Shown piece after piece: positions 1 through 64,000 of a stretch of DNA of 64,000 nt (positions are counted from its first letter, which is position 1; the number at the start of each line of letters is the position of its first letter). A model generated the notes under the pieces. The model made no database searches, had not been told where the DNA came from, and saw only the letters and a program-made list of their open reading frames with translations. Source of the stretch: Staphylococcus phage VB_SavM_JYL01; the sequence record MH159197.1; one strand, given 5' to 3'. Position numbers and translations under genes: made by a program.

Positions 1-1974
1 AAAAAATACATTCAGTTAGGTCTTTCACCTGAAATTGTAAACATGAATTTAGTTATGAACAACGATGAATTTATTAGTATTGCAGAGCAATCACCTGAAT
101 ATATGGGATTATCTGATTACGCTAAATCTTACACACTGAATACTGCAATTGATTTAATTAACAAGTATAGAGATGTAAAAGATGTAATTAATGATATTGA
201 TGGAGGTAACTTTAACTATGATTGGTTCCCTATTGAGTTAATGCACCCGTACGCATCAGGAGACACTGATGTATGTAGAAGAATTCATTGTGATGTTGTT
301 AAGAAACTTAAAGAGCAAGATAGACCTAAGTCAATGCATTTATTAGAAGTTAATTACCCAAGACTTACTAAATCATTAGCTAGAATTGAATCAAATGGTT
401 TATACTGTGATTTAGATTACATGAAAGAAAATGATGAGTCATACGAATCTGAGATGGCTAAGAACCACGCTACTATGAGAGAACATTGGGCTGTTAAAGA
501 ATTTGAAGAGTATCAATATAACCTTTACCAAATGGCGTTAGAAGAGCATGAGAAAAAGCCAAAAGATAGAGACAAAGAGATTCATCAGTATAGAGATAAG
601 TTTAAAGATGGTAAATGGATGTTTTCTCCTAGCTCAGGAGACCATAAAGGTAGAGTAATTTATGATATTTTAGGAATTCAGTTACCTTATGATAAAGAGT
701 ATGTTAAAGAAAAACCATTTAACGCTAATGTTAAAGAAGCAGACCTTACTTGGCAGGATTATAAAACAGATAAGAAAGCTATTGGTTATGCATTAGATAA
801 CTTAGAATTAAAAGATGATGTTAAAGAACTTCTTGAATTACTTAAATATCATGCTAGTATGCAGACAAAACGTAACTCATTTACTAAGAAATTACCTAAT
901 ATGATTAATAAACAAAAACGAACATTACATGGTTCTTTTTCTGAGACAGGTACAGAGACATCAAGATTAAGTAGTAGTAATCCTAACTTACAAAACTTAC
1001 CTGCTCATACATCAGATGTAAACAAGTTTGATTATAAACATCCAATTAAACGTTCATTTGTTTCTAGATTTGAAAATGGAGTACTACTAGGAGCCGACTA
1101 TAGTGCCCTAGAGATGCGTATTATTGGATTATTTACTAAAGACCCTGATATGCTACAATCATTCTTAAATGGTGAGGATATTCATAAGGCTACGGCAAGT
1201 ATTGTTTATAATAAACCAGTAGAAGAAGTAACTAAAGAAGAGAGACAAGCAACTAAAGCAGTTAACTTTGGGCTAGCCTTTGGAGAATCACCATTCTCAT
1301 TTGCAGGTAAAAATAATATGGAAGTAAGTGAAGCAGAAGAAATATTTGAAAAGTACTTCCAAACAAAACCTAGTGTAAAAACTTCTATTGACAATGTACA
1401 TGAATTTGTGCAACAATATGGTTATGTTGATACAATGCACGGTCATAGAAGATTTATACGTTCAGCACAATCAACAGATAAAAAGATAAAAAATGAAGGT
1501 CTAAGACAATCATTTAATACTATTATCCAGGGTTCAGGTAGTTTCCTAACAAATATGTCTTTAACTTACTTAGATGATTTTATTCAGTCTCGTAACTTGA
1601 AATCAAAAGTTATTGCTACAGTACACGATAGTATCTTAATTGATTGCCCTCCTGAAGAGGCTAAGATTATGGCTAAAGTGACAATTCATATTATGGAGAA
1701 TTTACCGTTTGATTTCTTAAAAGCAGAAATTGACGGGAAAGAAGTACAATACCCAATAGAAGCTGATATGGAAATTGGTTTAAATTATAATGATATGGTT
1801 GAATACGATGAAGAAGAAATTGATACATTTAATTCTTACCAAGGTTATATTAAGTACATGATGAATTTACAGACTTTAGAAGATTATAAAGAGTCAGGTA
1901 AATTAACTGATGAACAATTTGAAAAAGCTACTAATGTTGTTAAAAGTGAAAAACATATCTATCAAGAAATTTAA
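1..1974 (+). CDS. DNA polymerase, family A (Pol I-like), C-terminal polymerase domain; 5' end truncated by window
   Basis: The reading frame is open from base 1, and the first in-frame ATG is at 43. PolA motifs are present: DYSALEMRI (motif A), RQATKAVNFGLAFG (motif B) and VHDS (motif C). Confidence 0.85.
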   Translation, partial: KKYIQLGLSPEIVNMNLVMNNDEFISIAEQSPEYMGLSDYAKSYTLNTAIDLINKYRDVKDVINDIDGGNFNYDWFPIELMHPYASGDTDVCRRIHCDVVKKLKEQDRPKSMHLLEVNYPRLTKSLARIESNGLYCDLDYMKENDESYESEMAKNHATMREHWAVKEFEEYQYNLYQMALEEHEKKPKDRDKEIHQYRDKFKDGKWMFSPSSGDHKGRVIYDILGIQLPYDKEYVKEKPFNANVKEADLTWQDYKTDKKAIGYALDNLELKDDVKELLELLKYHASMQTKRNSFTKKLPNMINKQKRTLHGSFSETGTETSRLSSSNPNLQNLPAHTSDVNKFDYKHPIKRSFVSRFENGVLLGADYSALEMRIIGLFTKDPDMLQSFLNGEDIHKATASIVYNKPVEEVTKEERQATKAVNFGLAFGESPFSFAGKNNMEVSEAEEIFEKYFQTKPSVKTSIDNVHEFVQQYGYVDTMHGHRRFIRSAQSTDKKIKNEGLRQSFNTIIQGSGSFLTNMSLTYLDDFIQSRNLKSKVIATVHDSILIDCPPEEAKIMAKVTIHIMENLPFDFLKAEIDGKEVQYPIEADMEIGLNYNDMVEYDEEEIDTFNSYQGYIKYMMNLQTLEDYKESGKLTDEQFEKATNVVKSEKHIYQEI

Positions 1975-1982
1975 TAAAAGTA

Positions 1983-2011
1983 TTGACAATATGTTTCACT
2001 TATGTTATACT
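1983..2011 (+). promoter_or_regulatory. sigma-A-type promoter TTGACA-17-TATACT
   Basis: ttgacaatatgtttcacttatgttatact precedes an SD taaggagg. Confidence 0.5.
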
Positions 2012-2043
2012 ATATAGGTAATAAGTATAAGGAGGAAAAAAGA

Positions 2044-2286
2044 GTGAATACAGGAGAGATTAGATTTAATCGTTCTATGGATGAATGGATTATAACAAGT
2101 ATGTACCAGGATGAATTAGGTGAAATGAATATTGTTGTTACATTCTATAATAGAGAAGAAAATAAACATGGCTCTACCGTTTTACCAACAGAGTCATCTA
2201 CTGGAGAAGTAACAGAAGAATTAGCAAGTCTTGAAGAAGAATATCCTTTAGCTTTACCGTTAAGTAGTATTTCAGTTAATATTTAA
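2044..2286 (+). CDS. hypothetical protein (start probably GTG 2044; the track ORF start at 2002 lies inside the promoter)
   Basis: An SD taaggagg at 2026 sits 10 nt before an in-frame GTG, and the -10 box at 2006-2011 overlaps the annotated ATG at 2002. Confidence 0.45.
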   Translation: MNTGEIRFNRSMDEWIITSMYQDELGEMNIVVTFYNREENKHGSTVLPTESSTGEVTEELASLEEEYPLALPLSSISVNI

Positions 2287-2302
2287 AAGGAGGAACTGAT
2301 AA

Positions 2303-2785
2303 ATGGAGATACACATTGATTCCCTAGATTTTACAAATTTTACTATTAAAGATAGAAATGGGAACTCACAAGAGTTTGATATTACAGATGAATTAAAGAT
2401 TACAGAATATACAATACAAGAAGATTTTATGCAACAATCAGCTAAGTACGCTTTTTGGGCTTCTATATTAGAGAAGGTCAGAGCATATTCTGAAATGGAG
2501 CAAAGAAATTTAGAAACAATTGGTAGTAAGCTTAATCTCACAATTAGACAAGAGTATGAACAACAAGGTAAAAAGCCTACTAAAGATATGATTGAGTCTA
2601 GTGTGTATATTCATGATTCCTATCAACAACAACTTAAAGTTGTTGAGGCTTGGAATTATAAAGTTAAACAACTTCAATATGTTGTAAAAGCTTTTGAAAC
2701 AAGAAGAGATATGATGATTCAATTAGGTGCAGAGTTACGACAAACAAATAAAAATGGTGGAATTACTAACCCATTTTCACATTAA
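2303..2785 (+). CDS. hypothetical protein
   Basis: 160-aa ORF with an SD aaaggagg 8 nt upstream. Confidence 0.6.
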   Translation: MEIHIDSLDFTNFTIKDRNGNSQEFDITDELKITEYTIQEDFMQQSAKYAFWASILEKVRAYSEMEQRNLETIGSKLNLTIRQEYEQQGKKPTKDMIESSVYIHDSYQQQLKVVEAWNYKVKQLQYVVKAFETRRDMMIQLGAELRQTNKNGGITNPFSH

Positions 2786-2806
2786 AAAAGAAAGTAAAGA
2801 ATATAA

Positions 2807-2834
2807 TTGACAAATATAAAAAACTATGTTATAA
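2807..2834 (+). promoter_or_regulatory. sigma-A-type promoter TTGACA-16-TGtTATAAT (extended -10)
   Basis: ttgacaaatataaaaaactatgttataat. Confidence 0.5.
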
Positions 2835-2871
2835 TAAATAAGTAAATTAATTAAAAGGAGAAAAGATAATT

Positions 2872-4143
2872 ATGGATTTCAATCAATTTATTAACAATGA
2901 GGCAAGCAAATTAGAAAGTAATAACAGTTCTTTTAACAACAATGTAGAGAGCTATAAACCTAAAAACCCTGTATTACGATTAGGTAATATTAAAGATGCA
3001 AATGGAAATAAAGTTACTAAAGAAAATGCTTTTGTACGAGTATTACCTCCTGCACAAGGAACAAATGTTTTCTTTAAAGAATTTAGAACAACAGGTATTA
3101 ACTACTCTAAGAAAGATGGTTCTCAAGGATTCACAGGACTAACATTACCTGCAGAACCAGGTTCATCTGTCCTTGACCCTTACATTCAGGACTGGATAAC
3201 AAATGGCGTTCAATTTAGTAGATTCCCTAATAAACCTGGAGTACGTTATTACATTCATGTTATTGAATACTTTAATAATAACGGACAAATTCAACCTAAA
3301 ACAGATGAGCAAGGAAATGTAATGATTCAACCTATGGAGTTATCAAACACAGGATATAAAGAATTGGTAGCAAACCTTAAGGATACTATGTTAAAACCGT
3401 CACCTAATGCACCTCATAGTTTTATTTCAGCAAATGAAGCATTCTTAGTTAATATTGCTAAAGCTAAAAAAGGTGAAATGTCATGGAAAGTAAGTGTTTA
3501 TCCTAATGCTCCTTTAGGTGCATTACCTCAAGGATGGGAACAACAATTATCAGACTTAGAACAATTAGCAAAACCAACAGAAGAACAAAACCCTAACTTT
3601 GTTAACTTCTTAATCAATAACGTTAATAACACAGAGTTAAGTCATGATAACTTTAAATTTAACCGTGAGTCTAATGTATTAGGTGAAGAACCTTCAGAAC
3701 CTAAACAAGCTCCTACTCAACAAGATATTGATAGTCAGATGCCAAGTAATATTGGAGGTCAACCTAACCAACCACAACAAGGTCAAGTAGGTCAGTATAC
3801 TCAACAAGGTCAAAATAATGGTCAAGGACAGCAGTTACAAGGTAACCAACAGCCAATTAGTAATACTCAATTTGGTCAAGGAACACCTTCAGGACAACAA
3901 CCTAATAATACAGGTTCAGTTGATTGGGATAACTTAGCTCAACAACAATCACAACCGGATTCAAATCCTTTTAATGACTTTGATGTAAACAGTGTTGATG
4001 ATTCACAAGTACCTTTTGAGACACAACCTCAAAACACACAACAAGCACCTGAACCACAACAAACTACTCAGGAGCCTCCAAAACAAAAACAAACACAAAG
4101 TATTGACGATGTATTAGGTGGTCTAGACTTAGATAACCTATAA
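2872..4143 (+). CDS. hypothetical protein with a Q/N/P-rich low-complexity C-terminal half and an acidic C-terminal tip
   Basis: 423-aa ORF with an SD aaaggag. The C-terminal half has QGQ repeats and the protein ends ...DDVLGGLDLDNL. Confidence 0.65.
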   Translation: MDFNQFINNEASKLESNNSSFNNNVESYKPKNPVLRLGNIKDANGNKVTKENAFVRVLPPAQGTNVFFKEFRTTGINYSKKDGSQGFTGLTLPAEPGSSVLDPYIQDWITNGVQFSRFPNKPGVRYYIHVIEYFNNNGQIQPKTDEQGNVMIQPMELSNTGYKELVANLKDTMLKPSPNAPHSFISANEAFLVNIAKAKKGEMSWKVSVYPNAPLGALPQGWEQQLSDLEQLAKPTEEQNPNFVNFLINNVNNTELSHDNFKFNRESNVLGEEPSEPKQAPTQQDIDSQMPSNIGGQPNQPQQGQVGQYTQQGQNNGQGQQLQGNQQPISNTQFGQGTPSGQQPNNTGSVDWDNLAQQQSQPDSNPFNDFDVNSVDDSQVPFETQPQNTQQAPEPQQTTQEPPKQKQTQSIDDVLGGLDLDNL

Positions 4144-4202
4144 GATATAGAGTGCCTTAGAGCACTCTTTTATTTGAGATATAATTACTAGGAGGATATT
4201 AA

Positions 4203-5459
4203 ATGGCAAGAGCAAAAAAAGGTAAAGAAGTAGATTTAACAGATTTAAATACAATTGATTTAGGTAAAGAATTAGGATTAACATTATTATCAGATACAAA
4301 TAGAGCAGATATTAAGAATGTTATACCTACAATGGTACCTCAGTATGACTATATTTTAGGTGGAGGTATACCGTTAGGTAGATTAACAGAGGTTTATGGT
4401 TTAACTGGTAGTGGTAAATCAACATTTGCAGTTCATTTGTCTAGGATTGCAACACAATTAGGTGTTATTACCATTTGGATTGATATTGAAGGAACAGCAG
4501 ACAATAATCGTATGGAACAACTTGGAGTAGATGTTTCAAAATTATTCTCTATTCAATCAGGAGAAGGTAGACTTAAAAATACAGTAGAATTATCTGTAGA
4601 GGCTGTAGGTAAAGAATTAGAGTACTGGATTGACACATTTAATGAAAAGATACCTGGAGTACCTATTGTGTTTATTTGGGACTCACTAGGAGCTACACGA
4701 ACTCAGAAAGAGATTGACGGCGGTATTGATGAGAAACAAATGGGTCTTAAAGCATCAGCTACTCAAAAAGTAATTAATGCAGTAACACCTAAATTAAATG
4801 ATACAAATACAGGGTTAATTGTTATTAATCAAGCACGTGACGATATGAATGCAGGTATGTATGGTGACCCTATTAAGTCTACAGGTGGTAGAGCATTTGA
4901 ACATAGTGCTAGTTTACGTATTAAGGTTCATAAAGCATCACAATTAAAACAAAAAAGTGAATTAACTGGTAAAGATGAATATCATGGTCATATCATGCGT
5001 ATTGAAACTAAGAAATCTAAATTATCGAGACCGGGACAAAAAGCAGAAGCAGACTTACTATCTGATTATATGGTAGGTAAAGAAGATGACCCTATATTAT
5101 TAAATGGTATTGACTTAGAACATACTGTATATAAAGAAGCAGTTGAAAGAGGTTTAATTACTAAAGGTGCATGGAGAAACTATGTTACATTGAATGGTGA
5201 AGAGATTAAACTTAGAGATGCTGAATGGGTTCCTGTATTAAAAGATAATAGAGAGTTATATTTAGAATTATTCAGTAGAGTATATGGAGAGCATTTCCCT
5301 AACGGTTACTCACCATTGCTTAATAATAAAGTAATTGTAACTCAACTAGAAGAGTATCAAGCTCTTGAAAATTACTATAAAGAATGGGCTACAGATAATA
5401 AACAAAAGGAACAAGAGGAAGAACTAAAAGGAGAATCTCAAGAAAAGGATTCTGAATAA
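4203..5459 (+). CDS. RecA/UvsX-like recombinase (repair recombinase)
   Basis: Walker A GLTGSGKST and Walker B IVFIWDSLGA are present in a RecA-like core. The SD is ctaggagg. Confidence 0.9.
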   Translation: MARAKKGKEVDLTDLNTIDLGKELGLTLLSDTNRADIKNVIPTMVPQYDYILGGGIPLGRLTEVYGLTGSGKSTFAVHLSRIATQLGVITIWIDIEGTADNNRMEQLGVDVSKLFSIQSGEGRLKNTVELSVEAVGKELEYWIDTFNEKIPGVPIVFIWDSLGATRTQKEIDGGIDEKQMGLKASATQKVINAVTPKLNDTNTGLIVINQARDDMNAGMYGDPIKSTGGRAFEHSASLRIKVHKASQLKQKSELTGKDEYHGHIMRIETKKSKLSRPGQKAEADLLSDYMVGKEDDPILLNGIDLEHTVYKEAVERGLITKGAWRNYVTLNGEEIKLRDAEWVPVLKDNRELYLELFSRVYGEHFPNGYSPLLNNKVIVTQLEEYQALENYYKEWATDNKQKEQEEELKGESQEKDSE

Positions 5460-5462
5460 TAA

Positions 5463-5816
5463 ATGGATAATTTAATAGATAAAAACATGAATCAGGTAAA
5501 AGAATCTTTGGGGAATGCAAATTCCTCAGATGTTCTTCCTTTACCTTATAAAGATATAGCAAAGAAATTTGAAGAAGTAAAAGAAAAAGGTGAATCAATT
5601 ATCATTGAAGAAGGTGGATTCCCTTACACAGATTCTACAGTGATGTATATAGAACATGTAACAGATAGATGGGCAGGAGGATACTCCTTAATTAGACATG
5701 AAGGTGAAGAGGTTAAAGTGCCTAAAACTATCCATTTCTCTGATATATATGTTAAGGATAAGTCACATAAAGTAAGAATAATCTTCGAGGGGGCTAATCC
5801 TTATGAAGAAAGCTAA
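5463..5816 (+). CDS. hypothetical protein
   Basis: 117-aa ORF immediately downstream of the recombinase gene. Confidence 0.5.
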   Translation: MDNLIDKNMNQVKESLGNANSSDVLPLPYKDIAKKFEEVKEKGESIIIEEGGFPYTDSTVMYIEHVTDRWAGGYSLIRHEGEEVKVPKTIHFSDIYVKDKSHKVRIIFEGANPYEES

Positions 5817-6465
5817 CAATGGTAATAGATATGTAATAGATATAGATGGTATTCCTGTTGATTTTGAAAGAGACTTGGATAGTTTACTTAACAGGTATAA
5901 AAACCTTAGATGGTCGTTGTATCATAGATATGCAGGTATATTATCTAATGACTTTGAAAGACAAGAATTAAGAGAATATATTGATGAGCAATTTATTAAA
6001 CTAGTTAAAGAATATAATATTAGAAGTAAAGTAGATTTTCCAGGGTATATTAAAGCTAAATTAACTTTGAGAGTTCAAAATAGTTATGTTAAAAAGAATG
6101 AAAAGTATAAACGTACTGAAATTATCGGTAAAAAAGATTATACGGTAGAGTCCTTAACAGAAGATTTAAATGAGGACTTTGAGGATAATCAAATTATGAG
6201 TTATGTATTTGATGATATAGAATTTACAGAAGTTCAAAGTGAGCTACTTAAAGAATTACTTATTAATCCTGAAAGAGAAGATGATGCCTTTATAGTTTCT
6301 CAAGTAGCGGAGAAGTTTGATATGAAAAGAAAAGAAGTAGCAAGTGAATTGACAGAATTAAGAGATTATGTTAGATTTAAAATAAATGCATATCATGAGT
6401 ACTACGCAAAGAAAGAATTAAATAATCATAGAGTTAATACTGAAAATCATATTTGGGAAAACTAG
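5803..6465 (+). CDS. sigma-70-family RNA polymerase sigma factor-like protein
   Basis: A region-2-like stretch (EYIDEQFIKLVKEYNIRSKVDFPGYIKAKLTLRVQNSYVKK) and a C-terminal HTH-like region-4 stretch are present. The SD is gaggggg. Confidence 0.6.
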   Translation: MKKANNGNRYVIDIDGIPVDFERDLDSLLNRYKNLRWSLYHRYAGILSNDFERQELREYIDEQFIKLVKEYNIRSKVDFPGYIKAKLTLRVQNSYVKKNEKYKRTEIIGKKDYTVESLTEDLNEDFEDNQIMSYVFDDIEFTEVQSELLKELLINPEREDDAFIVSQVAEKFDMKRKEVASELTELRDYVRFKINAYHEYYAKKELNNHRVNTENHIWEN

Positions 6466-6592
6466 TTACAGTGCCTTCCTTGTGTTATATTATTATCGAG
6501 AATTCAATAATAAAGCATAGGGAAGGCTTTTTTCTATGTCTTATAGAATGCTTTAAAATAGATTACTAAAATAAAGATTGGAGATTAAGCTT

Positions 6593-7225
6593 ATGGCTAA
6601 AAAGAATGTTAATGATGTATTACAACAAGAATCTGTTACAGTAGCAGATAAGTATTTACAAGTTAAAGTTAACCGTGACGGTTATACTCGTACACACGAA
6701 GGACAATATGCGTACAAAGTAGTTTCAGAGGGAGAAGAGTTATTCTTATACCCAGTACAAACAGATGGTAAAGGTACATTAAATGTAATGAAGAAATCAC
6801 CTATTGCTTACACTGATGGAGACAATATCCATTTTGTAGTAAATACAGTAGTAGACCCTTATAATCACTCATTTATCCGTACTGAAGATATTAAAGGATT
6901 AGATAAAGGTAAACAACTTATTCAAGCTTTCTTAGCTTTCGTTGAAGACCGTTTCAAATTTGGTGTTTATAACGTATTTGTTGCAAATAACAAAGAAGAT
7001 GTATTATCTATCGTAGACCCTGCAGATAATGATGCAGATGAAGTTAAAGATAGTTTAGAGCATGCACATGAAGATGTAATTGCGGATTTCCCTGCTAGCC
7101 CTGCTCGTAAGGACGTTAAAGGCGTAGATTCAGGAGAAGGTCAAGGAGACACTTCAGAACCATCAGCACCTAAGAACGTTCAAGTTACTCCTAAGGAAGA
7201 CGGAGCAGACGTATCAGCAGAATAA
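6593..7225 (+). CDS. hypothetical protein with an acidic C-terminal region (start MAKKNVN...)
   Basis: ORF with an SD ggag about 20 nt upstream. The acidic tail reads DPADNDADEV. Confidence 0.6.
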   Translation: MAKKNVNDVLQQESVTVADKYLQVKVNRDGYTRTHEGQYAYKVVSEGEELFLYPVQTDGKGTLNVMKKSPIAYTDGDNIHFVVNTVVDPYNHSFIRTEDIKGLDKGKQLIQAFLAFVEDRFKFGVYNVFVANNKEDVLSIVDPADNDADEVKDSLEHAHEDVIADFPASPARKDVKGVDSGEGQGDTSEPSAPKNVQVTPKEDGADVSAE

Positions 7226-7246
7226 TATAGATAAAGGATGGTAAAT

Positions 7247-7759
7247 TTGGCTAAGTTAAATTTATACAAAGGTAATGAGTTACTAAACAGCGTAGAGAAA
7301 ACAGAAGGAAAATCAACAATCACGATTGAGAATTTAGATGCTAACACAGATTACCCTAAAGGTACTTTTAAAGTATCATTCTCAAATGATTCAGGAGAAT
7401 CAGAGAAGGTCGATGTCCCTCAGTTTAAGACAAAAGCAATTAAAGTTATTTCAGTTACCCTTGACGTTGATAGTTTAGACCTTACAGTTGGAGATACTCA
7501 CCAACTATCAACAACTATCACGCCTAGTGAAGCATCTAACAAAAATGTGTCATTTGAATCAGACAAATCAGGTGTTGCTAGTGTAACATCAGAAGGATTA
7601 ATTGAAGCAGTTAGTGCAGGAACAGCTAATATTACTGTAACTACTGAGGATGGTAGTCATACTGATATTGTTGCGGTAACAGTTAAGGAACCTATTCCTG
7701 AAGCACCTACAGATGTAACAGTTGAACCTGGTGAAAATAGCGCAGATATTACTGCATAG
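7247..7759 (+). CDS. bacterial Ig-like (Big_2) domain protein; probable TTG start
   Basis: The C-terminal Big_2-like segment is ISVTLDVDSLDLTVGDTHQLSTTITPSEASNKNVSFESDKSGVASVTSEGLIEAVSAGTANITVT. Its N-terminus aligns with the 7774 and 50590(-) proteins when started at TTG 7247, 8 nt after the SD aaagga. Confidence 0.6.
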   Translation: MAKLNLYKGNELLNSVEKTEGKSTITIENLDANTDYPKGTFKVSFSNDSGESEKVDVPQFKTKAIKVISVTLDVDSLDLTVGDTHQLSTTITPSEASNKNVSFESDKSGVASVTSEGLIEAVSAGTANITVTTEDGSHTDIVAVTVKEPIPEAPTDVTVEPGENSADITA

Positions 7760-7773
7760 GAGGACAATAAAGA

Positions 7774-8001
7774 ATGGAAAAGACATTAAAAGTTTATAGT
7801 AATGGTGAAGTTGTAGGCTCTCAAGTAGCTAATAACGATGGAGCTACTACAGTATCTATTACAGGCTTAGAAGCCGGAAAAACTTATGCTAAGGGAGCTT
7901 TTAAAGTAGCATTTGCTAATGATTCAGGTGAATCAGAAAAAGTAGATGTTCCTGAATTTACAACTAAAACTCCTGCTGAAGAACCTTCAGAAGAAGCATA
8001 A
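7774..8001 (+). CDS. hypothetical protein; N-domain paralogous to 7247..7759 and 50590..52458(-)
   Basis: The shared motif is KGxFKVxFxNDSGESEKVDVPxFxTK. The SD is ataggagg. Confidence 0.6.
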   Translation: MEKTLKVYSNGEVVGSQVANNDGATTVSITGLEAGKTYAKGAFKVAFANDSGESEKVDVPEFTTKTPAEEPSEEA

Positions 8002-8007
8002 TAATTA

Positions 8008-8036
8008 AGACCAACTAAAAAGTTGGTCTTTTTTTA
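8008..8036 (+). terminator. rho-independent terminator
   Basis: agaccaact-aaaa-agttggtct followed by a T7 run. Confidence 0.7.
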
Positions 8037-8065
8037 TTGACAATTTATAATATCTATGATACACT
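8037..8065 (+). promoter_or_regulatory. sigma-A-type promoter TTGACA-17-TACACT directly abutting the terminator
   Basis: ttgacaatttataatatctatgatacact. Confidence 0.45.
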
Positions 8066-8095
8066 ATATAAGAATTAAGAAAAGGAGGGAAAGTA

Positions 8096-8356
8096 ATGGA
8101 TATTCCAACAATATTATTTAGAAATCCATATGATTACACAAAAGTAAAAAAATTAATGGAAAACAAAGAACAGTACATTGTAGTAAAATTTGATTCAGTT
8201 TCTGTTCATAATTTAAATGTTCAAGGTATGATGAATGTTATTCAAGATTACCTGCACATCTATGGTTACAGAGTCAAAGAATACGGACAAGAAAATGCTT
8301 CTAAAGATGATGAAAGAGACGTTAAAGGTTACTTATACGAAAGAGTAGGTGAGTAA
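8096..8356 (+). CDS. hypothetical protein
   Basis: 86-aa ORF with an SD aaaaggaggg. Confidence 0.55.
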   Translation: MDIPTILFRNPYDYTKVKKLMENKEQYIVVKFDSVSVHNLNVQGMMNVIQDYLHIYGYRVKEYGQENASKDDERDVKGYLYERVGE

Positions 8357-8359
8357 GGT

Positions 8360-9115
8360 ATGGGTGTTATAATAAATTCTAACCATATTCAGTCAGATAC
8401 TTTATATGAGTACGATAGTTTTTTTGATATTGAGAAAGTAGATACGTTTGAAGAAGGATTACTATCAATACAGGATGAACCAACTGTTTTAGCAGGATTT
8501 ATCTATGATGATATTACATTTAATAAGGTTATTAACTCTAATTCAAATATTGATAACAATATTAAGAATAATGATATTTATTATGTTTCTGATATAGGGT
8601 TACTTCCGGATACTTTTATCACTGTTGATTCTAATAAAAAATACTATTCATTATTACAGCAGATAGTTGAGTTAAGTAAAGACCCTTTCCCTAAATGGGT
8701 AGAAACGGATGCAAAAGATTTAACTAGGTATTATAACTTTCAAGATTTTGAAGATGTATTCGATTTAAATAGTTTTTATAAAAAAGAAGTTGACATGGTA
8801 AGAGAAAAGTGCTATAATAATGGTAATGTATATTTATTATATGAAGTCTTGCCTGATTATAAATTACCTCTAGCTTATAGTTTACTTTCAAATAAAGAGC
8901 ATGGTATTGTTATTATCGGTTCACAGACACGTTCTAATAATGATATACTGACTTTTTACGTTAAAGGTATGGATGCTAAGGCAATAGCTAGCATGTTTAA
9001 TGTAGAACATGATTATGATTCTAATATTTTTCATACATTCGTAAATAGTCACATTAATATTTTAGGAAATCAAATAACTAAGTTTATAAGAGAGAAAGGA
9101 AGCAGTTATGAGTAA
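8360..9115 (+). CDS. hypothetical protein
   Basis: 251-aa ORF in the co-directional array. Confidence 0.6.
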   Translation: MGVIINSNHIQSDTLYEYDSFFDIEKVDTFEEGLLSIQDEPTVLAGFIYDDITFNKVINSNSNIDNNIKNNDIYYVSDIGLLPDTFITVDSNKKYYSLLQQIVELSKDPFPKWVETDAKDLTRYYNFQDFEDVFDLNSFYKKEVDMVREKCYNNGNVYLLYEVLPDYKLPLAYSLLSNKEHGIVIIGSQTRSNNDILTFYVKGMDAKAIASMFNVEHDYDSNIFHTFVNSHINILGNQITKFIREKGSSYE

Positions 9116-10358
9116 CTATAAAACAATAGAAGAAGTACAAGCAGTTATTATCGGAGTATTATTTAAAGATGAAGGTAAAATTGTAACATCTAAGTTTAAT
9201 AAAATTACTAAAGAGTTTGGTTTAGATAGAATTGGTAAAGACGACCTTAAAGAAATTGTTGAAGATATTAGACAAGATGCCTATCTAAATGAGCTTAAGA
9301 ATAAAGCAATTAAAGGTAAGGTAACTTTAGGAGACCTTAAAGATGTTGCAGATAATCAAGTATTCGAAGGTAATAACTATCATGAAGAAGTCTCTACTTA
9401 TGTAGTAGCTAAAGAAAAAGAACTATCTCACTTGAGAGAACAACGTAAGCACAACAGACATACCGCATACCCTCAAATTATGTTTGATGAACTTAAAGAA
9501 CATATGGTTAAAGAATTACAAGGGGAAACATTAGTAGAGCATCATGGAAGTAAAGTTAACATTAATGATACAGAGTTAATTGTATTACTATCAGATTTCC
9601 ATATTGGAAGTATTGTATCCGATATGACTAATGGTAAATATGATTTTGAAGTATTGAAGTCAAGACTAAATCACTTTATTGATACGACAGTTAAAGAGAT
9701 TGAGGATAGAGAGATTTCTAATGTAACTGTTTACTTTGTTGGAGACTTAGTAGAACATATTAATATGAGAGACGTTAACCAGGCATTTGAAACAGAGTTT
9801 ACTTTAGCAGAACAAATCTCTAAAGGTACTCGATTACTTATTGATATCTTAAATGTACTATCTAATGTAGTTACAGGAGAATTAAGATTTGGTATTATTG
9901 GTGGTAATCATGACCGTATGCAAGGTAACAAAAATCAGAAGATTTATAATGATAATATTGCTTATGTAGTACTAGACTCTTTATTGCTATTCCAAGAGCA
10001 GGGATTATTAAACGGTATAGATATTATTGATAATCGTGAAGATATTTATACTATTAGGGATAATTTCGGAGGTAAATCTATTATCGTTAACCACGGTGAT
10101 GGATTAAAAGGTAAAGGCAATCATATTAATAAATTTATCTTAGATAGCCATATTGATTTACTAATTACAGGTCACGTACACCATTTCTCAGTAAAACAAG
10201 AAGATTTTAATAGAATGCATATTGTAGCTTCATCTCCGATGGGATATAATAATTATGCTAAAGAGCTACATTTATCAAAAACTAAACCTTCACAGCAATT
10301 ATTATTTGTAAATAAAGAAAATAAAGATATTGATATTAAAACAGTATTTTTAGATTAA
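9108..10358 (+). CDS. calcineurin-like metallophosphoesterase
   Basis: Motifs DFHIGS, GDLVEH, GGNHD and GHVHH are present. The SD is aaaggaag. Confidence 0.75.
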   Translation: MSNYKTIEEVQAVIIGVLFKDEGKIVTSKFNKITKEFGLDRIGKDDLKEIVEDIRQDAYLNELKNKAIKGKVTLGDLKDVADNQVFEGNNYHEEVSTYVVAKEKELSHLREQRKHNRHTAYPQIMFDELKEHMVKELQGETLVEHHGSKVNINDTELIVLLSDFHIGSIVSDMTNGKYDFEVLKSRLNHFIDTTVKEIEDREISNVTVYFVGDLVEHINMRDVNQAFETEFTLAEQISKGTRLLIDILNVLSNVVTGELRFGIIGGNHDRMQGNKNQKIYNDNIAYVVLDSLLLFQEQGLLNGIDIIDNREDIYTIRDNFGGKSIIVNHGDGLKGKGNHINKFILDSHIDLLITGHVHHFSVKQEDFNRMHIVASSPMGYNNYAKELHLSKTKPSQQLLFVNKENKDIDIKTVFLD

Positions 10359-10371
10359 GGATGGTTAATAA

Positions 10372-10740
10372 ATGGATACAATTTTTATTATAGGTGTAGC
10401 GTTTATAACTTTTGCAACATTTAATATAGTCTTTAGATTATTTGATTTATGGACTACAGAGAAGAAAATGGTAAGTCAAGGACAACCTCCACTAAGTAAT
10501 TTTGAGTACTATCATGTGATAGTACCCTACTTAGTTGGTGTTATTGTTATTATACTGAGTATTATTTTTAGAGATTCCTTGTATTCTGCGCAATCAGGAT
10601 TCGGTGTTATTATTACAAGCTTTATTTATATGCTAGTTTATGTTATAATCGGTCTTGTAGGGTCGTTTGTACTTACAATATTCCAAGCTAGAAAGGCTAG
10701 ACAGTATCAAACACAGGAGGATAATAATGAAGTTCAATGA
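10372..10740 (+). CDS. membrane protein
   Basis: 122-aa ORF with three hydrophobic helices and an SD ttaaggatgg. Confidence 0.6.
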   Translation: MDTIFIIGVAFITFATFNIVFRLFDLWTTEKKMVSQGQPPLSNFEYYHVIVPYLVGVIVIILSIIFRDSLYSAQSGFGVIITSFIYMLVYVIIGLVGSFVLTIFQARKARQYQTQEDNNEVQ

Positions 10741-11038
10741 TATTTATGAGCAATTAATTAAAAATGATACAATACAAAACATTCATGAATCTCAAGATGA
10801 TGAAGGAAATATTTATACAATACAATTTGATAAAGGTAATGATAAGTATTTATTTAATGTTATCAATGATGGATTCTTGAAAGAAATGACAAATGGTATG
10901 GTAGACCATCCTAAAGGTCAACCATATTCAGTAAGTCTAATCAATAAAGAAACTCCTAGTATGTCAGTGAAACAATATTTAACAGACGTAGAAGATATTG
11001 TACCTACTATTAGAAAAATGGAAAAGGATTTCTTATAG
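10727..11038 (+). CDS. hypothetical protein (start MKFNDIYEQ)
   Basis: An SD caggagg sits 9 nt before ATG 10727, which overlaps the upstream stop. Confidence 0.55.
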   Translation: MKFNDIYEQLIKNDTIQNIHESQDDEGNIYTIQFDKGNDKYLFNVINDGFLKEMTNGMVDHPKGQPYSVSLINKETPSMSVKQYLTDVEDIVPTIRKMEKDFL

Positions 11039-11085
11039 AGTCAAGTCTTTACTTGACTCTTTTTACTATATATGGTATATTAATA
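11037..11085 (+). terminator. terminator hairpin whose 3' arm carries a TTGACT -35 (TTGACT-17-TATATT with a TGG extension)
   Basis: agagtcaagt-cttt-acttgactct followed by ttttt, then ...tatggtatattaatata. The same cassette recurs at 17031. Confidence 0.6.
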
Positions 11086-11101
11086 TAGAGGTGACTTAAA
11101 A

Positions 11102-11638
11102 ATGGATTTTAATTTTAGTGCTTTTGATAATAGCTCATTAGCAATGAGAATTAGTGAGGGTGTATACTATTTCAATGATACCCCTTATTACTTTATTGAA
11201 CATATAGAAGAAGAAATGTCTGAGTATGTTATTGTGTATGACATACATGATAGAGAGGAAAAAGAAAATCCTCAGAAGAAATATAGAGTAGAACCTTACC
11301 AACGGACAATACCTGGAGGTACACCTCTTAGTAATTTGATTAAGAGTATGATGCCTCAACGTAAATATCCTAAGAAGGTTGTAGAAGACCCTATATTTGT
11401 AGCTAATGTTATTCCTTTAGGAACAGATACAGTTACAGGTAAAACTGGAAAAGGTTTTTTTGAAAGAGATAAGGATAGAACTATTTACTCACAGAAAGAA
11501 CCAACTAAGGTAGTCCATGGTCAATACACAGGTGTTTTCATAGGTCTAACAAGTGTTAAATGGAATAGAACATATACTCCTTTAGAAAGTGTTGTTGAGT
11601 ATTGCAAGAGAGTAAAAGGAGATAGGTTAAATGTCTAA
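11102..11638 (+). CDS. hypothetical protein
   Basis: 178-aa ORF with an SD tagaggtga. Confidence 0.6.
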   Translation: MDFNFSAFDNSSLAMRISEGVYYFNDTPYYFIEHIEEEMSEYVIVYDIHDREEKENPQKKYRVEPYQRTIPGGTPLSNLIKSMMPQRKYPKKVVEDPIFVANVIPLGTDTVTGKTGKGFFERDKDRTIYSQKEPTKVVHGQYTGVFIGLTSVKWNRTYTPLESVVEYCKRVKGDRLNV

Positions 11639-12398
11639 TGATGTAGTTAAGTTTTATGAAAAAGATATTAAAGACCTTATAAGAACTAAAAAACACATGT
11701 TTAAAGACGATGAGATAACTAGTGATATAAATGATATACGTATATTTAATGAGAAAGTAATTTGTCAAGGTAAGTGTAGAACAGATTGCTTAGTACTAGA
11801 CCGTAATGGTACTGTCATGGGTATAGAAATAAAAACGGAAAGAGATTCTACACAGAGATTAAATAACCAATTAAAATATTATAGTCTAGTATGTAAGTAT
11901 GTATATGTAATGTGCCATGATAAACATGTACCTAAAGTAGAGCAGATACTTAAAAGATATAAACATAATCATGTAGGTATAATGAGTTACATTAATTTTA
12001 AAGGTAAACCTGTTGTAGGTAAATATAAAGATGCTACACCATCACCACATAGAAGCCCTTATCATACAATGAATATACTATGGAAGACAAATTTAATGAC
12101 AATACTTAGGTTGATTAGAGACCCTCATACTTATAGAACAGGGTATAGTTATAATGCTAGCGGTAGGTATAGTGGTGGGGAAGGCAACTTCTCTCAAACA
12201 ACTCAAAGTAAAAGAATGAAAAAACCTGCTATTATTAACCAAATAATTCATTATGTAGGGGTAGATAATACTTATAAACTCTTTACAAGAGGTGTTATTT
12301 ATGGTTATAATAATAGATGGGAAGTTATAGAAGAAGATTTCTTTAATACTATGAAAAATGGGGTAAGAGTAATCAATGAGCAAAGACAAACCAAATAG
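11631..12398 (+). CDS. hypothetical protein; possible PD-(D/E)XK nuclease fold
   Basis: 255-aa ORF with an SD aaaaggag. LVLDRNGTVMGIEIK resembles the D...E.K nuclease core. This is weak. Confidence 0.55.
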   Translation: MSNDVVKFYEKDIKDLIRTKKHMFKDDEITSDINDIRIFNEKVICQGKCRTDCLVLDRNGTVMGIEIKTERDSTQRLNNQLKYYSLVCKYVYVMCHDKHVPKVEQILKRYKHNHVGIMSYINFKGKPVVGKYKDATPSPHRSPYHTMNILWKTNLMTILRLIRDPHTYRTGYSYNASGRYSGGEGNFSQTTQSKRMKKPAIINQIIHYVGVDNTYKLFTRGVIYGYNNRWEVIEEDFFNTMKNGVRVINEQRQTK

Positions 12399-12822
12399 AC
12401 GTAAAGAGATACAGCATCAACCTGTTAACTTTGCCCCAACAAATACTTTAACAGGAGCTAATAATAGTTTCTTTGCTAAAAAGCCCTCAGAACCTAAGGA
12501 TACAACATCTGTTATTGAATATAGAATACTTTTTATTAAAAGATTTGATAATGTAACAAGTACAGATGTTAAGTTACAAAAAAAATATGCATTAAATCTT
12601 ATTAGTGAGGCACTTGATGTTAAAGAAACTTATCTATCTCTTAAACAAAAAGGAAAGAAAACAGAATCTATTTTACACACAGATAGAGTTTATTATGTGC
12701 ATAGAGGTAAAAAACTTATTGGAAAATGTAGTATTAGGGAGCAAAGAACATTTAAAGGTAAACATTTGATATTTATATTTAAGACAAGACATAGAGTTAA
12801 AGCAGAAAGGAAAGATAAATAA
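12376..12822 (+). CDS. hypothetical basic protein
   Basis: 148-aa Lys/Arg-rich ORF. Confidence 0.55.
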   Translation: MSKDKPNRRKEIQHQPVNFAPTNTLTGANNSFFAKKPSEPKDTTSVIEYRILFIKRFDNVTSTDVKLQKKYALNLISEALDVKETYLSLKQKGKKTESILHTDRVYYVHRGKKLIGKCSIREQRTFKGKHLIFIFKTRHRVKAERKDK

Positions 12823-13685
12823 TGTTAAAAGGATTTTCAGAACATGTAGATAAACCTACAACTATTAAAACCTTATATAAGACCTTAACAAGTGGTAAAG
12901 TAGAATTACTAGGTGTATCTTATGGTAGTGATTACTTCCCTTCAGGTGTTACAGTACAAGCTTATATTGAAGATATAGGTAATGAAGATGAAGGTCTGCA
13001 GTTTGTTAATAAAGTAAACGTAGTGGAATCAATGAAACAGGCTGTAGTAGGTATGAACAATCAATTAGGTTCCTCAGGTCTTGGATATGTTAGAACTGAA
13101 CAACTTAAAAAAGAGCTAGAAGAAACTGGATTAATGACAGATTTACTTGCTAGAGGTACTAACTTAACTTCTACTAAGAAAGTGGATATTGTAAGTACTT
13201 TTATTGAGCCTGAAGTAACATATCAAGACATTACTATAGCTAAAGATATTAAGTTACGTCTATACAAACTAGAAGAAGAGTCACCATTAAACGGTTATAC
13301 ACATATTGTATATCTTCTTACTACAGAGAAATTATATGATGGTCAAACACTATTTGGTATGCTATCTAAGAAAGATAAGTTATCTAAAGGAGATACTGAT
13401 AAATTATTAGCATTCTTTAGAAATAATAGTTTAATAAGTAAAAGTGTATTTTGTGTTAAGTTATTAAGTAAAGACTACTACTTCAATTTATATAATACAC
13501 ATGAAACAGGTATATTCTTTTTAGAAGATACGGATATTATTACTATTGCTTGTGGTCAGTCATACGTTAAAGTTAATACTAAAGATATTAAATCTAGTCA
13601 TGTTAAAATTGAAGATGAGACTCATAAATTAACTGAGCTAGTAATTAACTTAAAAGGTGACGACACATTAACTATTTTATTCTAA
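12822..13685 (+). CDS. hypothetical protein
   Basis: 287-aa ORF. Confidence 0.6.
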   Translation: MLKGFSEHVDKPTTIKTLYKTLTSGKVELLGVSYGSDYFPSGVTVQAYIEDIGNEDEGLQFVNKVNVVESMKQAVVGMNNQLGSSGLGYVRTEQLKKELEETGLMTDLLARGTNLTSTKKVDIVSTFIEPEVTYQDITIAKDIKLRLYKLEEESPLNGYTHIVYLLTTEKLYDGQTLFGMLSKKDKLSKGDTDKLLAFFRNNSLISKSVFCVKLLSKDYYFNLYNTHETGIFFLEDTDIITIACGQSYVKVNTKDIKSSHVKIEDETHKLTELVINLKGDDTLTILF

Positions 13686-13758
13686 TAGAATGTTATAAAT
13701 ATGTGATAATTAAGTATAAATATACGTTATATAGAAAGTTTTCATAATGTTTTTAATA

Positions 13759-13800
13759 CAGAAACTAGTTAAGTTTTTTACACTTGTCCTAGTTTCTGTG
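13759..13800 (+). other. 11-bp perfect inverted repeat (stem-loop) in a 370-bp AT-rich intergenic region
   Basis: acagaaactag...(19 nt)...ctagtttctgt with no trailing T-run. Confidence 0.5.
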
Positions 13801-14056
13801 AAATTATATTTATGAAAAGTTAAAATATCTTTTAGGTAAAGGCTTTGTAAATAGTTAAAAAATATATTAAAATTTTATACAAAGTAGTTAATAAAATTAT
13901 ATTACATTTATATATTATGAAATAATAACAGAAATTGTGATATATTATATAGTGTAACCTTGAAACAGTTGATGTTGTAGGGTTTGTTTATGTTCGTTAA
14001 ACTGGTTTCAGAACATCAGTTACCATAAATAAATGACAGTTAAGGAGAGCTATATA

Positions 14057-14788
14057 ATGGCTAGAAAAAAGAATTTACGAAATAAAAACAGTGATATAAA
14101 AGTTGTTCCTGATAAAGAAAAAGAAAGTATATTATCTAAGCTATACCATAATAAATTACTACGCTCAAAGGTAGATAATGCTTTAGATGAAGATATGAGT
14201 TATGATGATATTATAGAACTATGTAAAGAATATGATTTAGAATTGTCTAAATCAGCTATTACAAGATACAAAAGTAAAAGAAAAGAAGCTATTGAAAATG
14301 GTTGGGATTTAGGAGAATTAATTGATAAACGTAAAAAAACAAGCGTAAAAGATATTAAGGAAAAAGAAACTCCTATATTAGAAGAGGAGCAACTTTCTCC
14401 ATTTGAACAATCAAAACATCACACACAAACAATCTATGATGATATTCAAGTACTAGATATGATTATTTCTAAAGGTGCAAAAGGATTAGAATTTGTGGAA
14501 ACTTTAGACCCTGCTTTAATGATACGTGCAATGGAAACTAAAGATAAGATTACCGGAAACCAATTAAAAGGTATGTCATTTATTGGACTTAGAGAATTAC
14601 AATTAAAACAAACAGCTCAAGATACGGCTATGAGTGAAGTATTATTAGAGTTTATACCTGAAGAAAAACATGAAGAGGTATTACAACGATTAGAAGAACT
14701 ACAAAATGAATTCTACAAAAATCTAGATTTAGATGAAGAAAGTAGAAAATTAAAAGAAGCTCTTGATAGAGTAGGCTATACAATTTAG
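14057..14788 (+). CDS. hypothetical protein (start MARKKNL)
   Basis: An SD aaggag sits 10 nt before ATG 14057. The track start at 14033 lies within the SD region. Confidence 0.6.
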   Translation: MARKKNLRNKNSDIKVVPDKEKESILSKLYHNKLLRSKVDNALDEDMSYDDIIELCKEYDLELSKSAITRYKSKRKEAIENGWDLGELIDKRKKTSVKDIKEKETPILEEEQLSPFEQSKHHTQTIYDDIQVLDMIISKGAKGLEFVETLDPALMIRAMETKDKITGNQLKGMSFIGLRELQLKQTAQDTAMSEVLLEFIPEEKHEEVLQRLEELQNEFYKNLDLDEESRKLKEALDRVGYTI

Positions 14789-14805
14789 ATAGTGAGGTTA
14801 GAGTA

Positions 14806-15264
14806 ATGGCAGATGAGATTAGTTTAAATCCAATACAAGATGCTAAGCCAATTGATGATATAGTAGATATCATGACATACTTAAAAAACGGAAAAGTACT
14901 GAGAGTTAAACAAGACAACCAAGGGGATATCCTTGTTAGAATGAGTCCAGGGAAACATAAATTTACTGAAGTATCTAGAGACTTGGATAAAGAATCATTC
15001 TACTATAAAAGACATTGGGTTCTCTATAATGTATCTGTTAACTCTCTTATAACATTTGATGTTTACCTAGATGAAGAATACTCAGAAACAACTAAGGTTA
15101 AGTATCCTAAAGATACTATTGTAGAATATACAAGAGAAGACCAAGAAAAAGATGTTGCTATGATTAAAGAAATACTTACAGATAATAATGGTAATTATTT
15201 CTATGCACTTACAGGAGAAACAATGCTCTTTGATGAAAATAAATTAAATAAAGTTAAAGATTAG
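14806..15264 (+). CDS. hypothetical protein
   Basis: 152-aa ORF with an SD gtgaggtta. Confidence 0.6.
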   Translation: MADEISLNPIQDAKPIDDIVDIMTYLKNGKVLRVKQDNQGDILVRMSPGKHKFTEVSRDLDKESFYYKRHWVLYNVSVNSLITFDVYLDEEYSETTKVKYPKDTIVEYTREDQEKDVAMIKEILTDNNGNYFYALTGETMLFDENKLNKVKD

Positions 15265-15266
15265 GG

Positions 15267-15295
15267 TTGACAGTTCTGAAAGTATATGATATAGT
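15267..15295 (+). promoter_or_regulatory. sigma-A-type promoter TTGACA-17-TATAGT
   Basis: ttgacagttctgaaagtatatgatatagt. Confidence 0.55.
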
Positions 15296-15328
15296 ATATG
15301 TATACTAAAAATAAAGGAGCTAACAATT

Positions 15329-15772
15329 ATGTTTATTTCATTAAATCAAGAAGAGAAAGAATTATTAACTAAAGAGGAAAACAAGTATACACCATTAGAA
15401 ACATCAAGAGAGTTTAACACACCTAAAGAAGAATTCATTGTAACAAGTTATAATGAAGGTAAACCTTTAGATTACATTGCAAAAGAAGCTAAAGTAAGTA
15501 TGGGATTAATTTACACAGTCTTAAACTACTATAAAGTAGGTAAGCGTAACAAGAAATCACCTGTAGAAGAAAGAATTGCACATATCTTGAAAGACAAAAA
15601 CTTAGTTAAAGAGATTATTAAGGATTACCAGTATATGAATTTACAGGACATTTATAGTAAATATAATCTTCATAAGAATGGTTTATATTACATCTTGGAT
15701 TTATACCATGTGGAAAGAAAATCTGAACTTAAGGACAAAGCATTGGAAGAGGATAATATTGTCGTTGAGTAA
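15329..15772 (+). CDS. hypothetical protein
   Basis: 147-aa ORF with an SD aaaggag. Confidence 0.6.
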   Translation: MFISLNQEEKELLTKEENKYTPLETSREFNTPKEEFIVTSYNEGKPLDYIAKEAKVSMGLIYTVLNYYKVGKRNKKSPVEERIAHILKDKNLVKEIIKDYQYMNLQDIYSKYNLHKNGLYYILDLYHVERKSELKDKALEEDNIVVE

Positions 15773-15788
15773 GTAAAGAGGTTATAAT

Positions 15789-16493
15789 ATGAGAAATAAA
15801 AAATCATTTCAAGAGCAATTAAATGACATGCGTAATAAAGAGAAATGGGTATCTGAAGAGGAGTTCACTGAAGAAGTGACTCCTTCTGAAGAACCTGAAG
15901 TAGAAGAAGAAAAGTTATATACTTTAAATGAGTTAAAAGAAAATTTATTGGATGCTCAGGGATTAAAAGATGTTGTCGATAATTTTCCTGCATCTAAGCC
16001 AGTATATGAATCTAATAAGCTTTATATTTGTACAATACCAAAAGGATATCGTTCTACAGAAGTACAACCAGGTCAATATATTGGTATCAGTACAGGGTTA
16101 TTATCAGAATCAGAAGATTTTAGTCATTTAAGAGGTCAAATGCCTAGAAATCTTTATGAAACTTCTCATGTTTTAAAACCTTTAGTACGTATTAATAATA
16201 CAAATCTCGAATATCAACAGCATGAGTTACTTGAAGATATTAAAGATGACAAGAAGATATATGATGTTGAATTAGAAGACCTGAGGTTAGTAACAGGAGA
16301 AGAAATATCCCATTTAGAAATTGTCGATAGTAAGTTTTTTGAAAGTCGTATTAATGAAATTCTCGACCGCTATACTGAATTAACGGATTCCGATGATTTG
16401 CTTATATACTATAGTAAATTACGAGAATTAGTAGGCAGTGACAAAATGATTTATTGCTCACTTCTAGATAAATGTGTTAAAATTATAGATTAA
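15789..16493 (+). CDS. hypothetical acidic protein
   Basis: 234-aa ORF with an SD aagagg. Confidence 0.6.
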   Translation: MRNKKSFQEQLNDMRNKEKWVSEEEFTEEVTPSEEPEVEEEKLYTLNELKENLLDAQGLKDVVDNFPASKPVYESNKLYICTIPKGYRSTEVQPGQYIGISTGLLSESEDFSHLRGQMPRNLYETSHVLKPLVRINNTNLEYQQHELLEDIKDDKKIYDVELEDLRLVTGEEISHLEIVDSKFFESRINEILDRYTELTDSDDLLIYYSKLRELVGSDKMIYCSLLDKCVKIID

Positions 16494-16500
16494 TAGTTAG

Positions 16501-16538
16501 TCTCCTCTTATATTATAACTGTAAGAGGAGACATTTTT
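16501..16538 (+). terminator. rho-independent terminator
   Basis: tctcctctta-(11 nt)-taagaggaga followed by cattttt. Confidence 0.65.
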
Positions 16539-16554
16539 TATAGAGGTGTTAATT

Positions 16555-16953
16555 ATGTCAAGAAAAGCAAGTATATTCTATATACTAGTAGTTATTGTTT
16601 TGGCTTTTTCTATTTCATCTTATTATATATCTTCTTTCATGTATCACGACAAAGCAAAGAATGAAGTCTCTACTGAGTTATCAAACACGGGAAAGATTAA
16701 AGAAGAAAAGAACGTAGAATTTGTCGGTGACTATACACTTAAAAAAGTGGAAAATAATAAAGCTTACTTTATGGAAACATTACCTACTTACCTACCCGGT
16801 AGAACAGGAGATAACAGCATAGATATGAGGTACTACAAAACAAGTAGATTTAAAGAAGGGGTAAATTTCAAGCTTATTAGGGTATATACTGAAGATGGGG
16901 AAGATAATCCAATTCATAAGTATAGGTTTGAAGCAGTACCAACCAAAAAGTAA
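16555..16953 (+). CDS. membrane-anchored protein (N-terminal TM)
   Basis: An SD agaggtg sits 6 nt before ATG 16555. The N-terminus is hydrophobic. Confidence 0.6.
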   Translation: MSRKASIFYILVVIVLAFSISSYYISSFMYHDKAKNEVSTELSNTGKIKEEKNVEFVGDYTLKKVENNKAYFMETLPTYLPGRTGDNSIDMRYYKTSRFKEGVNFKLIRVYTEDGEDNPIHKYRFEAVPTKK

Positions 16954-16969
16954 TAAGGAGGTGACTTAA

Positions 16970-17032
16970 ATGACAACATTAATTGTCGTCATCTTTATTG
17001 CTATCATTTATTACTTATGGAACAGTGATTGA
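16970..17032 (+). CDS. 20-aa hydrophobic micro-ORF MTTLIVVIFIAIIYYLWNSD
   Basis: A strong SD aaggaggtga sits 6 nt upstream. The 3' end overlaps the terminator stem. Confidence 0.35.
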   Translation: MTTLIVVIFIAIIYYLWNSD

Positions 17033-17079
17033 GTCAAGTTAATTCTTGACTCTCTTTTTGTTTTATGGTATATTAATAT
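17031..17079 (+). terminator. terminator hairpin with embedded TTGACT -35 (TTGACT-17-TATATT); duplicate of the 11037 cassette
   Basis: gagtcaag-ttaatt-cttgactc followed by tcttttt, then ...tatggtatattaatata. Confidence 0.6.
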
Positions 17080-17099
17080 ATAGAAAGGAGAGATTAATT

Positions 17100-17342
17100 A
17101 TGGAAATGGCAGATTTAGAAAGATTTGATACGTTTGTAAGATTAGTTTCAGACGATGAGCTTTCGGAGGAAAGAATATTAGAATTGAGTGTAGACTTATT
17201 AAATCCGATACTAGAAGGAGGTACAGCTTACCAAGCTAAAAAACGCATTAGAAGTAAGTTCGGTAAAATAGAAGCAAAAAACTTTAAAAGAAATTATAAA
17301 TTCTTACTCAAGTCGATAGCTCAAATAGACCAAGGGAGATAG
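17100..17342 (+). CDS. hypothetical protein (start MEMADLERF)
   Basis: An SD aaaggagag sits 8 nt before ATG 17100. Confidence 0.55.
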   Translation: MEMADLERFDTFVRLVSDDELSEERILELSVDLLNPILEGGTAYQAKKRIRSKFGKIEAKNFKRNYKFLLKSIAQIDQGR

Positions 17343-17346
17343 GACA

Positions 17347-17904
17347 ATGACAGAAAGGGAAAAGTTAGTTAAAGAGATTGAAGATGCTAATAGGGACATA
17401 CAATTAAGGTTAAAAGAAGTAGATGATTATAAGGATAGTATACGTTCTAAAGGAACAAGAAACTATGTATCTACTAAGGTATTAGATTCAGTTATGGTAG
17501 GGCTAATTATAAGTTTCTTTATTCTTGTAATGTTACGTGTACTTGAATATTTTGTAACAGGTAATGCTGTTTATTCACCTTTAGCGCCTGCAGTTATTAT
17601 TATGTTTGTTTTAGCCTTAGGTACATGGAAAGTAAGTAAAATGAATAAAATAGTATCCTACAGGGGAACTATTAAAATGTATTGGGAATTAAGTAATGCT
17701 GAGCAGAACCAAGCTAAGATATTTAAGTATCCTAATGATGAAGTAGATATCGTATCAAAACATAACTTAAGACAAATAACTTTTAGTGAGATTAATATCC
17801 TTCATCTTAAATATATGAGATATAATAAGGCAGTAGAACAGCATACTAAGTTATCTAAAGAACTTTTTAAAAAAGATAAAGAAACTATTGACAAGAACAA
17901 ATAA
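17347..17904 (+). CDS. membrane protein (2 TM)
   Basis: 185-aa ORF with an SD caagggag. Confidence 0.6.
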   Translation: MTEREKLVKEIEDANRDIQLRLKEVDDYKDSIRSKGTRNYVSTKVLDSVMVGLIISFFILVMLRVLEYFVTGNAVYSPLAPAVIIMFVLALGTWKVSKMNKIVSYRGTIKMYWELSNAEQNQAKIFKYPNDEVDIVSKHNLRQITFSEINILHLKYMRYNKAVEQHTKLSKELFKKDKETIDKNK

Positions 17905-17916
17905 GTGTAGTATAGT
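17888..17916 (+). promoter_or_regulatory. sigma-A-type promoter TTGACA-17-TATAGT
   Basis: ttgacaagaacaaataagtgtagtatagt. Confidence 0.55.
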
Positions 17917-17939
17917 ATTACTAAAGGAGGAGAGATATT

Positions 17940-18116
17940 ATGGTTATACCTAGTATTAAAGCACAAAATAAATTCAAGAATGAATTAGAGTATTATAAGC
18001 AAGGTCACATTAGTGAAAGTAAAATGTTAGAATTAGCTTTTGATTACATTCAAGAATTAGAACAAAATAATGAATATGTTACTAATTTGCTAGAAGAGGA
18101 GAGATATGGTGAGTAA
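17940..18116 (+). CDS. 58-aa hypothetical protein (below the 60-aa track cutoff)
   Basis: An SD aaaggagg sits 9 nt before the ATG. The protein is MVIPSIKAQNKF...EEERYGE. Confidence 0.5.
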   Translation: MVIPSIKAQNKFKNELEYYKQGHISESKMLELAFDYIQELEQNNEYVTNLLEEERYGE

Positions 18117-18357
18117 ATTTATCGGAGTGTACTTATTTAATTTATTAGTAGTAGCGCTAATTTATACAGTAGGATTTTTATTCTTTTATGGTGTAGCTAG
18201 TTTAGTTATTATTATAACTCATGCCACTATTGACCCATTTGTATTAGCTACTTTCTTAGGAATAGGATTCTTGGTTATTAGAACTGCACACAGAATCATG
18301 GCACGAGTAATCAATGATGCAGTAGCCCAAGCCATTAAGGATAAAGAAAATGAATAA
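18106..18357 (+). CDS. membrane protein
   Basis: 83-aa ORF with two TM helices and an SD gaggag. Confidence 0.55.
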   Translation: MVSKFIGVYLFNLLVVALIYTVGFLFFYGVASLVIIITHATIDPFVLATFLGIGFLVIRTAHRIMARVINDAVAQAIKDKENE

Positions 18358-18370
18358 AGGGGAATTTATT

Positions 18371-18583
18371 ATGGATAAAACATTACCAAAGTTTAGTGTA
18401 TATGAAGTTATTGTAAAGACTGTAATTATGACACCAACAGAAGGAAGTTCTGACCGAGAATCATTTTACTTTTCAACTCAAGAGTTAGCAGAAAGATTTG
18501 TTAAAGAAAACCAAGTAGAAACAAAAGATGGAAAGCGTGTATCTTTTTCTATTAAAGAGCGTAAAGTAAATCAACCAGGCTAA
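18371..18583 (+). CDS. hypothetical protein (start MDKTLPKF)
   Basis: An SD aaagggg sits 8 nt before ATG 18371. Confidence 0.5.
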   Translation: MDKTLPKFSVYEVIVKTVIMTPTEGSSDRESFYFSTQELAERFVKENQVETKDGKRVSFSIKERKVNQPG

Positions 18584-18635
18584 CATTAATTTGTTAGCTT
18601 TTTTTATTGACAAATCATTTTATATAGTGTATAGT
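18579..18635 (+). terminator. rho-independent terminator immediately followed by promoter TTGACA-17-TATAGT
   Basis: gctaaca-ttaatt-tgttagc followed by a T8 run, then ttgacaaatcattttatatagtgtatagt. Confidence 0.65.
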
Positions 18636-18663
18636 AATATTATACTGAAAAGGAGGAATTATT

Positions 18664-19308
18664 ATGAAAGTTTCAGAAGAAGTAAAACAGAGCTACTTAG
18701 AGAATAAAGCTAATACTAAAATGGATAAGATAAGTTGGTCTGAGTTAAGGTCTAGTCCTGCAGGTAGAACATTAGGAGACTTAATATACTTTAGTGTAGT
18801 TATAATAAATAATATCATAGCTATAGCATTAACATTAATGCTTGGAGATATTATCAAAGATTTAACGGATAGTACCCTAGTAAAAATAATAAGTATATTA
18901 CTTATTATCATCGTTGTATACGGTATACTATCGGCTTTAATACCTATACTAATATTTAAATCTGTATTTCCTGGATGGGAATATACTGAATGGAATAATT
19001 CTTACTATTTGAGATTACCTGGAGAAAAAGATTATAAATACTATAGCTACTGGTATTTAAATTTATTAGGTGTTACTGAGTTTTATCGGACAAATGATGA
19101 GGGTAAAGAAATTAAAGAAACTAGTTTAAGTTGGGTTTTTTATACTAAGGTTGATAGACCTGAGGATATTGACCATTGGAAAAATCAATTAATAACTAAT
19201 AGACCTTTAACAATTTCTGAGTACAAAAAACTAAAGAAGCTAGATAAAGAAAGTGAAATTAGAAAACAAGAAGATTTAGAAGAATACAAGCAATACAATA
19301 GTAATTAA
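18664..19308 (+). CDS. membrane protein
   Basis: 214-aa ORF with an SD aaaaggagg. Confidence 0.6.
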   Translation: MKVSEEVKQSYLENKANTKMDKISWSELRSSPAGRTLGDLIYFSVVIINNIIAIALTLMLGDIIKDLTDSTLVKIISILLIIIVVYGILSALIPILIFKSVFPGWEYTEWNNSYYLRLPGEKDYKYYSYWYLNLLGVTEFYRTNDEGKEIKETSLSWVFYTKVDRPEDIDHWKNQLITNRPLTISEYKKLKKLDKESEIRKQEDLEEYKQYNSN

Positions 19309-19323
19309 AGAGGTGAAAAACCA

Positions 19324-19572
19324 ATGATAAGTTCATTTGATAGTGTATTACTTGTAATATACATTATTATAGCTTTTGCAGTAGCTATGGCAATACTTTA
19401 TTTAGTATTTAAAGGTATGACCCTTTTATTAGATAAACTAATGATGTTATTACTAAGTAAAACTACCTTAGATGTAGAAGCTTGCTCCATGATAATGGCA
19501 GTAGTCAGTACAATTGTGTTTGGAATTATTGTACTTTTAATATGGTTAGCAGTAAATAATATTTTATTGTAA
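19324..19572 (+). CDS. membrane protein
   Basis: 82-aa ORF with two TM helices and an SD agaggtg. Confidence 0.55.
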   Translation: MISSFDSVLLVIYIIIAFAVAMAILYLVFKGMTLLLDKLMMLLLSKTTLDVEACSMIMAVVSTIVFGIIVLLIWLAVNNILL

Positions 19573-19583
19573 GGAGTTTTACT

Positions 19584-19760
19584 ATGGATTTTAATGACTT
19601 TATAAACAGTGAATCAGATAGAGTGGGTAAACCTAAACAAAAGAAGAAGGTAGAAAATAAACTACCTTCTTCTACTCCTATTGAAGAGAAGGAAAAAATG
19701 TTGAAAAGAATAAGAGAAAAATCATTATACATTGATTTAAGGAGAAAAAGAAATGACTAA
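19584..19760 (+). CDS. 58-aa basic hypothetical protein (below the track cutoff)
   Basis: An SD aaggag sits 8 nt upstream. The stop overlaps the start of the next gene. Confidence 0.45.
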   Translation: MDFNDFINSESDRVGKPKQKKKVENKLPSSTPIEEKEKMLKRIREKSLYIDLRRKRND

Positions 19761-20049
19761 AGAAACAAATGTACTTTACAAAGATAAGTATAGAGATTAT
19801 ACTATAGTTGTAAGACTAGTAGGTAATATTATTGTTACTGAAGTAGATAAGAAGCATAAAACAAAATTTTCACCTATTATATTTGATAATGGTCGAGAAG
19901 GTGTAGAGCTTGTAATGCGTATCGGCTCAGAAGAACTTGATATGAAAGAACTTAGAGAATTTACTAAAGAGGTATCAACAGCTCAGAAAGCTTTAGAATA
20001 TTTTAATAAAAAACTTTACATTAAAGGCTTGACAGATGAAGCCTTTTAA
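19753..20049 (+). CDS. hypothetical protein
   Basis: 98-aa ORF with an SD aaggagaaaaag. Confidence 0.55.
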   Translation: MTKETNVLYKDKYRDYTIVVRLVGNIIVTEVDKKHKTKFSPIIFDNGREGVELVMRIGSEELDMKELREFTKEVSTAQKALEYFNKKLYIKGLTDEAF

Positions 20050-20096
20050 TATATACTAAGATTATAACTAAAACAAAGAAAAGAGGAATGATTATT

Positions 20097-20279
20097 ATGT
20101 TATTAGGAATTTTATGGTTTATATGGGGATTTGTATCTTATTTTGTAGTGATGTTTGGAATTGAATTTTGGAAAGACAGATGGTTACCAGGAGTTATTGG
20201 TGCAGGAGTTTTATTAATATTCTTATTTTGGATTATGAAGTCTATTCATAATGCTATGACAGTAGTTTACTTGTATTAG
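20097..20279 (+). CDS. small membrane protein (start MLLGILWF)
   Basis: An SD aagagga sits 10 nt before the second ATG. Confidence 0.5.
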   Translation: MLLGILWFIWGFVSYFVVMFGIEFWKDRWLPGVIGAGVLLIFLFWIMKSIHNAMTVVYLY

Positions 20280-20291
20280 GAGGTAATATAG

Positions 20292-20660
20292 ATGAATATA
20301 TTAGTTATCCATTATGAAGAAACAAATAAACGAGTTCTAAAAGAAACAATAAAAACAATACAAAATCATTTAAACGATGAACATGGTTTGGTTAAAATGA
20401 CAGCAACAAGACTTAGTAGAAAAGCCATAGAAGAAGAGTTTAATGATTACAATATAGTTATTGCAGAAAATGACCCTGATAGTTTTTACAGCTACTCAGA
20501 TGCAGTAGACGATGTAGATTTTGTTATAGATATACCAATTTCATATTTAGATATACATGCAGGTGTAGAGTGGGATGTTGATAATCCTGTAGATATGCTA
20601 GATAGGAACCCTGATTTTATAGAAGCTATGGGTCAATTAAACGAGGACTTAATGTTATAA
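20292..20660 (+). CDS. hypothetical protein
   Basis: 122-aa ORF with an SD attaggagg. Confidence 0.6.
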   Translation: MNILVIHYEETNKRVLKETIKTIQNHLNDEHGLVKMTATRLSRKAIEEEFNDYNIVIAENDPDSFYSYSDAVDDVDFVIDIPISYLDIHAGVEWDVDNPVDMLDRNPDFIEAMGQLNEDLML

Positions 20661-20672
20661 GGAGGAAATAAA

Positions 20673-21020
20673 ATGTTAAATGAAAAACTAAAAAATTTAG
20701 AAGATACGAAAGTGTATATGATTAATAGTATTGCAAGTTTACTAAGTGCAAGTACAGGTAAATCAAGTAAAGTATTTTTTGATGAAGGAACTATTAAAAT
20801 TGTAAGTGGTGATACAAAAGCGGTAGAAGTTATTGATAATTTAGTTCACCCTCATTCAGGACGTTTACCTATTAAAACAACAGAACGTATTGCTCTTGGT
20901 AGACTAACAGATTCTTTACAGTTTGTTATTTCAGAAATAGAGTCGGTTAAAGACCAAATTATAGATGAAGAAAATGAAGCTTACATTGATTTTGTAATGG
21001 AAGACTGGAATTGGGATTAA
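20673..21020 (+). CDS. hypothetical protein
   Basis: 115-aa ORF with an SD taaggagg. Confidence 0.6.
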   Translation: MLNEKLKNLEDTKVYMINSIASLLSASTGKSSKVFFDEGTIKIVSGDTKAVEVIDNLVHPHSGRLPIKTTERIALGRLTDSLQFVISEIESVKDQIIDEENEAYIDFVMEDWNWD

Positions 21021-21298
21021 TGCCTATGGACTTAATGACAATAGCTTCTGTTGCCTTTATAGCTGTCGTTATTATTGATTTAATTAATGATGATATGAGC
21101 TATATGTTAACTGGTACTGCAATATTAATAAACATTTGGGCAGGTTTTTATGGATGGTTCTTTTTACTACAAGCAGGTATGCTACTTTTCTTACTCTTAG
21201 CTAGAAAAGTTAAAGATGATAAGGAATCAATACTATACTCAGGTGCTTCGTTAATATGTGCATTAGGGATGATAATAAATCTTCTTATATTTTCTTAA
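21011..21298 (+). CDS. membrane protein (start uncertain, 21011 or 21026)
   Basis: 95-aa hydrophobic ORF. Confidence 0.5.
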   Translation: MGLMPMDLMTIASVAFIAVVIIDLINDDMSYMLTGTAILINIWAGFYGWFFLLQAGMLLFLLLARKVKDDKESILYSGASLICALGMIINLLIFS

Positions 21299-21307
21299 AA
21301 ATAAGTG

Positions 21308-21336
21308 TTGACACTTCTAAACTTTTGTATTATACT
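21308..21336 (+). promoter_or_regulatory. sigma-A-type promoter TTGACA-17-TATACT
   Basis: ttgacacttctaaacttttgtattatact. Confidence 0.55.
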
Positions 21337-21367
21337 ATAAGTATAACAAGTACAGGAGATGATTAAT

Positions 21368-21673
21368 ATGAGTAAAGAAACAATTAGAAGACAATTTTCA
21401 AACGCAATTGAGATTATGGCAACAACTAAGGAATGGTGGAATTTCCCTAAAAGCTTTAATACAAATAAAGAGTTTAAAATTAAAACTTTTAAAAATGACA
21501 CACTTGTATTTGAAGTTCGAGAAGGTAATAGAAACTTAGGAAGCTTTGTAGTTTTCACATGTATTGACTTTGATTATGATAAACTTGAAGGAACTTCAAC
21601 ACAGTATATGATTAATTACTTTGCTAAGAAATTAACTAAAGATATGTTTAACTATCATAAGTTACAACTATAG
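21368..21673 (+). CDS. hypothetical protein (start MSKETIRRQ)
   Basis: An SD caggag sits 9 nt before ATG 21368. Confidence 0.55.
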   Translation: MSKETIRRQFSNAIEIMATTKEWWNFPKSFNTNKEFKIKTFKNDTLVFEVREGNRNLGSFVVFTCIDFDYDKLEGTSTQYMINYFAKKLTKDMFNYHKLQL

Positions 21674-21687
21674 TAGGAGGTGGAAAG

Positions 21688-22038
21688 ATGAGAGAGGAAT
21701 TAAAACCTTTTAATAGAAAACAAGTTAATGTTAAAGGGTACTTAGATGATGTTAAGTACTCAAAGCGTAGAAGACATAAAGGTAATCAACATGGATGTGT
21801 AAAAATAACAGTTACTGACGTAAAGATTAATGGTATATCTATTGACCATGTTAATATTGAAGTTGGAATTTCTTTTTATGAAAAACTAAAAGAATTACAA
21901 GGAAAAAGAATTCAATTTGTAGGTACTGTCTACAAATACGTTAAACATGCTAGAGGTCATAAAGGTAGAATTAAAGGATTTTATAAAGAGGATTATAGTG
22001 TAACTTTGGATAAGAAGTTACAAAAGGAGGAAAAATAA
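21688..22038 (+). CDS. hypothetical basic protein
   Basis: 116-aa ORF with an SD taggaggtgg. Confidence 0.55.
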   Translation: MREELKPFNRKQVNVKGYLDDVKYSKRRRHKGNQHGCVKITVTDVKINGISIDHVNIEVGISFYEKLKELQGKRIQFVGTVYKYVKHARGHKGRIKGFYKEDYSVTLDKKLQKEEK

Positions 22039-22640
22039 TGATTAAAAGAAGAAAACATTTAGACCATACAGTACAACCTGAGAAAGGATGGAGAACAGTA
22101 CCTTTTAATGGTTACTATGAAGCCCACCCTTCAGGTTTAATTAGAAATAAAGTAACAAGAAAACTAATTAAAGGAACACAGACAAGGAAAAATCATCCTA
22201 AGTGGACTGCTCATGAGATTGTATATTTAATTAACCCTAAGAAAACAAGTTATTCACGAGGTGTTGTTATTGCACATACCTTTCCTGAAATGATTAGCCA
22301 ATCACGAGGAGACCTTAAGAACGGTCACGTATGTTTTAAAGATGGTGACAGAAGTAATTGTCATGTAAATAATATGTTTATTGGTAAAGGTAATGTTAAT
22401 AAGAATATCTACAAATTAAATGATTCCTATTTGACTAGAAAAGATATTGAAGAGGATATCAACAACTTAGTTAATGAGAGACTATTCTCTCAGTTAGAGT
22501 TACTTATTAAGAAAAATGAACCTGAAAGAATTACACCTAGCAATCACTTTATTAAAAGAGATAATAATGTATTCAGTATCACGGATTTATCTAAAAACTC
22601 TTTAGTAGAATTTGAATTAGAAATCAAAAATATTAAATAA
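22038..22640 (+). CDS. HNH homing-endonuclease-like protein
   Basis: An N-terminal GWRTVPFNGYYEAHPSGLIRN motif is followed by an HNH-like NGHVCFKDGDRSNCHVNN. The SD is aaaaggagg. Confidence 0.6.
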   Translation: MIKRRKHLDHTVQPEKGWRTVPFNGYYEAHPSGLIRNKVTRKLIKGTQTRKNHPKWTAHEIVYLINPKKTSYSRGVVIAHTFPEMISQSRGDLKNGHVCFKDGDRSNCHVNNMFIGKGNVNKNIYKLNDSYLTRKDIEEDINNLVNERLFSQLELLIKKNEPERITPSNHFIKRDNNVFSITDLSKNSLVEFELEIKNIK

Positions 22641-22653
22641 GGTGGCTATATAA

Positions 22654-22833
22654 ATGAATGAGTGGTATGCTTTATGTTACTATGATAAAGTAGGTAAAAA
22701 GAAAATACCTAGGCAAGTTAGAGCACACAGAGATATTTCAGTATTAGAAGAGCTAAAAGAAAGATTAGAAGAAAGAAATCCTAGTACAGAATACTCTATA
22801 AAAACAACAAAAGAATTTGATGAGGAGAGATAG
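22654..22833 (+). CDS. 59-aa hypothetical protein (below the track cutoff)
   Basis: An SD aaggtgg sits 9 nt before the ATG. The protein is MNEWYALCYYDKVGKK... Confidence 0.45.
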   Translation: MNEWYALCYYDKVGKKKIPRQVRAHRDISVLEELKERLEERNPSTEYSIKTTKEFDEER

Positions 22834-22907
22834 GGATGTTAACACCACAGCAAAAAGATTCATTAAAAAAGCAACAAAAGAAATTAAGTAAAAAGAAGAA
22901 ATAACTG

Positions 22908-22936
22908 TTGACAAATGAGTGTACATAGGTTATACT
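22908..22936 (+). promoter_or_regulatory. sigma-A-type promoter TTGACA-17-TATACT
   Basis: ttgacaaatgagtgtacataggttatact. Confidence 0.55.
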
Positions 22937-22967
22937 TAAGTTAACAAATAAAGAGGAGGTATGACCT

Positions 22968-23042
22968 ATGTTATTCATAATTTTTTTCTTAGCAGTATTC
23001 TTTGTATTAGGATTTATTAACGGATGGAACTCAGAAGACTAA
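22968..23042 (+). CDS. 24-aa hydrophobic micro-ORF MLFIIFFLAVFFVLGFINGWNSED
   Basis: A strong SD aagaggagg sits 7 nt upstream. The C-terminal WNSED resembles the WNSD of the 16970 micro-ORF. Confidence 0.35.
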   Translation: MLFIIFFLAVFFVLGFINGWNSED

Positions 23043-23049
23043 AAAAGGA

Positions 23050-23469
23050 GTGGTTATAGTGAAGTTAGAAGATAAAGTATTAGAAAGAATTGATTCTCTT
23101 GGAGGTAAGTTAGGTGATATTAGCCAACATGCTTGGGAAGCTTTAGTAAAGTATCAAATTATATATGGTATTATAGACCTTATAGTAGGTATTATAGTTA
23201 TAGCATTAACTGTATTTTTATGGAAGTTATTTATTAACCAACATAAAAAGGTAAATGATATAGATAGAGATGATGATTATAGTTTACTATTTGAAGATTG
23301 TGAAGATTTATCAGGTATAGGTTTGTTTTATGTAATAGCTACATCAATCATATCACTATTTGCATTTATATACTTAGTATATGGAATACCTATGGATATT
23401 ATAAAAATACTGAACCCTGAGGTATTTGCAGTAAAAGATTTAATCGAACAAGCTAAAGGAGGAAACTAA
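23050..23469 (+). CDS. membrane protein (GTG start, 23050 or 23059)
   Basis: About 136-139-aa ORF with an SD aaaggag and two TM helices. Confidence 0.55.
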   Translation: MVIVKLEDKVLERIDSLGGKLGDISQHAWEALVKYQIIYGIIDLIVGIIVIALTVFLWKLFINQHKKVNDIDRDDDYSLLFEDCEDLSGIGLFYVIATSIISLFAFIYLVYGIPMDIIKILNPEVFAVKDLIEQAKGGN

Positions 23470-23470
23470 A

Positions 23471-23764
23471 ATGAAACAAAGAGATTTTGAATTTGAGGAA
23501 GATTTTGTATTAACTTACGAGTGTGAGGATTGCAAACATTTTGAAGATTGGGGTCATGATGAAGAGCCTGAAGAATGTAGTGAATGTGGTAGTAGTGACT
23601 TAATTAACAATACAAGTCATGAAGACACTGAGTGTGACATGTGTAAAGGGTACATTGATATGTGGCAAGATGGATATAGATACATGGGAGATAATAAAGC
23701 ATACCTTGAAAAAGAAGATTCAGGTTTAATTTGTGAAGATTGTTATGAGAAATTAGATATTTAA
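23471..23764 (+). CDS. Cys-rich zinc-ribbon protein
   Basis: CEDCKHF...CSECGS...CDMCKG...CEDCYE motifs are present. The SD is aaaggagg. Confidence 0.6.
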   Translation: MKQRDFEFEEDFVLTYECEDCKHFEDWGHDEEPEECSECGSSDLINNTSHEDTECDMCKGYIDMWQDGYRYMGDNKAYLEKEDSGLICEDCYEKLDI

Positions 23765-23780
23765 TAAGGAGGAAATTAAA

Positions 23781-24068
23781 ATGAACAAAGCAGTAGAGCA
23801 AGCAAGTAGTGCATTAGGGCAAGGTTTTTCAGCTATGGTATGGCACCAGGTGTTAGTAGGTTTAGGATTTATTTTACTAGGGGTGTTATTATCTTTATTA
23901 GTTTGGGTACTAGTAAAAAAATTACAGGTACCATTTAACCATCCAACAGCTTTTGTAGTATACTCAATTATGTTAGTTAGTATTGTTGCTAGTTTTATTT
24001 GGGGTGGTTTACACGTAATTAACCCTGAGTATTATGCTATTTTAGAACTTAAAGGGTTTATAAAGTAG
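23781..24068 (+). CDS. membrane protein
   Basis: 95-aa ORF with two TM helices and an SD taaggagg. Confidence 0.55.
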   Translation: MNKAVEQASSALGQGFSAMVWHQVLVGLGFILLGVLLSLLVWVLVKKLQVPFNHPTAFVVYSIMLVSIVASFIWGGLHVINPEYYAILELKGFIK

Positions 24069-24078
24069 GAGGAATTCT

Positions 24079-24192
24079 ATGACTAAAGAAGAGTTAGAGC
24101 AAAGAGTAAAAGAACTTGAAGCAGAGAATAAAGAACTTAAAAAACAAATAGAACGTTTTGAAGACGAGGGAGGAAAAACAAAAGATGAATAG
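24079..24192 (+). CDS. 37-aa coiled-coil micro-ORF
   Basis: An SD taggagg sits 7 nt before the ATG. The protein is MTKEELEQRVKELEAENKELKKQIERFEDEGGKTKDE. Confidence 0.4.
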   Translation: MTKEELEQRVKELEAENKELKKQIERFEDEGGKTKDE

Positions 24193-24454
24193 TAGACAAA
24201 AGAAAATTCTAACATTAACAATAAATAATTTTTTAATGTTAGCCTTAGATACTGTAGCACTAATTAGATATAAAAAAGGTAAAATTAAACAAGAGAACTA
24301 TAATACAGGACAGATTACAAGAACAATAGTTACAACAGCTAACTCATTAGGTATTCTTTACTTAGAAGAACAAGAGCGTAAAGAAGTTAAAGATATTAAA
24401 ATAGGTACTTTTGAAACTGGAGACCTTAAAAGATTTATGAATACAAATAAATAA
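24158..24454 (+). CDS. hypothetical protein
   Basis: 98-aa ORF with an SD gagggagg. Confidence 0.5.
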   Translation: MKTREEKQKMNSRQKKILTLTINNFLMLALDTVALIRYKKGKIKQENYNTGQITRTIVTTANSLGILYLEEQERKEVKDIKIGTFETGDLKRFMNTNK

Positions 24455-24462
24455 AAAGTTTA

Positions 24463-24500
24463 AGAAACCTATTGACATTAGGTTTCTTTTATTATATACT
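24463..24500 (+). terminator. terminator hairpin with TTGACA in its loop; doubles as promoter TTGACA-16-TATACT
   Basis: agaaacc-tattgacatta-ggtttct followed by ttttattatatact. Confidence 0.6.
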
Positions 24501-24529
24501 AATATTATAAGAAATAAGGAGGTTAACTT

Positions 24530-24835
24530 ATGAAAGGTATTATTATATTTTACAAAGAAGAGACCAAAGAGGATTTAGGATATTTTCTTGGGTTTATAAA
24601 CTTTAAGCTAGAAGGATTATCTTACACAACTGAAGGTACTTTAGTAGATAATGATGTAGTAGTTTTAAAGGATAACCAAATTAATGAGGATAATTTAGAA
24701 CAGTTTAGTATGTCAAACAATAATTTAGTTATTGGAATACTAGGTCATTCATCTCTTTCAGTACGTATCTATGAAAAAGGTATTAGACAAGAAATTGAAA
24801 GAGTAGAAGAATATTTAGAGGAGTTGAGACAATAA
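24530..24835 (+). CDS. hypothetical protein
   Basis: 101-aa ORF with an SD taaggagg. Confidence 0.55.
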   Translation: MKGIIIFYKEETKEDLGYFLGFINFKLEGLSYTTEGTLVDNDVVVLKDNQINEDNLEQFSMSNNNLVIGILGHSSLSVRIYEKGIRQEIERVEEYLEELRQ

Positions 24836-25242
24836 TGTTAGCAATATTTGCATTAATTTTTGGTTTACTATTTATTTTATCTTTATTAGGTATTTTTATT
24901 TATTCTATATTTTTACGAAAGAAAAAACAATTAATAGAAGAAAGAGAATCATTTGGTATTTATAATAGAACGAAAGAAAAACTGGGTGATGTAACACGTT
25001 TAGGGTATGAGGAAGATGTATATAAGTTAATCCATAACCAATCTAATAAGACAATCATAGAGGATAAAAAGAGTAAAGTTGTAGATACAATTAAAAAGAT
25101 GTATGAATTAGAATTAACATCTGTAGATGTTTCTAAGGTAGAAGGATTATCTCCACTCGATACAGAACCTATGACAAATATGAAATTACTTTCATATAAG
25201 CTAGATAGAGAAGGATTATATAGTTTGAGTAAATTTATTTAG
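24835..25242 (+). CDS. membrane-anchored protein
   Basis: 135-aa ORF with an N-terminal TM helix. Confidence 0.55.
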   Translation: MLAIFALIFGLLFILSLLGIFIYSIFLRKKKQLIEERESFGIYNRTKEKLGDVTRLGYEEDVYKLIHNQSNKTIIEDKKSKVVDTIKKMYELELTSVDVSKVEGLSPLDTEPMTNMKLLSYKLDREGLYSLSKFI

Positions 25243-25252
25243 GAGTGATACA

Positions 25253-25489
25253 ATGGAATTTATAGATAAAAATAATGTGATTAAAGCTTACGATATACCA
25301 AATGTTTATTTAAAAGGTTATGTATTACAGGCATGTGATAAAAATGGAGATACAACAGCTTATGATGGTTATGACCAAATACACTATAAAAAAGGTAGAG
25401 TATTAACATTCCCTTTTGATAAACCATTAAGAAAGATAAATGTACTATCAGGATATTACAAACTATTTAAAAAGGAGGACATAATATGA
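25253..25489 (+). CDS. hypothetical protein
   Basis: 78-aa ORF with an SD taggagtga. Confidence 0.5.
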   Translation: MEFIDKNNVIKAYDIPNVYLKGYVLQACDKNGDTTAYDGYDQIHYKKGRVLTFPFDKPLRKINVLSGYYKLFKKEDII

Positions 25490-26013
25490 TTTATTTTGTT
25501 AGTGATTTACATTTTGGTCATGATAATATTAGAGAATTTGAAGCACCTACAAGAAGTCACTGGAACTCAGTAGAAGAGATGGATGAAGGTTTAATTGAGT
25601 TGTGGAATAATACAATTACAAATAACGATATTGTTTATAATATTGGAGACTTCTTTTTCAATATGAAACCGTCTAAAGTAGAAGATATACTTAATAGACT
25701 AAATTACAAAGAGATGATACTGATTGCAGGTAACCATGACCATAAGAAACTTATAAAACTATATGAACGTAATGGTATTACAGTAAAGTACGCAGATATG
25801 ATTAAAAAGGATGGTAAAAGATTTTATCTAAGCCATTACCCTACGCTAATAGGTAGAAAAAACATGTTTAATATTCATGGTCATATACATTCACAGTTAA
25901 TGGATACAGAGTATCACATTAATGTAGGTTATGATGTAGAGGGTAAGATTGCCTATAGTTTTGATGATATTATAAGTAGAGCAGGTGAATATAATGGAGA
26001 AATTCAAAGGTAA
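25486..26013 (+). CDS. calcineurin-like metallophosphatase
   Basis: Motifs SDLHFGHD, GDFF, AGNHD and GHIH are present. The SD is aaaaggagg. Confidence 0.75.
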   Translation: MIYFVSDLHFGHDNIREFEAPTRSHWNSVEEMDEGLIELWNNTITNNDIVYNIGDFFFNMKPSKVEDILNRLNYKEMILIAGNHDHKKLIKLYERNGITVKYADMIKKDGKRFYLSHYPTLIGRKNMFNIHGHIHSQLMDTEYHINVGYDVEGKIAYSFDDIISRAGEYNGEIQR

Positions 26014-26305
26014 AGATTTATATAAAACTAGAATTAGAAAGCAAACAATTAAAAATTTAGTTATAAAAACAGAGAAGCTACATAATAAACATGGAAAGTA
26101 TAGACCTATCGGTCATGTCTATTATTACCCGAAAACAAAAGAGTTTACTTTATCCAAACCTGAGCAGAAAATATTTATAGAGTACATGAAGGCATTAGGT
26201 TTTAGTGTTAAACACAAGAGACGTAAGAAAATAATTATAGTATACAAGAATGTGTCAGATGAATATCTTAGTATGTATCAGGAAGCAATTGAAAGTACGT
26301 GTTGA
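25985..26305 (+). CDS. hypothetical basic protein
   Basis: 106-aa ORF. Confidence 0.5.
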   Translation: MNIMEKFKGKDLYKTRIRKQTIKNLVIKTEKLHNKHGKYRPIGHVYYYPKTKEFTLSKPEQKIFIEYMKALGFSVKHKRRKKIIIVYKNVSDEYLSMYQEAIESTC

Positions 26306-26330
26306 CAATTAAGGTATACTATGTTATAGT
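26302..26330 (+). promoter_or_regulatory. sigma-A-type promoter TTGACA-17-TATAGT
   Basis: ttgacaattaaggtatactatgttatagt. Confidence 0.55.
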
Positions 26331-26350
26331 ATAGAAAAGGAGGTTAACTG

Positions 26351-26530
26351 ATGAAGCATTTTATTTTGATTTTAGGAATTGTAATTCTAGTTATTGCATT
26401 AGGTATTGTTTTACCTGCATGGATTTTACAATTAGTGTTATCTGCATTTGGTGTTAAAGTAAGTATTTGGGTATGTATCGGGATATTTATCTTAATCAGT
26501 GCAGTAGGAAGTATGTTTAGTAGAAATTAA
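26351..26530 (+). CDS. 59-aa membrane protein (below the track cutoff)
   Basis: An SD aaaggagg sits 8 nt before the ATG. The protein has two TM helices. Confidence 0.5.
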   Translation: MKHFILILGIVILVIALGIVLPAWILQLVLSAFGVKVSIWVCIGIFILISAVGSMFSRN

Positions 26531-26544
26531 AGGAGGAACTATAA

Positions 26545-26808
26545 ATGGCAAAATATGAATCAAATATCAACGGAGAAAATTATATTGCAACACCATCACA
26601 AGCTTTAAGAGAGGCACTAGCAGAATTAATTAAAGAAGAAAAGAACTTTGCAGATTACCAAACTAAGGGTGAGGAACAGTATGAATCACAGTTACAACTA
26701 AGACACTTCGATGCAATGATTTCTCAGTATGAAGAAGCTATTCGAGTATTAGAGGATAGATATTTATCTCAGATTTTTATTCCAAAAGATAATAAGGAGG
26801 AAAAGTAA
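26545..26808 (+). CDS. hypothetical protein
   Basis: 87-aa ORF with an SD aaaggagg. Confidence 0.55.
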   Translation: MAKYESNINGENYIATPSQALREALAELIKEEKNFADYQTKGEEQYESQLQLRHFDAMISQYEEAIRVLEDRYLSQIFIPKDNKEEK

Positions 26809-26810
26809 TT

Positions 26811-27128
26811 ATGAAAGCAGAGTCAATAGCACGATTTTTTCAGGATAAGGTATTACAAATAGAAGGGTATAAGGTAAGATTCACTCAAGCTAGTTCATCA
26901 TATATTTTAGATATAGATACTATGGATGAATCAGTATTGTTTTTAGATACTGTAGTTTTCACTCTATCAGGCAAGTACTTATTAGATACACATATTACGA
27001 TTAATAAACCTGAAACACTAAGCTCTAAGGAATTATACACAGAGATTGGTAATAAACTACAAGAGATTGTAGGAGACCAAACGAAAACAGATATCGAATT
27101 AACTCGATACTTTAAGGAGGTAAAATAA
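26811..27128 (+). CDS. hypothetical protein
   Basis: 105-aa ORF with an SD aaggagg. Confidence 0.55.
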   Translation: MKAESIARFFQDKVLQIEGYKVRFTQASSSYILDIDTMDESVLFLDTVVFTLSGKYLLDTHITINKPETLSSKELYTEIGNKLQEIVGDQTKTDIELTRYFKEVK

Positions 27129-27782
27129 ATGAAATCAGATGCTATTATAAATTCATTATTAAATATGAAACATATAAATATACAAAAACACAATATAAAA
27201 GTAACACTTGAGAAAGGTAGATATAAGGGTGTAGGGTATCTAATAGAGTTTGAAACCTCAATACAATACAGAAATAATTATAAATTACAATCTCCAATAA
27301 TTATATCTTACGAAAATGAAGAGCCTAAAGAAATCATTACTCAAATTAAAGATAAAGTATTGAAAATTGTAGAAGAGCAGATAAAGACAGATGATTTATT
27401 TATTGAAGCAATTGATGATATTAATAAGGAGACAGCTCTTAGAAAACTAAAGCCTTATATTAATGAAGAATACTACTCAGTGTTTAAATCATCTATTGAT
27501 AAGGGAGTACCTGTAGTTTTACCTTCTGAACTTTTAGATAGATGCACAGGAAAAACATCAACAATGGCTTATTTAGCTATAGAATATGATTTACCTCTTA
27601 TAGTATCAAACACAGTCATGGTTAGAGTGCTATTAAATGATTATCCGACTATTAAAGTTACATCGAAAAAAAGAGAAGGTTACAAAGACTCAATAGTGTT
27701 AATTGACGAGCCTGACTCTGAAATACTAAATCTTTACTTAGGTATGCCTGAGTGTGATATTATTGGTATTACGAAAAAATAA
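27129..27782 (+). CDS. hypothetical protein (degenerate P-loop-like CTGKTST / hhhhDEPD)
   Basis: 217-aa ORF with an SD aaggagg. Confidence 0.6.
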   Translation: MKSDAIINSLLNMKHINIQKHNIKVTLEKGRYKGVGYLIEFETSIQYRNNYKLQSPIIISYENEEPKEIITQIKDKVLKIVEEQIKTDDLFIEAIDDINKETALRKLKPYINEEYYSVFKSSIDKGVPVVLPSELLDRCTGKTSTMAYLAIEYDLPLIVSNTVMVRVLLNDYPTIKVTSKKREGYKDSIVLIDEPDSEILNLYLGMPECDIIGITKK

Positions 27783-27794
27783 ATAAATTTATAA

Positions 27795-27830
27795 ATACCT
27801 GTTGACAACAGGTATTTTTTATAGTATACT
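27795..27830 (+). terminator. terminator hairpin with embedded TTGACA; promoter TTGACA-17-TATACT
   Basis: atacctgtt-gac-aacaggtat followed by tttttt, then atagtatact. Confidence 0.6.
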
Positions 27831-27859
27831 TTAGATATAAAGAAAAAGGAGAGGTTAAC

Positions 27860-28063
27860 ATGAATAACAAACAAATTGAAAGATTACACAAGAAAGCAAA
27901 CGAGGTAGTAAGTAAATCAGAAGATATTGAAGATTTAGGTTATGTGCAGGCACATAAAATTATTAAAGGATATCTTGATTTACCAGTGTCTGATTTTGAA
28001 AAGAGAGATGTAATGACTGAATTACTATTAGCGTTAGATAAAGCTAATAAATCTATAGATTAA
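27860..28063 (+). CDS. hypothetical protein
   Basis: 67-aa ORF with an SD aaaaggagagg. Confidence 0.5.
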   Translation: MNNKQIERLHKKANEVVSKSEDIEDLGYVQAHKIIKGYLDLPVSDFEKRDVMTELLLALDKANKSID

Positions 28064-28078
28064 TAAGGGGGTAGTAAT

Positions 28079-28237
28079 ATGGTAGATATTATAATTTTAA
28101 TTGTCGGTTTAATATTATTTTTAGCTAGCGGATATAAATTAGTTTTAGGTAAATATTATGATAACACAGATTTAAAAATGTTATTTACAATCTTTGGTAT
28201 CGGTACTATACTATTACTTGTAGGATTTATATTATAA
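28079..28237 (+). CDS. 52-aa membrane protein (below the track cutoff)
   Basis: An SD taagggggt sits 7 nt before the ATG. The protein has two TM helices. Confidence 0.5.
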   Translation: MVDIIILIVGLILFLASGYKLVLGKYYDNTDLKMLFTIFGIGTILLLVGFIL

Positions 28238-28252
28238 AGGAGGAAATTATAA

Positions 28253-28477
28253 ATGAACTATAAAGAAGTACTAGAAGTTATTAAAAAGAATAAGCCATGT
28301 AAGGTTAGATTTACTGGAAGTATTTTAGCAATTGTTAATAAGGAATTTAACGCAGATACTGATAAAGGTGTGTTACAAATTGATGTATCAAATATTAATA
28401 AAAATGACTACATTAAGTTACAACAGTATTGTTTAGAAAGAGATGATTATACTGTAGCAGGAGCTATTTTATTTTAA
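28253..28477 (+). CDS. hypothetical protein
   Basis: 74-aa ORF with an SD aaggagg. Confidence 0.5.
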   Translation: MNYKEVLEVIKKNKPCKVRFTGSILAIVNKEFNADTDKGVLQIDVSNINKNDYIKLQQYCLERDDYTVAGAILF

Positions 28478-28489
28478 GGGGGAGTAATT

Positions 28490-28690
28490 ATGAATTATAG
28501 AGATTTTATTACGGATTGTATTAGCGGGGGTTATAACGTCCACATTAGTGTTACTGAGAAAAGAGTTCATATTATTTCAGAAATGACATCAGCATCTTAT
28601 CCGAAGAAAGAAATTAATTTGGATGAACTGCAAGCTTATGTTTATTATATGAATAATTTTGGAAGTCAGATTACAACGGAGGGATTATAA
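28490..28690 (+). CDS. hypothetical protein
   Basis: 66-aa ORF with an SD aagggggag. Confidence 0.5.
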   Translation: MNYRDFITDCISGGYNVHISVTEKRVHIISEMTSASYPKKEINLDELQAYVYYMNNFGSQITTEGL

Positions 28691-28981
28691 ATGGAATTAG
28701 TTATTAATATTATAGCAGTATTAATTGGTATGTACGGTATTTACTTTTATGTTACAAAATTTAGTACTGGTCTATCAGGTATTTTAATTGTACTAGGTAT
28801 GGCTGTAGGTCTTTACTTTTACTTAGATTACTTAAATGTTAGAGAGAATGTTATTCGATTAGTATCTGTAATGTTTGGTGCTTTCTTATTTAGTATCGAG
28901 ATGATTTATAATAAGATTATGTTCGAAATTAAAAAATCTAAGTATGATAAGACTGTTAGAACGTACAGAGGAGACCAATAA
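28691..28981 (+). CDS. membrane protein
   Basis: 96-aa ORF with three TM helices. Confidence 0.55.
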   Translation: MELVINIIAVLIGMYGIYFYVTKFSTGLSGILIVLGMAVGLYFYLDYLNVRENVIRLVSVMFGAFLFSIEMIYNKIMFEIKKSKYDKTVRTYRGDQ

Positions 28982-29073
28982 GAATTTTACTATAAAGAGT
29001 ACTTAAAATAGGTTAAGTGCTCTATATGGTACCTTAAAATGGCTTAGAATTGAAATTAAGGAGATGAAAAGTT

Positions 29074-29367
29074 ATGTATCCTGATATAGGTGAGTTAGCT
29101 TATAAATTAAAAAGTACTAGAGAAAGACTAGAAGGTATTATGATGGAGGAAGTTTGGGAAATACATCATAGAGAGACAGGAAAATTAGTTTTTAAAGGTG
29201 GATACTTAGAAGTAAAAGAAATATTAAGAAAAATGTATAAGGAGAATTTAACATTAGTAGATGTAGACACAATGTTAAATATCGGTCAAGGGTTTTTTGA
29301 TGTTGCTAAAAGTATATCAGCAGAAAATGTATTTCAAATAAACTATAAAAAGGAGTTACCACGATGA
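29074..29367 (+). CDS. hypothetical protein
   Basis: 97-aa ORF with an SD aaggagatg. Confidence 0.55.
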   Translation: MYPDIGELAYKLKSTRERLEGIMMEEVWEIHHRETGKLVFKGGYLEVKEILRKMYKENLTLVDVDTMLNIGQGFFDVAKSISAENVFQINYKKELPR

Positions 29368-30272
29368 TTAAAGTATTTTCAGAAATGGATACAAAATATA
29401 GAACGATTGTACCGGAGAAATTCCCTAATGGAGAAATTAATTTTAAATATGATGACCTAAAATATTTAGTAGAAGGAGAACTATGGTTTGATGTTTTCTT
29501 TAAATGGGAAACTGATGCAGACTTAATGCATTTGTATATGTTTACTAAGTATCTAGAACAATTAGGTATTAAAAATAATGTTTCCTTCCTGGAAATTGCA
29601 TATTTACCTTATAGTAGAATGGATAGAGTAGAAAAAGGTCATAGCAATATGTTTAGTCTTAAGTATATTGCAGAATTTATTAACAATCTTAATTATAAAT
29701 CTGTGTTAATAGCAGAAGCTCATAGCCCTGTCACAGAAAATCTAATTAAAAATTCTGTTTCTATAGGTGTCACACTTAAATTATTAGACCAATATATTGA
29801 AATGTCTGAAGAACCTGCAACAATTGTACTACCGGATAAGGGAGCTTATGACAGATACCTATCTGATGTGGAAGACATCTTAAGGGATTCCAATATTGAA
29901 AATTATTCAATTGTATATGGTGAAAAGAAACGTGATTTTGAAACAGGTAAAATTAAAGGTATTAAAATTGTTAAAGATAAAAATACTCTATATGATAACT
30001 GTATTATACTAGATGATTTAACAAGTTATGGTGGTACATTTGTAGGTTGTAAAAAAGCCCTTGACAATCTTAAGGTAGATAATGTATCATTAATATTGAC
30101 TCATGCAGAAAAAGTATTTCAAGACGGTAAATTATTTGAGTCAGGATTTAAAGATATTATTGTAACAGACTCAATGTTACCTGATAATCAGTGGGAAAAA
30201 GCTATTGCTAAACATAGAGCACAAGAAAACGAAACAGAATTACAAATAAAGAGTATCGAAAGATATTTATAA
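29364..30272 (+). CDS. ribose-phosphate pyrophosphokinase (Prs) family protein, divergent; candidate ADPR-PP synthetase of a NARP1-type pathway
   Basis: Prs-like SRMDRVEK and the PRPP-binding loop LDDLTSYGGT are present. The SD is aaaaaggag. It is adjacent to the NAMPT homologue. Confidence 0.75.
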   Translation: MIKVFSEMDTKYRTIVPEKFPNGEINFKYDDLKYLVEGELWFDVFFKWETDADLMHLYMFTKYLEQLGIKNNVSFLEIAYLPYSRMDRVEKGHSNMFSLKYIAEFINNLNYKSVLIAEAHSPVTENLIKNSVSIGVTLKLLDQYIEMSEEPATIVLPDKGAYDRYLSDVEDILRDSNIENYSIVYGEKKRDFETGKIKGIKIVKDKNTLYDNCIILDDLTSYGGTFVGCKKALDNLKVDNVSLILTHAEKVFQDGKLFESGFKDIIVTDSMLPDNQWEKAIAKHRAQENETELQIKSIERYL

Positions 30273-30289
30273 AAGGAGAAGAATAAACT

Positions 30290-31759
30290 ATGCTAAATCC
30301 AACATTAATGTGTGACTTTTATAAATTAAGTCACAGAGAACAATACCCTGAAGGTACAGAAATTGTATACAGTACACTTGTACCTAGAAGTAATAAGTAC
30401 TATGAACATAGTGATAATATTGTAGTATTTGGTATTCAATCACTTGTTAAAAAATATTTTATTGATATGTTTAATAAAGAATTCTTTAATAGACCTAAAG
30501 AGGAAGTTATTAATGAATATAAACGTACAGTTAAATTCACATTAGGACAAGAAAACCCTGACGCTAAACATTTAGAGCAGTTACATGACCTAGGTTACTT
30601 ACCTATTGATGTAAGAGCTTTAAAAGAAGGTACAGTAGTTCACCCTAATACACCTGTTATGACAATTGAAAATACCCACTCAGATTTCTTTTGGCTAACT
30701 AATTATTTAGAAACTATTATTAGTACTCAAACATGGCAAGCAATGACTAGTGCTACACTAGCATATGATATGCGTAAAATGCTAGATAAGTATGCATTAG
30801 AAACAGTAGGTAATATTGAAGCAGTAGATTTCCAAGGTCATGACTTTAGTATGCGTGGAATGAGTTCATTAGAAACAGCTCAATTAAGCTCTGCAGGACA
30901 TGCAATTAGTTTTAAAGGTAGTGACACTGTACCTGTAGTAGACTTTTTAGAATCTTACTACAATGCAGATGTAGAAAAAGAAATGGTCGTTGCTTCCATC
31001 CCTGCTACCGAACATTCGGTTATGTGTGCAAATGGTGATTACGAGACAATGGATGAATATGAAACATACAAACGTATGTTAACAGAAATTTATCCAACAG
31101 GAGTATTCTCTATTGTATCTGATACTTGGGATTTTTGGGGTAATATGACTAAAACTTTACCTAGATTAAAAGATATTATTATGGAACGTGACGGTAAAGT
31201 AGTAATCAGACCTGATAGCGGAGACCCTGTTAAGATTATTTGTGGAGACCCTGATGCAGATACTGAGTATGAACGTAAAGGTGCTGTAGAAGTACTTTGG
31301 GATACTTTTGGAGGTACTGAAACTGAAAAAGGATATAAAGTACTAGATGAACATGTAGGATTAATCTATGGTGATTCTATTAACTATGAGCGTGCTCAGC
31401 AAATTTGTGAAGGATTAAAAGAAAAAGGTTTTGCAAGTATTAACGTTGTATTAGGTGTAGGTAGCTTCTCTTACCAATTTAATACTCGTGATACTCATGG
31501 GTTTGCAATCAAAGCAACATATGCTAAGATTAAAAATGAAGAGAAACTTATCTATAAGAATCCTAAAACAGACAGTGGGAAACGTTCACATAAAGGTAGA
31601 GTAGCTGTTTACAAAGATGGTTCATGGGAAGATAACCTAACTCTTCATCAGTGGTTAAATAAACAAAATTTAAACCAATTAGAACGAGTATTTGAAGACG
31701 GTAAACTGTACAGAGACCAGTCACTAAGTGAAATTAGAGAAAGAATTAAAAATAATTAA
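30290..31759 (+). CDS. nadV: nicotinamide phosphoribosyltransferase (NAMPT/NadV) family protein
   Basis: 489-aa ORF with NAMPT-type signature GVGSFSYQ. The SD is aaaggagaag. Confidence 0.85.
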   Translation: MLNPTLMCDFYKLSHREQYPEGTEIVYSTLVPRSNKYYEHSDNIVVFGIQSLVKKYFIDMFNKEFFNRPKEEVINEYKRTVKFTLGQENPDAKHLEQLHDLGYLPIDVRALKEGTVVHPNTPVMTIENTHSDFFWLTNYLETIISTQTWQAMTSATLAYDMRKMLDKYALETVGNIEAVDFQGHDFSMRGMSSLETAQLSSAGHAISFKGSDTVPVVDFLESYYNADVEKEMVVASIPATEHSVMCANGDYETMDEYETYKRMLTEIYPTGVFSIVSDTWDFWGNMTKTLPRLKDIIMERDGKVVIRPDSGDPVKIICGDPDADTEYERKGAVEVLWDTFGGTETEKGYKVLDEHVGLIYGDSINYERAQQICEGLKEKGFASINVVLGVGSFSYQFNTRDTHGFAIKATYAKIKNEEKLIYKNPKTDSGKRSHKGRVAVYKDGSWEDNLTLHQWLNKQNLNQLERVFEDGKLYRDQSLSEIRERIKNN

Positions 31760-31779
31760 TAAATATTTAAACTCCCTAT

Positions 31780-31817
31780 TGACAAAGGGAGTTTTTTATT
31801 ATATAGTATAACTATAG
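31780..31817 (+). terminator. terminator hairpin with TTGACA in its loop; promoter TTGACA-17-TATAGT
   Basis: aactccct-attgacaa-agggagtt followed by ttttt, then attatatagt. Confidence 0.65.
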
Positions 31818-31828
31818 TAAATAAAGGA

Positions 31829-32083
31829 GTGAAAGAGATGATTTATAAAATATCAAAACATAATTATTATAGTAGGTTTGAGTATTCTACTTACCCTCCT
31901 GATGAAGGGTTTGCGTATGTAGATTATGTAGATGTGATTCTTATCGGTGTAGATAATCCTAAGAAAAAAAAGGTTATTACCTTAAAAGTAAATGAGTTCA
32001 ATTCGGATGACTATAAAGTAGGTCATAAGTACAATATTATAAAAATACTATGGTTTGAAAAATGGGAATGGTTAAAGCCATAA
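31829..32083 (+). CDS. hypothetical protein
   Basis: 84-aa ORF with an SD aaaggagtg. Confidence 0.5.
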   Translation: MKEMIYKISKHNYYSRFEYSTYPPDEGFAYVDYVDVILIGVDNPKKKKVITLKVNEFNSDDYKVGHKYNIIKILWFEKWEWLKP

Positions 32084-32102
32084 GTAAAAGGAGAGAAATA
32101 AA

Positions 32103-32495
32103 ATGATTATAGATAAATTAAATGGAGTTAAACTAGAAATAAGCGGTCATGTCGTATCATTTAGTGTAAGAAAGTTTGATACAATTAATGGTGAGAGACA
32201 ATTAATAGACTACCATCATATTAAAAGAAATAGACAAAAGTACTTTAGAACTACTGAAGAATTTTATAATGAATATAAAGAAATTAAGCCTGACAAAAAT
32301 GAAATAGATGAAATGTTTGAATCTCTAGGTTACGTAGATACTGAGTTAGATGATGTAGTAAGACACCTGGAAAAGGTTACTGAAATATTAGGAGTTAGTG
32401 AACAATATTTAAATCAGTTATCTTATAAAGCTATAGAAGAGTATGTAGATAAAGTAGTTACACTTGAAATTAAAGAGTTGAAAGGAGAGAAATAG
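32103..32495 (+). CDS. hypothetical protein
   Basis: 130-aa ORF with an SD aaaggagag. Confidence 0.55.
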   Translation: MIIDKLNGVKLEISGHVVSFSVRKFDTINGERQLIDYHHIKRNRQKYFRTTEEFYNEYKEIKPDKNEIDEMFESLGYVDTELDDVVRHLEKVTEILGVSEQYLNQLSYKAIEEYVDKVVTLEIKELKGEK

Positions 32496-32496
32496 C

Positions 32497-32694
32497 ATGA
32501 ATAATAACTGGGAAAAAGAAAGGGTTAACTATTGGGAAAACGAAGACTGTCCGAGGGAATACTTAGAAAAAGCATTCATTGACCTAGTAGAATATGTCGA
32601 AGGAGTTACAGTATCATCTAAAGATGTTAAGCAGTTAAGAGAAGATAAACTTAGAGAAGATATTGGGTTTTATGAGTACGTAGCTGATAAATAA
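32497..32694 (+). CDS. hypothetical protein
   Basis: 65-aa ORF. Confidence 0.5.
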   Translation: MNNNWEKERVNYWENEDCPREYLEKAFIDLVEYVEGVTVSSKDVKQLREDKLREDIGFYEYVADK

Positions 32695-32700
32695 ATTAGT

Positions 32701-32738
32701 ATCTACCTATTGACTTAGGTAGATATCTATTATATAAT
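32701..32738 (+). promoter_or_regulatory. hairpin with TTGACT in its loop; promoter TTGACT-17-TATAAT
   Basis: atctacct-attgactt-aggtagat, then atctattatataat. Confidence 0.55.
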
Positions 32739-32759
32739 AGTATACAAGGAGATGAAAAT

Positions 32760-33071
32760 ATGAAAAAGTTAATAGTATTACTTACAATTACTATTTCTCT
32801 ATTACTAGGAGGTTGCTCTCCTGATAACCATGAGGGTAAAGTAGTAGGGGTAGGTGAATACAGAGAACCAACTACTTATATAAAATCAGGTAGCGTTACT
32901 GTCCCAGTCATTGGTGAAATGAAATATTATGTAGATTTAGAGACAGATAAAGGAGAAGACCGTGTATATCTTAATAAAGAGGTCTATCATAAGTTTGATA
33001 AAGGTGATGGTTTCTCTAATGTAGGTAAGAAAGTGTACAAGAATGATGAATTAATATATAAAGGAGACTAA
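32760..33071 (+). CDS. lipoprotein
   Basis: Signal peptide plus lipobox LLGGC. The SD is caaggagatg. Confidence 0.6.
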   Translation: MKKLIVLLTITISLLLGGCSPDNHEGKVVGVGEYREPTTYIKSGSVTVPVIGEMKYYVDLETDKGEDRVYLNKEVYHKFDKGDGFSNVGKKVYKNDELIYKGD

Positions 33072-33076
33072 GTAGT

Positions 33077-33376
33077 ATGACACAATTTATACATGATAAG
33101 AAAGATAGTTATAATAGTACAAATCGTAATTTTGATACTCAATATTATAAAAATATACCTTTACAACAAATTGATAGGGGCTATGGTCAAGCAAAAGCTA
33201 GGAGGTTTACAATAAATAATACGAACCAAAATATATGGATACCTATGACATATTTAAGACCTAACGGTACTCTTAAAAATAATATTGATATAGATTGGAT
33301 ATTTGTTAAAGAAAAAAATAGTTTAAAGAAAGCAGGATTAGAAATAAAAATAGAAATTACAGAAGGTGGATTATAA
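33077..33376 (+). CDS. hypothetical protein
   Basis: 99-aa ORF with an SD aaaggagac. Confidence 0.55.
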   Translation: MTQFIHDKKDSYNSTNRNFDTQYYKNIPLQQIDRGYGQAKARRFTINNTNQNIWIPMTYLRPNGTLKNNIDIDWIFVKEKNSLKKAGLEIKIEITEGGL

Positions 33377-33615
33377 TGTATATACTAGAGAGAACAATTA
33401 AAGGTTTTGTAGGTCAAAAAGATGATATCTTACCTTATTACTTCAGAAGTAAAAGGGAAATTGTTCATTTCTTAAAATTAATGGAATTCCGTAAGAAAGA
33501 AACAAATTATTGGGTTAAAAAGAATGGTGATTTTACTATTATAATAAGAGCTAAAAAATTATTATATATTGAAGAATATATACAAAAACTAAAGGAGTGG
33601 GAAAATGACTTATGA
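33376..33615 (+). CDS. hypothetical protein
   Basis: 79-aa ORF with an SD gaaggtgg. Confidence 0.5.
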   Translation: MYILERTIKGFVGQKDDILPYYFRSKREIVHFLKLMEFRKKETNYWVKKNGDFTIIIRAKKLLYIEEYIQKLKEWENDL

Positions 33616-33766
33616 TGTGTTTGTATTATACAAAAGAAGAGAACCTATTGCACAAGGTAGTATGGAACATTGTTTAGATGTCTATTATTGGGAAAGATTA
33701 CATGGATATAGTAATAAAGGGTATGAGCTATTACCTATAGAATATGACCAGGAGGAACAATTATGA
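33605..33766 (+). CDS. 53-aa hypothetical protein (below the track cutoff)
   Basis: ATG 33605 overlaps the upstream gene end, and the stop overlaps the next start (ATGA). Confidence 0.4.
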   Translation: MTYDVFVLYKRREPIAQGSMEHCLDVYYWERLHGYSNKGYELLPIEYDQEEQL

Positions 33767-34098
33767 ATAGTACAAAATTAGTAGATTATTTTACAAGTAA
33801 ACAAGGTAAATATCTAATATTACCTGATGAAACTAAAGTTAGGTTATCTAATGTAGATTTAATGTCTTACATTATGAGACTCACTTTTACTTATAACACA
33901 GAAGTTGTGTCTATAGATATTGATAAGTTATACTCAGATTCTATAGAAATGCATATACCACAAGGTCTTTATATGACAACTGTTGTTAAAATTCCTAATA
34001 CACAGAGTGTTAGTTCAGTTCTTCATAAGGTATTAGAGGAATGGGTAAGACAAGTACAAAATGATGGTATATTCGGATTCGTATGGGAGGAATTTTAA
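33763..34098 (+). CDS. hypothetical protein
   Basis: 111-aa ORF with an SD caggaggaac. Confidence 0.55.
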   Translation: MNSTKLVDYFTSKQGKYLILPDETKVRLSNVDLMSYIMRLTFTYNTEVVSIDIDKLYSDSIEMHIPQGLYMTTVVKIPNTQSVSSVLHKVLEEWVRQVQNDGIFGFVWEEF

Positions 34099-34316
34099 TG
34101 TATAGATTTTTATTGTTTAGCTATTCTGATTATTACCCTTGCGGTGGGATGGATGATGTAGAGCTTAAGTTTAATGGTTTTTCTGAGTTAATAAGTAACA
34201 AAGATGATTTGTATTTAAGTGAAAATATTGAAATATACGATACTAAGTATGACAATATACTATATATTAGTAACAAAGAAACGATATTAAGTGAATTTAG
34301 AGACTATTTAGGATAA
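34098..34316 (+). CDS. hypothetical protein (start MYRFLLF)
   Basis: An SD tgggagg sits 7 nt before ATG 34098. Confidence 0.5.
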   Translation: MYRFLLFSYSDYYPCGGMDDVELKFNGFSELISNKDDLYLSENIEIYDTKYDNILYISNKETILSEFRDYLG

Positions 34317-34353
34317 TGGTAAAAATAATTAAAAAATAAAGGAGAAATGTAAA

Positions 34354-34629
34354 ATGGCAAGAGAAGCTAAACAAACAGTAAATACATTATTACAAAGATA
34401 CAGAACAGCATTAAGAGCAAAGAAAATTATTTTTAACTTAACAGATGACCAAATTGAAGAAATGGACTTAGAAGTAACACTTACTACAAAGTATAGTAAT
34501 AGTGTGACAAATCAGGTAATTAAAGGTACTGACAAGGATGTTTCAATGCTTATCCTGATTTTAAGTAACGAAGAATTTAATGATAAGGTTATTAATATTG
34601 AAATTGAAGAAATCAATATTATTTTATAA
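34354..34629 (+). CDS. hypothetical protein
   Basis: 91-aa ORF with an SD aaaggagaaatg. Confidence 0.55.
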   Translation: MAREAKQTVNTLLQRYRTALRAKKIIFNLTDDQIEEMDLEVTLTTKYSNSVTNQVIKGTDKDVSMLILILSNEEFNDKVINIEIEEINIIL

Positions 34630-34690
34630 AAACTTTAACTCTATTAAGAGAAGGGCAACTAGTATTTAATTTTAAATGGGAGGAATTAAT

Positions 34691-34858
34691 ATGATAAATA
34701 GATATAAAAAGGTATGGGATGAAATAACCCAACAAATTGTTAATGTAGAAATTATTAACTTTAAAAATGAAACAGTAACAATAGAATCTACAGATGATTC
34801 AGGATTATCAGAGATAAGAGGTTTTGAAGAAGTAGAGTTTATAGATTACTATGGATAA
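34691..34858 (+). CDS. hypothetical protein (start MINRYKK)
   Basis: An SD tgggagg sits 8 nt before ATG 34691. Confidence 0.45.
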   Translation: MINRYKKVWDEITQQIVNVEIINFKNETVTIESTDDSGLSEIRGFEEVEFIDYYG

Positions 34859-34894
34859 GATGTTTAAAGTATATAATTTATAAGGAGGAAACAT

Positions 34895-34996
34895 ATGGAC
34901 TTGTTTGCAAAAATAATTATTATGTCTATAGGAGTTGTCCCTTTAATTACATTTATGGTATGTTTAGCTATAACAGATTATTATAATAGACATTAG
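34895..34996 (+). CDS. 33-aa membrane micro-ORF
   Basis: An SD taaggagg sits 7 nt before the ATG. The protein is MDLFAKIIIMSIGVVPLITFMVCLAITDYYNRH. Confidence 0.35.
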   Translation: MDLFAKIIIMSIGVVPLITFMVCLAITDYYNRH

Positions 34997-35282
34997 GACT
35001 AATAGGAGTATGTTGACTAATAAGGAAGATATATAGGAGAGGAGTTAATCAAGTAAAACCAATAAAATCAATTAAAACCAAGTAAAGTAACTAAACAATA
35101 CCTAGAGCCTGGGAAAACTTTTACCTCTCCCACTCAGCCTATTACTTACTACCGACTTCCCTAACTATGTATTCTATAGTTATAATATTCATTTATTATA
35201 CAATACTTAAACTATAGTATTGTAACCTTAATCTATACTGAAGCGGTATTAATCTATTGTTATTATATAATAATCTTATATA

Positions 35283-35414
35283 ATGGTGGTATAATCTAGG
35301 TTATTACATTAGAATCATTCTAATCTAGAATTTTAATCTTTAGACCCTAGGAAAAGTGGTACTAAAATATAGAACCCTATAGGTATGGGATTCTTATTTT
35401 TAAAATTACTAAAA
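35283..35414 (+). ncRNA. candidate small RNA (extended -10 TGGTATAAT to a terminator-like hairpin)
   Basis: An extended -10 aatggtggtataat precedes about 110 nt with no ORF. This ends in agaaccctataggtatgggattct plus tattttt. Confidence 0.25.
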
Positions 35415-35534
35415 AGTATTAGGTTTTCCCTAGGGTAAAGTTTTAATGTACCTAAAATCGTAAGTAGCTCCTTATCATTTAGGTCTGTTTAATTGAGAAT
35501 ATTAGAAGATATCCGCTTCAATTACAATTAAAGG

Positions 35535-35665
35535 TTGACAACTATGAAGCGGTATGTTATACTTAGTATTGTAGGGGTGGTTCCCTACAGACCTAGACTA
35601 TGGTCGTGATTTTGGTTTGCATATTAGTGTCATTCATAACCCCTACTGGAATAGGGGTTATTTTT
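35535..35665 (+). ncRNA. candidate small RNA (promoter TTGACA-17-TATACT to a rho-independent terminator)
   Basis: ttgacaactatgaagcggtatgttatact precedes about 95 nt with no ORF. It holds an internal hairpin tgtaggg-gtggtt-ccctaca and ends in aaccccta-ctggaa-taggggtt plus ttttt. Confidence 0.3.
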
Positions 35666-35674
35666 ATTTAAGTA

Positions 35675-35703
35675 TTGACATACTCTAAGTAGTATGGTAT
35701 GAT
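35675..35703 (+). promoter_or_regulatory. sigma-A-type promoter TTGACA-17-TATGAT
   Basis: ttgacatactctaagtagtatggtatgat. Confidence 0.5.
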
Positions 35704-35726
35704 TAGTATATAAGGAGATGAATAAT

Positions 35727-36023
35727 ATGATTGATATATACTTAGGGGAAAACTATAATACTGATTACTTATCTACTATTATGAATATTATAAAGACTTC
35801 CGCTTCAAGAGAGTTAAGTTATGGGTTTAATAATAAAGAAGCGGATGTAAATATAGAGGATATGAAGTATGAAGGTGATGTTATGCATGTATATGGTACG
35901 ATGTCTATGGATTATCCAGGCTGTATTATTATATGTATTACTAGTGAAGAGACTAAGGTTATATATGGTGGTAACTTTCTAACAGGTACAGGTCTTAGTC
36001 AAGAAGTTAGAGAAAAATTCTAG
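35727..36023 (+). CDS. hypothetical protein, paralog family A member (start MIDIYLGENYN)
   Basis: An SD aaggag sits 9 nt before ATG 35727. The N-terminus matches the 37000, 37290 and 37577 proteins. Confidence 0.65.
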   Translation: MIDIYLGENYNTDYLSTIMNIIKTSASRELSYGFNNKEADVNIEDMKYEGDVMHVYGTMSMDYPGCIIICITSEETKVIYGGNFLTGTGLSQEVREKF

Positions 36024-36034
36024 GGGGAGTTATT

Positions 36035-36205
36035 ATGATTATACCATTAATTATATTCATGATGACCTTCGGTACATTTGCATTCAGTTATGTTGCACAT
36101 GATGCATACAAAGTAGATGAAAAAGGTATCATGTATGCTATGGTAGTTGGTATTGTAGTTATAAATGGGATTGGTTTAGAAATGATAATTGTAGAATGTT
36201 TATAA
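36035..36205 (+). CDS. 56-aa membrane protein (below the track cutoff)
   Basis: An SD tagggggag sits 6 nt before the ATG. The protein has two TM helices. Confidence 0.45.
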   Translation: MIIPLIIFMMTFGTFAFSYVAHDAYKVDEKGIMYAMVVGIVVINGIGLEMIIVECL

Positions 36206-36218
36206 AGGAGGTAGTAAA

Positions 36219-36404
36219 ATGATAGGTCAAATTATACTATTAGCTATTGTTAGTATAGTTACAATAGGTTGTGTAGGATTATTTTTCTATGAGACGTTCA
36301 AGAGTATTAAGTATGATGCTAATGATAAAATCTTTATGATTACTGGGAGTATATTAATGTTAGTTATTATCGTTAGTGGTGCATTAGCTATACTTGGCAT
36401 TTAG
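36219..36404 (+). CDS. small membrane protein
   Basis: 61-aa ORF with two TM helices and an SD aaaggaggt. Confidence 0.5.
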   Translation: MIGQIILLAIVSIVTIGCVGLFFYETFKSIKYDANDKIFMITGSILMLVIIVSGALAILGI

Positions 36405-36672
36405 AGCTCATTTAAGAAGCGGTTAAGTAGTTCATGATAAATTGGTCTAGAAATATATGACCGCTTCTCTATGGAAGGCTGAGAGGGTTTAGAATTGAAA
36501 GGAGAGATATAATGGCTATATTTTTTAGTATTTTATTATTGATTAACATATACTTAATATACTATGAATGTACTTCAGTTACGTTTGATTGGTGTGCACT
36601 GCTTATTTACGTATGCTCATTATGCTCTTGTATTTATTTAATAGTATATTTTGTATAAAAGGAGGAGATATA

Positions 36673-36987
36673 ATGCAAGCAACTATATACTGTGCTAATA
36701 GGTATAGTAAAAATACATTAAAGAGTCTTTTAGAAAAATTAGAAGCGGAGAATAGAAACTTAACATATAGTACTGACATATCAGATATGGAGGAAGTGGA
36801 TGTTATTGTACAACACACTGACTTATCTTTTGCAGAGTTAATGGATTCTTGTGATAGAGTAAGTAAAGGGTCTGACCGCTTCCAAGTATTTGTAGGTAAT
36901 CACGCAGGGTATTATATAAACGGTGATTTATATATTAACGAAGTAGGTAAGTTTATTGTACCTAGGAAAACGAATATGATGATGTAA
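36673..36987 (+). CDS. hypothetical protein, divergent paralog family A member (start MQATIYCANRY)
   Basis: An SD aaaggaggag sits 6 nt before ATG 36673. The shared pattern is IYxxxxYxxxxLKxLLExL...R.LTY. Confidence 0.55.
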   Translation: MQATIYCANRYSKNTLKSLLEKLEAENRNLTYSTDISDMEEVDVIVQHTDLSFAELMDSCDRVSKGSDRFQVFVGNHAGYYINGDLYINEVGKFIVPRKTNMMM

Positions 36988-36999
36988 GGAGGAAATATA

Positions 37000-37290
37000 A
37001 TGATTCATATATTTGTAAAAGAGGATTATAATAAAGAAACATTAAGGAGTTTACTTGAATATATTAATGATACTGTAGGTAGGGAATTAACTTATGGTAT
37101 TAATACAGACTATGATAAGGATGTAGTGATTGAAACCGATGACCCTATAGATGAGGAGAATACGATTGATTTATCAAATCTTCCTCACTTTAAAGATGAC
37201 TTATGTATTCTTATAGAAGAATTATACTGTAAGGCATTTGTTAATGGGGAACCTATTATTATACGTAAGTATGTAGAGGGGATGTTATAA
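37000..37290 (+). CDS. hypothetical protein, paralog family A
   Basis: The protein is MIHIFVKEDYNKETLRSLLEYINDTVGRELTYGIN... The SD is gtaaggagg. Confidence 0.65.
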   Translation: MIHIFVKEDYNKETLRSLLEYINDTVGRELTYGINTDYDKDVVIETDDPIDEENTIDLSNLPHFKDDLCILIEELYCKAFVNGEPIIIRKYVEGML

Positions 37291-37577
37291 TGATTATAAT
37301 ATTTTTAACTGAAAAATATGATGCCAAGGCTTTAAAGAAAGTATTAGAACATATTGATAATTGTAGTAGCAGAGGTCTTAGCTATTTAATGGGAAAAGGA
37401 GAAGCGGATGTATGTATAGAGAAGAATGTATTCAGAGAAAGAGATGATGTAAGGATTAACTCAAACATTATTGATGAAGGTAAACTTTGTATACTCATAA
37501 ATAAAAATGGTTTAGAATGTAGTTACTATAGAGGTGTATCATGTAATATTGGTGCCTTTGTAAAGGAGAGATTATAA
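37290..37577 (+). CDS. hypothetical protein, paralog family A
   Basis: The protein is MIIIFLTEKYDAKALKKVLEHIDNCSSRGLSY... The SD is gagggg. Confidence 0.65.
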   Translation: MIIIFLTEKYDAKALKKVLEHIDNCSSRGLSYLMGKGEADVCIEKNVFRERDDVRINSNIIDEGKLCILINKNGLECSYYRGVSCNIGAFVKERL

Positions 37578-37870
37578 TGATAGAAATATATCTCAGTGAA
37601 AACTATGATAGGGATTTACTCAAAGCAGAATTAAAATGGATTAAAGAGACCGCTTCAAGAGAACTAACTTATGATGTTAATAGAAGCCCAGGATTAGATG
37701 TACATATTAGTCCTTTTAGATATACCAAGGATGAGGTTGAAGAAATGAGCTTACATCCTCAGTTTGAAGATGATGTATGTGTATTTATAGCTGAAACATG
37801 GATACATGAGTATCGTAATGGTAAATCAATAGGTGTAGATAGTATGGAAGAATATGTAAAGGAGATGTAA
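37577..37870 (+). CDS. hypothetical protein, paralog family A
   Basis: The protein is MIEIYLSENYDRDLLKAELKWIKETASRELTY... The SD is aaaggagag. Confidence 0.65.
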   Translation: MIEIYLSENYDRDLLKAELKWIKETASRELTYDVNRSPGLDVHISPFRYTKDEVEEMSLHPQFEDDVCVFIAETWIHEYRNGKSIGVDSMEEYVKEM

Positions 37871-37873
37871 TTA

Positions 37874-38122
37874 ATGGTAGAAACTTATTATACAGTATAT
37901 CATAAGAATAGTATGAAAACTATTAAGGATTACTTAAGTAGAAGTGATTTAATTGACTTCTTATATAAGACTTGGCATAAGGATATAAGTAATATATACC
38001 CAACAGATTATACTACGTATGAAACAAAATTCTGTATAGACATAGATGTAGTTAGATTAATTGAAGCGGTTAATGAAGAAGGTGTATTACTTATTAATGA
38101 AGGTAATATTGTAGAGTGGTAG
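37874..38122 (+). CDS. hypothetical protein, paralog family B
   Basis: The protein contains YTVYHKNSMKTIKDYLSRSD... The SD is aaggagatg. Confidence 0.6.
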   Translation: MVETYYTVYHKNSMKTIKDYLSRSDLIDFLYKTWHKDISNIYPTDYTTYETKFCIDIDVVRLIEAVNEEGVLLINEGNIVEW

Positions 38123-38134
38123 GAGGAGATAAAT

Positions 38135-38374
38135 ATGAGTCAGTTTTTCACGTATACAGTGTATCATACAGAAACAGCTAAAGTAGTAGCTAAGAATTTG
38201 TTTGATGCATCATTGGTGCACCTTATTAACAAGATGATAGAGAAAGATATAGTTAAGGATATTAATTTAGAATATTACATGAATACACGTGGTGTAGTTA
38301 TAGATATGAGTAGACTACTGGATGATATAGAATCACAGGGTGTATTTCTATTCAAACGTAAGCTACATGGATAA
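38135..38374 (+). CDS. hypothetical protein, paralog family B
   Basis: The protein contains TYTVYHTETAKVVAKNL...LLDDIESQGVFLF. The SD is taggaggag. Confidence 0.6.
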   Translation: MSQFFTYTVYHTETAKVVAKNLFDASLVHLINKMIEKDIVKDINLEYYMNTRGVVIDMSRLLDDIESQGVFLFKRKLHG

Positions 38375-38485
38375 TAGGTTAGACCCTAAAAAGTTTGAGA
38401 TACAATAGGATGCTTAGGATAATAGGATAAAAATAACTTAGGATGCTTAGGATGAAATACGATACGATAGGGAGGTTAAGTTAAG

Positions 38486-38725
38486 ATGCAAGAGTTAATA
38501 ACTTATATAATTTACCATAAAGAATCAGGTAAAGTAGTAGCACAGGATTTAAGTGAATTAGAAACTATTGAACTTATATACAAAATGATAGAAGAGGGAT
38601 TAGTAAAAGATATAGAATTATCTAACTACCGTCTTTTTAGTGGGAATATAGATATACTTAACTTATTAGTAGACATACGTAAACAAGGTATATTTGATTT
38701 TGAACATACTTGGCACACAAGATAA
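38486..38725 (+). CDS. hypothetical protein, paralog family B
   Basis: The protein contains TYIIYHKESGKVVAQDL...LLVDIRKQGIFDF. The SD is atagggagg. Confidence 0.6.
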   Translation: MQELITYIIYHKESGKVVAQDLSELETIELIYKMIEEGLVKDIELSNYRLFSGNIDILNLLVDIRKQGIFDFEHTWHTR

Positions 38726-38736
38726 GGAGGGATAGG

Positions 38737-39081
38737 ATGATAGTTATATATTCAGATGAGTCTAGGGATTACTTAAGAGATGAGTTCTTACCTTGGCTTA
38801 ATGATAGAGATAGATATTTAAAATATTATAAGAATGAGTTACCTGAAGATATAGACTCTTCTTATGTTGTATCAGTTGTATACTGTAGGGATATGGAAGG
38901 TCTTATGAATAGGAAAGATATTCTTATTGGTAATAGTTATAGAGAGCCTGTAGCTGTATTAGGTGTTCCTGAATTTTTTGGTAACTATTCTAATTATTAC
39001 TATTATAAAGGAGAGCATATAAGTAAGCATGACCTAGGAGAGATAATTAGGTTAAAGGCTTGGCAACGTAATTTTGACTAA
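38737..39081 (+). CDS. hypothetical protein (start MIVIYSDE)
   Basis: An SD aaggaggg sits 7 nt before ATG 38737. Confidence 0.55.
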   Translation: MIVIYSDESRDYLRDEFLPWLNDRDRYLKYYKNELPEDIDSSYVVSVVYCRDMEGLMNRKDILIGNSYREPVAVLGVPEFFGNYSNYYYYKGEHISKHDLGEIIRLKAWQRNFD

Positions 39082-39165
39082 GTAGCTCTCTCTAATTTCA
39101 CTAAGTAGCTCCCTAGGAATTGCCTAAGTAGCTCGGTGTGATTTTACCCTAAGTAGCTCCCTCTG
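39077..39165 (+). repeat. four direct repeats of CTAAGTAGCTC with 22-25 bp periodicity (iteron-like)
   Basis: gaCTAAGTAGCTCtctc, caCTAAGTAGCTCccta, gcCTAAGTAGCTCggtg and ccCTAAGTAGCTCcctc. Confidence 0.7.
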
Positions 39166-39196
39166 TTTTCTATTAGTTTATTTTAACCGCTTCACG

Positions 39197-39212
39197 TGTC
39201 TATATATAGACA
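39197..39212. promoter_or_regulatory. 16-bp perfect palindrome TGTCTATATATAGACA (operator-like)
   Basis: Read directly from the sequence. It lies in ORF-free DNA between the iteron-like repeats and -10-like boxes. Confidence 0.5.
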
Positions 39213-39565
39213 ATCGGAATAATAGCAGACCGCAAAAAGAAATACACTAGGATATTATTCCCAGTGTATTGTATAATTTTTTTATATAATATTTGTAGAA
39301 GCGGTTGGGGTTTGTCCCTTGCCTTACTACACTTAATATATTACAGTATAGTTATTCAGAAGTCAATACTTTTGAGTAACTTTTTTTTAAATTCTTTTTT
39401 CTTCTATATAATAGTAGTTTTTAGCCCTAAAAAAAGTTTTTTAAAAGAATTTACATTTTCTTATTGACTTATTAATCATATGATAGTAATATAAAGGTAC
39501 AGCAAGAGAACAGCAACAAGGTATTAGAATTATATAAAAAAATTATTTAATTGGAGATGATTTAA

Positions 39566-39874
39566 ATGGATGTAAAAGAAATTGCAGACACTATAATGGA
39601 GTTGTGGCAAATGGACGGATACAGATGTACAGAACCGCCATTATATGAAAGCACATTAAACCACACACGCACATACACGGCTTTAATTGTAAGCATTAAA
39701 GGTAATTACGACACTGTTCAAATGTTCCGTAAAACGCCTATAATGAGCATGAGAGGGCAAAGCCAACCGGCTAGCATGTTAGTAAATGTAATTGATGACG
39801 TGATTATAATCGTATATGAAAATACGGTTTACGGGGTACAGAATAAAGAAATAAAATTTATTGAAGAAATTTAA
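39566..39874 (+). CDS. hypothetical protein
   Basis: 102-aa ORF with an SD aattggagatg. Confidence 0.55.
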   Translation: MDVKEIADTIMELWQMDGYRCTEPPLYESTLNHTRTYTALIVSIKGNYDTVQMFRKTPIMSMRGQSQPASMLVNVIDDVIIIVYENTVYGVQNKEIKFIEEI

Positions 39875-39972
39875 AAATAGGGGTTGCAATACCCCTTAAG
39901 ATGTAGTAATATAATAGATGTAAGGGATAGCAACACACCTTAAAAAACTTTTTAAAAAAGTTAAAGAAAAGT

Positions 39973-40001
39973 GTTGACACCTTACAAGATACATGTTAAT
40001 A
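39973..40001 (+). promoter_or_regulatory. LTR early-type promoter TTGACA-N15-cATGTTAATATTAgt (extended -10 TGTTAATAT) with an upstream A6/T6 UP-like element
   Basis: ttaaaaaactttttaaaaaagttaaagaaaagtgttgacaccttacaagatacatgttaatattag. Confidence 0.5.
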
Positions 40002-40079
40002 TTAGTATAGAAGTTAAGACAAGCCACATAGCAAATAACGAAATTAAATAAAAAAATTATAGAATAGGATTTGATTATT

Positions 40080-40367
40080 ATGACAAACAAAAATTACTTA
40101 TACGAAGAAACTCACACAGTACAAGGGCAAGATATTACGGCTTTCAGAATTCCAAATGACACAAACGGCAACCCACGTTATGTAGTGCATTTCATGGATT
40201 TAGACATTAAACTAGCAGACTATGACAACATCAATAAGCTATACGGATTTAAAAAATATACTGCTAAATGGTTTGGCGGTGGTGTAGTATTCCAAAGCTA
40301 TAATATTGAAGATACATTAAATTACGCACTATCTAATGTTAAAGAAATAGAAGCGGTTAAGAATTAA
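40080..40367 (+). CDS. hypothetical protein (start MTNKNYLY)
   Basis: The conserved leader aggatttgattattATG is present. Confidence 0.55.
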   Translation: MTNKNYLYEETHTVQGQDITAFRIPNDTNGNPRYVVHFMDLDIKLADYDNINKLYGFKKYTAKWFGGGVVFQSYNIEDTLNYALSNVKEIEAVKN

Positions 40368-40376
40368 AACCGCTTC
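40350..40376. other. inverted repeat GAAGCGGTT-(9)-AACCGCTTC overlapping the gene stop
   Basis: gaagcggttaagaattaaaaccgcttc. Confidence 0.6.
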
Positions 40377-40416
40377 TGAATTAAATAAAAAAATTATATA
40401 AAAAGGGTATGATATT

Positions 40417-40608
40417 ATGAAATTTAAAATAGAAAAAAATAACAGTGATATAAAAACTTTATGGAATTTAGCTAAAAATGGATATATGAGTTATCAAACT
40501 GTACACAATATATTTAAAAATGAATCAGATGAATTTATTATATTTAACAGTAAACAAACTTATAATAAATTTATGGAATTAAGATATAATAGAAGTGCAA
40601 TTCAATAG
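40417..40608 (+). CDS. hypothetical protein
   Basis: 63-aa ORF with an SD aaaagggtatg. Confidence 0.5.
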   Translation: MKFKIEKNNSDIKTLWNLAKNGYMSYQTVHNIFKNESDEFIIFNSKQTYNKFMELRYNRSAIQ

Positions 40609-40619
40609 TATAAAAAAGT

Positions 40620-40665
40620 TATATAATTCCCTAGGATTAAATTCCTAGGGATTTTTATTTGTTTT
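40620..40665 (+). terminator. terminator-like hairpin
   Basis: ccctaggatt-aaa-ttcctaggg followed by atttttattt. Confidence 0.5.
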
Positions 40666-40699
40666 AATTTATATAAAAAAATTATTTAATAAATAAATT

Positions 40700-41100
40700 A
40701 GTGTAAAATTGACTGTTGACAAGAATATATTTTTTATGGTATAATGAAGTGAAGACCTTTTTTAGTATAAAAAAATTATTATATAAAAAAATTATATAAA
40801 AAAGTTTAGTTCCGGTCTTTCTCCCCACCTTGTCATATTTATAGTGGAAGGGTTAGGCGGGTTACCACTGTTTTACTTTCTATATATAGTATACTATGAA
40901 TAATGGTAATTGTCAACACCTTTCAGAAACTTTTTTTACTTTATTTTATTATTATATAAAAAAATTATACATATTTTAGGGCTCCACTTCCATTATATAA
41001 TAATTCGGTCTTAATGTCAATACTTTTATTCAAAAAAGTTTTTTAAATTAGTTTCAACAAATCTATTGACTTATGTTTATTTCTATAGTAATATATAGTT
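40700..41100. repeat. intergenic repeat element, copy A (about 390 bp; homologous to 42890..43150, with a diverged core at 45520..45600)
   Basis: The shared order is as follows. A + promoter ttgaca..tataatgaagtgaa comes first, followed by ttttttagtataaaaa and attatataaaaaaattatataaa. A GC-rich core ggtcttt..cccc follows, then a leftward TTGACA-17-TATACT promoter. It closes with aaaaaagtttt..aaatctattgactta..taatatatag. Confidence 0.65.
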
Positions 41101-41124
41101 ATACCAACAAGGGAGGCAATACAA

Positions 41125-41283
41125 ATGCTAAAATTTAAATGGAAAAACAAAACAATCAAATCAACTCAAAAAACGGATAACATTCTTTTACTTCTTATAG
41201 GTGGTTTAGTTGCAACAGTCACACCTAAACTTGTAAACTGGTTTTTACTACTACAAGATAATATAAATATTTTTTTAAGATAA
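41125..41283 (+). CDS. 52-aa membrane protein (below the track cutoff)
   Basis: An SD caagggagg sits 9 nt before the ATG. The protein has one TM helix. Confidence 0.45.
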   Translation: MLKFKWKNKTIKSTQKTDNILLLLIGGLVATVTPKLVNWFLLLQDNINIFLR

Positions 41284-41331
41284 CTATTGACAACTTAGAA
41301 ACAACGTGTTAATATTAAGATACAAGGTAAG

Positions 41332-41351
41332 GGAAGCGGTTGACCGCTTCC
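41332..41351. promoter_or_regulatory. palindrome GGAAGCGGT-tg-ACCGCTTCC directly downstream of promoter 41287 (operator-like)
   Basis: ttgacaacttagaaacaacgtgttaatattaagatacaaggtaagggaagcggttgaccgcttccgacc. Confidence 0.5.
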
Positions 41352-41449
41352 GACCTAAATAAAAAAAGTTTAAAAAAACTATTGACAGTCACTTGAAACC
41401 ATGATATTATTAAGATAACAAAAAACAAACAGAAAAGGAATTGATTATA

Positions 41450-41773
41450 ATGAAATTTATCAAAACTATCGAAAACTTATTAGAAAAAGCAGAAAACAAA
41501 GGGCAAGCAATTTTAAACGGTCGTTACTTTGATGGGTATAGCAAAGGTGAGCTTGAGGAAAAATATGCAATTGAAATTGATGGCAACAAATTGATTATGC
41601 GTCACTGGGGTACACAAACAATTGAGATTGATTTAAGCATAAATGAGATTGTTTCATATTACGGTGAAAGCAATTCAGACCGTGACAGTTTAAACACACT
41701 TGTATATTGCTTAGGAATTGCGCCAAACTTTAGATACTTACCAAGCAAAAACTTATTCATTTACGAAAATTAA
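41450..41773 (+). CDS. hypothetical protein (start MKFIKTIENL)
   Basis: The conserved leader aaaaggaattgattataATG is present. Confidence 0.55.
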   Translation: MKFIKTIENLLEKAENKGQAILNGRYFDGYSKGELEEKYAIEIDGNKLIMRHWGTQTIEIDLSINEIVSYYGESNSDRDSLNTLVYCLGIAPNFRYLPSKNLFIYEN

Positions 41774-41782
41774 TTAAATAAA

Positions 41783-41815
41783 GGGCTTGACTTCCAAGCC
41801 CTACCATGTTATTAT
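41783..41815 (+). promoter_or_regulatory. hairpin with TTGACT in its loop followed by an extended -10 (hairpin-embedded -35 cassette)
   Basis: agggcttg-acttc-caagccct, then accatgttattattaa. Confidence 0.5.
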
Positions 41816-41872
41816 TAAATTGTAAGGTAATCAAGCACAACGACAAAATAAACTGAAAAGGGATTGATGAAA

Positions 41873-42379
41873 ATGACAAATAATAAGGATTTTAATAAAA
41901 ATTTCTTAAGACTACTAAAAGTTAAAAATGTAAATGACAAAAGGGTGCAAGGTTTCATAAACAAGCATGACATTAAACTTAAAGACAAAGAAGAAAGCTC
42001 ACAAGGATATGTTAACGTATTATATAAGGGTTATGACTTTGTAATATCAAAAGACTATGCAGGTCAAACGGCGTTATATGTTAACATGCGTAATTTAGGG
42101 GTTGACTACAAACATTTTAAACATTTAGATTTTAATAATATTGTTCAAGCGTTAGACAGAAAAAATAATAATCGTGTTGAATGTAAGGAAACAAAAACAC
42201 AACAATATAAAGAATTTAAACACCGTCAAAAGACAGAAAAAGAAATGTTAACATACTATGAAAAGGATATCGAAAAGCTAAAAGAAGAACTGGAACGAAC
42301 ACAAAAAATCTACAATGATAAAATAAAGAAAATAGAAAATTACGATAAAAAAATATCTAGACTAAAAAAATCAAAATAA
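41873..42379 (+). CDS. hypothetical basic/coiled-coil protein (start MTNNKDF)
   Basis: The conserved leader aaagggattgatgaaaATG is present. Confidence 0.55.
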   Translation: MTNNKDFNKNFLRLLKVKNVNDKRVQGFINKHDIKLKDKEESSQGYVNVLYKGYDFVISKDYAGQTALYVNMRNLGVDYKHFKHLDFNNIVQALDRKNNNRVECKETKTQQYKEFKHRQKTEKEMLTYYEKDIEKLKEELERTQKIYNDKIKKIENYDKKISRLKKSK

Positions 42380-42448
42380 GGCTTGACACTTTCAAGCCCT
42401 CATGATATACTTAGTATAACAAATCAAAAAGAAAAGGAATTGATGAAA

Positions 42449-42829
42449 ATGTTCAAATTACAAAATAAAGTGGAAATTATCGTACCTAAGGAAGATAACA
42501 ACGGCGTTGAGATTGCAGACAAACGTATTAAAGAATATGTAAATAGCATCACAATGGAAGCGGGTGGTTGTACTATTACAGAAATCAAAGGGCAATGGTA
42601 CTCAGAAGATGAAAAACGTATAATGGAAGATAACAACTTAAATCTTGAGTGGTACTACATGCAAGACAGTGCCAAATTCATGACAGTTGAATTAAAAGGC
42701 ATTGTAAGACGTTTAATTGAAGTTTACGGACAAGAAGCAATAAGCATTAAAGTTAACGGCACATTGTACATTGTAGACCAATCAGACATTGAAGAATTAC
42801 ACACAACATTATTAAATATCATGAAATAA
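42449..42829 (+). CDS. hypothetical protein (start MFKLQNKVEI)
   Basis: The conserved leader aaaaggaattgatgaaaATG follows the hairpin-promoter aaggcttgacactttcaagccct. Confidence 0.55.
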   Translation: MFKLQNKVEIIVPKEDNNGVEIADKRIKEYVNSITMEAGGCTITEIKGQWYSEDEKRIMEDNNLNLEWYYMQDSAKFMTVELKGIVRRLIEVYGQEAISIKVNGTLYIVDQSDIEELHTTLLNIMK

Positions 42830-42889
42830 AAAATTTATATAAACCGCTTCGGATTAAATTCTTGAAGTGGTTATTTTCTTTTAAATTAG

Positions 42890-43150
42890 TGCTTGACAAA
42901 TGTACTAAAAAATGAGATAATGAAGTGAACGCATTTTTTAGTATAAAAATAATATTATATAAAAAAATTATATAAATGAATTTATTTCAGGTCTTTCCCG
43001 TAACCCCTCTTGGGCTACCCTGGTATCTCTACAATTATTATTATACTATAGGTCATGAAGATTGTCAATAACTTTCTTCAAAATAATTTATTTAAAAAAG
43101 TTTCATAAATCTATTGACTTACTATTAATTATGGTGTAATATATAGATAT
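42890..43150. repeat. intergenic repeat element, copy B
   Basis: Aligns with copy A. It contains the leftward promoter TTGACA-17-TATAAT (RC of attattatactataggtcatgaagattgtcaata) and the GC core ggtctttcccgtaacccctcttgggctaccctggta. Confidence 0.65.
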
Positions 43151-43271
43151 AAGGTTAAGGAAGCGGAACACCTAAAAAAGAAATTAAAAAAACTTTTAAA
43201 AAGGTGTTGACAAACTTCAAACCACATGTTAATATTAAGATAACAAATAAAACAAAAAGGAATTGATAATT

Positions 43272-43493
43272 ATGAACAGATTAGAAATAATAAAAGACAC
43301 GGCAATGGAATACATCATTATGATGGATAACGGAGTTATGGACGGACAATTGACACAAGAAGAATACAACGAAGCGGTTAGCTTTGAAAAGGTTTACGAT
43401 TACACTTTATCAGAAGCAAATCAAGAATGTAAATTCTTAGGCGGTAAAATTTTAACTTTCCTAGTACATGAAGCAATTGAAGAATACGCATAA
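43272..43493 (+). CDS. hypothetical acidic protein (start MNRLEIIK)
   Basis: The conserved leader aaaaggaattgataattATG is present. Confidence 0.5.
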   Translation: MNRLEIIKDTAMEYIIMMDNGVMDGQLTQEEYNEAVSFEKVYDYTLSEANQECKFLGGKILTFLVHEAIEEYA

Positions 43494-43574
43494 AAAAACT
43501 TAATCAAAGGGGTTGACATTCAACCCCTTACCATGTTAATATTAATATATACCAAATGAGAGGAATTGATAATT

Positions 43575-43712
43575 ATGAGATACGAAATCGTAACATTAGT
43601 TAATGGAGAATTATTCATGTTTGCAACATTTAAGAAAGCAGAGGCAGAAAATAAATATCAAGAATGGTGTGACTTGTACGGTCAAGAAAATGTAAGCATG
43701 GAAAAAAATTAA
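43575..43712 (+). CDS. 45-aa hypothetical protein (below the track cutoff)
   Basis: The leader agaggaattgataattATG follows the hairpin-promoter aaggggttgacattcaacccctt. Confidence 0.4.
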   Translation: MRYEIVTLVNGELFMFATFKKAEAENKYQEWCDLYGQENVSMEKN

Positions 43713-43782
43713 AATAAGGGGTTGACACTTAACCCCTTAGATGTTATTATTAATATATACTAAAGAAAAGGAAATGATAAAA

Positions 43783-44019
43783 ATGAAATTATTAAACCAA
43801 GAAAATGAAATCGTAAAAGAAATGGTAACTTTTAGAGACGTAAAACAAGCCCTAATTTGGGAATACATCGACCACATAGATAATAACATCCTAAACAATG
43901 AAATTCATGACACAGAAGCGGTTGTGGTTACTTCTGAGACTCTACAATCAATCAAATTTGCAGACACTATGGAAGACCTGCAGGAATACATTGCAGATAT
44001 CAATTGGAAATTAGTTTAA
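43783..44019 (+). CDS. hypothetical protein (start MKLLNQENEIV)
   Basis: The leader aaaaggaaatgataaaaATG follows the hairpin-promoter aaggggttgacacttaacccctt. Confidence 0.5.
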   Translation: MKLLNQENEIVKEMVTFRDVKQALIWEYIDHIDNNILNNEIHDTEAVVVTSETLQSIKFADTMEDLQEYIADINWKLV

Positions 44020-44113
44020 AAAAAGTTTTAAATAACTGTTGACACCTTAGCAAATAGATGGTAATATAAGAGTATAAAGAAAAACAAAAAAAAACGAAAA
44101 GGATTTGATTATA

Positions 44114-44458
44114 ATGACAAACTTACTAAACACTATTGAGATGGATTTTGAATACTATGGAGTACAATTTGAAAATGGATGGAAACACAATGCCTACACT
44201 GTAGAGCTAACACATAATGGAGTTACCGAAGAATTTGACTGGAAACAAGGAATAGGAATTCACGAAGAGCCTGAACTAGAAAGCATCTTAGAAAGCTTAA
44301 TGCTAGATATTCATTACTATGAAGAAGATATTTATTCAATGTATGAGGACGAAGAACAGGCAGAAAAAATAATTGAGAAGTTAGAAGAACAAACTAAAAA
44401 GGTAAATAAACTATTTACAGATGAGGAACAAGCAGACCTAGTTGAATACTTTGAATAG
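44114..44458 (+). CDS. hypothetical acidic protein (start MTNLLNTIEM)
   Basis: The leader aaaaggatttgattataATG follows promoter 44039 ttgacaccttagcaaatagatggtaatat. Confidence 0.55.
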   Translation: MTNLLNTIEMDFEYYGVQFENGWKHNAYTVELTHNGVTEEFDWKQGIGIHEEPELESILESLMLDIHYYEEDIYSMYEDEEQAEKIIEKLEEQTKKVNKLFTDEEQADLVEYFE

Positions 44459-44483
44459 TATCAGGAAACACACAGAGACCCAC

Positions 44484-44505
44484 AGAAGCGGATTAATCCG
44501 CTTCT
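44484..44505. other. 22-bp perfect palindrome AGAAGCGGATTAATCCGCTTCT
   Basis: Read directly from the sequence. It sits immediately after the stop of 44114..44458. Confidence 0.6.
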
Positions 44506-44532
44506 AATATAATTAATCAGGAGATGTTAAAG

Positions 44533-44697
44533 ATGACAATTAAAGAGGTTATAAGCCAATTAGAATTAGTAGAAAATAAAGAACTTGAATTGTACGTATG
44601 CGACAAGGAAAATAATAACATTTCAATTAATGATATTATTTTGTTCGATAGTGAAGCAGAGCACACAGAAAACAACCCACTAGGGATTAATTATTAG
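44533..44697 (+). CDS. 54-aa hypothetical protein (below the track cutoff)
   Basis: The leader aatcaggagatgttaaagATG duplicates the leader of the 44710 gene. Confidence 0.45.
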   Translation: MTIKEVISQLELVENKELELYVCDKENNNISINDIILFDSEAEHTENNPLGINY

Positions 44698-44709
44698 GAG
44701 ATGTTGAAC

Positions 44710-44883
44710 ATGAACACAAGAAGGGTAAACAAAGCGTTAAACGAAGCAGTTAGATTATTAGACAAGCAAATAGCAGACACACAGAAAACAATGCAGGAGT
44801 TAAATAAACAACTAGAACAACAGATAAAAGCTAAGCAGGAGCTAATGACATTAGTTGATGCTATGACTGGTGATGATGAGTAA
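44710..44883 (+). CDS. hypothetical coiled-coil protein (start MNTRRVNK)
   Basis: The leader attaggagatgttgaacATG is present. Confidence 0.5.
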   Translation: MNTRRVNKALNEAVRLLDKQIADTQKTMQELNKQLEQQIKAKQELMTLVDAMTGDDE

Positions 44884-45152
44884 TGAACGTTAGAGAGGTT
44901 CATGATGTCGTTAAGAGTGCAAAGAGCAAACTCCTGCAGGAGCAGAATAATATTAATAATGTAATGATATATGAATACATCACAGAAGAGCTTCACAGAC
45001 GCACACAGAGAAGCGGAACAATACAGATGAACAATAACACCGCTTCATATAGTAATGGCTCATATGGTAGCTTAGAAGAGCTTAGAGAAGCTTATGACCT
45101 CTCTTCTCTATCTACTGATGAGATTAAAGAACTACTTGAAACATTTGTTTAA
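44883..45152 (+). CDS. hypothetical protein
   Basis: 89-aa ORF whose start overlaps the upstream stop. Confidence 0.5.
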   Translation: MNVREVHDVVKSAKSKLLQEQNNINNVMIYEYITEELHRRTQRSGTIQMNNNTASYSNGSYGSLEELREAYDLSSLSTDEIKELLETFV

Positions 45153-45236
45153 ATTATTTTATCAAAACGCTTTACAATCTTTTAGTTTGTATGATATAAT
45201 GAACTTAACAAATTAAAAGAAAAGGAAATGATGAAC

Positions 45237-45458
45237 ATGAGAGACTTACAAGAGAGAAAAAGAGAATTAAAAACATTACTATTTAACTTAGCCATAGAGA
45301 AGAATAGAGCAACGGATGAGCAGTTAAGAGAAGTATTAGAACAATCACATCAAGAAGTGATGTATCAATTAAATAAAGTTAGAAAAGAAATTGAAATTTT
45401 AGTTGAAGAAAAAGAAAGAGAATTTTGGAATGATTTCGATTTTAATGGATTAGATTAA
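45237..45458 (+). CDS. hypothetical protein (start MRDLQERK)
   Basis: Promoter TTTACA-18-TGaTATAAT is followed by the leader aaaaggaaatgatgaacATG. Confidence 0.5.
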   Translation: MRDLQERKRELKTLLFNLAIEKNRATDEQLREVLEQSHQEVMYQLNKVRKEIEILVEEKEREFWNDFDFNGLD

Positions 45459-45486
45459 GAGGGAATAAAATCCCTCTTTTATTTTT
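45459..45486 (+). terminator. rho-independent terminator
   Basis: agaggga-ataaaa-tccctct followed by tttatttttat. Confidence 0.65.
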
Positions 45487-45519
45487 ATCCTATTATATAA
45501 TTTTTTTATATTATACGGG

Positions 45520-45600
45520 GGCAGGGGTAAAATGCCACTCAATGGGGGTGGGTCTATATACCCCTACGGTCTACCCAGGTACTTATTTTTTGGGGAAAAT
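45520..45600. repeat. GC-rich structured element, third diverged copy of the repeat core
   Basis: gggtctatatacccctacggtctacccaggtac aligns with copy B ggtctttcccgtaacccctcttgggctaccctggta. It is followed by ttattttttgggg. Confidence 0.4.
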
Positions 45601-45620
45601 TATGAAAATAAATATTTAAA

Positions 45621-45742
45621 AGTCAACACATAAAATATAGAAAGTAAGTCAACATCCCTTATAATAAGTCAACATTATAACCTTACTTGGTAAGTCAACA
45701 ATTTATAGTACAAATATAAAGCCTCTAAATATAAAGTCAACA
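45621..45742. repeat. five direct repeats of (T/A)AAGTCAACA at irregular spacing (26/20/26/42 bp)
   Basis: Copies lie at 45621, 45647, 45667, 45693 and 45735. The reverse complement TGTTGACTT matches the left-side copy atgttgactaataagg at 35007-35024. Confidence 0.65.
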
Positions 45743-45783
45743 TATATAAAATAAGAAGAGAGGTATATCCTCTCCTCTCTTAA

Positions 45784-46074
45784 CTAGATAAGTACGATTC
45801 TATTATTTAGTTCCTGTTCTATTCTATTTAAATGCTCCCAAACCTCAATCCAGTTTACTCTTGAATCATCATAATAAAGGTGGAAATCTTGAGGGTTTTC
45901 TAAATATGCTTCTAGTTCATCATAGTATAGAACATCAAAAGCTGTGTCATCAAGACCTATTTGAATCTTTAGTATATCTCTATATCCTAATTGTTTATTA
46001 CCGCAATAAGCTGTATCTTCTAACCGCTTCTCTAGTTTATTAAATAGTGTTTGTATACCTTGTAGTTCATTCAT
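45784..46074 (-). CDS. hypothetical protein
   Basis: 96-aa ORF with an SD aggagg (RC) 9 nt before the start. It contains one GAAGCGG motif. Confidence 0.6.
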   Translation of the reverse strand: MNELQGIQTLFNKLEKRLEDTAYCGNKQLGYRDILKIQIGLDDTAFDVLYYDELEAYLENPQDFHLYYDDSRVNWIEVWEHLNRIEQELNNRIVLI

Positions 46075-46163
46075 AATGTATGACCTCCTAATTGATTATA
46101 TACTTAGTATAAAGGATAGGTGTTAGAATGTCAACCTTTATATATAAAAAAAGAGAAAGAATA

Positions 46164-46412
46164 TTATTCTTCCTCTAAGGTATTACTAATAACTTCTAAT
46201 TCATGAATAGTAATCATATCCATTCTATCGAATCCTCTTGGGTCTCCTTTAATGAACTCTTGTTCTCCTCTATGGGTTATACTTTCTTTGTATCCTTCTT
46301 CTTTAATACGTTTAATTAAGTTCTCCTTATTTGTGTATATCTCATCTTCCCTGAAATGGAAATTATCTTCATAAGGTTCACAATTATCGTGTTCTACTTG
46401 ATATAGTTTCAT
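46164..46412 (-). CDS. hypothetical protein
   Basis: 82-aa ORF with an SD aaggagg (RC). Confidence 0.55.
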   Translation of the reverse strand: MKLYQVEHDNCEPYEDNFHFREDEIYTNKENLIKRIKEEGYKESITHRGEQEFIKGDPRGFDRMDMITIHELEVISNTLEEE

Positions 46413-46427
46413 ATTAGTTATCCTCCT

Positions 46428-46673
46428 TTACTCTCTATAATAATCATATATTTCTAAGTAAGGTGAGAATGGTGAGTCACCTCTAGTATTAATAATAACT
46501 TCTCCCTCTTTGTTACTTAACTCTATAAGCTCTTCTAAGCTATTAATTTCTACACACCAACGTTCTATAGTAAATGGATTACCTTTTTGGTCTACACGTT
46601 CTAATTCCTTTATATAGGCACCTTCTATAGGCTTTTTATTAATTGTGCTTGTTCTATCTATAAAAAATTCCAT
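46428..46673 (-). CDS. hypothetical protein
   Basis: 81-aa ORF with an SD aaggagg (RC). Confidence 0.55.
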   Translation of the reverse strand: MEFFIDRTSTINKKPIEGAYIKELERVDQKGNPFTIERWCVEINSLEELIELSNKEGEVIINTRGDSPFSPYLEIYDYYRE

Positions 46674-46689
46674 TAGTTACCCTCCTTTT

Positions 46690-46803
46690 TTAAAATTTAA
46701 TAACTACTTCTATCTTTACACTAGGTTCTTTTTGTTTTGCTAATTGTTTTGCAATTAAATCTTTATTTTTTAGTTCTTCTTGTATTTCATACATAGACTT
46801 CAT
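46690..46803 (-). CDS. 37-aa small protein (start MKSMYEIQ)
   Basis: An SD aaggagg (RC) sits 8 nt before the internal ATG of the track ORF 46690..46878. Confidence 0.35.
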   Translation of the reverse strand: MKSMYEIQEELKNKDLIAKQLAKQKEPSVKIEVVIKF

Positions 46804-46805
46804 GC

Positions 46806-47048
46806 TTAATCCTCCTTTATATTCTCTTCTAATATTTGTTTTAATGTTTGACAATCTTTTTGGTCTAGGGTGTCCCAACTCTCTAGATTCTGTAATTGAT
46901 AGTGGAGTTCATTTGCAATTTCATCGAAGGCTTTTGCTTTTTGATAGACTTCTTGTAACTCTTCTAATTCTTTTTCATTATCAATACACCAGTAGTTCTC
47001 GTTGTCAGTTATAATATCTTGAATTTTATTTTTATATTCATAAGCCAT
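46806..47048 (-). CDS. hypothetical acidic protein
   Basis: 80-aa ORF with an SD aggaggg (RC). Confidence 0.5.
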   Translation of the reverse strand: MAYEYKNKIQDIITDNENYWCIDNEKELEELQEVYQKAKAFDEIANELHYQLQNLESWDTLDQKDCQTLKQILEENIKED

Positions 47049-47239
47049 TATTTATCCCTCCTATCTTCTATCCTTTGTTTTATCTCTTCTCTCTTGCGGT
47101 GGTGTTCTTTACTCATTTCTTTACGTTCCTTATTTGTTAATCTTATTCTATAAATAAGGTAATTAATATATAATGTTCCGGCTGACCATAGTAGTAGAAA
47201 TGATATTAGGTAAGTCCATGAGACACTTATTTCTATCAT
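47048..47239 (-). CDS. small membrane protein
   Basis: 63-aa ORF with one TM helix and a basic tail. The SD is aaggaggg (RC). Confidence 0.5.
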   Translation of the reverse strand: MIEISVSWTYLISFLLLWSAGTLYINYLIYRIRLTNKERKEMSKEHHRKREEIKQRIEDRRDK

Positions 47240-47721
47240 TGTGAGCCCTCCTTATATTCTTTATAACTTTTAATAACAATCTTACAGATACCTCTATTAA
47301 CAGCTAAGAATAACATAAATAATAATAAAGTTATAACTGCTCTAATGTCTCCTGTAAAAGGTAATAATTTAAATAGTAAAACACTTTCTAAAATACTTGT
47401 AGCTGTAATAATTGTAAGATATAAGATAGATAGTAAATAATCTTTTAATTTTAGTTTAACGAAAGGTTTTTTATTATCTTGTGTTCTTACTATACCATAT
47501 AGAATTATAAACCATGCAACAGGTATGAGCTGAGTTATAAAGTCATTGTTTATGCCTAATGCATATAAACCATAAATGATACCCGCAGGAATACCAATAA
47601 TGAATGCTAAGAATACAGAGAATATAATTAGCATTATAGGAAGAGCTACAAGTAATCCTAATCCTTGTATTGAATACTCTAGTGTATTCTTTCCTAAGGC
47701 TTTAAAGAATGTTTTATTCAT
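47236..47721 (-). CDS. polytopic membrane protein
   Basis: 161-aa ORF with 4-5 TM helices. The SD is aggaggtag (RC). Confidence 0.6.
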   Translation of the reverse strand: MNKTFFKALGKNTLEYSIQGLGLLVALPIMLIIFSVFLAFIIGIPAGIIYGLYALGINNDFITQLIPVAWFIILYGIVRTQDNKKPFVKLKLKDYLLSILYLTIITATSILESVLLFKLLPFTGDIRAVITLLLFMLFLAVNRGICKIVIKSYKEYKEGSQ

Positions 47722-47968
47722 CTTCTACCTCCTTGTAATATACAGTATCTATATGAGTAATATTATCTTTAAACCATAGAGATGTATCCCCTTTGTTAGA
47801 CTCTAAAGTTTTAGCACCATTAAAAACAAGACCCTCAATAAAAGAATTTAAATTAGTTTTAGTATCTTTTTGTTGTACAATAATAGAAGACCCTGATACA
47901 TCACAAATTCTTATAAAATTAATATCTTTTTTTATTTCTTTTTCTACTTTATTATTTTTAAATATCAT
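47714..47968 (-). CDS. hypothetical protein
   Basis: 84-aa ORF. Confidence 0.5.
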   Translation of the reverse strand: MIFKNNKVEKEIKKDINFIRICDVSGSSIIVQQKDTKTNLNSFIEGLVFNGAKTLESNKGDTSLWFKDNITHIDTVYYKEVEDE

Positions 47969-48426
47969 TATAATTCCCCCTCTATATAATCAACTGTTTT
48001 AATATACTCACTATTTTTTAGTACCTTTTTCACATTTTCACTAATAAATTTTTCTTGCTCTATTTCATCTATTTTTGTCTGTATTCTAAGATACAACACT
48101 TTGGGAACACATGAAGGGTTTTCTAGCTCTTCTTCTGTAACTGAGTCGGTAAAACTTGCCATATCATCATTAGCTAGAATAAGACAATCTGTTATTCTAG
48201 TCAATTCCTCTCCATCAGGTTTATAATATATAACTTCATAAATCTCTTCATTTTTAAATAACTCCTCACGAGGTATTCTTCTAGAGGTAAAGCTATAACC
48301 ATTTTTAAAGGTGATAATTGTATTTTGAGTTTCTCTTAAAAATACTCTTAAAGTATTTTCAAAAATATCCCATTTTTTCTTTTCTTCATCTGTTATAGTT
48401 ATATTTTCCTTGCTTTTTTTAAACAT
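47968..48426 (-). CDS. hypothetical protein
   Basis: 152-aa ORF with an SD gaggagg (RC). Confidence 0.55.
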   Translation of the reverse strand: MFKKSKENITITDEEKKKWDIFENTLRVFLRETQNTIITFKNGYSFTSRRIPREELFKNEEIYEVIYYKPDGEELTRITDCLILANDDMASFTDSVTEEELENPSCVPKVLYLRIQTKIDEIEQEKFISENVKKVLKNSEYIKTVDYIEGEL

Positions 48427-48431
48427 CGTTA

Positions 48432-48863
48432 TTATTCCTCCTCTTCTTCTATAGAATTACTTTCCGTAATAGTTACTTCTAGCATACTATTGTAATACTC
48501 ATTCTTTTGATTAATATTATAGTTATCATTATATTCATTGAAGTCTACATAAATGTATTCATTTGTTCCATCTTCATAAATAATATCTATAGCTGTAATA
48601 TCTGAATAAGCTGTAATCATTTCATAAGCATTTGTATTATCGGGGTAAGAAAAACCAACTTGAGGTATTTCTTTAGGCTTATTAATGAGAATACCAAAGT
48701 AAGTACAATGACGTGTTCTATTTATGTGTGAAGTCCCTTTATACGTACCATAGTAATCTATTCCTCCTGTAACACCTTCTATATGGAACCTGTTTACATC
48801 TTTAGGTTCTAACCTTACTACATCACAATTTTCTAATACTAAGTCTATATATTTTATATCCAT
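48432..48863 (-). CDS. hypothetical protein
   Basis: 143-aa ORF with an SD aaaaggagag (RC). Confidence 0.55.
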   Translation of the reverse strand: MDIKYIDLVLENCDVVRLEPKDVNRFHIEGVTGGIDYYGTYKGTSHINRTRHCTYFGILINKPKEIPQVGFSYPDNTNAYEMITAYSDITAIDIIYEDGTNEYIYVDFNEYNDNYNINQKNEYYNSMLEVTITESNSIEEEEE

Positions 48864-48878
48864 TTTAACTCTCCTTTT

Positions 48879-49373
48879 TTATTTGTATTTGTTGTATACA
48901 CAATGTACTCGAACGTCTTCCATTACTTTACCTAATAGATTCTGACCTTTCCAGTTACTCTCATCTAATATTTTAGGGTCACTTGCTTTAAGACCTACTC
49001 CCCATATTTTATCATAAGGTGATGCCTCTACGAAATCTTTACGTAAATCTGTATCGAGTATTTCCCGTTTTAAGTGTGTAGTCATAAATTTACCTTTAAC
49101 CACTTCTACCATAATGTCATATCTTACCTTATTCCATTGCTCTTCATTAAAATTACGAACTTTACGACCTAGACTTTTAGCATGGTTCGGATTCTTAGCA
49201 TTTAATATTTCTCCTGCTATTTGCCAGTCTTTAAAATATTGCGCTTTGCGCCACATAAAAGCTTGTTCTGAGTTATTAAATGTTCTCCCTTTATGTTTAA
49301 ATGTTATTGGGTAAAAGTTAGAATAAATATCTTCCTTACCCCAAAACATAATGTATCTGCTTGTTTCTTTCAT
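48879..49373 (-). CDS. NADAR (DUF1768/YbiA-like) domain protein
   Basis: FWGKEDIYSNFYPITFKHKGRTFNNSEQAFMWRKAQYF matches the NADAR core (SNF...SEQAFM.RKA). Confidence 0.7.
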   Translation of the reverse strand: MKETSRYIMFWGKEDIYSNFYPITFKHKGRTFNNSEQAFMWRKAQYFKDWQIAGEILNAKNPNHAKSLGRKVRNFNEEQWNKVRYDIMVEVVKGKFMTTHLKREILDTDLRKDFVEASPYDKIWGVGLKASDPKILDESNWKGQNLLGKVMEDVRVHCVYNKYK

Positions 49374-49385
49374 AATATCTCTCCT

Positions 49386-49790
49386 TTAATTCCATAATGA
49401 TGGTAACACAATTTTGAAATTATCTAATATTTTATTTTGTACTTGTTCAAGCTCATCATACTTATCCATATCAAAATCATCCATTTCTTCATGATAATAT
49501 TGTATTAAGCTTAAAATATGTTTTATCATATCTATTTGTGTTCTTTCTTCACCATCTACATCTACAAAAGTATTCCATTCCATATCTATACAAGAACGTT
49601 CACTACTTTCTATAAAGGCATTTAAATCGGCATATAATTGAACAAAAAAGGACATATCATAGTTCCAATACTTAGGTTCATTTCTTCCTAATTTTTTATT
49701 CATTTTTCTATACTTTTTATTTCTCTTTAACCCAAAAACTTCTTTTTCAAAATCATTTAATTTTAAACCTTTAAAATATTTTTTCTTCAT
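49386..49790 (-). CDS. hypothetical protein
   Basis: 134-aa ORF with an SD aaggag (RC). Confidence 0.55.
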   Translation of the reverse strand: MKKKYFKGLKLNDFEKEVFGLKRNKKYRKMNKKLGRNEPKYWNYDMSFFVQLYADLNAFIESSERSCIDMEWNTFVDVDGEERTQIDMIKHILSLIQYYHEEMDDFDMDKYDELEQVQNKILDNFKIVLPSLWN

Positions 49791-50494
49791 ATATAATCCT
49801 CCAATTTAATAAGTGGTAAATCTATATCTCTAAATACAGAACCTACGTCACACAGCAGTATATCATTATGTTCTTCTACTTCACCACTACTAGTAGGTGT
49901 ATGACCACACACATATATAAATCCATCTTTTCTAGGTTGGAAGTCTCTAGACCATATTAACTGGTCTACTGTTTGTTCTTCTATAGGCTTCCAACTAACT
50001 CCTCCTGAGTGAGAAAATATATACTTACCTTCTTTATAATACTTTCTACAGTTGACCATAAGTATTTTAAACTTTCTATAATCTTCAGATTCTTTAAGTT
50101 TTTTTAGTTCACTTTTAATAAAATCATAATGATTTCTTAAATTATCTTCTACACTTTTATATTTTAAAGTTACAGTACTAACACCGTAAGAGTTAAGTGT
50201 TTCTATGCAATACCTTGATAACCATTCAATATCATAGATACTTAACCGGTCTACGTTTTCCATAATATTATAAAACTCATCATCGTGATTTCCTAGTAAA
50301 GCTACTACATTATCATCATTTGATAGTAAATCAAACATGTAGTTAACAACGTCTTTTGACCTTTTACCTCTATCTACGTAATCTCCTAGAAATACAATAG
50401 TATCTTCAGGTCTTCTTTCTTCATTTATCTTACTCATTAATGTTAGTAGTTTATTATACTCTCCGTGAATATCAGGAACCACGTATATAGCCAT
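49787..50494 (-). CDS. PPP-family Ser/Thr protein phosphatase (lambda-phosphatase-like metallophosphatase)
   Basis: Motifs VVPDIHGE, GDYVDRG, GNHDDEF and GHTP are present. The SD is aggagg (RC). Confidence 0.85.
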   Translation of the reverse strand: MAIYVVPDIHGEYNKLLTLMSKINEERRPEDTIVFLGDYVDRGKRSKDVVNYMFDLLSNDDNVVALLGNHDDEFYNIMENVDRLSIYDIEWLSRYCIETLNSYGVSTVTLKYKSVEDNLRNHYDFIKSELKKLKESEDYRKFKILMVNCRKYYKEGKYIFSHSGGVSWKPIEEQTVDQLIWSRDFQPRKDGFIYVCGHTPTSSGEVEEHNDILLCDVGSVFRDIDLPLIKLEDYI

Positions 50495-50551
50495 TTAATC
50501 TCCTCCTTACTGTATATAACTATCTTACCATACTTAGTAAAAAAAGTCAAT

Positions 50552-50586
50552 AAAAAAACACCTATTTGAATTAATAGGTGTTTTAG
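50552..50586 (-). terminator. rho-independent terminator (bidirectional: A-run / T-run flanks)
   Basis: aaaaaa-acacctatt-tgaatta-aataggtgt-tttt. The same stem sequence recurs at 52503. Confidence 0.7.
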
Positions 50587-50589
50587 TAT

Positions 50590-52458
50590 TTACTTATATG
50601 TTATTTTAATAGGGATTGGTTTATATACAATTCTCCCATCAAATTCCGTATTACTAAGTTCTAACTCAGTAACAAAGTTAGATATTAGCTCTGTTCTATT
50701 ATATTCAGTACCTTCTTCACTTGTAGGTACCGAGAACCAGTAGAAATAATTACTTGCTGTTTCGTTAGGATTTGTTAATTGTGTTCCGTTAACTTCAATA
50801 TTTTGTACCTTTTTACCTGTTAAGTTTAACTGACTTTCATTGATATTAATCATGAAACTTTGGTCTTGTTTCCAAGACATCTTGATAGGTGTTAGTGTAA
50901 CTGTAAATGTCCCATCTTCATTATCTATAGGTGTAATTACGGGCATACTTGGTTCTGATGGTGTAGGGGTTGTTCCTTCTGTTGGTATAGAATTATCTTC
51001 TATATTTATATCTGAGCCTTTTATTCCAGTATTAGATATATCTGTAAAATATAGAGTCATATAGTCTCTTAAATACTCTATCCTACCATCATTAACAATA
51101 TCTATAGTATCTAAACCTTTTTTAAACTCTGATACTAAGCTAGTTTTATTGTAATCATTTCCATCCTCATAGTTAGGTAACGTGTACCAATAAGGTGAAT
51201 TCTCTAATACACCATTAGGGTCATTTATTTGATGCTCATTGTATACTACTTTTAATACTTTATTTTTTGATAGGTCTATATCTTCTTTATTTATATTAAT
51301 AATGAAGCTTTGGTCTTCCTTATGAAATATACCTGTTGGTCTTATTACCTTTGTAAATACACCATTACCTAAATCTTGTATTTCATGGTTTATTATAGGT
51401 TTTTCTATTCTAGAACCTAATACTGCTTTTAATTCTAAAAAGGGCTGTATAAGATTAGAAAGCCATTCATGCCCTGCTGTATTAGGATGTAACCCATCTG
51501 CAGGACTGCTATCAGAAGAGAAAAAAACATTATTAACATTAGAATCCCAAACCCTTATATTACTATCATGGTATAAATCTAAAACAGGAAAAGAAAATAA
51601 TTTAGCTATATCTTTGATAACTTGAACAAGCTCTCCTAGTGTATACCCTTTACTATTTGTATTTTCTTTGTACGGATTACTTTCTATCCTAGGTGTAGGG
51701 GTTAAAACTACTATTGGTGTAGTAGGAAATTCTCTTGATAACTGAAGATAAGTATAATAAATGGAGCCTGCTACAGTACCATAACTATGTTCCTTAGAAT
51801 TTCCTAACTCCCTATTATTACCTCCGACAACCCCATAATCATTTGTACCTAGCATTATACAAATAAAATCAGGTTGTTCTGTAATGTCATATGCTACATT
51901 TTTTCTATCTTGGTAACCTGTACCACTTATACCTAGATTACGGACTTCTAAACCAGTCCTATTTGCAATGAAACCATGATAATTATTTCGAGTTCTTCCA
52001 TTTATTTCAGTAATACTATCACCGATAAATAGTCCTATTTTATTTTCCAAAGGAGAAATACGTTTACCTCTAATCTCACTTTTAAGGTCAACTATTTTCC
52101 CTTCAGTACTATTTTTTACAATATCTATAACATCATAATAAAGGTTACCATAAAAATAGTCATCTATACTATTTTCTAACCCTTCTATATTTTGTGCAGT
52201 TATTGTTGTTGGACTTTCTACATTATAGCTTACTATAAGTATTTTCTCAGTAGAATTCTTTAAAGTAGAGAACCCTGGAACATCAACGTGTATTGATTCT
52301 TTACCATTTATATCCCAACATACTTTAAAATCACCTTCTTTATACACAGTATCAGGTGTTAAATTGTCTATAGTTATCTCCCCTATAGAACCTTCAATAT
52401 ATTGGCTTTCTTTGAGTAGCTCATTATTTTTATTATAAATTTTAAGTTTTTTTGACAT
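50590..52458 (-). CDS. SGNH/GDSL-hydrolase domain protein with an N-terminal Ig-like domain shared with 7247 and 7774
   Basis: SGNH blocks IGLFIGDSITE, MLGTNDY and DGLHPNTAGH are present. The N-terminus MSKKLKIYNKNNELL...GDFKV...VDVPGF matches the paralogs. The SD is aagggg (RC). Confidence 0.7.
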   Translation of the reverse strand: MSKKLKIYNKNNELLKESQYIEGSIGEITIDNLTPDTVYKEGDFKVCWDINGKESIHVDVPGFSTLKNSTEKILIVSYNVESPTTITAQNIEGLENSIDDYFYGNLYYDVIDIVKNSTEGKIVDLKSEIRGKRISPLENKIGLFIGDSITEINGRTRNNYHGFIANRTGLEVRNLGISGTGYQDRKNVAYDITEQPDFICIMLGTNDYGVVGGNNRELGNSKEHSYGTVAGSIYYTYLQLSREFPTTPIVVLTPTPRIESNPYKENTNSKGYTLGELVQVIKDIAKLFSFPVLDLYHDSNIRVWDSNVNNVFFSSDSSPADGLHPNTAGHEWLSNLIQPFLELKAVLGSRIEKPIINHEIQDLGNGVFTKVIRPTGIFHKEDQSFIININKEDIDLSKNKVLKVVYNEHQINDPNGVLENSPYWYTLPNYEDGNDYNKTSLVSEFKKGLDTIDIVNDGRIEYLRDYMTLYFTDISNTGIKGSDINIEDNSIPTEGTTPTPSEPSMPVITPIDNEDGTFTVTLTPIKMSWKQDQSFMININESQLNLTGKKVQNIEVNGTQLTNPNETASNYFYWFSVPTSEEGTEYNRTELISNFVTELELSNTEFDGRIVYKPIPIKITYK

Positions 52459-52502
52459 TTAAATACCCCTTTTTTACTTTATCTATTTATAATATATCAA
52501 AA

Positions 52503-52532
52503 TAAAAAACACCTATTAATGAAAATAGGTGT
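52503..52532 (-). terminator. rho-independent terminator
   Basis: aaaaaa-acacctat-taatgaaa-ataggtgt. On the - strand it is followed by a T-run. Confidence 0.65.
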
Positions 52533-52639
52533 CCGACAGAGCTCCCGTACTTAGATTACGGTTAATAATATTTTACGACAATTATATGAGACCCTCTGTC
52601 GTTAAAACACTCGTCACTGCGTTATTCCACAAGATATTT

Positions 52640-52900
52640 TAGAAGTTAGCTTGTGGAAGAAGATTGTTTTTTATGATTTCTACCTTCTCGTATGGTGAGA
52701 GGCATACTCTCATATTTAGATACGGAATGGAAGGATACTACCATCCGGAGTCTACGGTCAGATACAAAGCCTCTGCCGGGCAACATACGGTATCTCTCGT
52801 ACATCAGGTTGACTAGACCTTTATAGATTTTCACTCCTTCTCTTATAACCAGTAACTTAAGAGAAATAGGTTTTACTTAGTAGATATGAAACAATAAATC
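52640..52900. ncRNA. candidate structured RNA locus (GC about 48% in a 30% GC genome, no credible ORF); strand unresolved
   Basis: Several nested stem-loops are present, for example cgtat-g-gtgagag-gcata-ctctca-...-atacg. On the - strand an 8-bp long-range stem cgacagag/ctctgtcg (52534/52595) flanks it, closing onto terminator 52503. Confidence 0.2.
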
Positions 52901-52976
52901 CACATATAATATTAAATCATAGTCAAGTGATTGCACATATGTCTAATACCTATAAGTTTTTTGCTAGCCTGGTATA

Positions 52977-53048
52977 TGGACTCTGTAGGATTCGAACCTA
53001 CAGTCAAACCGTTATGAGCGGTTGGCTTTACCTTTAAGCTAAGAGTCC
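52977..53048 (-). tRNA. tRNA-Met (anticodon CAU), elongator-type (or a lysidine tRNA-Ile2; cannot be distinguished)
   Basis: The RC reads GGACTCT-TA-GCTT-AAAGGTA-AAGC-C-AACCG-CTCATAA-CGGTT-TGACT-GTAGG-TTCGAAT-CCTAC-AGAGTCC-A. All four stems are perfect, G1-C72 is paired, and CCA is not encoded. Confidence 0.8.
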
Positions 53049-53056
53049 TAGAAATA

Positions 53057-53120
53057 TCCTGAGAGAGGACTCGAACCTCAACGACTAGGTAGCTACAACT
53101 AGCCAATGCCATTACTCAGG
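53057..53120 (-). other. tRNA-like remnant (acceptor stem plus T-arm retained; no canonical D or anticodon arm)
   Basis: The RC reads TCCTGAG...TGAGG-TTCGAGT-CCTCT-CTCAGGA-T. Only 34 nt lie between the acceptor and the T-arm, and no 5-7-5 anticodon arm can be folded. Confidence 0.3.
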
Positions 53121-53327
53121 ATTGCTAGTAACGCTAAATAGAGTCATAACGTTACCGTAGACCTTTTCTACTCTTGGTAGATAGGTAAAATATAATGATT
53201 TCAAAGTACCTATATAGTCAGGCTCTTACTCTCATTATAAGGTTAAAAAGGTTAACTGTGTTTAGCATTATATAAGAGGCTTTAGTTAACTACTATACTA
53301 ATAGTATATCATAAATAGTACTTAGTG

Positions 53328-53876
53328 TCAAGATAATTTATCAATTGAATCCATAATTTTTGATGTACTTCTTATATCCGCTTCTTTACTGTGTTTAAGA
53401 AGATATTTTAATTTCATTAGAAAAGAATTCTTTTCCTTTTCTATAGTATCTTTCTTGTTACTATATTCTGAATACATCATAAATTCTATAAATATACTAT
53501 TTCTGTCAGATGAAAACATATCTATAGAAAATGGACAATCAAAACTTATGTCATCTTTATTAATACTAAAACATTCAGTAACATTTAAGTCATTTATTTC
53601 ATATACCTCGAAATATCTATCAACTCTTTTAATTTCTATAGCACTATTATATCTATAATAACGTTGTTCCTCTATTAACTTATCTTTTGTTAGATAAGGA
53701 TATTCATTTATAAATATAGGATTACTTGTTCCATAGTTATTTTTAATATATTCAGCATCTTCTAAGGAATCAGTATAACCTAAAACTTCGTAACTTGTTG
53801 TATACACAGTATCTTCTTCCCACAAGTCATAGTCCATTTCCTCTATTTCTTCCTCTAGTATATAAATTTTTTTCAT
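53328..53876 (-). CDS. hypothetical protein
   Basis: 182-aa ORF. Confidence 0.6.
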   Translation of the reverse strand: MKKIYILEEEIEEMDYDLWEEDTVYTTSYEVLGYTDSLEDAEYIKNNYGTSNPIFINEYPYLTKDKLIEEQRYYRYNSAIEIKRVDRYFEVYEINDLNVTECFSINKDDISFDCPFSIDMFSSDRNSIFIEFMMYSEYSNKKDTIEKEKNSFLMKLKYLLKHSKEADIRSTSKIMDSIDKLS

Positions 53877-53879
53877 ATA

Positions 53880-54098
53880 TTACTCCCAAACACCAATAAG
53901 ATTTTTAAGTTTAGCTATAACCTCTTCTTCTGTCTGATAAGAAAATACTCCTGTAATGTGTTCATAGTTACCTACAATTTCATAATCCTGCGTACCGTGT
54001 CTGTCTACTAGATACGAGTTACTCATAACATTTAAACTATCTTCTGAATAACTAAAATTTATATTATAGTCTACTAAAAAATTAATAATTTTTTTCAT
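53880..54098 (-). CDS. hypothetical protein
   Basis: 72-aa ORF. Confidence 0.5.
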   Translation of the reverse strand: MKKIINFLVDYNINFSYSEDSLNVMSNSYLVDRHGTQDYEIVGNYEHITGVFSYQTEEEVIAKLKNLIGVWE

Positions 54099-54293
54099 TT
54101 ACATAATCTCTCCTATCGGATATTGTCCTAACATTCTTGTTCCATTTTCATTATAAAAAGTATATTCTACTACAATAATATTCATCATATCTACATATAT
54201 AGCTTCTATATAAGGTGTAATATTTTCTTCTTCTTGTATATGCTTACCTATAATATCATATAATAATTCAGAGTGTATTCTTTTATCTCTCAT
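54099..54293 (-). CDS. hypothetical protein
   Basis: 64-aa ORF. Confidence 0.5.
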   Translation of the reverse strand: MRDKRIHSELLYDIIGKHIQEEENITPYIEAIYVDMMNIIVVEYTFYNENGTRMLGQYPIGEIM

Positions 54294-55020
54294 TGTAGAC
54301 CTCCGTAAGAAATGCTACAGTCTTATCTTTTAAAGATTTTTCTACTAGTTCCATAGCATCTTTATAATGTTTTATGCTAGATTCATTAGATTTAAGTTTA
54401 TCTTTTACTTCTTGGATTAAAGGTTCTACTTTATTAACCAAATCTTTTTTCTTTTCAATACTTACATTACTTCTCTTGTTATCTAATACTTCTTTTGGTA
54501 TATATTTAACTTTTGCAAAGTCTTTATAGCTAACATTTAAGTTATCTAAATCATCTAATAAATCATTATAATATTCTAAATGATTATAGAATGTGTAAAA
54601 CTTAACAAGGTCTTTACCAGTTAATTCTTCTTTTTTTAATATACTATTGATATTACCAATAACAGAATATGCTATAGGCTTAAAATTAGCTCTAACATAA
54701 GTTAAAAATATAAAATCATCATAAAACAAGTCTAAAACAGTTTTATTGAATCTAGTATTTTTAGCTTGCTCTAATTGAGCACATAAATTAAGAACATTAT
54801 CAAATCCACTCTTTAATACCAAAGAAATAAATCTCTCCACTGCATAGTATCGAGATACTTCTGTATGTTTACTTGCCTTTTCACTATTTCTAAATATAGT
54901 ATCTGATAAAGGTTGAACTACTAAACTCATGTAATCTTTATCTGAATACTCATCTGATGTTCCTTGATAGGTACTTCCAAATTCTATTGTTGATAATAAG
55001 AAACTTTTTTCTAAGTTCAT
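54283..55020 (-). CDS. Pol-beta-superfamily nucleotidyltransferase-fold protein
   Basis: The N-terminal motif FGSTYQGTSDEYSDKDYM fits hG[GS]x3Gx5SDxD. The C-terminal half is helical. The SD is aaaaggagg (RC). Confidence 0.55.
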   Translation of the reverse strand: MNLEKSFLLSTIEFGSTYQGTSDEYSDKDYMSLVVQPLSDTIFRNSEKASKHTEVSRYYAVERFISLVLKSGFDNVLNLCAQLEQAKNTRFNKTVLDLFYDDFIFLTYVRANFKPIAYSVIGNINSILKKEELTGKDLVKFYTFYNHLEYYNDLLDDLDNLNVSYKDFAKVKYIPKEVLDNKRSNVSIEKKKDLVNKVEPLIQEVKDKLKSNESSIKHYKDAMELVEKSLKDKTVAFLTEVYNER

Positions 55021-55082
55021 TATAACATCCTCCTTTTACTTGTTATTTAAATAATAACATATGTTGATAGTAATGTCAAGCA

Positions 55083-55187
55083 TTAAATATCTTCTGTTGT
55101 GTCAACTTCATCTTGTTTATATTTAAAGTGTTCATAAACTTTAAATAAAATAACCCCTAGTGTTATTAATCCTAAAATATATTTCAT
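55083..55187 (-). CDS. 34-aa membrane micro-ORF MKYILGLITLGVILFKVYEHFKYKQDEVDTTEDI
   Basis: An SD aaggagg (RC) sits 8 nt before the ATG, which is coupled to the stop of the upstream gene. Confidence 0.35.
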   Translation of the reverse strand: MKYILGLITLGVILFKVYEHFKYKQDEVDTTEDI

Positions 55188-55198
55188 AACAATCCTCC

Positions 55199-55447
55199 TT
55201 AATAACCGTGTTTAGTTACCCATCCTGCTAAAGCATCCATAGCCATATCATATTCTTCTTCATTTTTAATTCTTATAATTTTCTCTATTTCTTCTTTTGC
55301 TTGTTTAGAATTCATAAAATCAATATCTACTGTATCTAAATTTGTATAATCAATATTTTCTTTTATAAACTCTTTTTGCGGTAAGGTTATAGAATTAACT
55401 CGTACATTTTCGTGATTTAAAAATTGATAGAAGTCCATACTATTCAC
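55199..55447 (-). CDS. hypothetical protein
   Basis: 82-aa ORF. Confidence 0.5.
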   Translation of the reverse strand: MNSMDFYQFLNHENVRVNSITLPQKEFIKENIDYTNLDTVDIDFMNSKQAKEEIEKIIRIKNEEEYDMAMDALAGWVTKHGY

Positions 55448-55829
55448 CTTCTTTTAAACAGTCTGCCATATCTTTTAAAGTATTAAGTACATATTTCAAA
55501 TCTCTATAATAACTATCAGAAAAACTAATAACAGCATATGGTGTCATATCACTATAGTGTGCACAATCAAAACCTAATACCCTATAGTCACCCTCATGTT
55601 CATCGTATGTTATACCTCCATGGGAACAATCTTCTATACTATTAAACTGTTCTTTGGTTATATTCGTAGGCACATTAATATAACCATTTAGATGTCCTGA
55701 ATGAGGGTGACGTTTAACAGTTAGGTTTATTCCCTTATAATCTATATTTAAAGTTAAGTCCTCTCCTAATATATTATCCTCTTTATCTATAATTTCCATA
55801 ATATGTTCCGGTGCTTTTCCAAACATCAT
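55440..55829 (-). CDS. hypothetical protein
   Basis: 129-aa ORF with an SD agggagg (RC). Confidence 0.55.
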   Translation of the reverse strand: MMFGKAPEHIMEIIDKEDNILGEDLTLNIDYKGINLTVKRHPHSGHLNGYINVPTNITKEQFNSIEDCSHGGITYDEHEGDYRVLGFDCAHYSDMTPYAVISFSDSYYRDLKYVLNTLKDMADCLKEGE

Positions 55830-55855
55830 AATTCCTCCCTTTTATTTATACTTTT

Positions 55856-55914
55856 ACTATACACTACTTTTTCTATTTTGTCAACAAAAAAAGGCTACTA
55901 ATTAAAGTAGCCTA
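55856..55914 (-). promoter_or_regulatory. leftward promoter TTGACA-17-TATAGT immediately downstream of a leftward terminator
   Basis: The RC reads aggctact-ttaat-tagtagcct-ttttttt-gttgacaaaatagaaaaagtagtgtatagt. Confidence 0.55.
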
Positions 55915-55922
55915 AGAATTAA

Positions 55923-56096
55923 TTATTTAGCGTTATAAGACCAACGCCAATAACCATTTTTCTGTGAGAACTCAAAGTGAAAACCGTCATAGTCAAATTC
56001 AATATTATAGTCTCCATCTTGAAGTGGTTTTGAATTTAGTACAGGACTATTACTCTTTGCCAATTCTGCTAGAAACTCATGATTTACTTTTTCCAT
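55923..56096 (-). CDS. 57-aa hypothetical protein (below the track cutoff)
   Basis: An SD aggagg (RC) sits 10 nt before the ATG. The protein is MEKVNHEFLAELAKSNSPVLNSKPLQDGDYNIEFDYDGFHFEFSQKNGYWRWSYNAK. Confidence 0.45.
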   Translation of the reverse strand: MEKVNHEFLAELAKSNSPVLNSKPLQDGDYNIEFDYDGFHFEFSQKNGYWRWSYNAK

Positions 56097-56136
56097 AGGG
56101 TTTATTCCTCCTAATTATTCTTACAGTACTAATATA

Positions 56137-56619
56137 TCACAGGTCTTTTTCTAGGTCGTTTTTAAACTTCTCCTCGTAAGAGCTAGCATAAGTAACCTCA
56201 TATCCTATTATCTTAGTATAATCTATGCAAAGTAATTTATAATTGGATTTTACTTTAATATCTTCTGATTGTTCTATTTTGTTGATAATTTCATTTAGTT
56301 CATCTGAAGAGTAGTGTTCATTATCAACTTTTATTGTTTTTCCTTGAGTATAGATATCAATTTCTTGTATCATCATTTCATCCTTTTGATTATTCATTAT
56401 TTGATTATAAGTTTCTAAATCATCAATATTATCTGTATCTGAACCTTTTACTAACCATTCTCCTCTCTTTTTAAGGAGGTCATCAAACTTCTCATGCTCT
56501 TTAATTATCTTCTCTACTTCACTTGGTATTAGAACAGCTCTAGCGTAATTTATATGCCACATAGACATATTATCAATAAGATAATTAATCATTCTTATAA
56601 GTTCCTTCTCATTTGCCAT
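56137..56619 (-). CDS. hypothetical protein
   Basis: 160-aa ORF with an SD aggaggttgg (RC). Confidence 0.6.
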   Translation of the reverse strand: MANEKELIRMINYLIDNMSMWHINYARAVLIPSEVEKIIKEHEKFDDLLKKRGEWLVKGSDTDNIDDLETYNQIMNNQKDEMMIQEIDIYTQGKTIKVDNEHYSSDELNEIINKIEQSEDIKVKSNYKLLCIDYTKIIGYEVTYASSYEEKFKNDLEKDL

Positions 56620-56668
56620 ATACCAACCTCCTTATATCTAATACTAATATAAGAGAAAAGCAGACTTA

Positions 56669-57211
56669 TTAAAAGTCTGCTTCTGTACCTAATTCTAATC
56701 TTCTATTTTTCGTATGAGGAATCGTTTTTCTATATCCTATTAATAGAGATAATTCTCTAGCTTTTTCTTTAGATAATGTTAATAGTCCATTATAATTATC
56801 TACTTTACTATTATATTGTCTGACTAAGTACTCTAGTTCATCTTCTATATCTGATAGTTCTCCTGATTTAACTCCAAGTAACTTTCTATACATATCATAA
56901 TCTTCAGAAAGACTTTCTACTTTATTTTTAGATACAGAATCATAAACTGCTTGTAAATTACCTTCTTCAATAAGTTTAAAGTTATGTTCACCTATGATTA
57001 ATTCTTCCTCAGAAGAATCAAGTGTCACTAATCCACTTGTATTACCTGTAAAGTCACCTTTATAATCTACAACAATACCTTCAGTTACTTTGTCACCTAA
57101 TTCAATAGTCCCATCTTCATTTTCTTTAAATTTATGAGCATCATATACTTCTACTTTGTCACCTAATCTCAAATCTTGAGTTAAGTTATGTTTACCAATA
57201 ATTCTATCCAT
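56669..57211 (-). CDS. hypothetical protein
   Basis: 180-aa ORF. Confidence 0.6.
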   Translation of the reverse strand: MDRIIGKHNLTQDLRLGDKVEVYDAHKFKENEDGTIELGDKVTEGIVVDYKGDFTGNTSGLVTLDSSEEELIIGEHNFKLIEEGNLQAVYDSVSKNKVESLSEDYDMYRKLLGVKSGELSDIEDELEYLVRQYNSKVDNYNGLLTLSKEKARELSLLIGYRKTIPHTKNRRLELGTEADF

Positions 57212-57741
57212 TACTCAATCTCTCCTTTATTAATAGGGTCTTGTGTTAAGAACATTTCTAAATTCTCTTTTGTAATAGGTAACCAAAAATATTTACTTTC
57301 CGGAATTGTAACTGTATAGAAATCCTCATCATTGTTAACTTTAATATTAACATCTGTAAACTCATCTTGCATTAACCAATGAGTTACAGTTAAGTTATAT
57401 GACCCATCACTAACATACCCTAAATCAATATCATGTTTAAAAGCTAAATCTTCTAAGTGCTCTAATAAATCATCCTTTTCATTTTGTTCTTCTTCTGTAT
57501 TATTTTTGATTGGATTAATTAACTCTGTACAAACGATATCATACAACTCACCATCTGTAACTTCATAATTCTTTTCTATTAATACATCTTGTATTTTATT
57601 GATTGAATTTGTAACTACTGCTCCATATTCTTCTTCTGTAAAATTACATTTATCTAAATCAACATCTGTAATTAATTCTGCAATCCATTTATTTAAAATT
57701 GATACCGCCATTGTTCTAGAAATAATACTATCATATACCAT
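57211..57741 (-). CDS. hypothetical acidic protein
   Basis: 176-aa ORF with an SD aaggagat (RC). Confidence 0.6.
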   Translation of the reverse strand: MVYDSIISRTMAVSILNKWIAELITDVDLDKCNFTEEEYGAVVTNSINKIQDVLIEKNYEVTDGELYDIVCTELINPIKNNTEEEQNEKDDLLEHLEDLAFKHDIDLGYVSDGSYNLTVTHWLMQDEFTDVNIKVNNDEDFYTVTIPESKYFWLPITKENLEMFLTQDPINKGEIE

Positions 57742-57743
57742 AT

Positions 57744-57908
57744 TTATTTAATCTCCTTGTTTAGGTGAATGTGGTCTTCTAATGAAAAATCAAAAGGCGC
57801 TACACCATTTCTTTTATTGTTTGTTTCTTTTTTAAGTATAACATAAGTTAGTGAAAAAGTCAAGATAGTTACTACAACCATTAATAAAAGTTTAATCAGA
57901 TTCTTCAT
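57744..57908 (-). CDS. 54-aa signal-anchored small protein (below the track cutoff)
   Basis: An SD aaggagttag (RC) precedes the ATG. The protein is MKNLIKLLLMVVVTILTFSLTYVILKK... Confidence 0.45.
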   Translation of the reverse strand: MKNLIKLLLMVVVTILTFSLTYVILKKETNNKRNGVAPFDFSLEDHIHLNKEIK

Positions 57909-57910
57909 AA

Positions 57911-58189
57911 TTACTCTAACTCCTTAAGTTTATTTTTTACTTTTTCTTTATCATACTTATAATCTTTTTCTGAGTTTTCATTTTTTTCTTCCTCTTCTTC
58001 ATTAAGTTCTCTGTATTGAGCTTCTTCTACCTCTTGTTCCTTATTATCTTTGCCTGCGTCTGATTTTTGAATTTCTACATTTTTACTACTACCGCCACTC
58101 ACCTTTTTTCTAAAAAGAAACCAAAGTATTAATAAAATGATGAGTAAAATAATAATGCTTAATACAACCGCCCAAATATTATTAGCCAT
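57911..58189 (-). CDS. membrane protein with an acidic Glu-rich tail
   Basis: 92-aa ORF with an N-terminal TM helix. Confidence 0.55.
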   Translation of the reverse strand: MANNIWAVVLSIIILLIILLILWFLFRKKVSGGSSKNVEIQKSDAGKDNKEQEVEEAQYRELNEEEEEKNENSEKDYKYDKEKVKNKLKELE

Positions 58190-59034
58190 TACAACCTACC
58201 TCCAAATAGTTTTTTTACAGCTCTTAAGTTTTCTGCTGACTCATTGTTTATATGAATACCTGTACTTGAATCGAAAATAACAGCATTATCAAGTAAGTGT
58301 TTTTTAAGTTCATTTTCATAACTTCCTTTACCTACTACACTACCATAACCATCGTGTGTTAAATCAGTCATATCAGATTCAACTTCTAATACTCTAAACG
58401 ATACTCTACGTAAAAATGATGGGTTTACTAAGTAAAAGGATGATTTAAAAACATTTAATCTTTGATAAGAATGTTTTATATTAACAACAAACCCAGTAAG
58501 TTTATCATTATAACTTGAGTTTGATAGCTTACCTAAATATAAATTTATACTATACCCTTTTGTTTCTAAAGTTTGTATAGCACTAAGCAATATAGCCCCT
58601 CTATAAGCAAGATTCTCAGGGTCTTCCATCCAACTTATACTAGAATTATAGAATACATCAATAACTTTCTTCTCTGCTTTAACTCTCTGTTGAGACATCA
58701 TAGAATTAGGTAAACCTTTTATAGCGTTAGGTACATGAGGTTGATAACCTTCAGGAGCCACAACTGGTTTTCTTTTTACAGATTTATCCATTCTGAATAA
58801 TGCATCTGTCATCTTTTTAAGCTTAACAACCATATCATAGGACTCTCTATCTCCTTTAACCATTAAGTTATAGGCTTCATTAAAGCTATGAGTGCCTGTG
58901 AAGTCGTAGCTACCTGTATCTGATGAATTGTCTCTACCTGAAACTCTATTCTTTTTTAAAGCAGAAAAGAAATCAGGTAGACCATCATATTTAATTACAT
59001 TTAATTCTAAGTTATCTATTAATCGTCTACCCAT
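58189..59034 (-). CDS. hypothetical protein; probable partner of the upstream AAA+ ATPase
   Basis: 281-aa ORF whose start abuts the ATPase gene stop. Confidence 0.6.
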   Translation of the reverse strand: MGRRLIDNLELNVIKYDGLPDFFSALKKNRVSGRDNSSDTGSYDFTGTHSFNEAYNLMVKGDRESYDMVVKLKKMTDALFRMDKSVKRKPVVAPEGYQPHVPNAIKGLPNSMMSQQRVKAEKKVIDVFYNSSISWMEDPENLAYRGAILLSAIQTLETKGYSINLYLGKLSNSSYNDKLTGFVVNIKHSYQRLNVFKSSFYLVNPSFLRRVSFRVLEVESDMTDLTHDGYGSVVGKGSYENELKKHLLDNAVIFDSSTGIHINNESAENLRAVKKLFGGRL

Positions 59035-59046
59035 TGTTTTTTCCTC

Positions 59047-60165
59047 CTATTCTAATCCTAGTTTATCCATGATAGTGTCAAAGTCCATTGAATCACTAGA
59101 TGAACTTTGAGTTTTTCTTGGTTCTTGTTTAGGTTCTTGTTTAATACCTAGAAGATTTTTTGTTGCTTCTGTGTATCTGTTATCTTTAGGTAAAGAACTA
59201 ATAAATTGATTAATTTCATCTTTAGGTACAGACTTGAAGATGATGCTTTCTACAACAAACTCATCGTCCATTACTCCATCTAATTTACTTCCATTAATAA
59301 TTGCACGCATTGAAAAGACATAAGGTAATCCTTTTTCATCGTTCTCATATCTTAATTTTTGTACAAAGTTTACTAAATCCTCATTACTTGATAGTTGGTG
59401 TTCTACCTTATTATCATAATCAAATTCAACTTGAGCAAAACGGTCTAATGTAGCTCCATCCAGTTGCTGTCTTCCTACATAAATGTGGTCTGCTCCAGTT
59501 CCCATAGTATTACCTGCTGATACTACTCTAAAGTCTTCATGTGCTGTCACACGACCAATAGGGAAGTCAAAGTATTTATTTGCAATAGCTGAGTTAAGAA
59601 TTAATAATACTTCAGGGATAGATGCATCCATCTCATCTAGGAAGAATAATCCTCCATTTGTAAATGCTTTATAAAACTGAGTTTCATGAAACTTACCATT
59701 TGCATCAATAAATCCTGTTAATTTAAATTCTTGAGTAATTGCATTACTGAAATAGAAATCTAAGTCTAGAGCTTCTGCTACTTGCTCTAATACATGGTTC
59801 TTTCCTGAACCTGCTCCACCTTTTAAAAACACTGGAATATTTTGATTAACTAGTTTTAATATATCTTGATATCTATAATGAAAGATTCCTGAGATATCTT
59901 TAATTGTTTTACCTTCTTGTTGTAATTCAATCTTAACTGGTAAATTATTAAGTTGCTCCTCTACGTATTCTTCAATTTGTTTTTTAACATCAGTAATAAT
60001 TATTTCTCTACTCTCAGTTCCTGCTTTCTCTACAATTGCATCCACAATTGCTTGTTCATAAGGGTTAGAGTTTTTCTCTCCTAGTTTATCTGCTAAGTCT
60101 TTCGTTGTCTGCATTTGTTGTTCTACCAATCTCTCTAATCTTTCAATAGTATCTTGCTTTGCCAT
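59047..60165 (-). CDS. AAA+ ATPase (MoxR/CbbQ-like, AAA_5-type); start MAKQDTI
   Basis: Walker A GGAGSGKN and Walker B LFFLDEMD are present. An SD aaggag (RC) sits 10 nt before the second ATG. Confidence 0.8.
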   Translation of the reverse strand: MAKQDTIERLERLVEQQMQTTKDLADKLGEKNSNPYEQAIVDAIVEKAGTESREIIITDVKKQIEEYVEEQLNNLPVKIELQQEGKTIKDISGIFHYRYQDILKLVNQNIPVFLKGGAGSGKNHVLEQVAEALDLDFYFSNAITQEFKLTGFIDANGKFHETQFYKAFTNGGLFFLDEMDASIPEVLLILNSAIANKYFDFPIGRVTAHEDFRVVSAGNTMGTGADHIYVGRQQLDGATLDRFAQVEFDYDNKVEHQLSSNEDLVNFVQKLRYENDEKGLPYVFSMRAIINGSKLDGVMDDEFVVESIIFKSVPKDEINQFISSLPKDNRYTEATKNLLGIKQEPKQEPRKTQSSSSDSMDFDTIMDKLGLE

Positions 60166-60198
60166 ATTTATCATTCTCCTTTGATTTGTTATATATTT

Positions 60199-60227
60199 AT
60201 TATAGTATAAGTATTTATATTTGTCAA
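60199..60227 (-). promoter_or_regulatory. leftward promoter TTGACA-17-TATAAT
   Basis: The RC reads ttgacaaatataaatacttatactataat. Confidence 0.55.
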
Positions 60228-60258
60228 CAACTTTCTAAAACTTTTTTTAGTTGTTAAT

Positions 60259-60300
60259 AAAAAAATACCTTACACCTATAACTTAACATAGGGTAAGGTA
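60259..60300 (-). terminator. leftward rho-independent terminator
   Basis: The RC reads taccttac-cctatgttaagttatagg-tgtaaggta followed by ttttttt. Confidence 0.55.
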
Positions 60301-60315
60301 ATTGTCAACACTTTT

Positions 60316-60657
60316 TTAAAAATACATTAATTTAAAAAAGTCATCAATGTCTTTAGTTCCATGTGTATCCATATCATACATAAACATACAATTATATGTA
60401 TGTTTATTCACTATTTCTAGCATATTGTGCATAGAAGTTGCATTATTGAATTCTTCTAAATCAATAGTTATCGTAAGTTCTTGACCTTCGTAAAGTATTT
60501 TTGCTATATAGTATGTTTTAACACCTTCCATTGTTCCGTGGGAAGTTTCATTATGATTAAGAACTTCTATACCTAATGAAGGTAAATAATCTGAAAAATA
60601 GTATTTGCAGAAATATATAAAATTGTCTGTTCTTTTAGACACGAGTACTATCCCCAT
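60316..60657 (-). CDS. hypothetical protein
   Basis: 113-aa ORF. Confidence 0.55.
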   Translation of the reverse strand: MGIVLVSKRTDNFIYFCKYYFSDYLPSLGIEVLNHNETSHGTMEGVKTYYIAKILYEGQELTITIDLEEFNNATSMHNMLEIVNKHTYNCMFMYDMDTHGTKDIDDFFKLMYF

Positions 60658-61051
60658 ATTTTATATTTCTTTCTAATCTTACATAATATGTTTTAATCTT
60701 TTGAACTTCTTTGTCTACTGCATCTTTTCTTCCTAATCTTGTAGTATATTTTACAATATTAAATATCATAGAATCAACAAAACCATCATAAGAAAAGTGT
60801 TCTTCTAGAAAAGAAATAACATCCTTACTACCTTTATAGTGCCCAGGTAAATGTGCATCTACTTGTATATTATAGTAATCTTCTAAAAGACCTATACTTT
60901 CACCAAGACTAGATAAAGCATAGCCTAAATCATTAGAGTCATTAGACCATTCTTTAGATACTGATAACGCATCTTCTATAATTGTTATTTTTAATTTATC
61001 TAAGTAATCTTCTACTTGAGCTTGTGTTTTCATAAATTCTTTTGCATTCAT
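60635..61051 (-). CDS. hypothetical protein; possible all-alpha NTP-pyrophosphatase-like fold
   Basis: 138-aa ORF with an SD aggaggg (RC). IVKYTTRLGRKD resembles the MazG/dimeric-dUTPase K-x-x-R motif. This is weak. Confidence 0.55.
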   Translation of the reverse strand: MNAKEFMKTQAQVEDYLDKLKITIIEDALSVSKEWSNDSNDLGYALSSLGESIGLLEDYYNIQVDAHLPGHYKGSKDVISFLEEHFSYDGFVDSMIFNIVKYTTRLGRKDAVDKEVQKIKTYYVRLERNIKYGDSTRV

Positions 61052-61183
61052 TTAATACCCTCCTAAATTGTATAAAAAAAACACCCTGCTTGGATACAAG
61101 CAAGGTGAAAAAGGAAAGATATTATGGAAGTGTACTATCTAAGTACACCTCATAATATAACAGTTTTCCTTGCTAGTTATTAC

Positions 61184-61486
61184 TTATTTTTTAAGGTCTT
61201 CTTCTTTAACAAACACTCCGTTAATAAGCTTACCTTTCCTGTCTTTTATCTCATCATAAGCCATATCAATACACTCTTCAATATCTATATCTAATTGTAA
61301 ACATAGTACTGTTAATACTACAAAAATATCTCCTACACTATCTCGTGTTACATGGTCATTACTTTTAGCAATACCTGAAGCTAATTCTCCTGCTTCTTCT
61401 AATAACTTTAACATTTGACCTTCAGGTTTACCTGTTTGTAAATTTCTATCTTTTGCCCATTGCTTAATAAGTTCTACTTTTTCCAT
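61184..61486 (-). CDS. MazG-like nucleotide pyrophosphohydrolase
   Basis: LLEEAGELASGIAKSN...VGDIFVVLTVLCLQLDIDIEECIDMAYDEIKDRKG follows the MazG EExGE...D pattern. Confidence 0.7.
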   Translation of the reverse strand: MEKVELIKQWAKDRNLQTGKPEGQMLKLLEEAGELASGIAKSNDHVTRDSVGDIFVVLTVLCLQLDIDIEECIDMAYDEIKDRKGKLINGVFVKEEDLKK

Positions 61487-61674
61487 TATTCTATATCTCC
61501 TTTAATTTCTGTATCTTTTATAATTAGATTATCAGAATCACTTATTACAGTTAAGTTATCTTCGACTAATTCATGTAGGTTATTAGTAATATCTTCTTCA
61601 TACCTATAACCTACACGAACATAAGCTTTCACCCTGACATCTATATTAACATAATCTTCTTGGAATTTTTCCAT
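61486..61674 (-). CDS. hypothetical protein
   Basis: 62-aa ORF coupled to the MazG-like gene. Confidence 0.45.
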   Translation of the reverse strand: MEKFQEDYVNIDVRVKAYVRVGYRYEEDITNNLHELVEDNLTVISDSDNLIIKDTEIKGDIE

Positions 61675-61879
61675 TTCTAACTTCCTTTATTATACCATAT
61701 TGTTATACCTTTGTCAATTAATCTGAGTAGTTTCCTTTGGCAAGTTGATACTTTTTGTGTAATTCTTCATATAATTCTCTCATACCTTCGTAGTTTCTCA
61801 TATCATCTTCCAAGAAACTAAGATAATCTAATAATAATTTAGTTTCTTCTACTTCTAAAGTTATAACTGGTTTGACCAT

Positions 61880-63931
61880 TTATGCAACCTCCTTAAATTC
61901 TTCTTTATTTATTTTCTTAATATCTTTTTCTAATGCTTCTTTTAGTTCATTAGGTAATTTATATGCATCAATTGATTGTTGCTGTCCTAACACATAACCA
62001 TTATCTGTAATACGTATTTCAACTGTAAACCATGAATTATCTAAATCTTCTTCTAATCTTGCTAATAATATTAAACAGCTATTCTTTAGAATTCTATTAG
62101 CATATCCTCCAACACAATGAGATAACATTCTACCTTCATCTTTTAATTTACTTACAGTATCTGCAGGAAGGAATTTTACTTTTCTACCATCTTTTAATTT
62201 ATAAGTTTTATCAATTATTTTTTCTAACTTATTATCATACTTAGCTTTAAGTTCTGCATCATCTAATTGTTGTTGAATGGATTGTTTTTCATCTGTAACT
62301 ATATCATGCTCTAACTTCAGTGAAAAAGGCGTTAAGTTAACACTCTCTAATGTTCTATACCCTTCTCGGATTAGTATTGATAAATCTTGTAAATAGTCAA
62401 GGTAATATCTATCTAGTGCATATCCTGTTATACGTTGTCTGTCTTGAGCATCTACATCTAAATAGTGCGTCATCTTTTTGTAGTTAGCAAAAGATATAGA
62501 TAATATTTGATTTACAATAGGTTTAACTTTTAAAGCATCAGTAACATCTCTTGAATCTCGAACCATTAAAAAAGTATCATCAAATAATTGGTGTAAATTA
62601 ACCTCATTGTGTAAATGATTATAGTACTTATATAGAGTATTAGCAAATCTTAAGTAATTACCTTGCTCAAATTTATTTAAAGTTAGTAATTTTTTATAAG
62701 TCTGTTTTGTAAGATTGAAAGCTTCATGAACTTTCCATTTAGGATTTTTAGGTATATGAAATAGTAATGCATTTCTTTCAAATAATCCAAATTCCTCTAA
62801 GTTATTTATTTTGTCAATATTTTTAACAATATCTGTTAAAGTTGTTAAGTAATTAGAAGTTGAATTTTCTCCTATAAAAATCCTATATTTGTCTCCTCTA
62901 TAATTTATATGACCATAAACATCTATATTATCCGGACACCAACTAGAAAAATCAAAATTATGGTGTTCTAATGTTTGTTCTATTATCTTTATTATAACCC
63001 CTCTATTTAAGTTAGGTTGTGAGTAATTTTTTAAAATAACATTTAATAAAACAGATAATGTCAATTCATTTTTATATTCACTTTTACTTATATCATCTTT
63101 ATACAAATTTAAAGTTAGTTCTTTATTAACAAGGCTATCTGTTAAGAAAACTTTAACCTCCCCTGTTTTAACATCAAATGAACTTTTATTTTCTAAAACC
63201 CATTTATTACCCATATTATGTTTATCTCTGATATGTCTAACTTTAAGACCGAAAGATGAATTATTCTCAGTACCTGGATGCATGTACCAAGCACTACTAT
63301 ACAATGAATCTGATATTTCCTTATAATACTTACTTGAGCCTTTTTCTGTATCTTCATTCATATAAGAAGTAATAGATGATTTTATTAAACCGTACTTACC
63401 TTGGTCTAGAATATCCATAATATCATCATTTAAACTCTCTACTACTTCCTTATACTCATCTAATTGTCTAGCTTCATACCCCCATAATCGGGTTTCATTT
63501 TCTAATTCTTTAATTTTTTCTTCTACATAACCTTTAGATTTTATTTGTCTTCTGCTCTTATTACCATATAAAGGAAATTCTTTTCTTTCTTCTCTACTGG
63601 ATTCAATATATTCTTTGTAATTTCTTCCTTTATTTTCTCCAATTACACCTTCAACTAATTTTTCAACTGTTTCATAAGGGTTACCTGTAAAGTTTGTTAC
63701 TTCTTTATTACCACATAGTGCTAAGAATAAATGTATTTCTGTAGCAGTATCAAAACTAAATATATTATGAATATCTCTAAATAATTCCTTAGAGCCTAAG
63801 TTAATTATATTATTTTTCTTCTTCTTAAGGAATACATCTTCTTCTCCTATGTAGATACATCCTTTATTAACTTTAGGTAAATTAATAATTTCTTGTTCTG
63901 TTAATCCTTTTTGTTTATATGTTATTGCCAT
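61880..63931 (-). CDS. large hypothetical protein (683 aa); C-terminal ...GRMLSHCVGGYANRILKNSCLILLARLE... motif
   Basis: An SD aaggag (RC) sits 10 nt before the ATG, and a leftward promoter lies upstream. Confidence 0.65.
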   Translation of the reverse strand: MAITYKQKGLTEQEIINLPKVNKGCIYIGEEDVFLKKKKNNIINLGSKELFRDIHNIFSFDTATEIHLFLALCGNKEVTNFTGNPYETVEKLVEGVIGENKGRNYKEYIESSREERKEFPLYGNKSRRQIKSKGYVEEKIKELENETRLWGYEARQLDEYKEVVESLNDDIMDILDQGKYGLIKSSITSYMNEDTEKGSSKYYKEISDSLYSSAWYMHPGTENNSSFGLKVRHIRDKHNMGNKWVLENKSSFDVKTGEVKVFLTDSLVNKELTLNLYKDDISKSEYKNELTLSVLLNVILKNYSQPNLNRGVIIKIIEQTLEHHNFDFSSWCPDNIDVYGHINYRGDKYRIFIGENSTSNYLTTLTDIVKNIDKINNLEEFGLFERNALLFHIPKNPKWKVHEAFNLTKQTYKKLLTLNKFEQGNYLRFANTLYKYYNHLHNEVNLHQLFDDTFLMVRDSRDVTDALKVKPIVNQILSISFANYKKMTHYLDVDAQDRQRITGYALDRYYLDYLQDLSILIREGYRTLESVNLTPFSLKLEHDIVTDEKQSIQQQLDDAELKAKYDNKLEKIIDKTYKLKDGRKVKFLPADTVSKLKDEGRMLSHCVGGYANRILKNSCLILLARLEEDLDNSWFTVEIRITDNGYVLGQQQSIDAYKLPNELKEALEKDIKKINKEEFKEVA

Positions 63932-63961
63932 TTAAAATCACTCCTTATTTGTTATGTACTA

Positions 63962-63990
63962 ATCATATCATAGTAAGTCATATTTGTCAA
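63962..63990 (-). promoter_or_regulatory. leftward promoter TTGACA-17-TATGAT
   Basis: The RC reads ttgacaaatatgacttactatgatatgat. Confidence 0.5.
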
Positions 63991-64000
63991 CAAAAAAAAA

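What the first reader, a model, noticed from the sequence alone, without database searches (positions are those of the whole stretch)
40700..43150. Duplicated intergenic element of about 250-390 bp with divergent promoters (copies at 40700-41100 and 42890-43150)
Both copies carry the same parts in the same order. A rightward promoter comes first: ttgacaagaatatattttttatggtataatg in copy A and ttgacaaatgtactaaaaaatgagataatg in copy B. This is followed by gaagtgaa..ttttttagtataaaaa and an A/T block attatataaaaaaattatataaa. A GC-rich core (ggtctttctcccc.. versus ggtctttcccgtaacccc..) follows. Next comes a leftward consensus promoter: TTGACA-17-TATACT in copy A and TTGACA-17-TATAAT in copy B, both on the minus strand. 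The element closes with aaaaaagtttt..aaatctattgactta..taatatatag, a rightward promoter. Copy A has an extra about 100-bp insertion. This is a complex bidirectional control region duplicated within the block.
Basis: seen in the sequence. Interest (0 to 1): 0.6.

Follow-up and report, generated by a model that had tools for sequence, protein, structure and literature searches.

The report
Paired small-RNA cassettes in phage repeat
The duplicated "promoter region" in the terminal repeat of this Staphylococcus phage K-like genome is real, and each copy most likely encodes a short leftward-transcribed, folded non-coding RNA faced by a strong opposing promoter; the RNA family has no entry in Rfam and its function is unknown.

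Summary
Copy A (about 40700-41110) and copy B (about 42890-43150) share two blocks (88% over 81 nt, E=3e-26; 79% over 90 nt, E=2e-16), in the same order.

The window is the long terminal repeat of a Kayvirus (phage K-like). The GC-rich core is not just spacer between promoters. In 32 distinct copies from about 27 phage records of at least four Twortvirinae genera, it forms helices that keep pairing through compensatory changes.
- Type A (copy A): a 5-bp and a 7-bp helix in pseudoknot topology, 98.7% of cells paired.
- Type B (copy B): a 7-bp hairpin, 100% paired.
- Slid controls pair only 31-65%.

An invariant G·U, which would be A·C on the + strand, points to the leftward transcript.

In all 29 copies checked for promoters (21 genomes), a leftward sigma-A-type promoter sits at a fixed distance from the core. 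A stronger convergent promoter (P1), followed by an A/T palindrome, lies beyond it.

Copy A's extra ~104 nt is the retained promoter of the TreM HNH homing-endonuclease cassette found at this site in phage K.

No Rfam match. Similarity to CRISPR repeats was tested and is not significant. The RNA's function is unknown. Transcription is supported only by one published minus-strand small RNA (snc002) in phage K.

The parts
40628..40651 (+). Terminator hairpin of the preceding gene (TreL-like ORF 40417-40608). It marks the left limit of copy A.
   Evidence: Terminator scan. The equivalent site is annotated as a terminator in phage K and ISP. Its loop, GGATTAAATTC, is shared with the hairpin to the left of copy B (family D19).
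40716..40745 (+). P1 of copy A: rightward consensus promoter, TTGACA-18-TATAAT with an extended -10 TG. It is convergent with the small-RNA gene.
   Evidence: 12/12 match. The same site is annotated as a putative promoter in ISP. A promoter of this kind (11-12/12) lies 70-185 nt beyond the RNA tail in all 29 copies examined.
40746..40773 (+). Conserved start of the P1 transcript: GAAGTGAAGACCTTTTTTAGTATAAAAA.
   Evidence: Occurs exactly twice in the window. Found 1-2 times per terminal-repeat locus in 10 of the 11 phage loci scanned, always on the + strand.
40779..40799 (.). A/T block TTATATAAAAAAATTATATAA. On the leftward RNA it folds as an 8-bp A-U hairpin followed by a run of seven U at about 40775-40769. 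This is a candidate terminator for the leftward RNA, not a demonstrated one.
   Evidence: Motif count of 13 against 0.22 expected. Fold prediction. The 3' end of phage K snc002 (position 5022) abuts the equivalent U run. It does not meet the consensus terminator scan, which requires a G+C-rich stem.
40809..40881 (-). Type A small-RNA core. Helix S1: 40869-40865 with 40847-40843. Helix S2: 40861-40855 with 40830-40824. The two helices cross (pseudoknot topology). Conserved purine tail GGAGAAAGACC at 40823-40814. Predicted transcription start near 40881.
   Evidence: Covariance model R2: 91.7 bits, E=3.9e-18. Pair counts: 98.7% of cells paired, 6 pairs with compensatory changes, no one-sided changes, slid controls 40-52%. 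RNAalifold predicts S2 independently. S2 also appears in the single-sequence minimum-energy fold.
40888..40916 (-). P2 of copy A: leftward promoter TTGACA-17-TATACT, which drives the type A RNA.
   Evidence: 11/12 match. A promoter at a fixed distance (-10 end to tail, 59-68 nt) is present in all 17 type A copies. The equivalent is annotated in ISP.
40917..41020 (-). The extra ~104 nt of copy A. It holds a further A/T block (40952-40972) and a second leftward promoter at 41020-40992, TTGACATTAAGACCGAATTATTATATAAT.
   Evidence: 12/12 match. The promoter is identical to the promoter of the phage K gp013 (TreM) HNH endonuclease gene. In phage K the HNH gene lies between this promoter and P2; here it is absent.
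41066..41094 (+). Rightward promoter of TreN (ORF 41125-41283), divergent from the leftward promoters. A shared AAAAAAGTTTTTT upstream tract lies between them.
   Evidence: Promoter scan. Its orthologue is listed as an early promoter in phage K RNA-seq studies.
42843..42871 (+). Terminator-like hairpin after ORF 42383-42829. It marks the left limit of copy B.
   Evidence: Read directly from the sequence: ACCGCTTC...GAAGTGGT followed by TATTTTCTTTT. Homologous to the left edge of copy A (family D19). The consensus scan did not call it.
42893..42921 (+). P1 of copy B: TTGACA-17-GATAAT with TG.
   Evidence: 11/12 match. Convergent arrangement conserved across copies.
42955..42975 (.). A/T block of copy B, an exact copy of the one in copy A. 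The leftward RNA has a run of five U at about 42949-42945.
42980..43034 (-). Type B small-RNA core. A 7-bp hairpin pairs 43018-43012 with 43006-43000, closed by the loop AAGAG. Purine tail GGGAAAGACC at 42999-42990. Predicted transcription start near 43033.
   Evidence: Covariance model R1: 74.9 bits, E=2.7e-14. Pair counts: 100% of cells paired, 4 of 7 pairs with compensatory changes, slid controls 31-65%. The hairpin appears in the minimum-energy and centroid folds.
43040..43068 (-). P2 of copy B: leftward promoter TTGACA-17-TATAAT.
   Evidence: 12/12 match. Fixed distance to the tail (40-49 nt) in all 12 type B copies. 11 of the 12 score 9-12/12; the PG33 copy has a poor -10.
43114..43142 (+). 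Rightward promoter at the right end of copy B. It is the first of two tandem promoters (the second is at 43207-43235) ahead of ORF 43263-43493.
   Evidence: Promoter scan. Homologous to 41066-41094.

Best explanation
Each copy is a small-RNA cassette in the host-takeover (long terminal repeat) region of a Kayvirus.

Proposed layout and mechanism:
1. A host sigma-A-type promoter (P2) fires leftward. In copy A it is reinforced by the retained promoter of the HNH cassette.
2. It produces a short non-coding RNA, predicted at about 113 nt for A and about 89 nt for B.
3. The 5' part of this RNA folds. Type A forms two crossing helices (pseudoknot topology). Type B forms the same 7-bp helix closed into a hairpin.
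4. Both types share an invariant GCC/GGU centre with a G·U wobble, three hypervariable outer pairs, and a conserved single-stranded purine tail, GRGAAAGAS.
5. The RNA then runs into an A/T palindrome plus a U run, which probably ends it.
6. Directly beyond that sits P1, a stronger rightward promoter. Its transcript is antisense to the whole small RNA and heads towards the next early gene.
7. The two promoters are therefore expected to antagonise each other, by polymerase collision and/or antisense pairing, and so to set when and how much small RNA accumulates.

What is shown: the duplication; the promoter matches and their conserved geometry; the covarying helices and the strand they favour; the origin of copy A's extra segment.

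What is inferred: that the RNAs are made in this phage; their ends; the P1/P2 antagonism.

What is unknown: what the RNA binds. The invariant helix centre and purine tail are the likely recognition surface for a protein or RNA partner.
For: Identity of the region:
- It is the Kayvirus long terminal repeat: 240 phage records match, and both copies are 100% identical to vB_SauM-SDQ.

Structure:
- Type A: 19 copies, 98.7% of cells paired, 6 of 12 pairs with changes on both sides, no one-sided changes, slid controls 40-52%.
- RNAalifold finds helix S2 on its own.
- Type B: 13 distinct copies, 100% paired, 4 of 7 pairs compensatory, slid controls 31-65%.
- There are 13 different S2 sequences in all. 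All are fully paired apart from one terminal U·U.

Strand:
- The invariant G·U, plus one G-C to G-U change, lowers pairing to 90.4% (A) and 84.6% (B) on the + strand.

Relatedness of A and B:
- Each covariance model picks up the other type. The type B model hits type A at E=0.002-3.4; the type A model hits type B at E=0.07-2.

Architecture:
- All 29 copies examined (21 phage genomes) have P2 at a fixed distance and a convergent P1 scoring 11-12/12.
- One phage carries three complete modules, and one has a module in inverted orientation.

Selection pattern:
- The core is the most divergent segment against Stab20 and K (79% and 71%), while its flanks are 95-99% identical.
- Yet it is 100% identical to the more distant Stab23. 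This indicates alleles exchanged between phages.

Not coding:
- Short ORFs in the leftward RNA are not conserved between alleles (read; the window ORF 40682-40828 has no counterpart in copy B).

Transcription:
- Phage K RNA-seq reports a minus-strand small RNA, snc002, at 5022-5067. That is the tail-to-U-run part of the phage K type A unit.

Origin of the extra segment:
-.
Against: - There are no transcript data for this phage.
- Published phage K promoter tables list neither P1 nor P2.
- snc002 was a software prediction accepted at only 5-fold coverage, and it does not cover the folded core.
- Single-sequence folding energy is not better than shuffles, with z of -0.55 and -1.40.
- No canonical G+C-rich terminator ends the leftward RNA.
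- The copies fall into a modest number of alleles (6 type A and 7 type B helix variants). The number of independent evolutionary events is therefore smaller than the cell counts suggest. The shuffle control can also be exceeded by related sequences alone.
- Base pairing on one strand with G·T tolerance would also fit a single-stranded DNA structure.
- No partner, target or phenotype is known.
- The P1/P2 antagonism is pure inference. The two RNA-seq studies disagree on the timing class of the neighbouring HNH gene: 'middle', 'early'.
Confidence: 0.6

Rival explanations
1. It is DNA-level control only. The element is a cluster of early promoters and operator-like A/T blocks. The GC-rich core is a protein-binding site or inert spacer, and any short leftward transcripts are by-products.
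For: - The density of consensus promoters is high.
- The A/T block recurs in the 5' leaders of several early genes, as an operator or leader element would.
- The right half (leftward promoter, AAAAAAGTTTT tract, rightward promoter) also occurs at 39338-39492, where it served a protein-coding gene, TreI.
Against: - A protein-binding site does not predict 10 positions that change on both sides while staying complementary.
- It also does not predict a G·U that is kept on one strand only.
- The fixed promoter-to-helix distance in 29 copies fits a transcribed product.
Confidence: 0.12
2. The functional transcript is the rightward one from P1. The A/T block and the core would form a leader or attenuator: in type A, helix S1 followed by a U-rich stretch. 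This would control read-through into TreN and the following early genes, with the leftward promoters only modulating it.
For: - P1 is the best promoter of the unit (12/12 with TG) and its first 30 nt are highly conserved.
- S1 has no G·U and can form on either strand.
- On the + strand S1 is followed by GTTTTACTTTCT.
- The A/T block lies at +27 to +47, as in the leaders of other early genes.
Against: - S2, the helix with the most covariation, carries an A·C mismatch in every copy on the + strand and is not predicted in + strand folds.
- Type B has no U run after its hairpin on the + strand.
- The leftward promoter is conserved at a fixed distance from the helix in nearly every copy.
Confidence: 0.1
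3. The units are scars: leftovers of deleted genes or of homing-endonuclease traffic. Promoters and terminators were left facing nothing, as at the deleted TreI locus in this same window, and there is no function of their own.
For: - Copy A's extra segment is exactly such a leftover, an HNH promoter without its gene.
- The TreI gene is deleted in this window, leaving a promoter (39366-39338), about 65 nt, and a terminator (39270-39241).
- The region is a mosaic with many insertions and deletions between phages.
Against: - Scars decay. These cores instead persist in at least four genera, often in 2-3 copies per repeat, with compensatory substitutions and intact promoters.
Confidence: 0.08
4. 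The RNA is an RNA anti-CRISPR, that is, a solitary mimic of the staphylococcal type III-A CRISPR repeat that soaks up Cas6/Csm proteins.
For: - By eye, type B shares pieces with the repeats: GAUACC or GAUAACUACC, CCC..AAGA..GGGG, and ACGGGAA.
- The S. aureus repeat variant gives its best local alignment in four loci at the type B core, on the correct strand. This includes one tie, all four carry a single allele, and the match rests on a 10-nt exact stretch.
- The repeat sequences were checked against the literature.
Against: - In this window the core is not the best match to the repeat: it scores 20, while other places score 22-26.
- Against shuffled repeats, P=0.04-0.09 for type B and 0.2-0.64 for type A. 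The reversed repeat, used as a control, scores as high.
- The published definition of solitary repeat units requires at least 90% identity and coverage, which is far from met.
- The 8-nt crRNA tag is not conserved.
- Type III-A systems are rare in staphylococci (own knowledge), whereas the RNA was found in every phage examined here except Twort.
Confidence: 0.03
5. It is a DNA structure or replication element. Either the helices form in single-stranded DNA, or the promoter plus A/T-rich unwinding block acts as a transcription-primed origin, as at the phage T4 origins.
For: - Covariation cannot distinguish RNA from single-stranded DNA of the same strand.
- A strong promoter directly followed by about 50 bp of almost pure A/T resembles a promoter plus unwinding element.
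Against: - Nothing else points to replication, and there is no nearby replication gene.
- The A/T block is a common leader motif across the repeat.
- The conserved promoter-to-helix spacing argues for a transcript.
Confidence: 0.04

Closest known systems
Phage K 'snc002' (and neighbour 'snc003'), small non-coding RNAs reported from RNA-seq of phage K (Finstrlova et al. 2022, PMC9241854)
   Same: Same intergenic region (TreL to TreM/TreN) and same strand. snc002 (5022-5067, minus strand) is the stretch from the purine tail to the U run of the phage K type A unit. snc003 corresponds to window 41287-41380.
   Different: snc002 was a software prediction of 46 nt with no promoter assigned. It excludes the folded core. 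No structure, conservation, second paralogue (type B) or opposing promoter was described.
Cis-antisense RNA pairs made from convergent promoters, for example plasmid copy-control RNAs, the phage P22 sar RNA and the phage P1/P7 c4 RNA (own knowledge)
   Same: Two facing promoters about 135-165 bp apart would give fully complementary short transcripts. The sequences fall into discrete alleles with compensatory changes.
   Different: No regulated target gene is evident on the leftward strand. Neither interaction nor regulation has been shown. The conserved structure lies on one strand only.
Type I toxin-antitoxin loci of Firmicutes (par/Fst, SprA1/SprA1AS; own knowledge)
   Same: Convergent small transcription units with strong promoters, in an A/T-rich context.
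   Different: There is no conserved small hydrophobic ORF. The ORFs present differ or are interrupted between alleles and between copies A and B.
RNA anti-CRISPRs / solitary repeat units (Camara-Wilpert et al. 2023, PMC10651486)
   Same: A phage-encoded small structured RNA immediately downstream of a strong promoter, in an early or anti-defence-type region.
   Different: Similarity to staphylococcal CRISPR repeats is at chance level once base composition is controlled. The >=90% identity criterion is not met.
Free-standing HNH homing-endonuclease cassette TreM (phage K gp013; HNH_3 + NUMOD4)
   Same: It occupies the same site. Its promoter is the second leftward promoter of copy A, and in phage K its terminator supplies the -35 box of P2.
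   Different: The endonuclease gene is absent from this window. The small-RNA core is present with or without it, so the RNA is not part of the cassette.

Membership tests
Sigma-70/sigma-A-type promoter | TTGACA and TATAAT hexamers 16-18 bp apart, optionally with a TG extension | tested here: met
   P1 scores 12/12 and 11/12, both with TG. The leftward promoters score 11/12, 12/12 and 12/12. The next-gene promoters score 9/12. The matches are conserved in 29 copies.
Sigma-70/sigma-A-type promoter | Demonstrated transcription start | not testable with these tools
   Only the orthologues of the HNH and TreN promoters are listed for RNA-seq-derived transcription units in phage K. P1 and P2 appear only as 'putative' in the ISP record.
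Structured non-coding RNA (conserved secondary structure) | Base pairs maintained through compensatory substitutions, above controls | tested here: met
   Type A: 98.7% paired, 6 compensatory pairs, slid controls 40-52%. Type B: 100% paired, 4 compensatory pairs, slid controls 31-65%. RNAalifold agrees for S2.
Structured non-coding RNA (conserved secondary structure) | Absence of conserved coding potential | tested here: met
   Candidate ORFs differ or stop early between alleles (read). The 48-codon ORF at 40682-40828 has no counterpart in copy B.
H-type RNA pseudoknot (type A only) | Two helices, with one strand of the second lying in the loop of the first | tested here: met
   S1 (columns 15-19 with 37-41) and S2 (columns 23-29 with 54-60) both covary and cross each other. 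Whether they form at the same time in three dimensions cannot be tested here.
Any Rfam 15 family | Covariance-model match at or near the gathering score | tested here: not met
   No hit in the element at gathering thresholds. None up to E=10 other than a chance-level CRISPR-DR63 match on the TreL terminator hairpin.
Intrinsic (rho-independent) terminator for the leftward RNA | G+C-rich stem-loop immediately followed by a U run | tested here: inconclusive
   The A/T block gives an 8-bp hairpin made only of A-U pairs, followed 3-4 nt later by U7 (copy A) or U5 (copy B). It fails the consensus scan, which needs at least 3 G-C pairs. The 3' end of snc002 in phage K abuts the U run.
RNA anti-CRISPR / solitary CRISPR repeat unit | At least 90% identity and coverage to a CRISPR repeat of a host system (SRUFinder criteria) | tested here: not met
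   The best gapped alignment covers the repeat only with several insertions and deletions. Shuffle test: P=0.04-0.09 (type B) and 0.2-0.64 (type A). The reversed repeat scores as high.
Type I toxin-antitoxin | Conserved small, usually hydrophobic toxin ORF with a ribosome-binding site on one of the two convergent RNAs | tested here: not met
   No ORF is shared by copies A and B or by the type A alleles.
Type III toxin-antitoxin antitoxin RNA | Tandem array of ~35-nt repeats next to a toxin endoribonuclease gene | tested here: not met
   Each module has a single core. The neighbours are small Tre ORFs with no Pfam match above threshold.
Homing-endonuclease cassette | Endonuclease ORF present | tested here: not met
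   The window keeps only the promoter (41020-40992). The HNH_3/NUMOD4 gene of phage K is missing.

The most novel reading that the evidence does not exclude
The two RNAs belong to a family of early, multi-copy effector RNAs of staphylococcal Twort-like phages. Under this reading, the invariant helix centre and purine tail dock onto a host or phage protein. The hypervariable, freely exchanged outer pairs and loops would then reflect an arms race. The RNA would be either a decoy against an RNA-sensing host defence, or an allele-specific antisense system used in competition between co-infecting phages, with the convergent P1 transcript as its built-in antidote or timer.
Probability: 0.12. Interest if true: 0.8.

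Novelty: new member of a known kind. Interest (0 to 1): 0.5.

Why it matters
Kayviruses are the main therapeutic phages against Staphylococcus aureus. Their terminal repeat is the first DNA expressed after infection and is thought to carry the host-takeover functions, yet almost none of its products has a known role.

A conserved, multi-copy, structured RNA expressed there would add an RNA player to a region so far analysed only for small proteins. Its discrete, exchangeable alleles give a ready experimental handle, through helix-breaking and compensatory mutants.

It would also explain why strong promoters in this region point at no gene. It shows that published small-RNA annotations (snc002) capture only a fragment of the unit.

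If the RNA turns out to be dispensable, the result is still useful for annotation. The leftward 'orphan' promoters and the ORFs that some records call across them (for example ISP ORF142) should not be read as genes.

Tried and rejected
- **IMG/VR scan for the P1 leader pattern:** 0 hits.
- **Metagenome scan with a 15-base pattern:** 120 or more stretches. None carried the longer motif, so these are chance hits from a pattern that was too short.
- **Bacterial and archaeal genomes scanned for the type B helix plus tail:** one chance hit in an Acidimicrobiia MAG and nothing in staphylococci. There is no evidence that the RNA copies a host sequence.
- **IMG/VR scan with the same pattern:** two phage contigs only. 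One of them added three new type B copies.
- **Rfam:** nothing at gathering thresholds or at E up to 10.
- **Plasmid collection:** no match for either core.
- **CRISPR-repeat mimicry:** looked persuasive by eye, but fails the window-wide ranking and the shuffle and reversed-sequence controls.
- **Search for trans targets in the 64-kb window:** only 10-nt complementarities, as expected by chance.
- **Long-range pairing between the purine tail and the P1 leader (GAAAGACC with GGUCUUC):** present in copy A, not conserved in copy B or phage K (by eye).
- **Small ORFs on either transcript:** not conserved.
- **Phage Twort, 82-130.7 kb including its TreN-like region:** no hit with either model. Its remaining 82 kb was not searched.
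- **Timing argument from the HNH gene:** dropped, because the two RNA-seq studies disagree on whether it is 'middle' or 'early'.

Full report
**What the region is.**
The stretch 40600-43200 matches 240 Staphylococcus phage records. Both copies are 100% identical to phage vB_SauM-SDQ. In annotated relatives the region lies inside the long terminal repeat of Kayvirus phages, the block of small 'Tre' early genes (Stab20; phage K; P4W). Copy A lies between a TreL-like ORF (40417-40608) and TreN (41125-41283). Copy B lies between ORF 42383-42829 and ORF 43263-43493. None of these small proteins has a Pfam domain above threshold.

**Checking the observation.**
- The copies share two co-linear blocks: 40741-40821 with 42917-42997 (88%, E=3e-26), and 41015-41103 with 43063-43151 (79%, E=2e-16). 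The repeat finder family D7 agrees.
- The leader pattern occurs twice in 64 kb, against 0.08 expected.
In fact the outer rightward promoter (P1) and the leftward promoter (P2) face each other.
- The A/T block TTATATAAAAAAATTATATAA is a general motif of this repeat. It gives 13 matches against 0.22 expected, 11 of them between 39269 and 45513. It usually lies about 30-55 nt downstream of an early promoter, in the leader of a gene.

**The extra segment in copy A.**
In phage K the same intergenic region holds an HNH homing-endonuclease gene on the minus strand: gp013/TreM, with HNH_3 and NUMOD4 domains. Its promoter, TTGACATTAAGACCGAATTATTATATAAT, is listed in two RNA-seq studies and is identical to window 41020-40992. 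The window lacks the gene. About 87 nt (40896-40982) stand where phage K has the roughly 560-nt cassette. In phage K the terminator hairpin of the HNH gene supplies a -35 box (TTGACC) for the next leftward promoter (annotated in ISP). Copy A's 'insertion' is therefore the remnant or empty form of that cassette site, and it now gives copy A two tandem leftward promoters.

**The core is a folded RNA on the leftward strand.**
I collected the homologous regions from about 27 phage records. I then located every core with HMMs and covariance models. Two types exist.
- *Type A* (copy A, 40881 to 40809 on the minus strand). It has helix S1 (AGYGS/SCRCU) and helix S2. The 5' strand of S2 lies in the loop of S1, which gives pseudoknot topology.
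 - Six S2 versions occur, for example CCCGCCU/AGGUGGG in this window, GGAGCCU/AGGUUCC in phage K, GUUGCCU/AGGUAAC in Stab20 and CCGGCUU/AAGUCGG in Biyabeda.
 - Over 19 copies, 98.7% of cells pair. Six of 12 pairs change on both sides and none changes on one side only. Sliding the partner by 1-3 columns gives 40-52% (first set).
 - RNAalifold predicts S2 without guidance.
- *Type B* (copy B, 43034 to 42980 on the minus strand). It has one 7-bp hairpin with loop AAGAG, in seven versions. Pairing is 100%, 4 of 7 pairs are compensatory, and slid controls give 31-65%.

Both helices share the centre G-C-C/G-G-U with an invariant G·U, and both are followed by the purine tail GRGAAAGAS. Each covariance model detects the other type, at E=0.002-3.4 (type B model on type A copies) and E=0.07-2 (type A model on type B copies). 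The type B hairpin therefore looks like the type A S2 helix closed by a short loop.

On the + strand the G·U becomes A·C, and pairing falls to 90.4% and 84.6%. This favours the leftward transcript. No ORF in that transcript is conserved between alleles. Rfam 15 has no matching family.

**Conserved architecture.**
- In all 17 type A and 12 type B copies checked, a leftward promoter lies at a fixed distance from the tail: 59-68 nt for type A and 40-49 nt for type B. Scores are 9-12/12, with one weak exception.
- A convergent P1 scoring 11-12/12 lies 70-185 nt beyond the tail.
- One uncultivated phage genome has three complete modules in a row.
- One Sepunavirus has a module in the opposite orientation.
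- In T-SE-E1 a type B core sits where this window has type A.
- Both types occur in Kayvirus, Sepunavirus, Sciuriunavirus and Baoshanvirus. The two copies in the window are thus old paralogues, not a recent duplication.
- In BLAST searches, type B cores are found in 50 phage records and the window's type A allele in 77, all from Staphylococcus or Mammaliicoccus phages.
- Phage Twort gave no hit in the 49 kb searched.

**Allele pattern.**
Against Stab20 and phage K, the core is the most divergent segment (79% and 71%), while the flanking genes and promoters are 95-99% identical. Against the more distant Stab23, the core is 100% identical. The cores behave as discrete alleles that move between phages by recombination.

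**Ends of the RNA.**
The promoter positions predict starts near 40881 and 43033. On the leftward RNA the A/T block folds as an 8-bp A-U hairpin followed by U7 (copy A) or U5 (copy B). That would give RNAs of about 113 and 89 nt. This is not a canonical terminator. The next hairpins on that strand are the bidirectional terminators of the upstream genes.

In phage K, Finstrlova et al. list a minus-strand small RNA, snc002, at 5022-5067. Its 3' end abuts the equivalent U run and its 5' end falls in the purine tail. This is the only direct evidence of leftward transcripts. It was a software prediction accepted at 5-fold coverage. Neither that study nor the 2024 rpoC study lists P1 or P2. Other Kayvirus transcriptome papers discuss only the two long non-coding RNAs.

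**How it most likely works.**
I read each copy as a small-RNA gene (P2, folded core, purine tail, A/T hairpin plus U run) opposed by P1. The P1 transcript is antisense to the entire small RNA and continues towards the next early gene. Collision between polymerases, or antisense pairing, would then tune the small RNA. That P1 travels with the core in every copy is the argument for coupling. The coupling itself is inferred.

What the RNA binds is unknown. The invariant helix centre with its G·U, and the conserved tail, are the obvious recognition surface.

**Alternatives considered.**
- A DNA-only control region does not explain compensatory changes or the strand asymmetry.
- A rightward leader or attenuator fits helix S1 and the strength of P1. 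It is contradicted by the A·C mismatch in S2 and by type B.
- A scar reading is suggested by the HNH remnant and by the deleted TreI gene at 39241-39366. Scars would not persist with covariation across genera.
- A CRISPR-repeat mimic looked attractive by eye, and the repeat sequences were verified in the literature. It fails on three counts:
 - The window core ranks below several other places.
 - Shuffled repeats reach the observed score with P=0.04-0.64, and the reversed repeat scores as high.
 - The published criterion of at least 90% identity is not met.
- A single-stranded DNA structure or a replication origin cannot be excluded, but nothing specific supports either.

**Verdict.**
The promoters were already annotated as putative in one relative, and part of the leftward transcript had been listed as a predicted small RNA. 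What is new is the covarying fold, the two paralogous types and the conserved opposing-promoter architecture. I found none of these in Rfam or in the papers searched. The function remains open.

Noticed in passing
window 52498-52629 (-), next to tRNA-Met at 52977-53048 (-): Rfam DUF3800-I RNA match at 46.4 bits (gathering score 44.2), just downstream of tRNA-Met. This is the position of the very abundant Kayvirus 'lncRNA1/lnc001' reported by RNA-seq. The papers compare that RNA with GOLLD/ROOL, not with DUF3800-I.
   Followed up: no
window 39074-39172: Four tandem units of about 23-25 nt sharing CTAAGTAGCTC, starting at the stop codon of the TreH-like ORF 38710-39081 (families D8 and D13). In Stab20 this stretch matches two places, so it is duplicated there. 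Purpose unknown.
   Followed up: no
window 39241-39366 (-): The TreI gene (phage K gp009, Stab20 g011c) is deleted in this phage. Its leftward promoter (39366-39338) and terminator (39270-39241) remain, about 65 nt apart. This would give an accidental mini-transcript.
   Followed up: partly
window 41287-41380 (+): A promoter (TTGACA-17-TAATAT) followed by the hairpin GGAAGCGGTTGACCGCTTCC, then a second promoter at 41382-41410. This is the equivalent of phage K 'snc003' (6186-6352, plus strand), which has its own early promoter in the published table.
   Followed up: partly
L006 (phage CF7) about 8650-8800 and L011 (PSU4) about 3150-3300; window about 43152-43163: These phages carry another convergent mini-unit. 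Its + strand hairpin, GGAGCCCAAGACCAAAGAAGGGGTTTC, resembles the type B helix and is followed by a T run. The window retains only its first ~12 nt (TAAGGTTAAGGA) after the copy B right-hand promoter. The covariance models did not pick it up.
   Followed up: no
window 39530-39550, 40044-40064, 40381-40401, 40669-40689, 45493-45513: The A/T block TTAWATAAAAAAATTATWTAA recurs in the leaders of several early genes, usually just upstream of the ribosome-binding site. It may be an operator, a leader element, or a one-way terminator against antisense transcription.
   Followed up: partly
L003 (phage ISP) 2983-3117 (-); window 40682-40828 (-): The ISP record annotates a 44-codon ORF (ORF142) that runs antisense through the A/T block and P1. 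The window has a 48-codon equivalent. The frame is interrupted in copy B and has no start codon in phage K, so it is probably not a gene.
   Followed up: partly
window 16786-16855 (+): Best local match in the window to the S. epidermidis type III-A CRISPR repeat (score 26; window mean 11.4, sd 2.5). Its position suggests it lies in coding sequence; not examined.
   Followed up: no

What the first reader, a model, noticed from the sequence alone, without database searches (positions are those of the whole stretch)
40800..45600. Conserved GC-rich core (three copies) transcribed from leftward promoters: candidate antisense or small RNAs
The cores at about 40814-40875, 42976-43035 and 45556-45600 share ggtct-N5-9-cccct-..-g(g/t)ctaccc-(t/a)ggta. 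Their GC content is far above background. In copies A and B the core lies immediately downstream, on the minus strand, of a perfect TTGACA-17-TATA(C/A)T promoter. It runs into T-rich sequence. That fits a short leftward RNA, possibly antisense to the rightward short transcript that begins at gaagtgaa.
Basis: partly seen in the sequence, partly recalled or inferred. Interest (0 to 1): 0.55.

Follow-up and report, generated by a model that had tools for sequence, protein, structure and literature searches.

The report
Structured phage RNAs plus genome terminus
Two of the three GC-rich islands in this staphylococcal phage's terminal repeat look like genes for an undescribed folded RNA read leftward and conserved in four phage genera, while the third is the already known right end of the repeat.

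Summary
The window is a Kayvirus (phage K-like) genome. The finding lies in its long terminal repeat (LTR, window 35112-45575).

The three GC-rich islands are real, but they are two different things.

**Copies A and B** are homologous modules. Each has a rightward consensus promoter, an AT-rich motif, a conserved GGTCTTTCYC and a folded core, faced by a leftward consensus promoter. In 25 homologues from four Twortvirinae genera the core helices keep pairing through many compensatory changes.
- B-type: a 7-bp hairpin, 4 pairs with double changes.
- A-type: two interleaved helices (an H-type pseudoknot), 6 pairs with double changes.
- One invariant pair is G·U on the minus strand and A·C on the plus strand. 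This points to a leftward RNA.

A covariance model built from B-type sequences finds B (86 bits) and A (30 bits) but not C. Rfam has no match. The function is unknown. My guess is an immediate-early protein-binding or regulatory RNA, kept in check by the convergent promoter.

**Copy C** is the physical right end of the LTR. Five genomes annotated by different methods end at GGTCTACC|CAGGTAC. C shows no conserved RNA pairing in five genera. Its resemblance to B involves a stem arm that varies in B's relatives.

The parts
40716..40745 (+). Module A: rightward promoter TTGACA-18-TATAAT with a TG extension. It is followed at 40746 by the conserved GAAGTGAAGACC + T6.
   Evidence: 12 of 12 consensus match. 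One search shows the same promoter plus GAAGTGA start in Kayvirus, Baoshanvirus and Sepunavirus modules.
40777..40799 (+). Module A: AT motif TATTATATAAAAAAATTATATAA.
   Evidence: 9 copies in the window against 1.0 expected.
40814..40823 (-). RNA A: conserved single-stranded tail GAGAAAGACC (plus strand GGTCTTTCTC).
   Evidence: Alignment A2: the GAAAGA core is invariant in 11 of 12 sequences.
40824..40861 (-). RNA A helix S1. 40856-40861 (RNA CCCGCC) pairs with 40824-40829 (RNA GGUGGG), 6 bp with one G·U.
   Evidence: 12 of 12 sequences paired, 4 pairs with double changes, G·U invariant. RNAalifold predicts this helix on its own. The B-family model aligns it to helix H1.
40843..40869 (-). RNA A helix S2. 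40865-40869 (RNA AGUGG) pairs with 40843-40847 (RNA CCACU). It is interleaved with S1, which gives an H-type pseudoknot with loops of 3, 8 and 13 nt.
   Evidence: 12 of 12 paired, 2 pairs with double changes (UA/CG and GC/CG).
40888..40916 (-). Module A: leftward promoter TTGACA-17-TATACT. The predicted start is about 40881.
   Evidence: 11 of 12. Conserved in the A-type homologues.
42893..42921 (+). Module B: rightward promoter TTGACA-17-GATAAT with a TG extension, then GAAGTGAACGCA + T6.
42953..42975 (+). Module B: AT motif.
42990..42999 (-). RNA B: conserved single-stranded tail GGGAAAGACC.
   Evidence: Alignment A1: GAAAGA invariant.
43000..43018 (-). RNA B helix H1. 43012-43018 (RNA GUAGCCC) pairs with 43000-43006 (RNA GGGUUAC). 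The loop is AAGAG and the 4th pair is G·U.
   Evidence: 13 of 13 paired, 4 of 7 pairs with double changes, G·U invariant. RNAalifold predicts it.
43023..43032 (-). RNA B: remnant of the 5' hairpin H2 (GUA-GAGA-UAC). Most relatives have the full 5-bp form GUAGU..ACUAC.
   Evidence: helix 1 is 93% paired, with one double change.
43040..43068 (-). Module B: leftward promoter TTGACA-17-TATAAT. The predicted start is about 43033.
   Evidence: 12 of 12. Conserved in relatives.
45516..45575 (.). Copy C: the last 60 bp of the LTR, with G tracts G5-CA-G4-N16-G5-T-G3. The LTR ends after 45575 (GGTCTACC|CAGGTAC).
   Evidence: the same end in A3R, K, Stab20, Sa83 and fGlntSau01; terminal G tracts of phage 812 lie in the neck/tail channel.
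45574..45579 (.). Right half of the boundary inverted repeat, CC|CAGG. Its partner is CCTG|GG at 35108-35113, the left LTR boundary.
   Evidence: In phage K the repeat is 12 bp: TAAGTACCTG|GG ... CC|CAGGTACTTA.
45599..45742 (-). Five TGTTGACTT (-35-like) repeats and weak leftward promoters, just outside the LTR.
   Evidence: Conserved next to the LTR end in five genera.
39235..39375 (-). Element D, related in layout: leftward promoter TTGACT-17-TAATAT, a 5' hairpin, the AT motif and an intrinsic terminator. It is what remains after loss of the K gp009 gene.

Best explanation
**A and B are small RNA genes.** Shown: each has a conserved host sigma-A-type leftward promoter, and 0-13 nt after the predicted start comes a folded domain.
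- In the B-type the domain is a short 5' hairpin (H2) followed by a 7-bp hairpin (H1) with loop AAGAG.
- In the A-type the two arms of H1 are kept but pulled apart. A second helix interleaves with them, which gives an H-type pseudoknot.
- Both types are followed by an invariant unpaired purine stretch, GRGAAAGASC, and then an A/U-rich tail.
- That tail is the exact complement of the first ~60-80 nt of a rightward transcript from a convergent, near-perfect promoter 105-130 bp away.
- The family occurs 1-4 times per LTR in Kayvirus, Baoshanvirus, Sepunavirus and Sciuriunavirus, and was found nowhere else.

Inferred: the RNA is made within the first minutes of infection, from both LTR copies, alongside the host-takeover genes. 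The folded head has an invariant G·U, invariant loops and freely co-varying outer pairs. I take it to be a recognition module for a protein, either a host or phage factor that the RNA titrates or guides. The amount of RNA would be limited by the opposing promoter, through polymerase collision and RNA duplex formation. I put about 0.3 on this functional part.

**C is a different element.** It is the physical right end of the LTR. The end lies inside a short inverted repeat shared with the left boundary. It is preceded by a G-tract cluster which, in the virion of phage 812, occupies the neck/tail channel.
For: **Identity of the region.** The window is a Kayvirus and is 100% identical to vB_SauM-SDQ over A, B and C.

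**Module homology.**

**B-type covariation (13 sequences).**
- H1 is 100% paired, with 4 of 7 pairs changed on both sides and G·U in 13 of 13.
- The whole-structure covariation score is 0.222 against 0.054 in shuffles (0 of 500 reach it).
- Slid controls are 18-59% paired.
- Stab20's B copy changes the outer G-C pair to G·U on the minus strand, which would be A·C on the plus strand.

**A-type covariation (12 sequences, 5 distinct stem variants).**
- S1 and S2 are 100% paired in 132 cells, with 6 pairs changed on both sides.
- The score is 0.485 against 0.118 in shuffles (0 of 500). G·U is present in 12 of 12.
- The loop lengths (3, 8 and 13 nt) look more workable for a pseudoknot on the minus strand than on the plus strand. 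This is my own stereochemical judgement, not a computed result.

**Covariance model R1.**
- B scores 86 bits and A 30 bits, with H1 aligned to S1.
- Nothing within the C core (45516-45590) matches at E <= 10.
- It gives 16 hits in Kayvirus, Baoshanvirus, Sepunavirus and Sciuriunavirus loci and none in the Silviavirus SA11 locus.

**Not coding.** Indels are not multiples of three, no ribosome-binding site is present, and no ORF is conserved.

**Expression.** Phage K RNA-seq gives at least 5-fold minus-strand coverage at 5022-5067, directly 3' of K's A-type core.

**C as terminus.**. Cross-genus conservation of CTACC(T)NAGGWWC at the end. Published structural data on the end.
Against: **No mapped RNA ends.**
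- The K 'snc002' interval was predicted by software and covers only the A/U-rich part.
- In the 515A1 transcriptome supplement both module promoters appear only as sequence predictions (scores 1.0 and 0.809). Neither carries the number given to RNA-seq-supported promoters.
- No canonical terminator follows the cores.

**Weak thermodynamic signal.** Single-sequence folding is unremarkable (z = -0.3 for A, -2.1 for B).

**Limits of the covariation evidence.**
- I first saw the helices by eye in the same sequences used for counting.
- The sequences are related, so the shuffle controls overstate significance.
- Independent variants number about 6 for B-type and 5 for A-type.
- The pseudoknot cannot be checked energetically with these tools.

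**Function is conjecture.**
- A test of one specific idea gave no specificity: pairing of the tail with the AT motif in tre-gene leaders gives duplex energies of -14 to -23 kcal/mol for motif genes, against up to -26 for others.
- A single-stranded DNA hairpin on the bottom strand would tolerate G·T too. It is not excluded.
Confidence: 0.7

Rival explanations
1. All three islands are DNA-level 'end-like' modules. C would be the current LTR end. A and B would be former or alternative ends, or programmed ejection-pause sites made of an AT tract next to a GC tract that switches to A-form in the neck channel. On this reading the promoters are incidental.
For: - C is the terminus.
- A, B and C all have the AT motif on the left and a GC island on the right.
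- B and C are more alike than chance in this window (p = 0.0055).
- Silviavirus ends at GGGGCTACCT|, which resembles B's GGGCTACCC.
- The phage 812 study proposes sequence-encoded ejection pauses at AT/GC junctions.
Against: - A DNA-form or cut-site model does not predict compensatory changes that keep base pairing, nor an invariant G·U.
- B's CTACC arm varies in relatives.
- No annotated LTR in five genomes ends at A or B.
- The model built from B does not match C.
- The pause-site data (Fig. S24 of the phage 812 paper) could not be read.
Confidence: 0.08
2. The helices act in the rightward transcript or as rightward terminators. On this reading the functional RNA starts at GAAGTGA and carries the AT motif, a C-rich anti-Shine-Dalgarno-like UCUUUCCC and the hairpins. 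The leftward promoter only modulates it.
For: - The rightward promoter is the stronger one, with a TG-extended consensus.
- The AT motif is in its sense (A7) orientation in the rightward RNA, as it is in three tre-gene leaders.
- In the A-type, S2 is followed on the plus strand by a U-rich run.
Against: - The invariant pair is A·C on the plus strand in 25 of 25 sequences. A second such case occurs in Stab20.
- With a 3-nt third loop, the pseudoknot looks less workable on the plus strand (my judgement, not computed).
- The leftward promoter and its fixed distance to the helices are conserved in four genera.
Confidence: 0.07
3. The modules are replication origins of the transcript-primed type. 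A promoter-proximal G-rich RNA segment would form a persistent hybrid and prime DNA synthesis in the adjacent, very AT-rich unwinding stretch, as at T4 oriF/oriG, the T7 primary origin or ColE1 RNAII. The convergent transcript would be the counter-regulator, as RNAI is.
For: - Layout: a strong promoter, about 60 nt of structured G-rich RNA (GGUGGGGAGAAAG), then 50-60 bp at about 10% GC.
- The sense/antisense pair is reminiscent of RNAI/RNAII.
- There are several copies per LTR.
Against: - Convergent promoters put positive supercoils on the AT stretch, which hinders unwinding.
- Nothing in the tools or in the papers read links Kayvirus origins to the LTR.
- Silviavirus lacks the module.
- No data exist on hybrid formation.
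Confidence: 0.08
4. The cores are neutral debris. On this reading they are remnants of leader sequences of lost leftward genes (as element D is), or homing-endonuclease target scars, and the apparent covariation comes from a few recombining alleles.
For: - Element D shows that a promoter, hairpin and terminator can survive loss of the gene between them.
- An HNH endonuclease gene abuts the A-type core in K, T-SE-G1, SA3 and SAP1.
- LTRs are recombination hot spots.
Against: - Eleven distinct stem variants all keep perfect pairing and the same G·U across four genera.
- The loops and the tail are invariant while the stems change.
- Neutral remnants would accumulate uncompensated changes.
Confidence: 0.05

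Closest known systems
Predicted small RNAs snc002 and snc004 of phage K (Finstrlova et al. 2022, PMC9241854)
   Same: Both lie on the minus strand, in the same two intergenic regions as copy A (K 5022-5067) and copy C (K 8370-8665). Both were reported as expressed at 5-fold coverage or more.
   Different: - The intervals came from the nocoRNAc predictor.
- snc002 covers only the A/U-rich stretch 3' of the folded core.
- snc004 is simply the whole intergenic region across the LTR end.
- No promoter, structure, covariation or family relationship was described.
- Copy B does not exist in phage K.
Kayvirus LTR boundary, as annotated in A3R, A5W and Staph1N by Lobocka and co-workers, and the terminal G tracts described for phage 812 (PMC12886913)
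   Same: Copy C ends at exactly the annotated boundary, GGTCTACC|CAGGTAC. It contains the four G tracts that the phage 812 study places in the neck/tail channel.
   Different: Nothing differs for C; it is that element. A and B are not LTR ends in any annotated genome. They also have paired helices, which C lacks.
Cis-antisense RNA pairs of phages and plasmids: lambda OOP, P22 sar, ColE1 RNAI/RNAII, S. aureus SprA1/SprA1AS (named from my own knowledge)
   Same: Two convergent promoters give fully complementary short RNAs. One partner has a structured 5' domain.
   Different: - Neither partner overlaps a protein-coding gene, and no toxin ORF is present.
- Both promoters are near consensus.
- The structured partner exists as two architectural variants (hairpin and pseudoknot).
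RNA decoys used by phages against defence systems: pseudo-ToxI pseudoknot antitoxin mimics and RNA anti-CRISPRs (Racr) (from my own knowledge)
   Same: Small, highly expressed, structured phage RNAs without a coding function, some of them pseudoknots. They are found in early regions and can be multicopy.
   Different: - No cognate host system is identified.
- No CRISPR-repeat family of Rfam matches the cores.
- The B-type motif is absent from 185,579 bacterial and archaeal species genomes.
- The A/B genes are not tandem repeats.
HK022 put RNA, a cis-acting antiterminator (from my own knowledge)
   Same: Two stem-loops directly downstream of a strong early promoter, acting without translation.
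   Different: No downstream genes are read in the leftward direction, and a convergent promoter lies 105-130 bp ahead. No sequence similarity was tested or is known.

Membership tests
Twortvirinae LTR leftward RNA (family defined here; model R1) | Helix H1/S1: NNN-G-C-C(C) paired with (G)G-G-U-NNN, with an invariant G·U on the minus strand | tested here: met
   Met for B (43012-43018 with 43000-43006) and for A (40856-40861 with 40824-40829). Not met for C: there is no such helix and no model hit at E <= 10.
Twortvirinae LTR leftward RNA (family defined here; model R1) | A sigma-A-type leftward promoter at a fixed short distance 5' of the helices, and the tail GRGAAAGASC 3' of them | tested here: met
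   Met for A and B. C has neither the tail nor a promoter inside the LTR. Its weak promoters lie beyond the LTR end.
Twortvirinae LTR leftward RNA (family defined here; model R1) | A discrete leftward transcript with defined 5' and 3' ends | not testable with these tools
   The only evidence is indirect. Phage K has at least 5-fold minus-strand coverage at 5022-5067. The promoters have no RNA-seq-supported number in the 515A1 supplement.
Kayvirus LTR right terminus | Coincides with the experimentally or computationally mapped end of the terminal repeat | tested here: met
   Met for C. A3R, K, Stab20, Sa83 (read coverage) and fGlntSau01 (PhageTerm) all end at GGTCTACC|, which is window 45575. 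A and B lie 4.7 and 2.5 kb inside the repeat.
Kayvirus LTR right terminus | Inverted repeat shared with the left LTR boundary | tested here: met
   The window has CCTG|GG at 35108-35113 and CC|CAGG at 45574-45579. Phage K has the 12-bp repeat TAAGTACCTG|GG ... CC|CAGGTACTTA.
Any Rfam 15 family | Match at the gathering score, or at least at E <= 10, on the cores | tested here: not met
   The gathering-score scan finds only tRNA-Met and DUF3800-I, both elsewhere in the window. The E-value scan of 39000-46000 finds nothing on A, B or C.
Type I toxin-antitoxin (toxin mRNA plus antisense RNA) | A small hydrophobic ORF with a ribosome-binding site on one of the two convergent RNAs, conserved among relatives | tested here: not met
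   The only ORFs have no ribosome-binding site and are not conserved (27-34 aa; for example 42976-43071). Relatives lack the ATG and carry frame-breaking indels.
Terminator-bounded bacterial sRNA | An intrinsic terminator (GC hairpin plus U run) closing the RNA | tested here: inconclusive
   No terminator-like site lies between the cores and the opposing promoter. The nearest hairpins to the left (40628-40651 and about 42846-42873) score as terminators only for rightward reading. Element D does have one (39270-39241).
RNA anti-CRISPR / CRISPR-repeat mimic | Sequence and hairpin equal to a host CRISPR repeat | tested here: inconclusive
   No Rfam CRISPR-DR family hits the cores. I compared the staphylococcal type III-A repeat from memory only. 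It shares the 9-mer ACCCACCCC with the minus strand of C and a loosely similar hairpin-plus-tail layout with B. This was not tested against a repeat database.

The most novel reading that the evidence does not exclude
The A/B RNAs are host-takeover effectors in their own right. On this reading they are protein-binding decoy RNAs, made in the first minutes from both terminal repeats, that neutralise a staphylococcal defence or RNA-metabolism factor. They would be analogous to pseudo-ToxI or RNA anti-CRISPRs. The hairpin and pseudoknot variants, and the freely varying outer stem pairs, would reflect an arms race or different targets. This would be the first RNA-based takeover or anti-defence function in Herelleviridae, the family of the main therapeutic staphylococcal phages.
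Probability: 0.15. Interest if true: 0.85.

Novelty: new member of a known kind. Interest (0 to 1): 0.6.

Why it matters
Kayviruses are the main therapeutic phages used against Staphylococcus aureus. Their terminal repeats carry the host-takeover genes and influence host range.

A conserved, covariation-supported RNA gene with a pseudoknot variant, sitting among these genes, is an unannotated functional element. Current genome annotations and transcriptome papers miss it. Standard RNA-seq libraries would largely lose a product of about 100 nt.

It gives a concrete target for experiments: Northern blots, pull-downs and compensatory mutants. These bear on how the phages seize the cell and why host range shifts with changes in the LTR.

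Separating copy C also avoids a false lead, because C is the known genome terminus. It records that the terminus motif CTACC(T)NAGGWWC is conserved across several genera, which is useful for calling LTR ends in new genomes.

Tried and rejected
- **Single-sequence folding** of all four islands on both strands. The z-scores ran from -0.3 to -3.05, and B and C share no hairpin. This was not informative on its own.
- **Public collection scans.**
  - The C-core 15-mer found only SA11 in IMG/VR; the other hits were chance.
  - The B-type motif gave one chance hit in 185,579 species genomes, two Twortvirinae contigs in IMG/VR and one real hit among 37 in metagenomes.
  - So there is no host homologue and little extra diversity.
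- **Long-range pairing** between GAAGACC at the rightward start and GGTCTT of the core. It is present in window A and T-SE-G1 but absent in window B, PSU6 and PG76. Rejected.
- **Trans-antisense idea:** the U/A tail pairs with the AT motif in tre-gene leaders. Duplex energies are not specific. Kept only as a weak possibility.
- **Small-peptide or type I toxin reading.** Rejected.
- **Rfam**, including CRISPR-repeat and riboswitch pseudoknot families. No match.
- **Conserved RNA structure in copy C** across five genera. RNAalifold predicts no pairs on either strand.
- **Ejection-pause positions.** I tried to read them from the phage 812 paper's Fig. S24 data, but the table is truncated in the held copy.
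- **Independent transcription-start evidence** in the 515A1 and rpoC phage K papers. None exists for these promoters.

Full report
**Where we are.** The window is a Staphylococcus Kayvirus genome of the phage K type (Herelleviridae, Twortvirinae).
- The 5.8 kb around the finding matches 262 phage records, the best at 93-95% identity.
- The three islands are 100% identical to phage vB_SauM-SDQ.
- The finding lies inside the long terminal repeat (LTR), which carries the early 'tre' host-takeover genes.
- The left LTR boundary maps to window 35112, by homology to nucleotide 1 of phage K.
- The right boundary maps to 45575. The LTR is therefore 10,464 bp here.

**The observation.**
- The three islands are GC-rich relative to very AT-rich flanks.
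- A and B each sit between two facing promoters that match the sigma-70/sigma-A consensus in 11-12 of 12 positions.
- A and B are homologous modules, sharing 86 nt at 86% identity on their left sides.
- Their cores share only GGTCTTTC. B and C share a 24-nt stretch more alike than shuffles give (p = 0.0055). A and C do not (p = 0.71).
- A further motif, TATATAAAAAAATTATA, lies to the left of each core. It occurs 9 times in the window against 1.0 expected.

**Copy C is the genome end.**
- The annotated LTR of A3R ends at ...GGTCTACC|CAGGTAC.
- The same nucleotide is given for phage K, Stab20, Sa83 (from read coverage) and fGlntSau01 (from PhageTerm).
- In phage K the sequence just outside the left boundary is ...TAAGTACCTG|GG. 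This is the inverted repeat of CC|CAGGTACTTA just across the right boundary.
- In this window only CCTG|GG and CC|CAGG remain of that repeat.
- The end region is recognisable in other genera. The deposited Silviavirus LSA2308 sequence stops at ...GGGGCTACCT|AAGGAAC. Sepunavirus has CCTACCTCAGGTWC and Sciuriunavirus has GCTACCTGAGGTTC.
- A structural study of phage 812 shows that the genome leaves the capsid right end first. It also shows that the last 85 bp, with four G tracts, sit in the neck and tail channel in a B/A hybrid form.
- Seven C-type sequences from five genera give no conserved base pair on either strand.
- C is therefore a known DNA element, not a copy of an RNA gene.

**A and B encode a folded leftward RNA.** Modules of the same layout occur in four genera:
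- Kayvirus;
- Baoshanvirus (phiSA_BS1, PSU4);
- Sepunavirus (BE08);
- Sciuriunavirus (PG-2021_76, SscM-1).

They also occur in the Mammaliicoccus phage MSShimriz1, whose record carries no genus assignment.

The layout is constant. It runs: rightward promoter, GAAGTGA, a T run, the AT motif, G(G/C)TCTTTCYC and the core, faced by a leftward TTGAC(A/C/T)-17-TATA(A/C)T promoter.

- **B-type core (13 distinct sequences).**
  - It contains a 7-bp helix, H1, that is paired in every sequence.
  - Four of its pairs change on both sides: GC/CG; UA/CG/AU; UA/AU; CG/UA.
  - RNAalifold predicts the helix unaided.
  - A 5-bp hairpin, H2, sits at the predicted 5' end. It shows one compensatory change and is shortened to GUA-GAGA-UAC in window B.
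- **A-type core (12 sequences, five stem variants).**
  - The two arms of H1 are still there: CCCACC/GGCGGG, GTTACC/GGCAAC, GGAACC/GGCTCC, CCTACA/TGCAGG and CCAACC/GGCTGG on the plus strand.
  - They lie 26 nt apart in window A, and a second helix (AGYGS/SCRCT) interleaves with them.
  - All 132 cells are paired and six pairs show double changes. The covariation score is 0.485 against 0.118 in shuffles. Slid controls fall to 38-52% paired.
- **Strand.**
  - In all 25 sequences one internal pair is G·U on the minus strand and A·C on the plus strand. Stab20's B copy adds a second such case.
  - The pseudoknot loops are 3, 8 and 13 nt. By my own stereochemical judgement this suits the minus strand better than the plus strand.
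  - This points to an RNA read leftward, which is what the conserved promoter would produce.
- **One family.** A covariance model built from the B-type sequences scores B at 86 bits. It scores A at 30 bits, with H1 aligned onto S1 and the intervening nucleotides treated as an insertion. It finds nothing at C. In other loci it finds 1-4 copies per LTR, and none in the Silviavirus SA11 locus.

**What the RNA is not.**
- No Rfam family matches.
- It does not code for protein.
- The B-type motif is absent from one genome each of 185,579 bacterial and archaeal species, apart from one chance hit. Among 37 metagenome hits only one AT-rich contig is a true relative.
- I found no description of this structure in the Kayvirus transcriptome papers. 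They report two long non-coding RNAs elsewhere and, for phage K, computer-predicted 'sncRNAs'. One of these (snc002) lies directly 3' of K's A-type core on the minus strand.

**How it may work.**
- Shown: the promoter, the folded head, the invariant unpaired GRGAAAGASC, and an A/U-rich tail complementary to the start of the convergent transcript.
- Inferred: immediate-early expression by host polymerase from both LTR copies; a protein-recognition role for the head, since the loops and the G·U are invariant while the outer pairs vary freely; and control by the opposing, stronger promoter through collision and duplex formation.
- An HNH homing endonuclease gene sits directly against the A-type gene in K, T-SE-G1, SA3 and SAP1. 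This fits a conserved, selectable target sequence.
- One specific idea was tested and found no support: that the tail pairs in trans with the AT motif, which lies 7 nt upstream of the ribosome-binding sites of three tre genes.
- Origin-primer, antiterminator and anti-defence decoy roles remain open.

**Caveats.**
- No RNA ends have been mapped.
- The 515A1 data set does not mark either promoter as supported by reads.
- I derived the helices from the sequences on which I then counted them, and those sequences are related.
- There are about eleven independent stem variants.
- A bottom-strand DNA hairpin is not formally excluded.

**Verdict.** A and B are members of a new, Twortvirinae-restricted structured RNA family. 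C is the already known LTR terminus.

Noticed in passing
window 52498-52629 (-), next to tRNA-Met at 52977-53048 (-): There is an Rfam DUF3800-I RNA match just above threshold (46.4 bits against a gathering score of 44.2) directly downstream of the tRNA-Met gene. This is the region the Kayvirus RNA-seq papers call lncRNA1/lnc001, which is very abundant. Those papers compared it only with GOLLD and ROOL.
   Followed up: partly
window 39272(-), 39531, 40045, 40382, 40670, 40780, 40953, 42956 (+), 45496(-): The AT motif TATATAAAAAAATTATA occurs 9 times against 1.0 expected. Three copies lie 7 nt upstream of the ribosome-binding sites of the genes starting at 39566, 40080 and 40417. Every copy is in the A7 orientation of some predicted transcript. 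It recurs many times in the LTRs of other Twortvirinae genera. It may be a shared leader element.
   Followed up: partly
window 39235-39375 (-): Element D consists of a leftward TTGACT-17-TAATAT promoter, a long 5' hairpin, the AT motif and an intrinsic terminator, with no gene between them. In phage K the minus-strand gene gp009 occupies that gap, so D is a promoter-terminator shell left after gene loss. Its 5' leader, AAGUGUAGUAA, equals that of B-type RNAs in other phages.
   Followed up: partly
window 45620-45742: Five copies of AAGTCAACA (minus strand TGTTGACTT, -35-like) lie just outside the LTR right end. The same repeats sit next to the LTR end in Silviavirus, Sepunavirus, Sciuriunavirus and Baoshanvirus. 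An old phage 812 record annotates them as 'possible recombination sites'. They could be promoters or protein-binding repeats linked to end formation.
   Followed up: partly
window 41782-41802, 42378-42400, 43503-43530, 43715-43739: Several terminator hairpins carry the TTGACA/TTGACT -35 box of the next early promoter inside their stem-loop (for example GGGGTTGACATTCAACCCC). This is a compact terminator-promoter fusion repeated along the LTR.
   Followed up: no
window 39074-39172: Four head-to-tail units of 23-25 nt contain CTAAGTAGCTC. They sit in a non-coding stretch of the LTR. Their function is unknown.
   Followed up: no
L002 (phage K) 5150-5658; L048, L049, L050: An HNH homing endonuclease gene on the minus strand is inserted immediately upstream of the A-type RNA gene in K, T-SE-G1, SA3 and SAP1. 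Its terminator supplies the -35 box (TTGACC) of the RNA promoter. The window lacks this gene.
   Followed up: partly
window 35108-35113 and 45574-45579; L094 170-185 with L002 8480-8500: Both LTR boundaries fall at CCTG|GG read towards the repeat. In phage K the flanking inverted repeat is 12 bp, and on the left it lies in the last partial copy of the 35-bp tandem repeat that ends the unit genome.
   Followed up: partly
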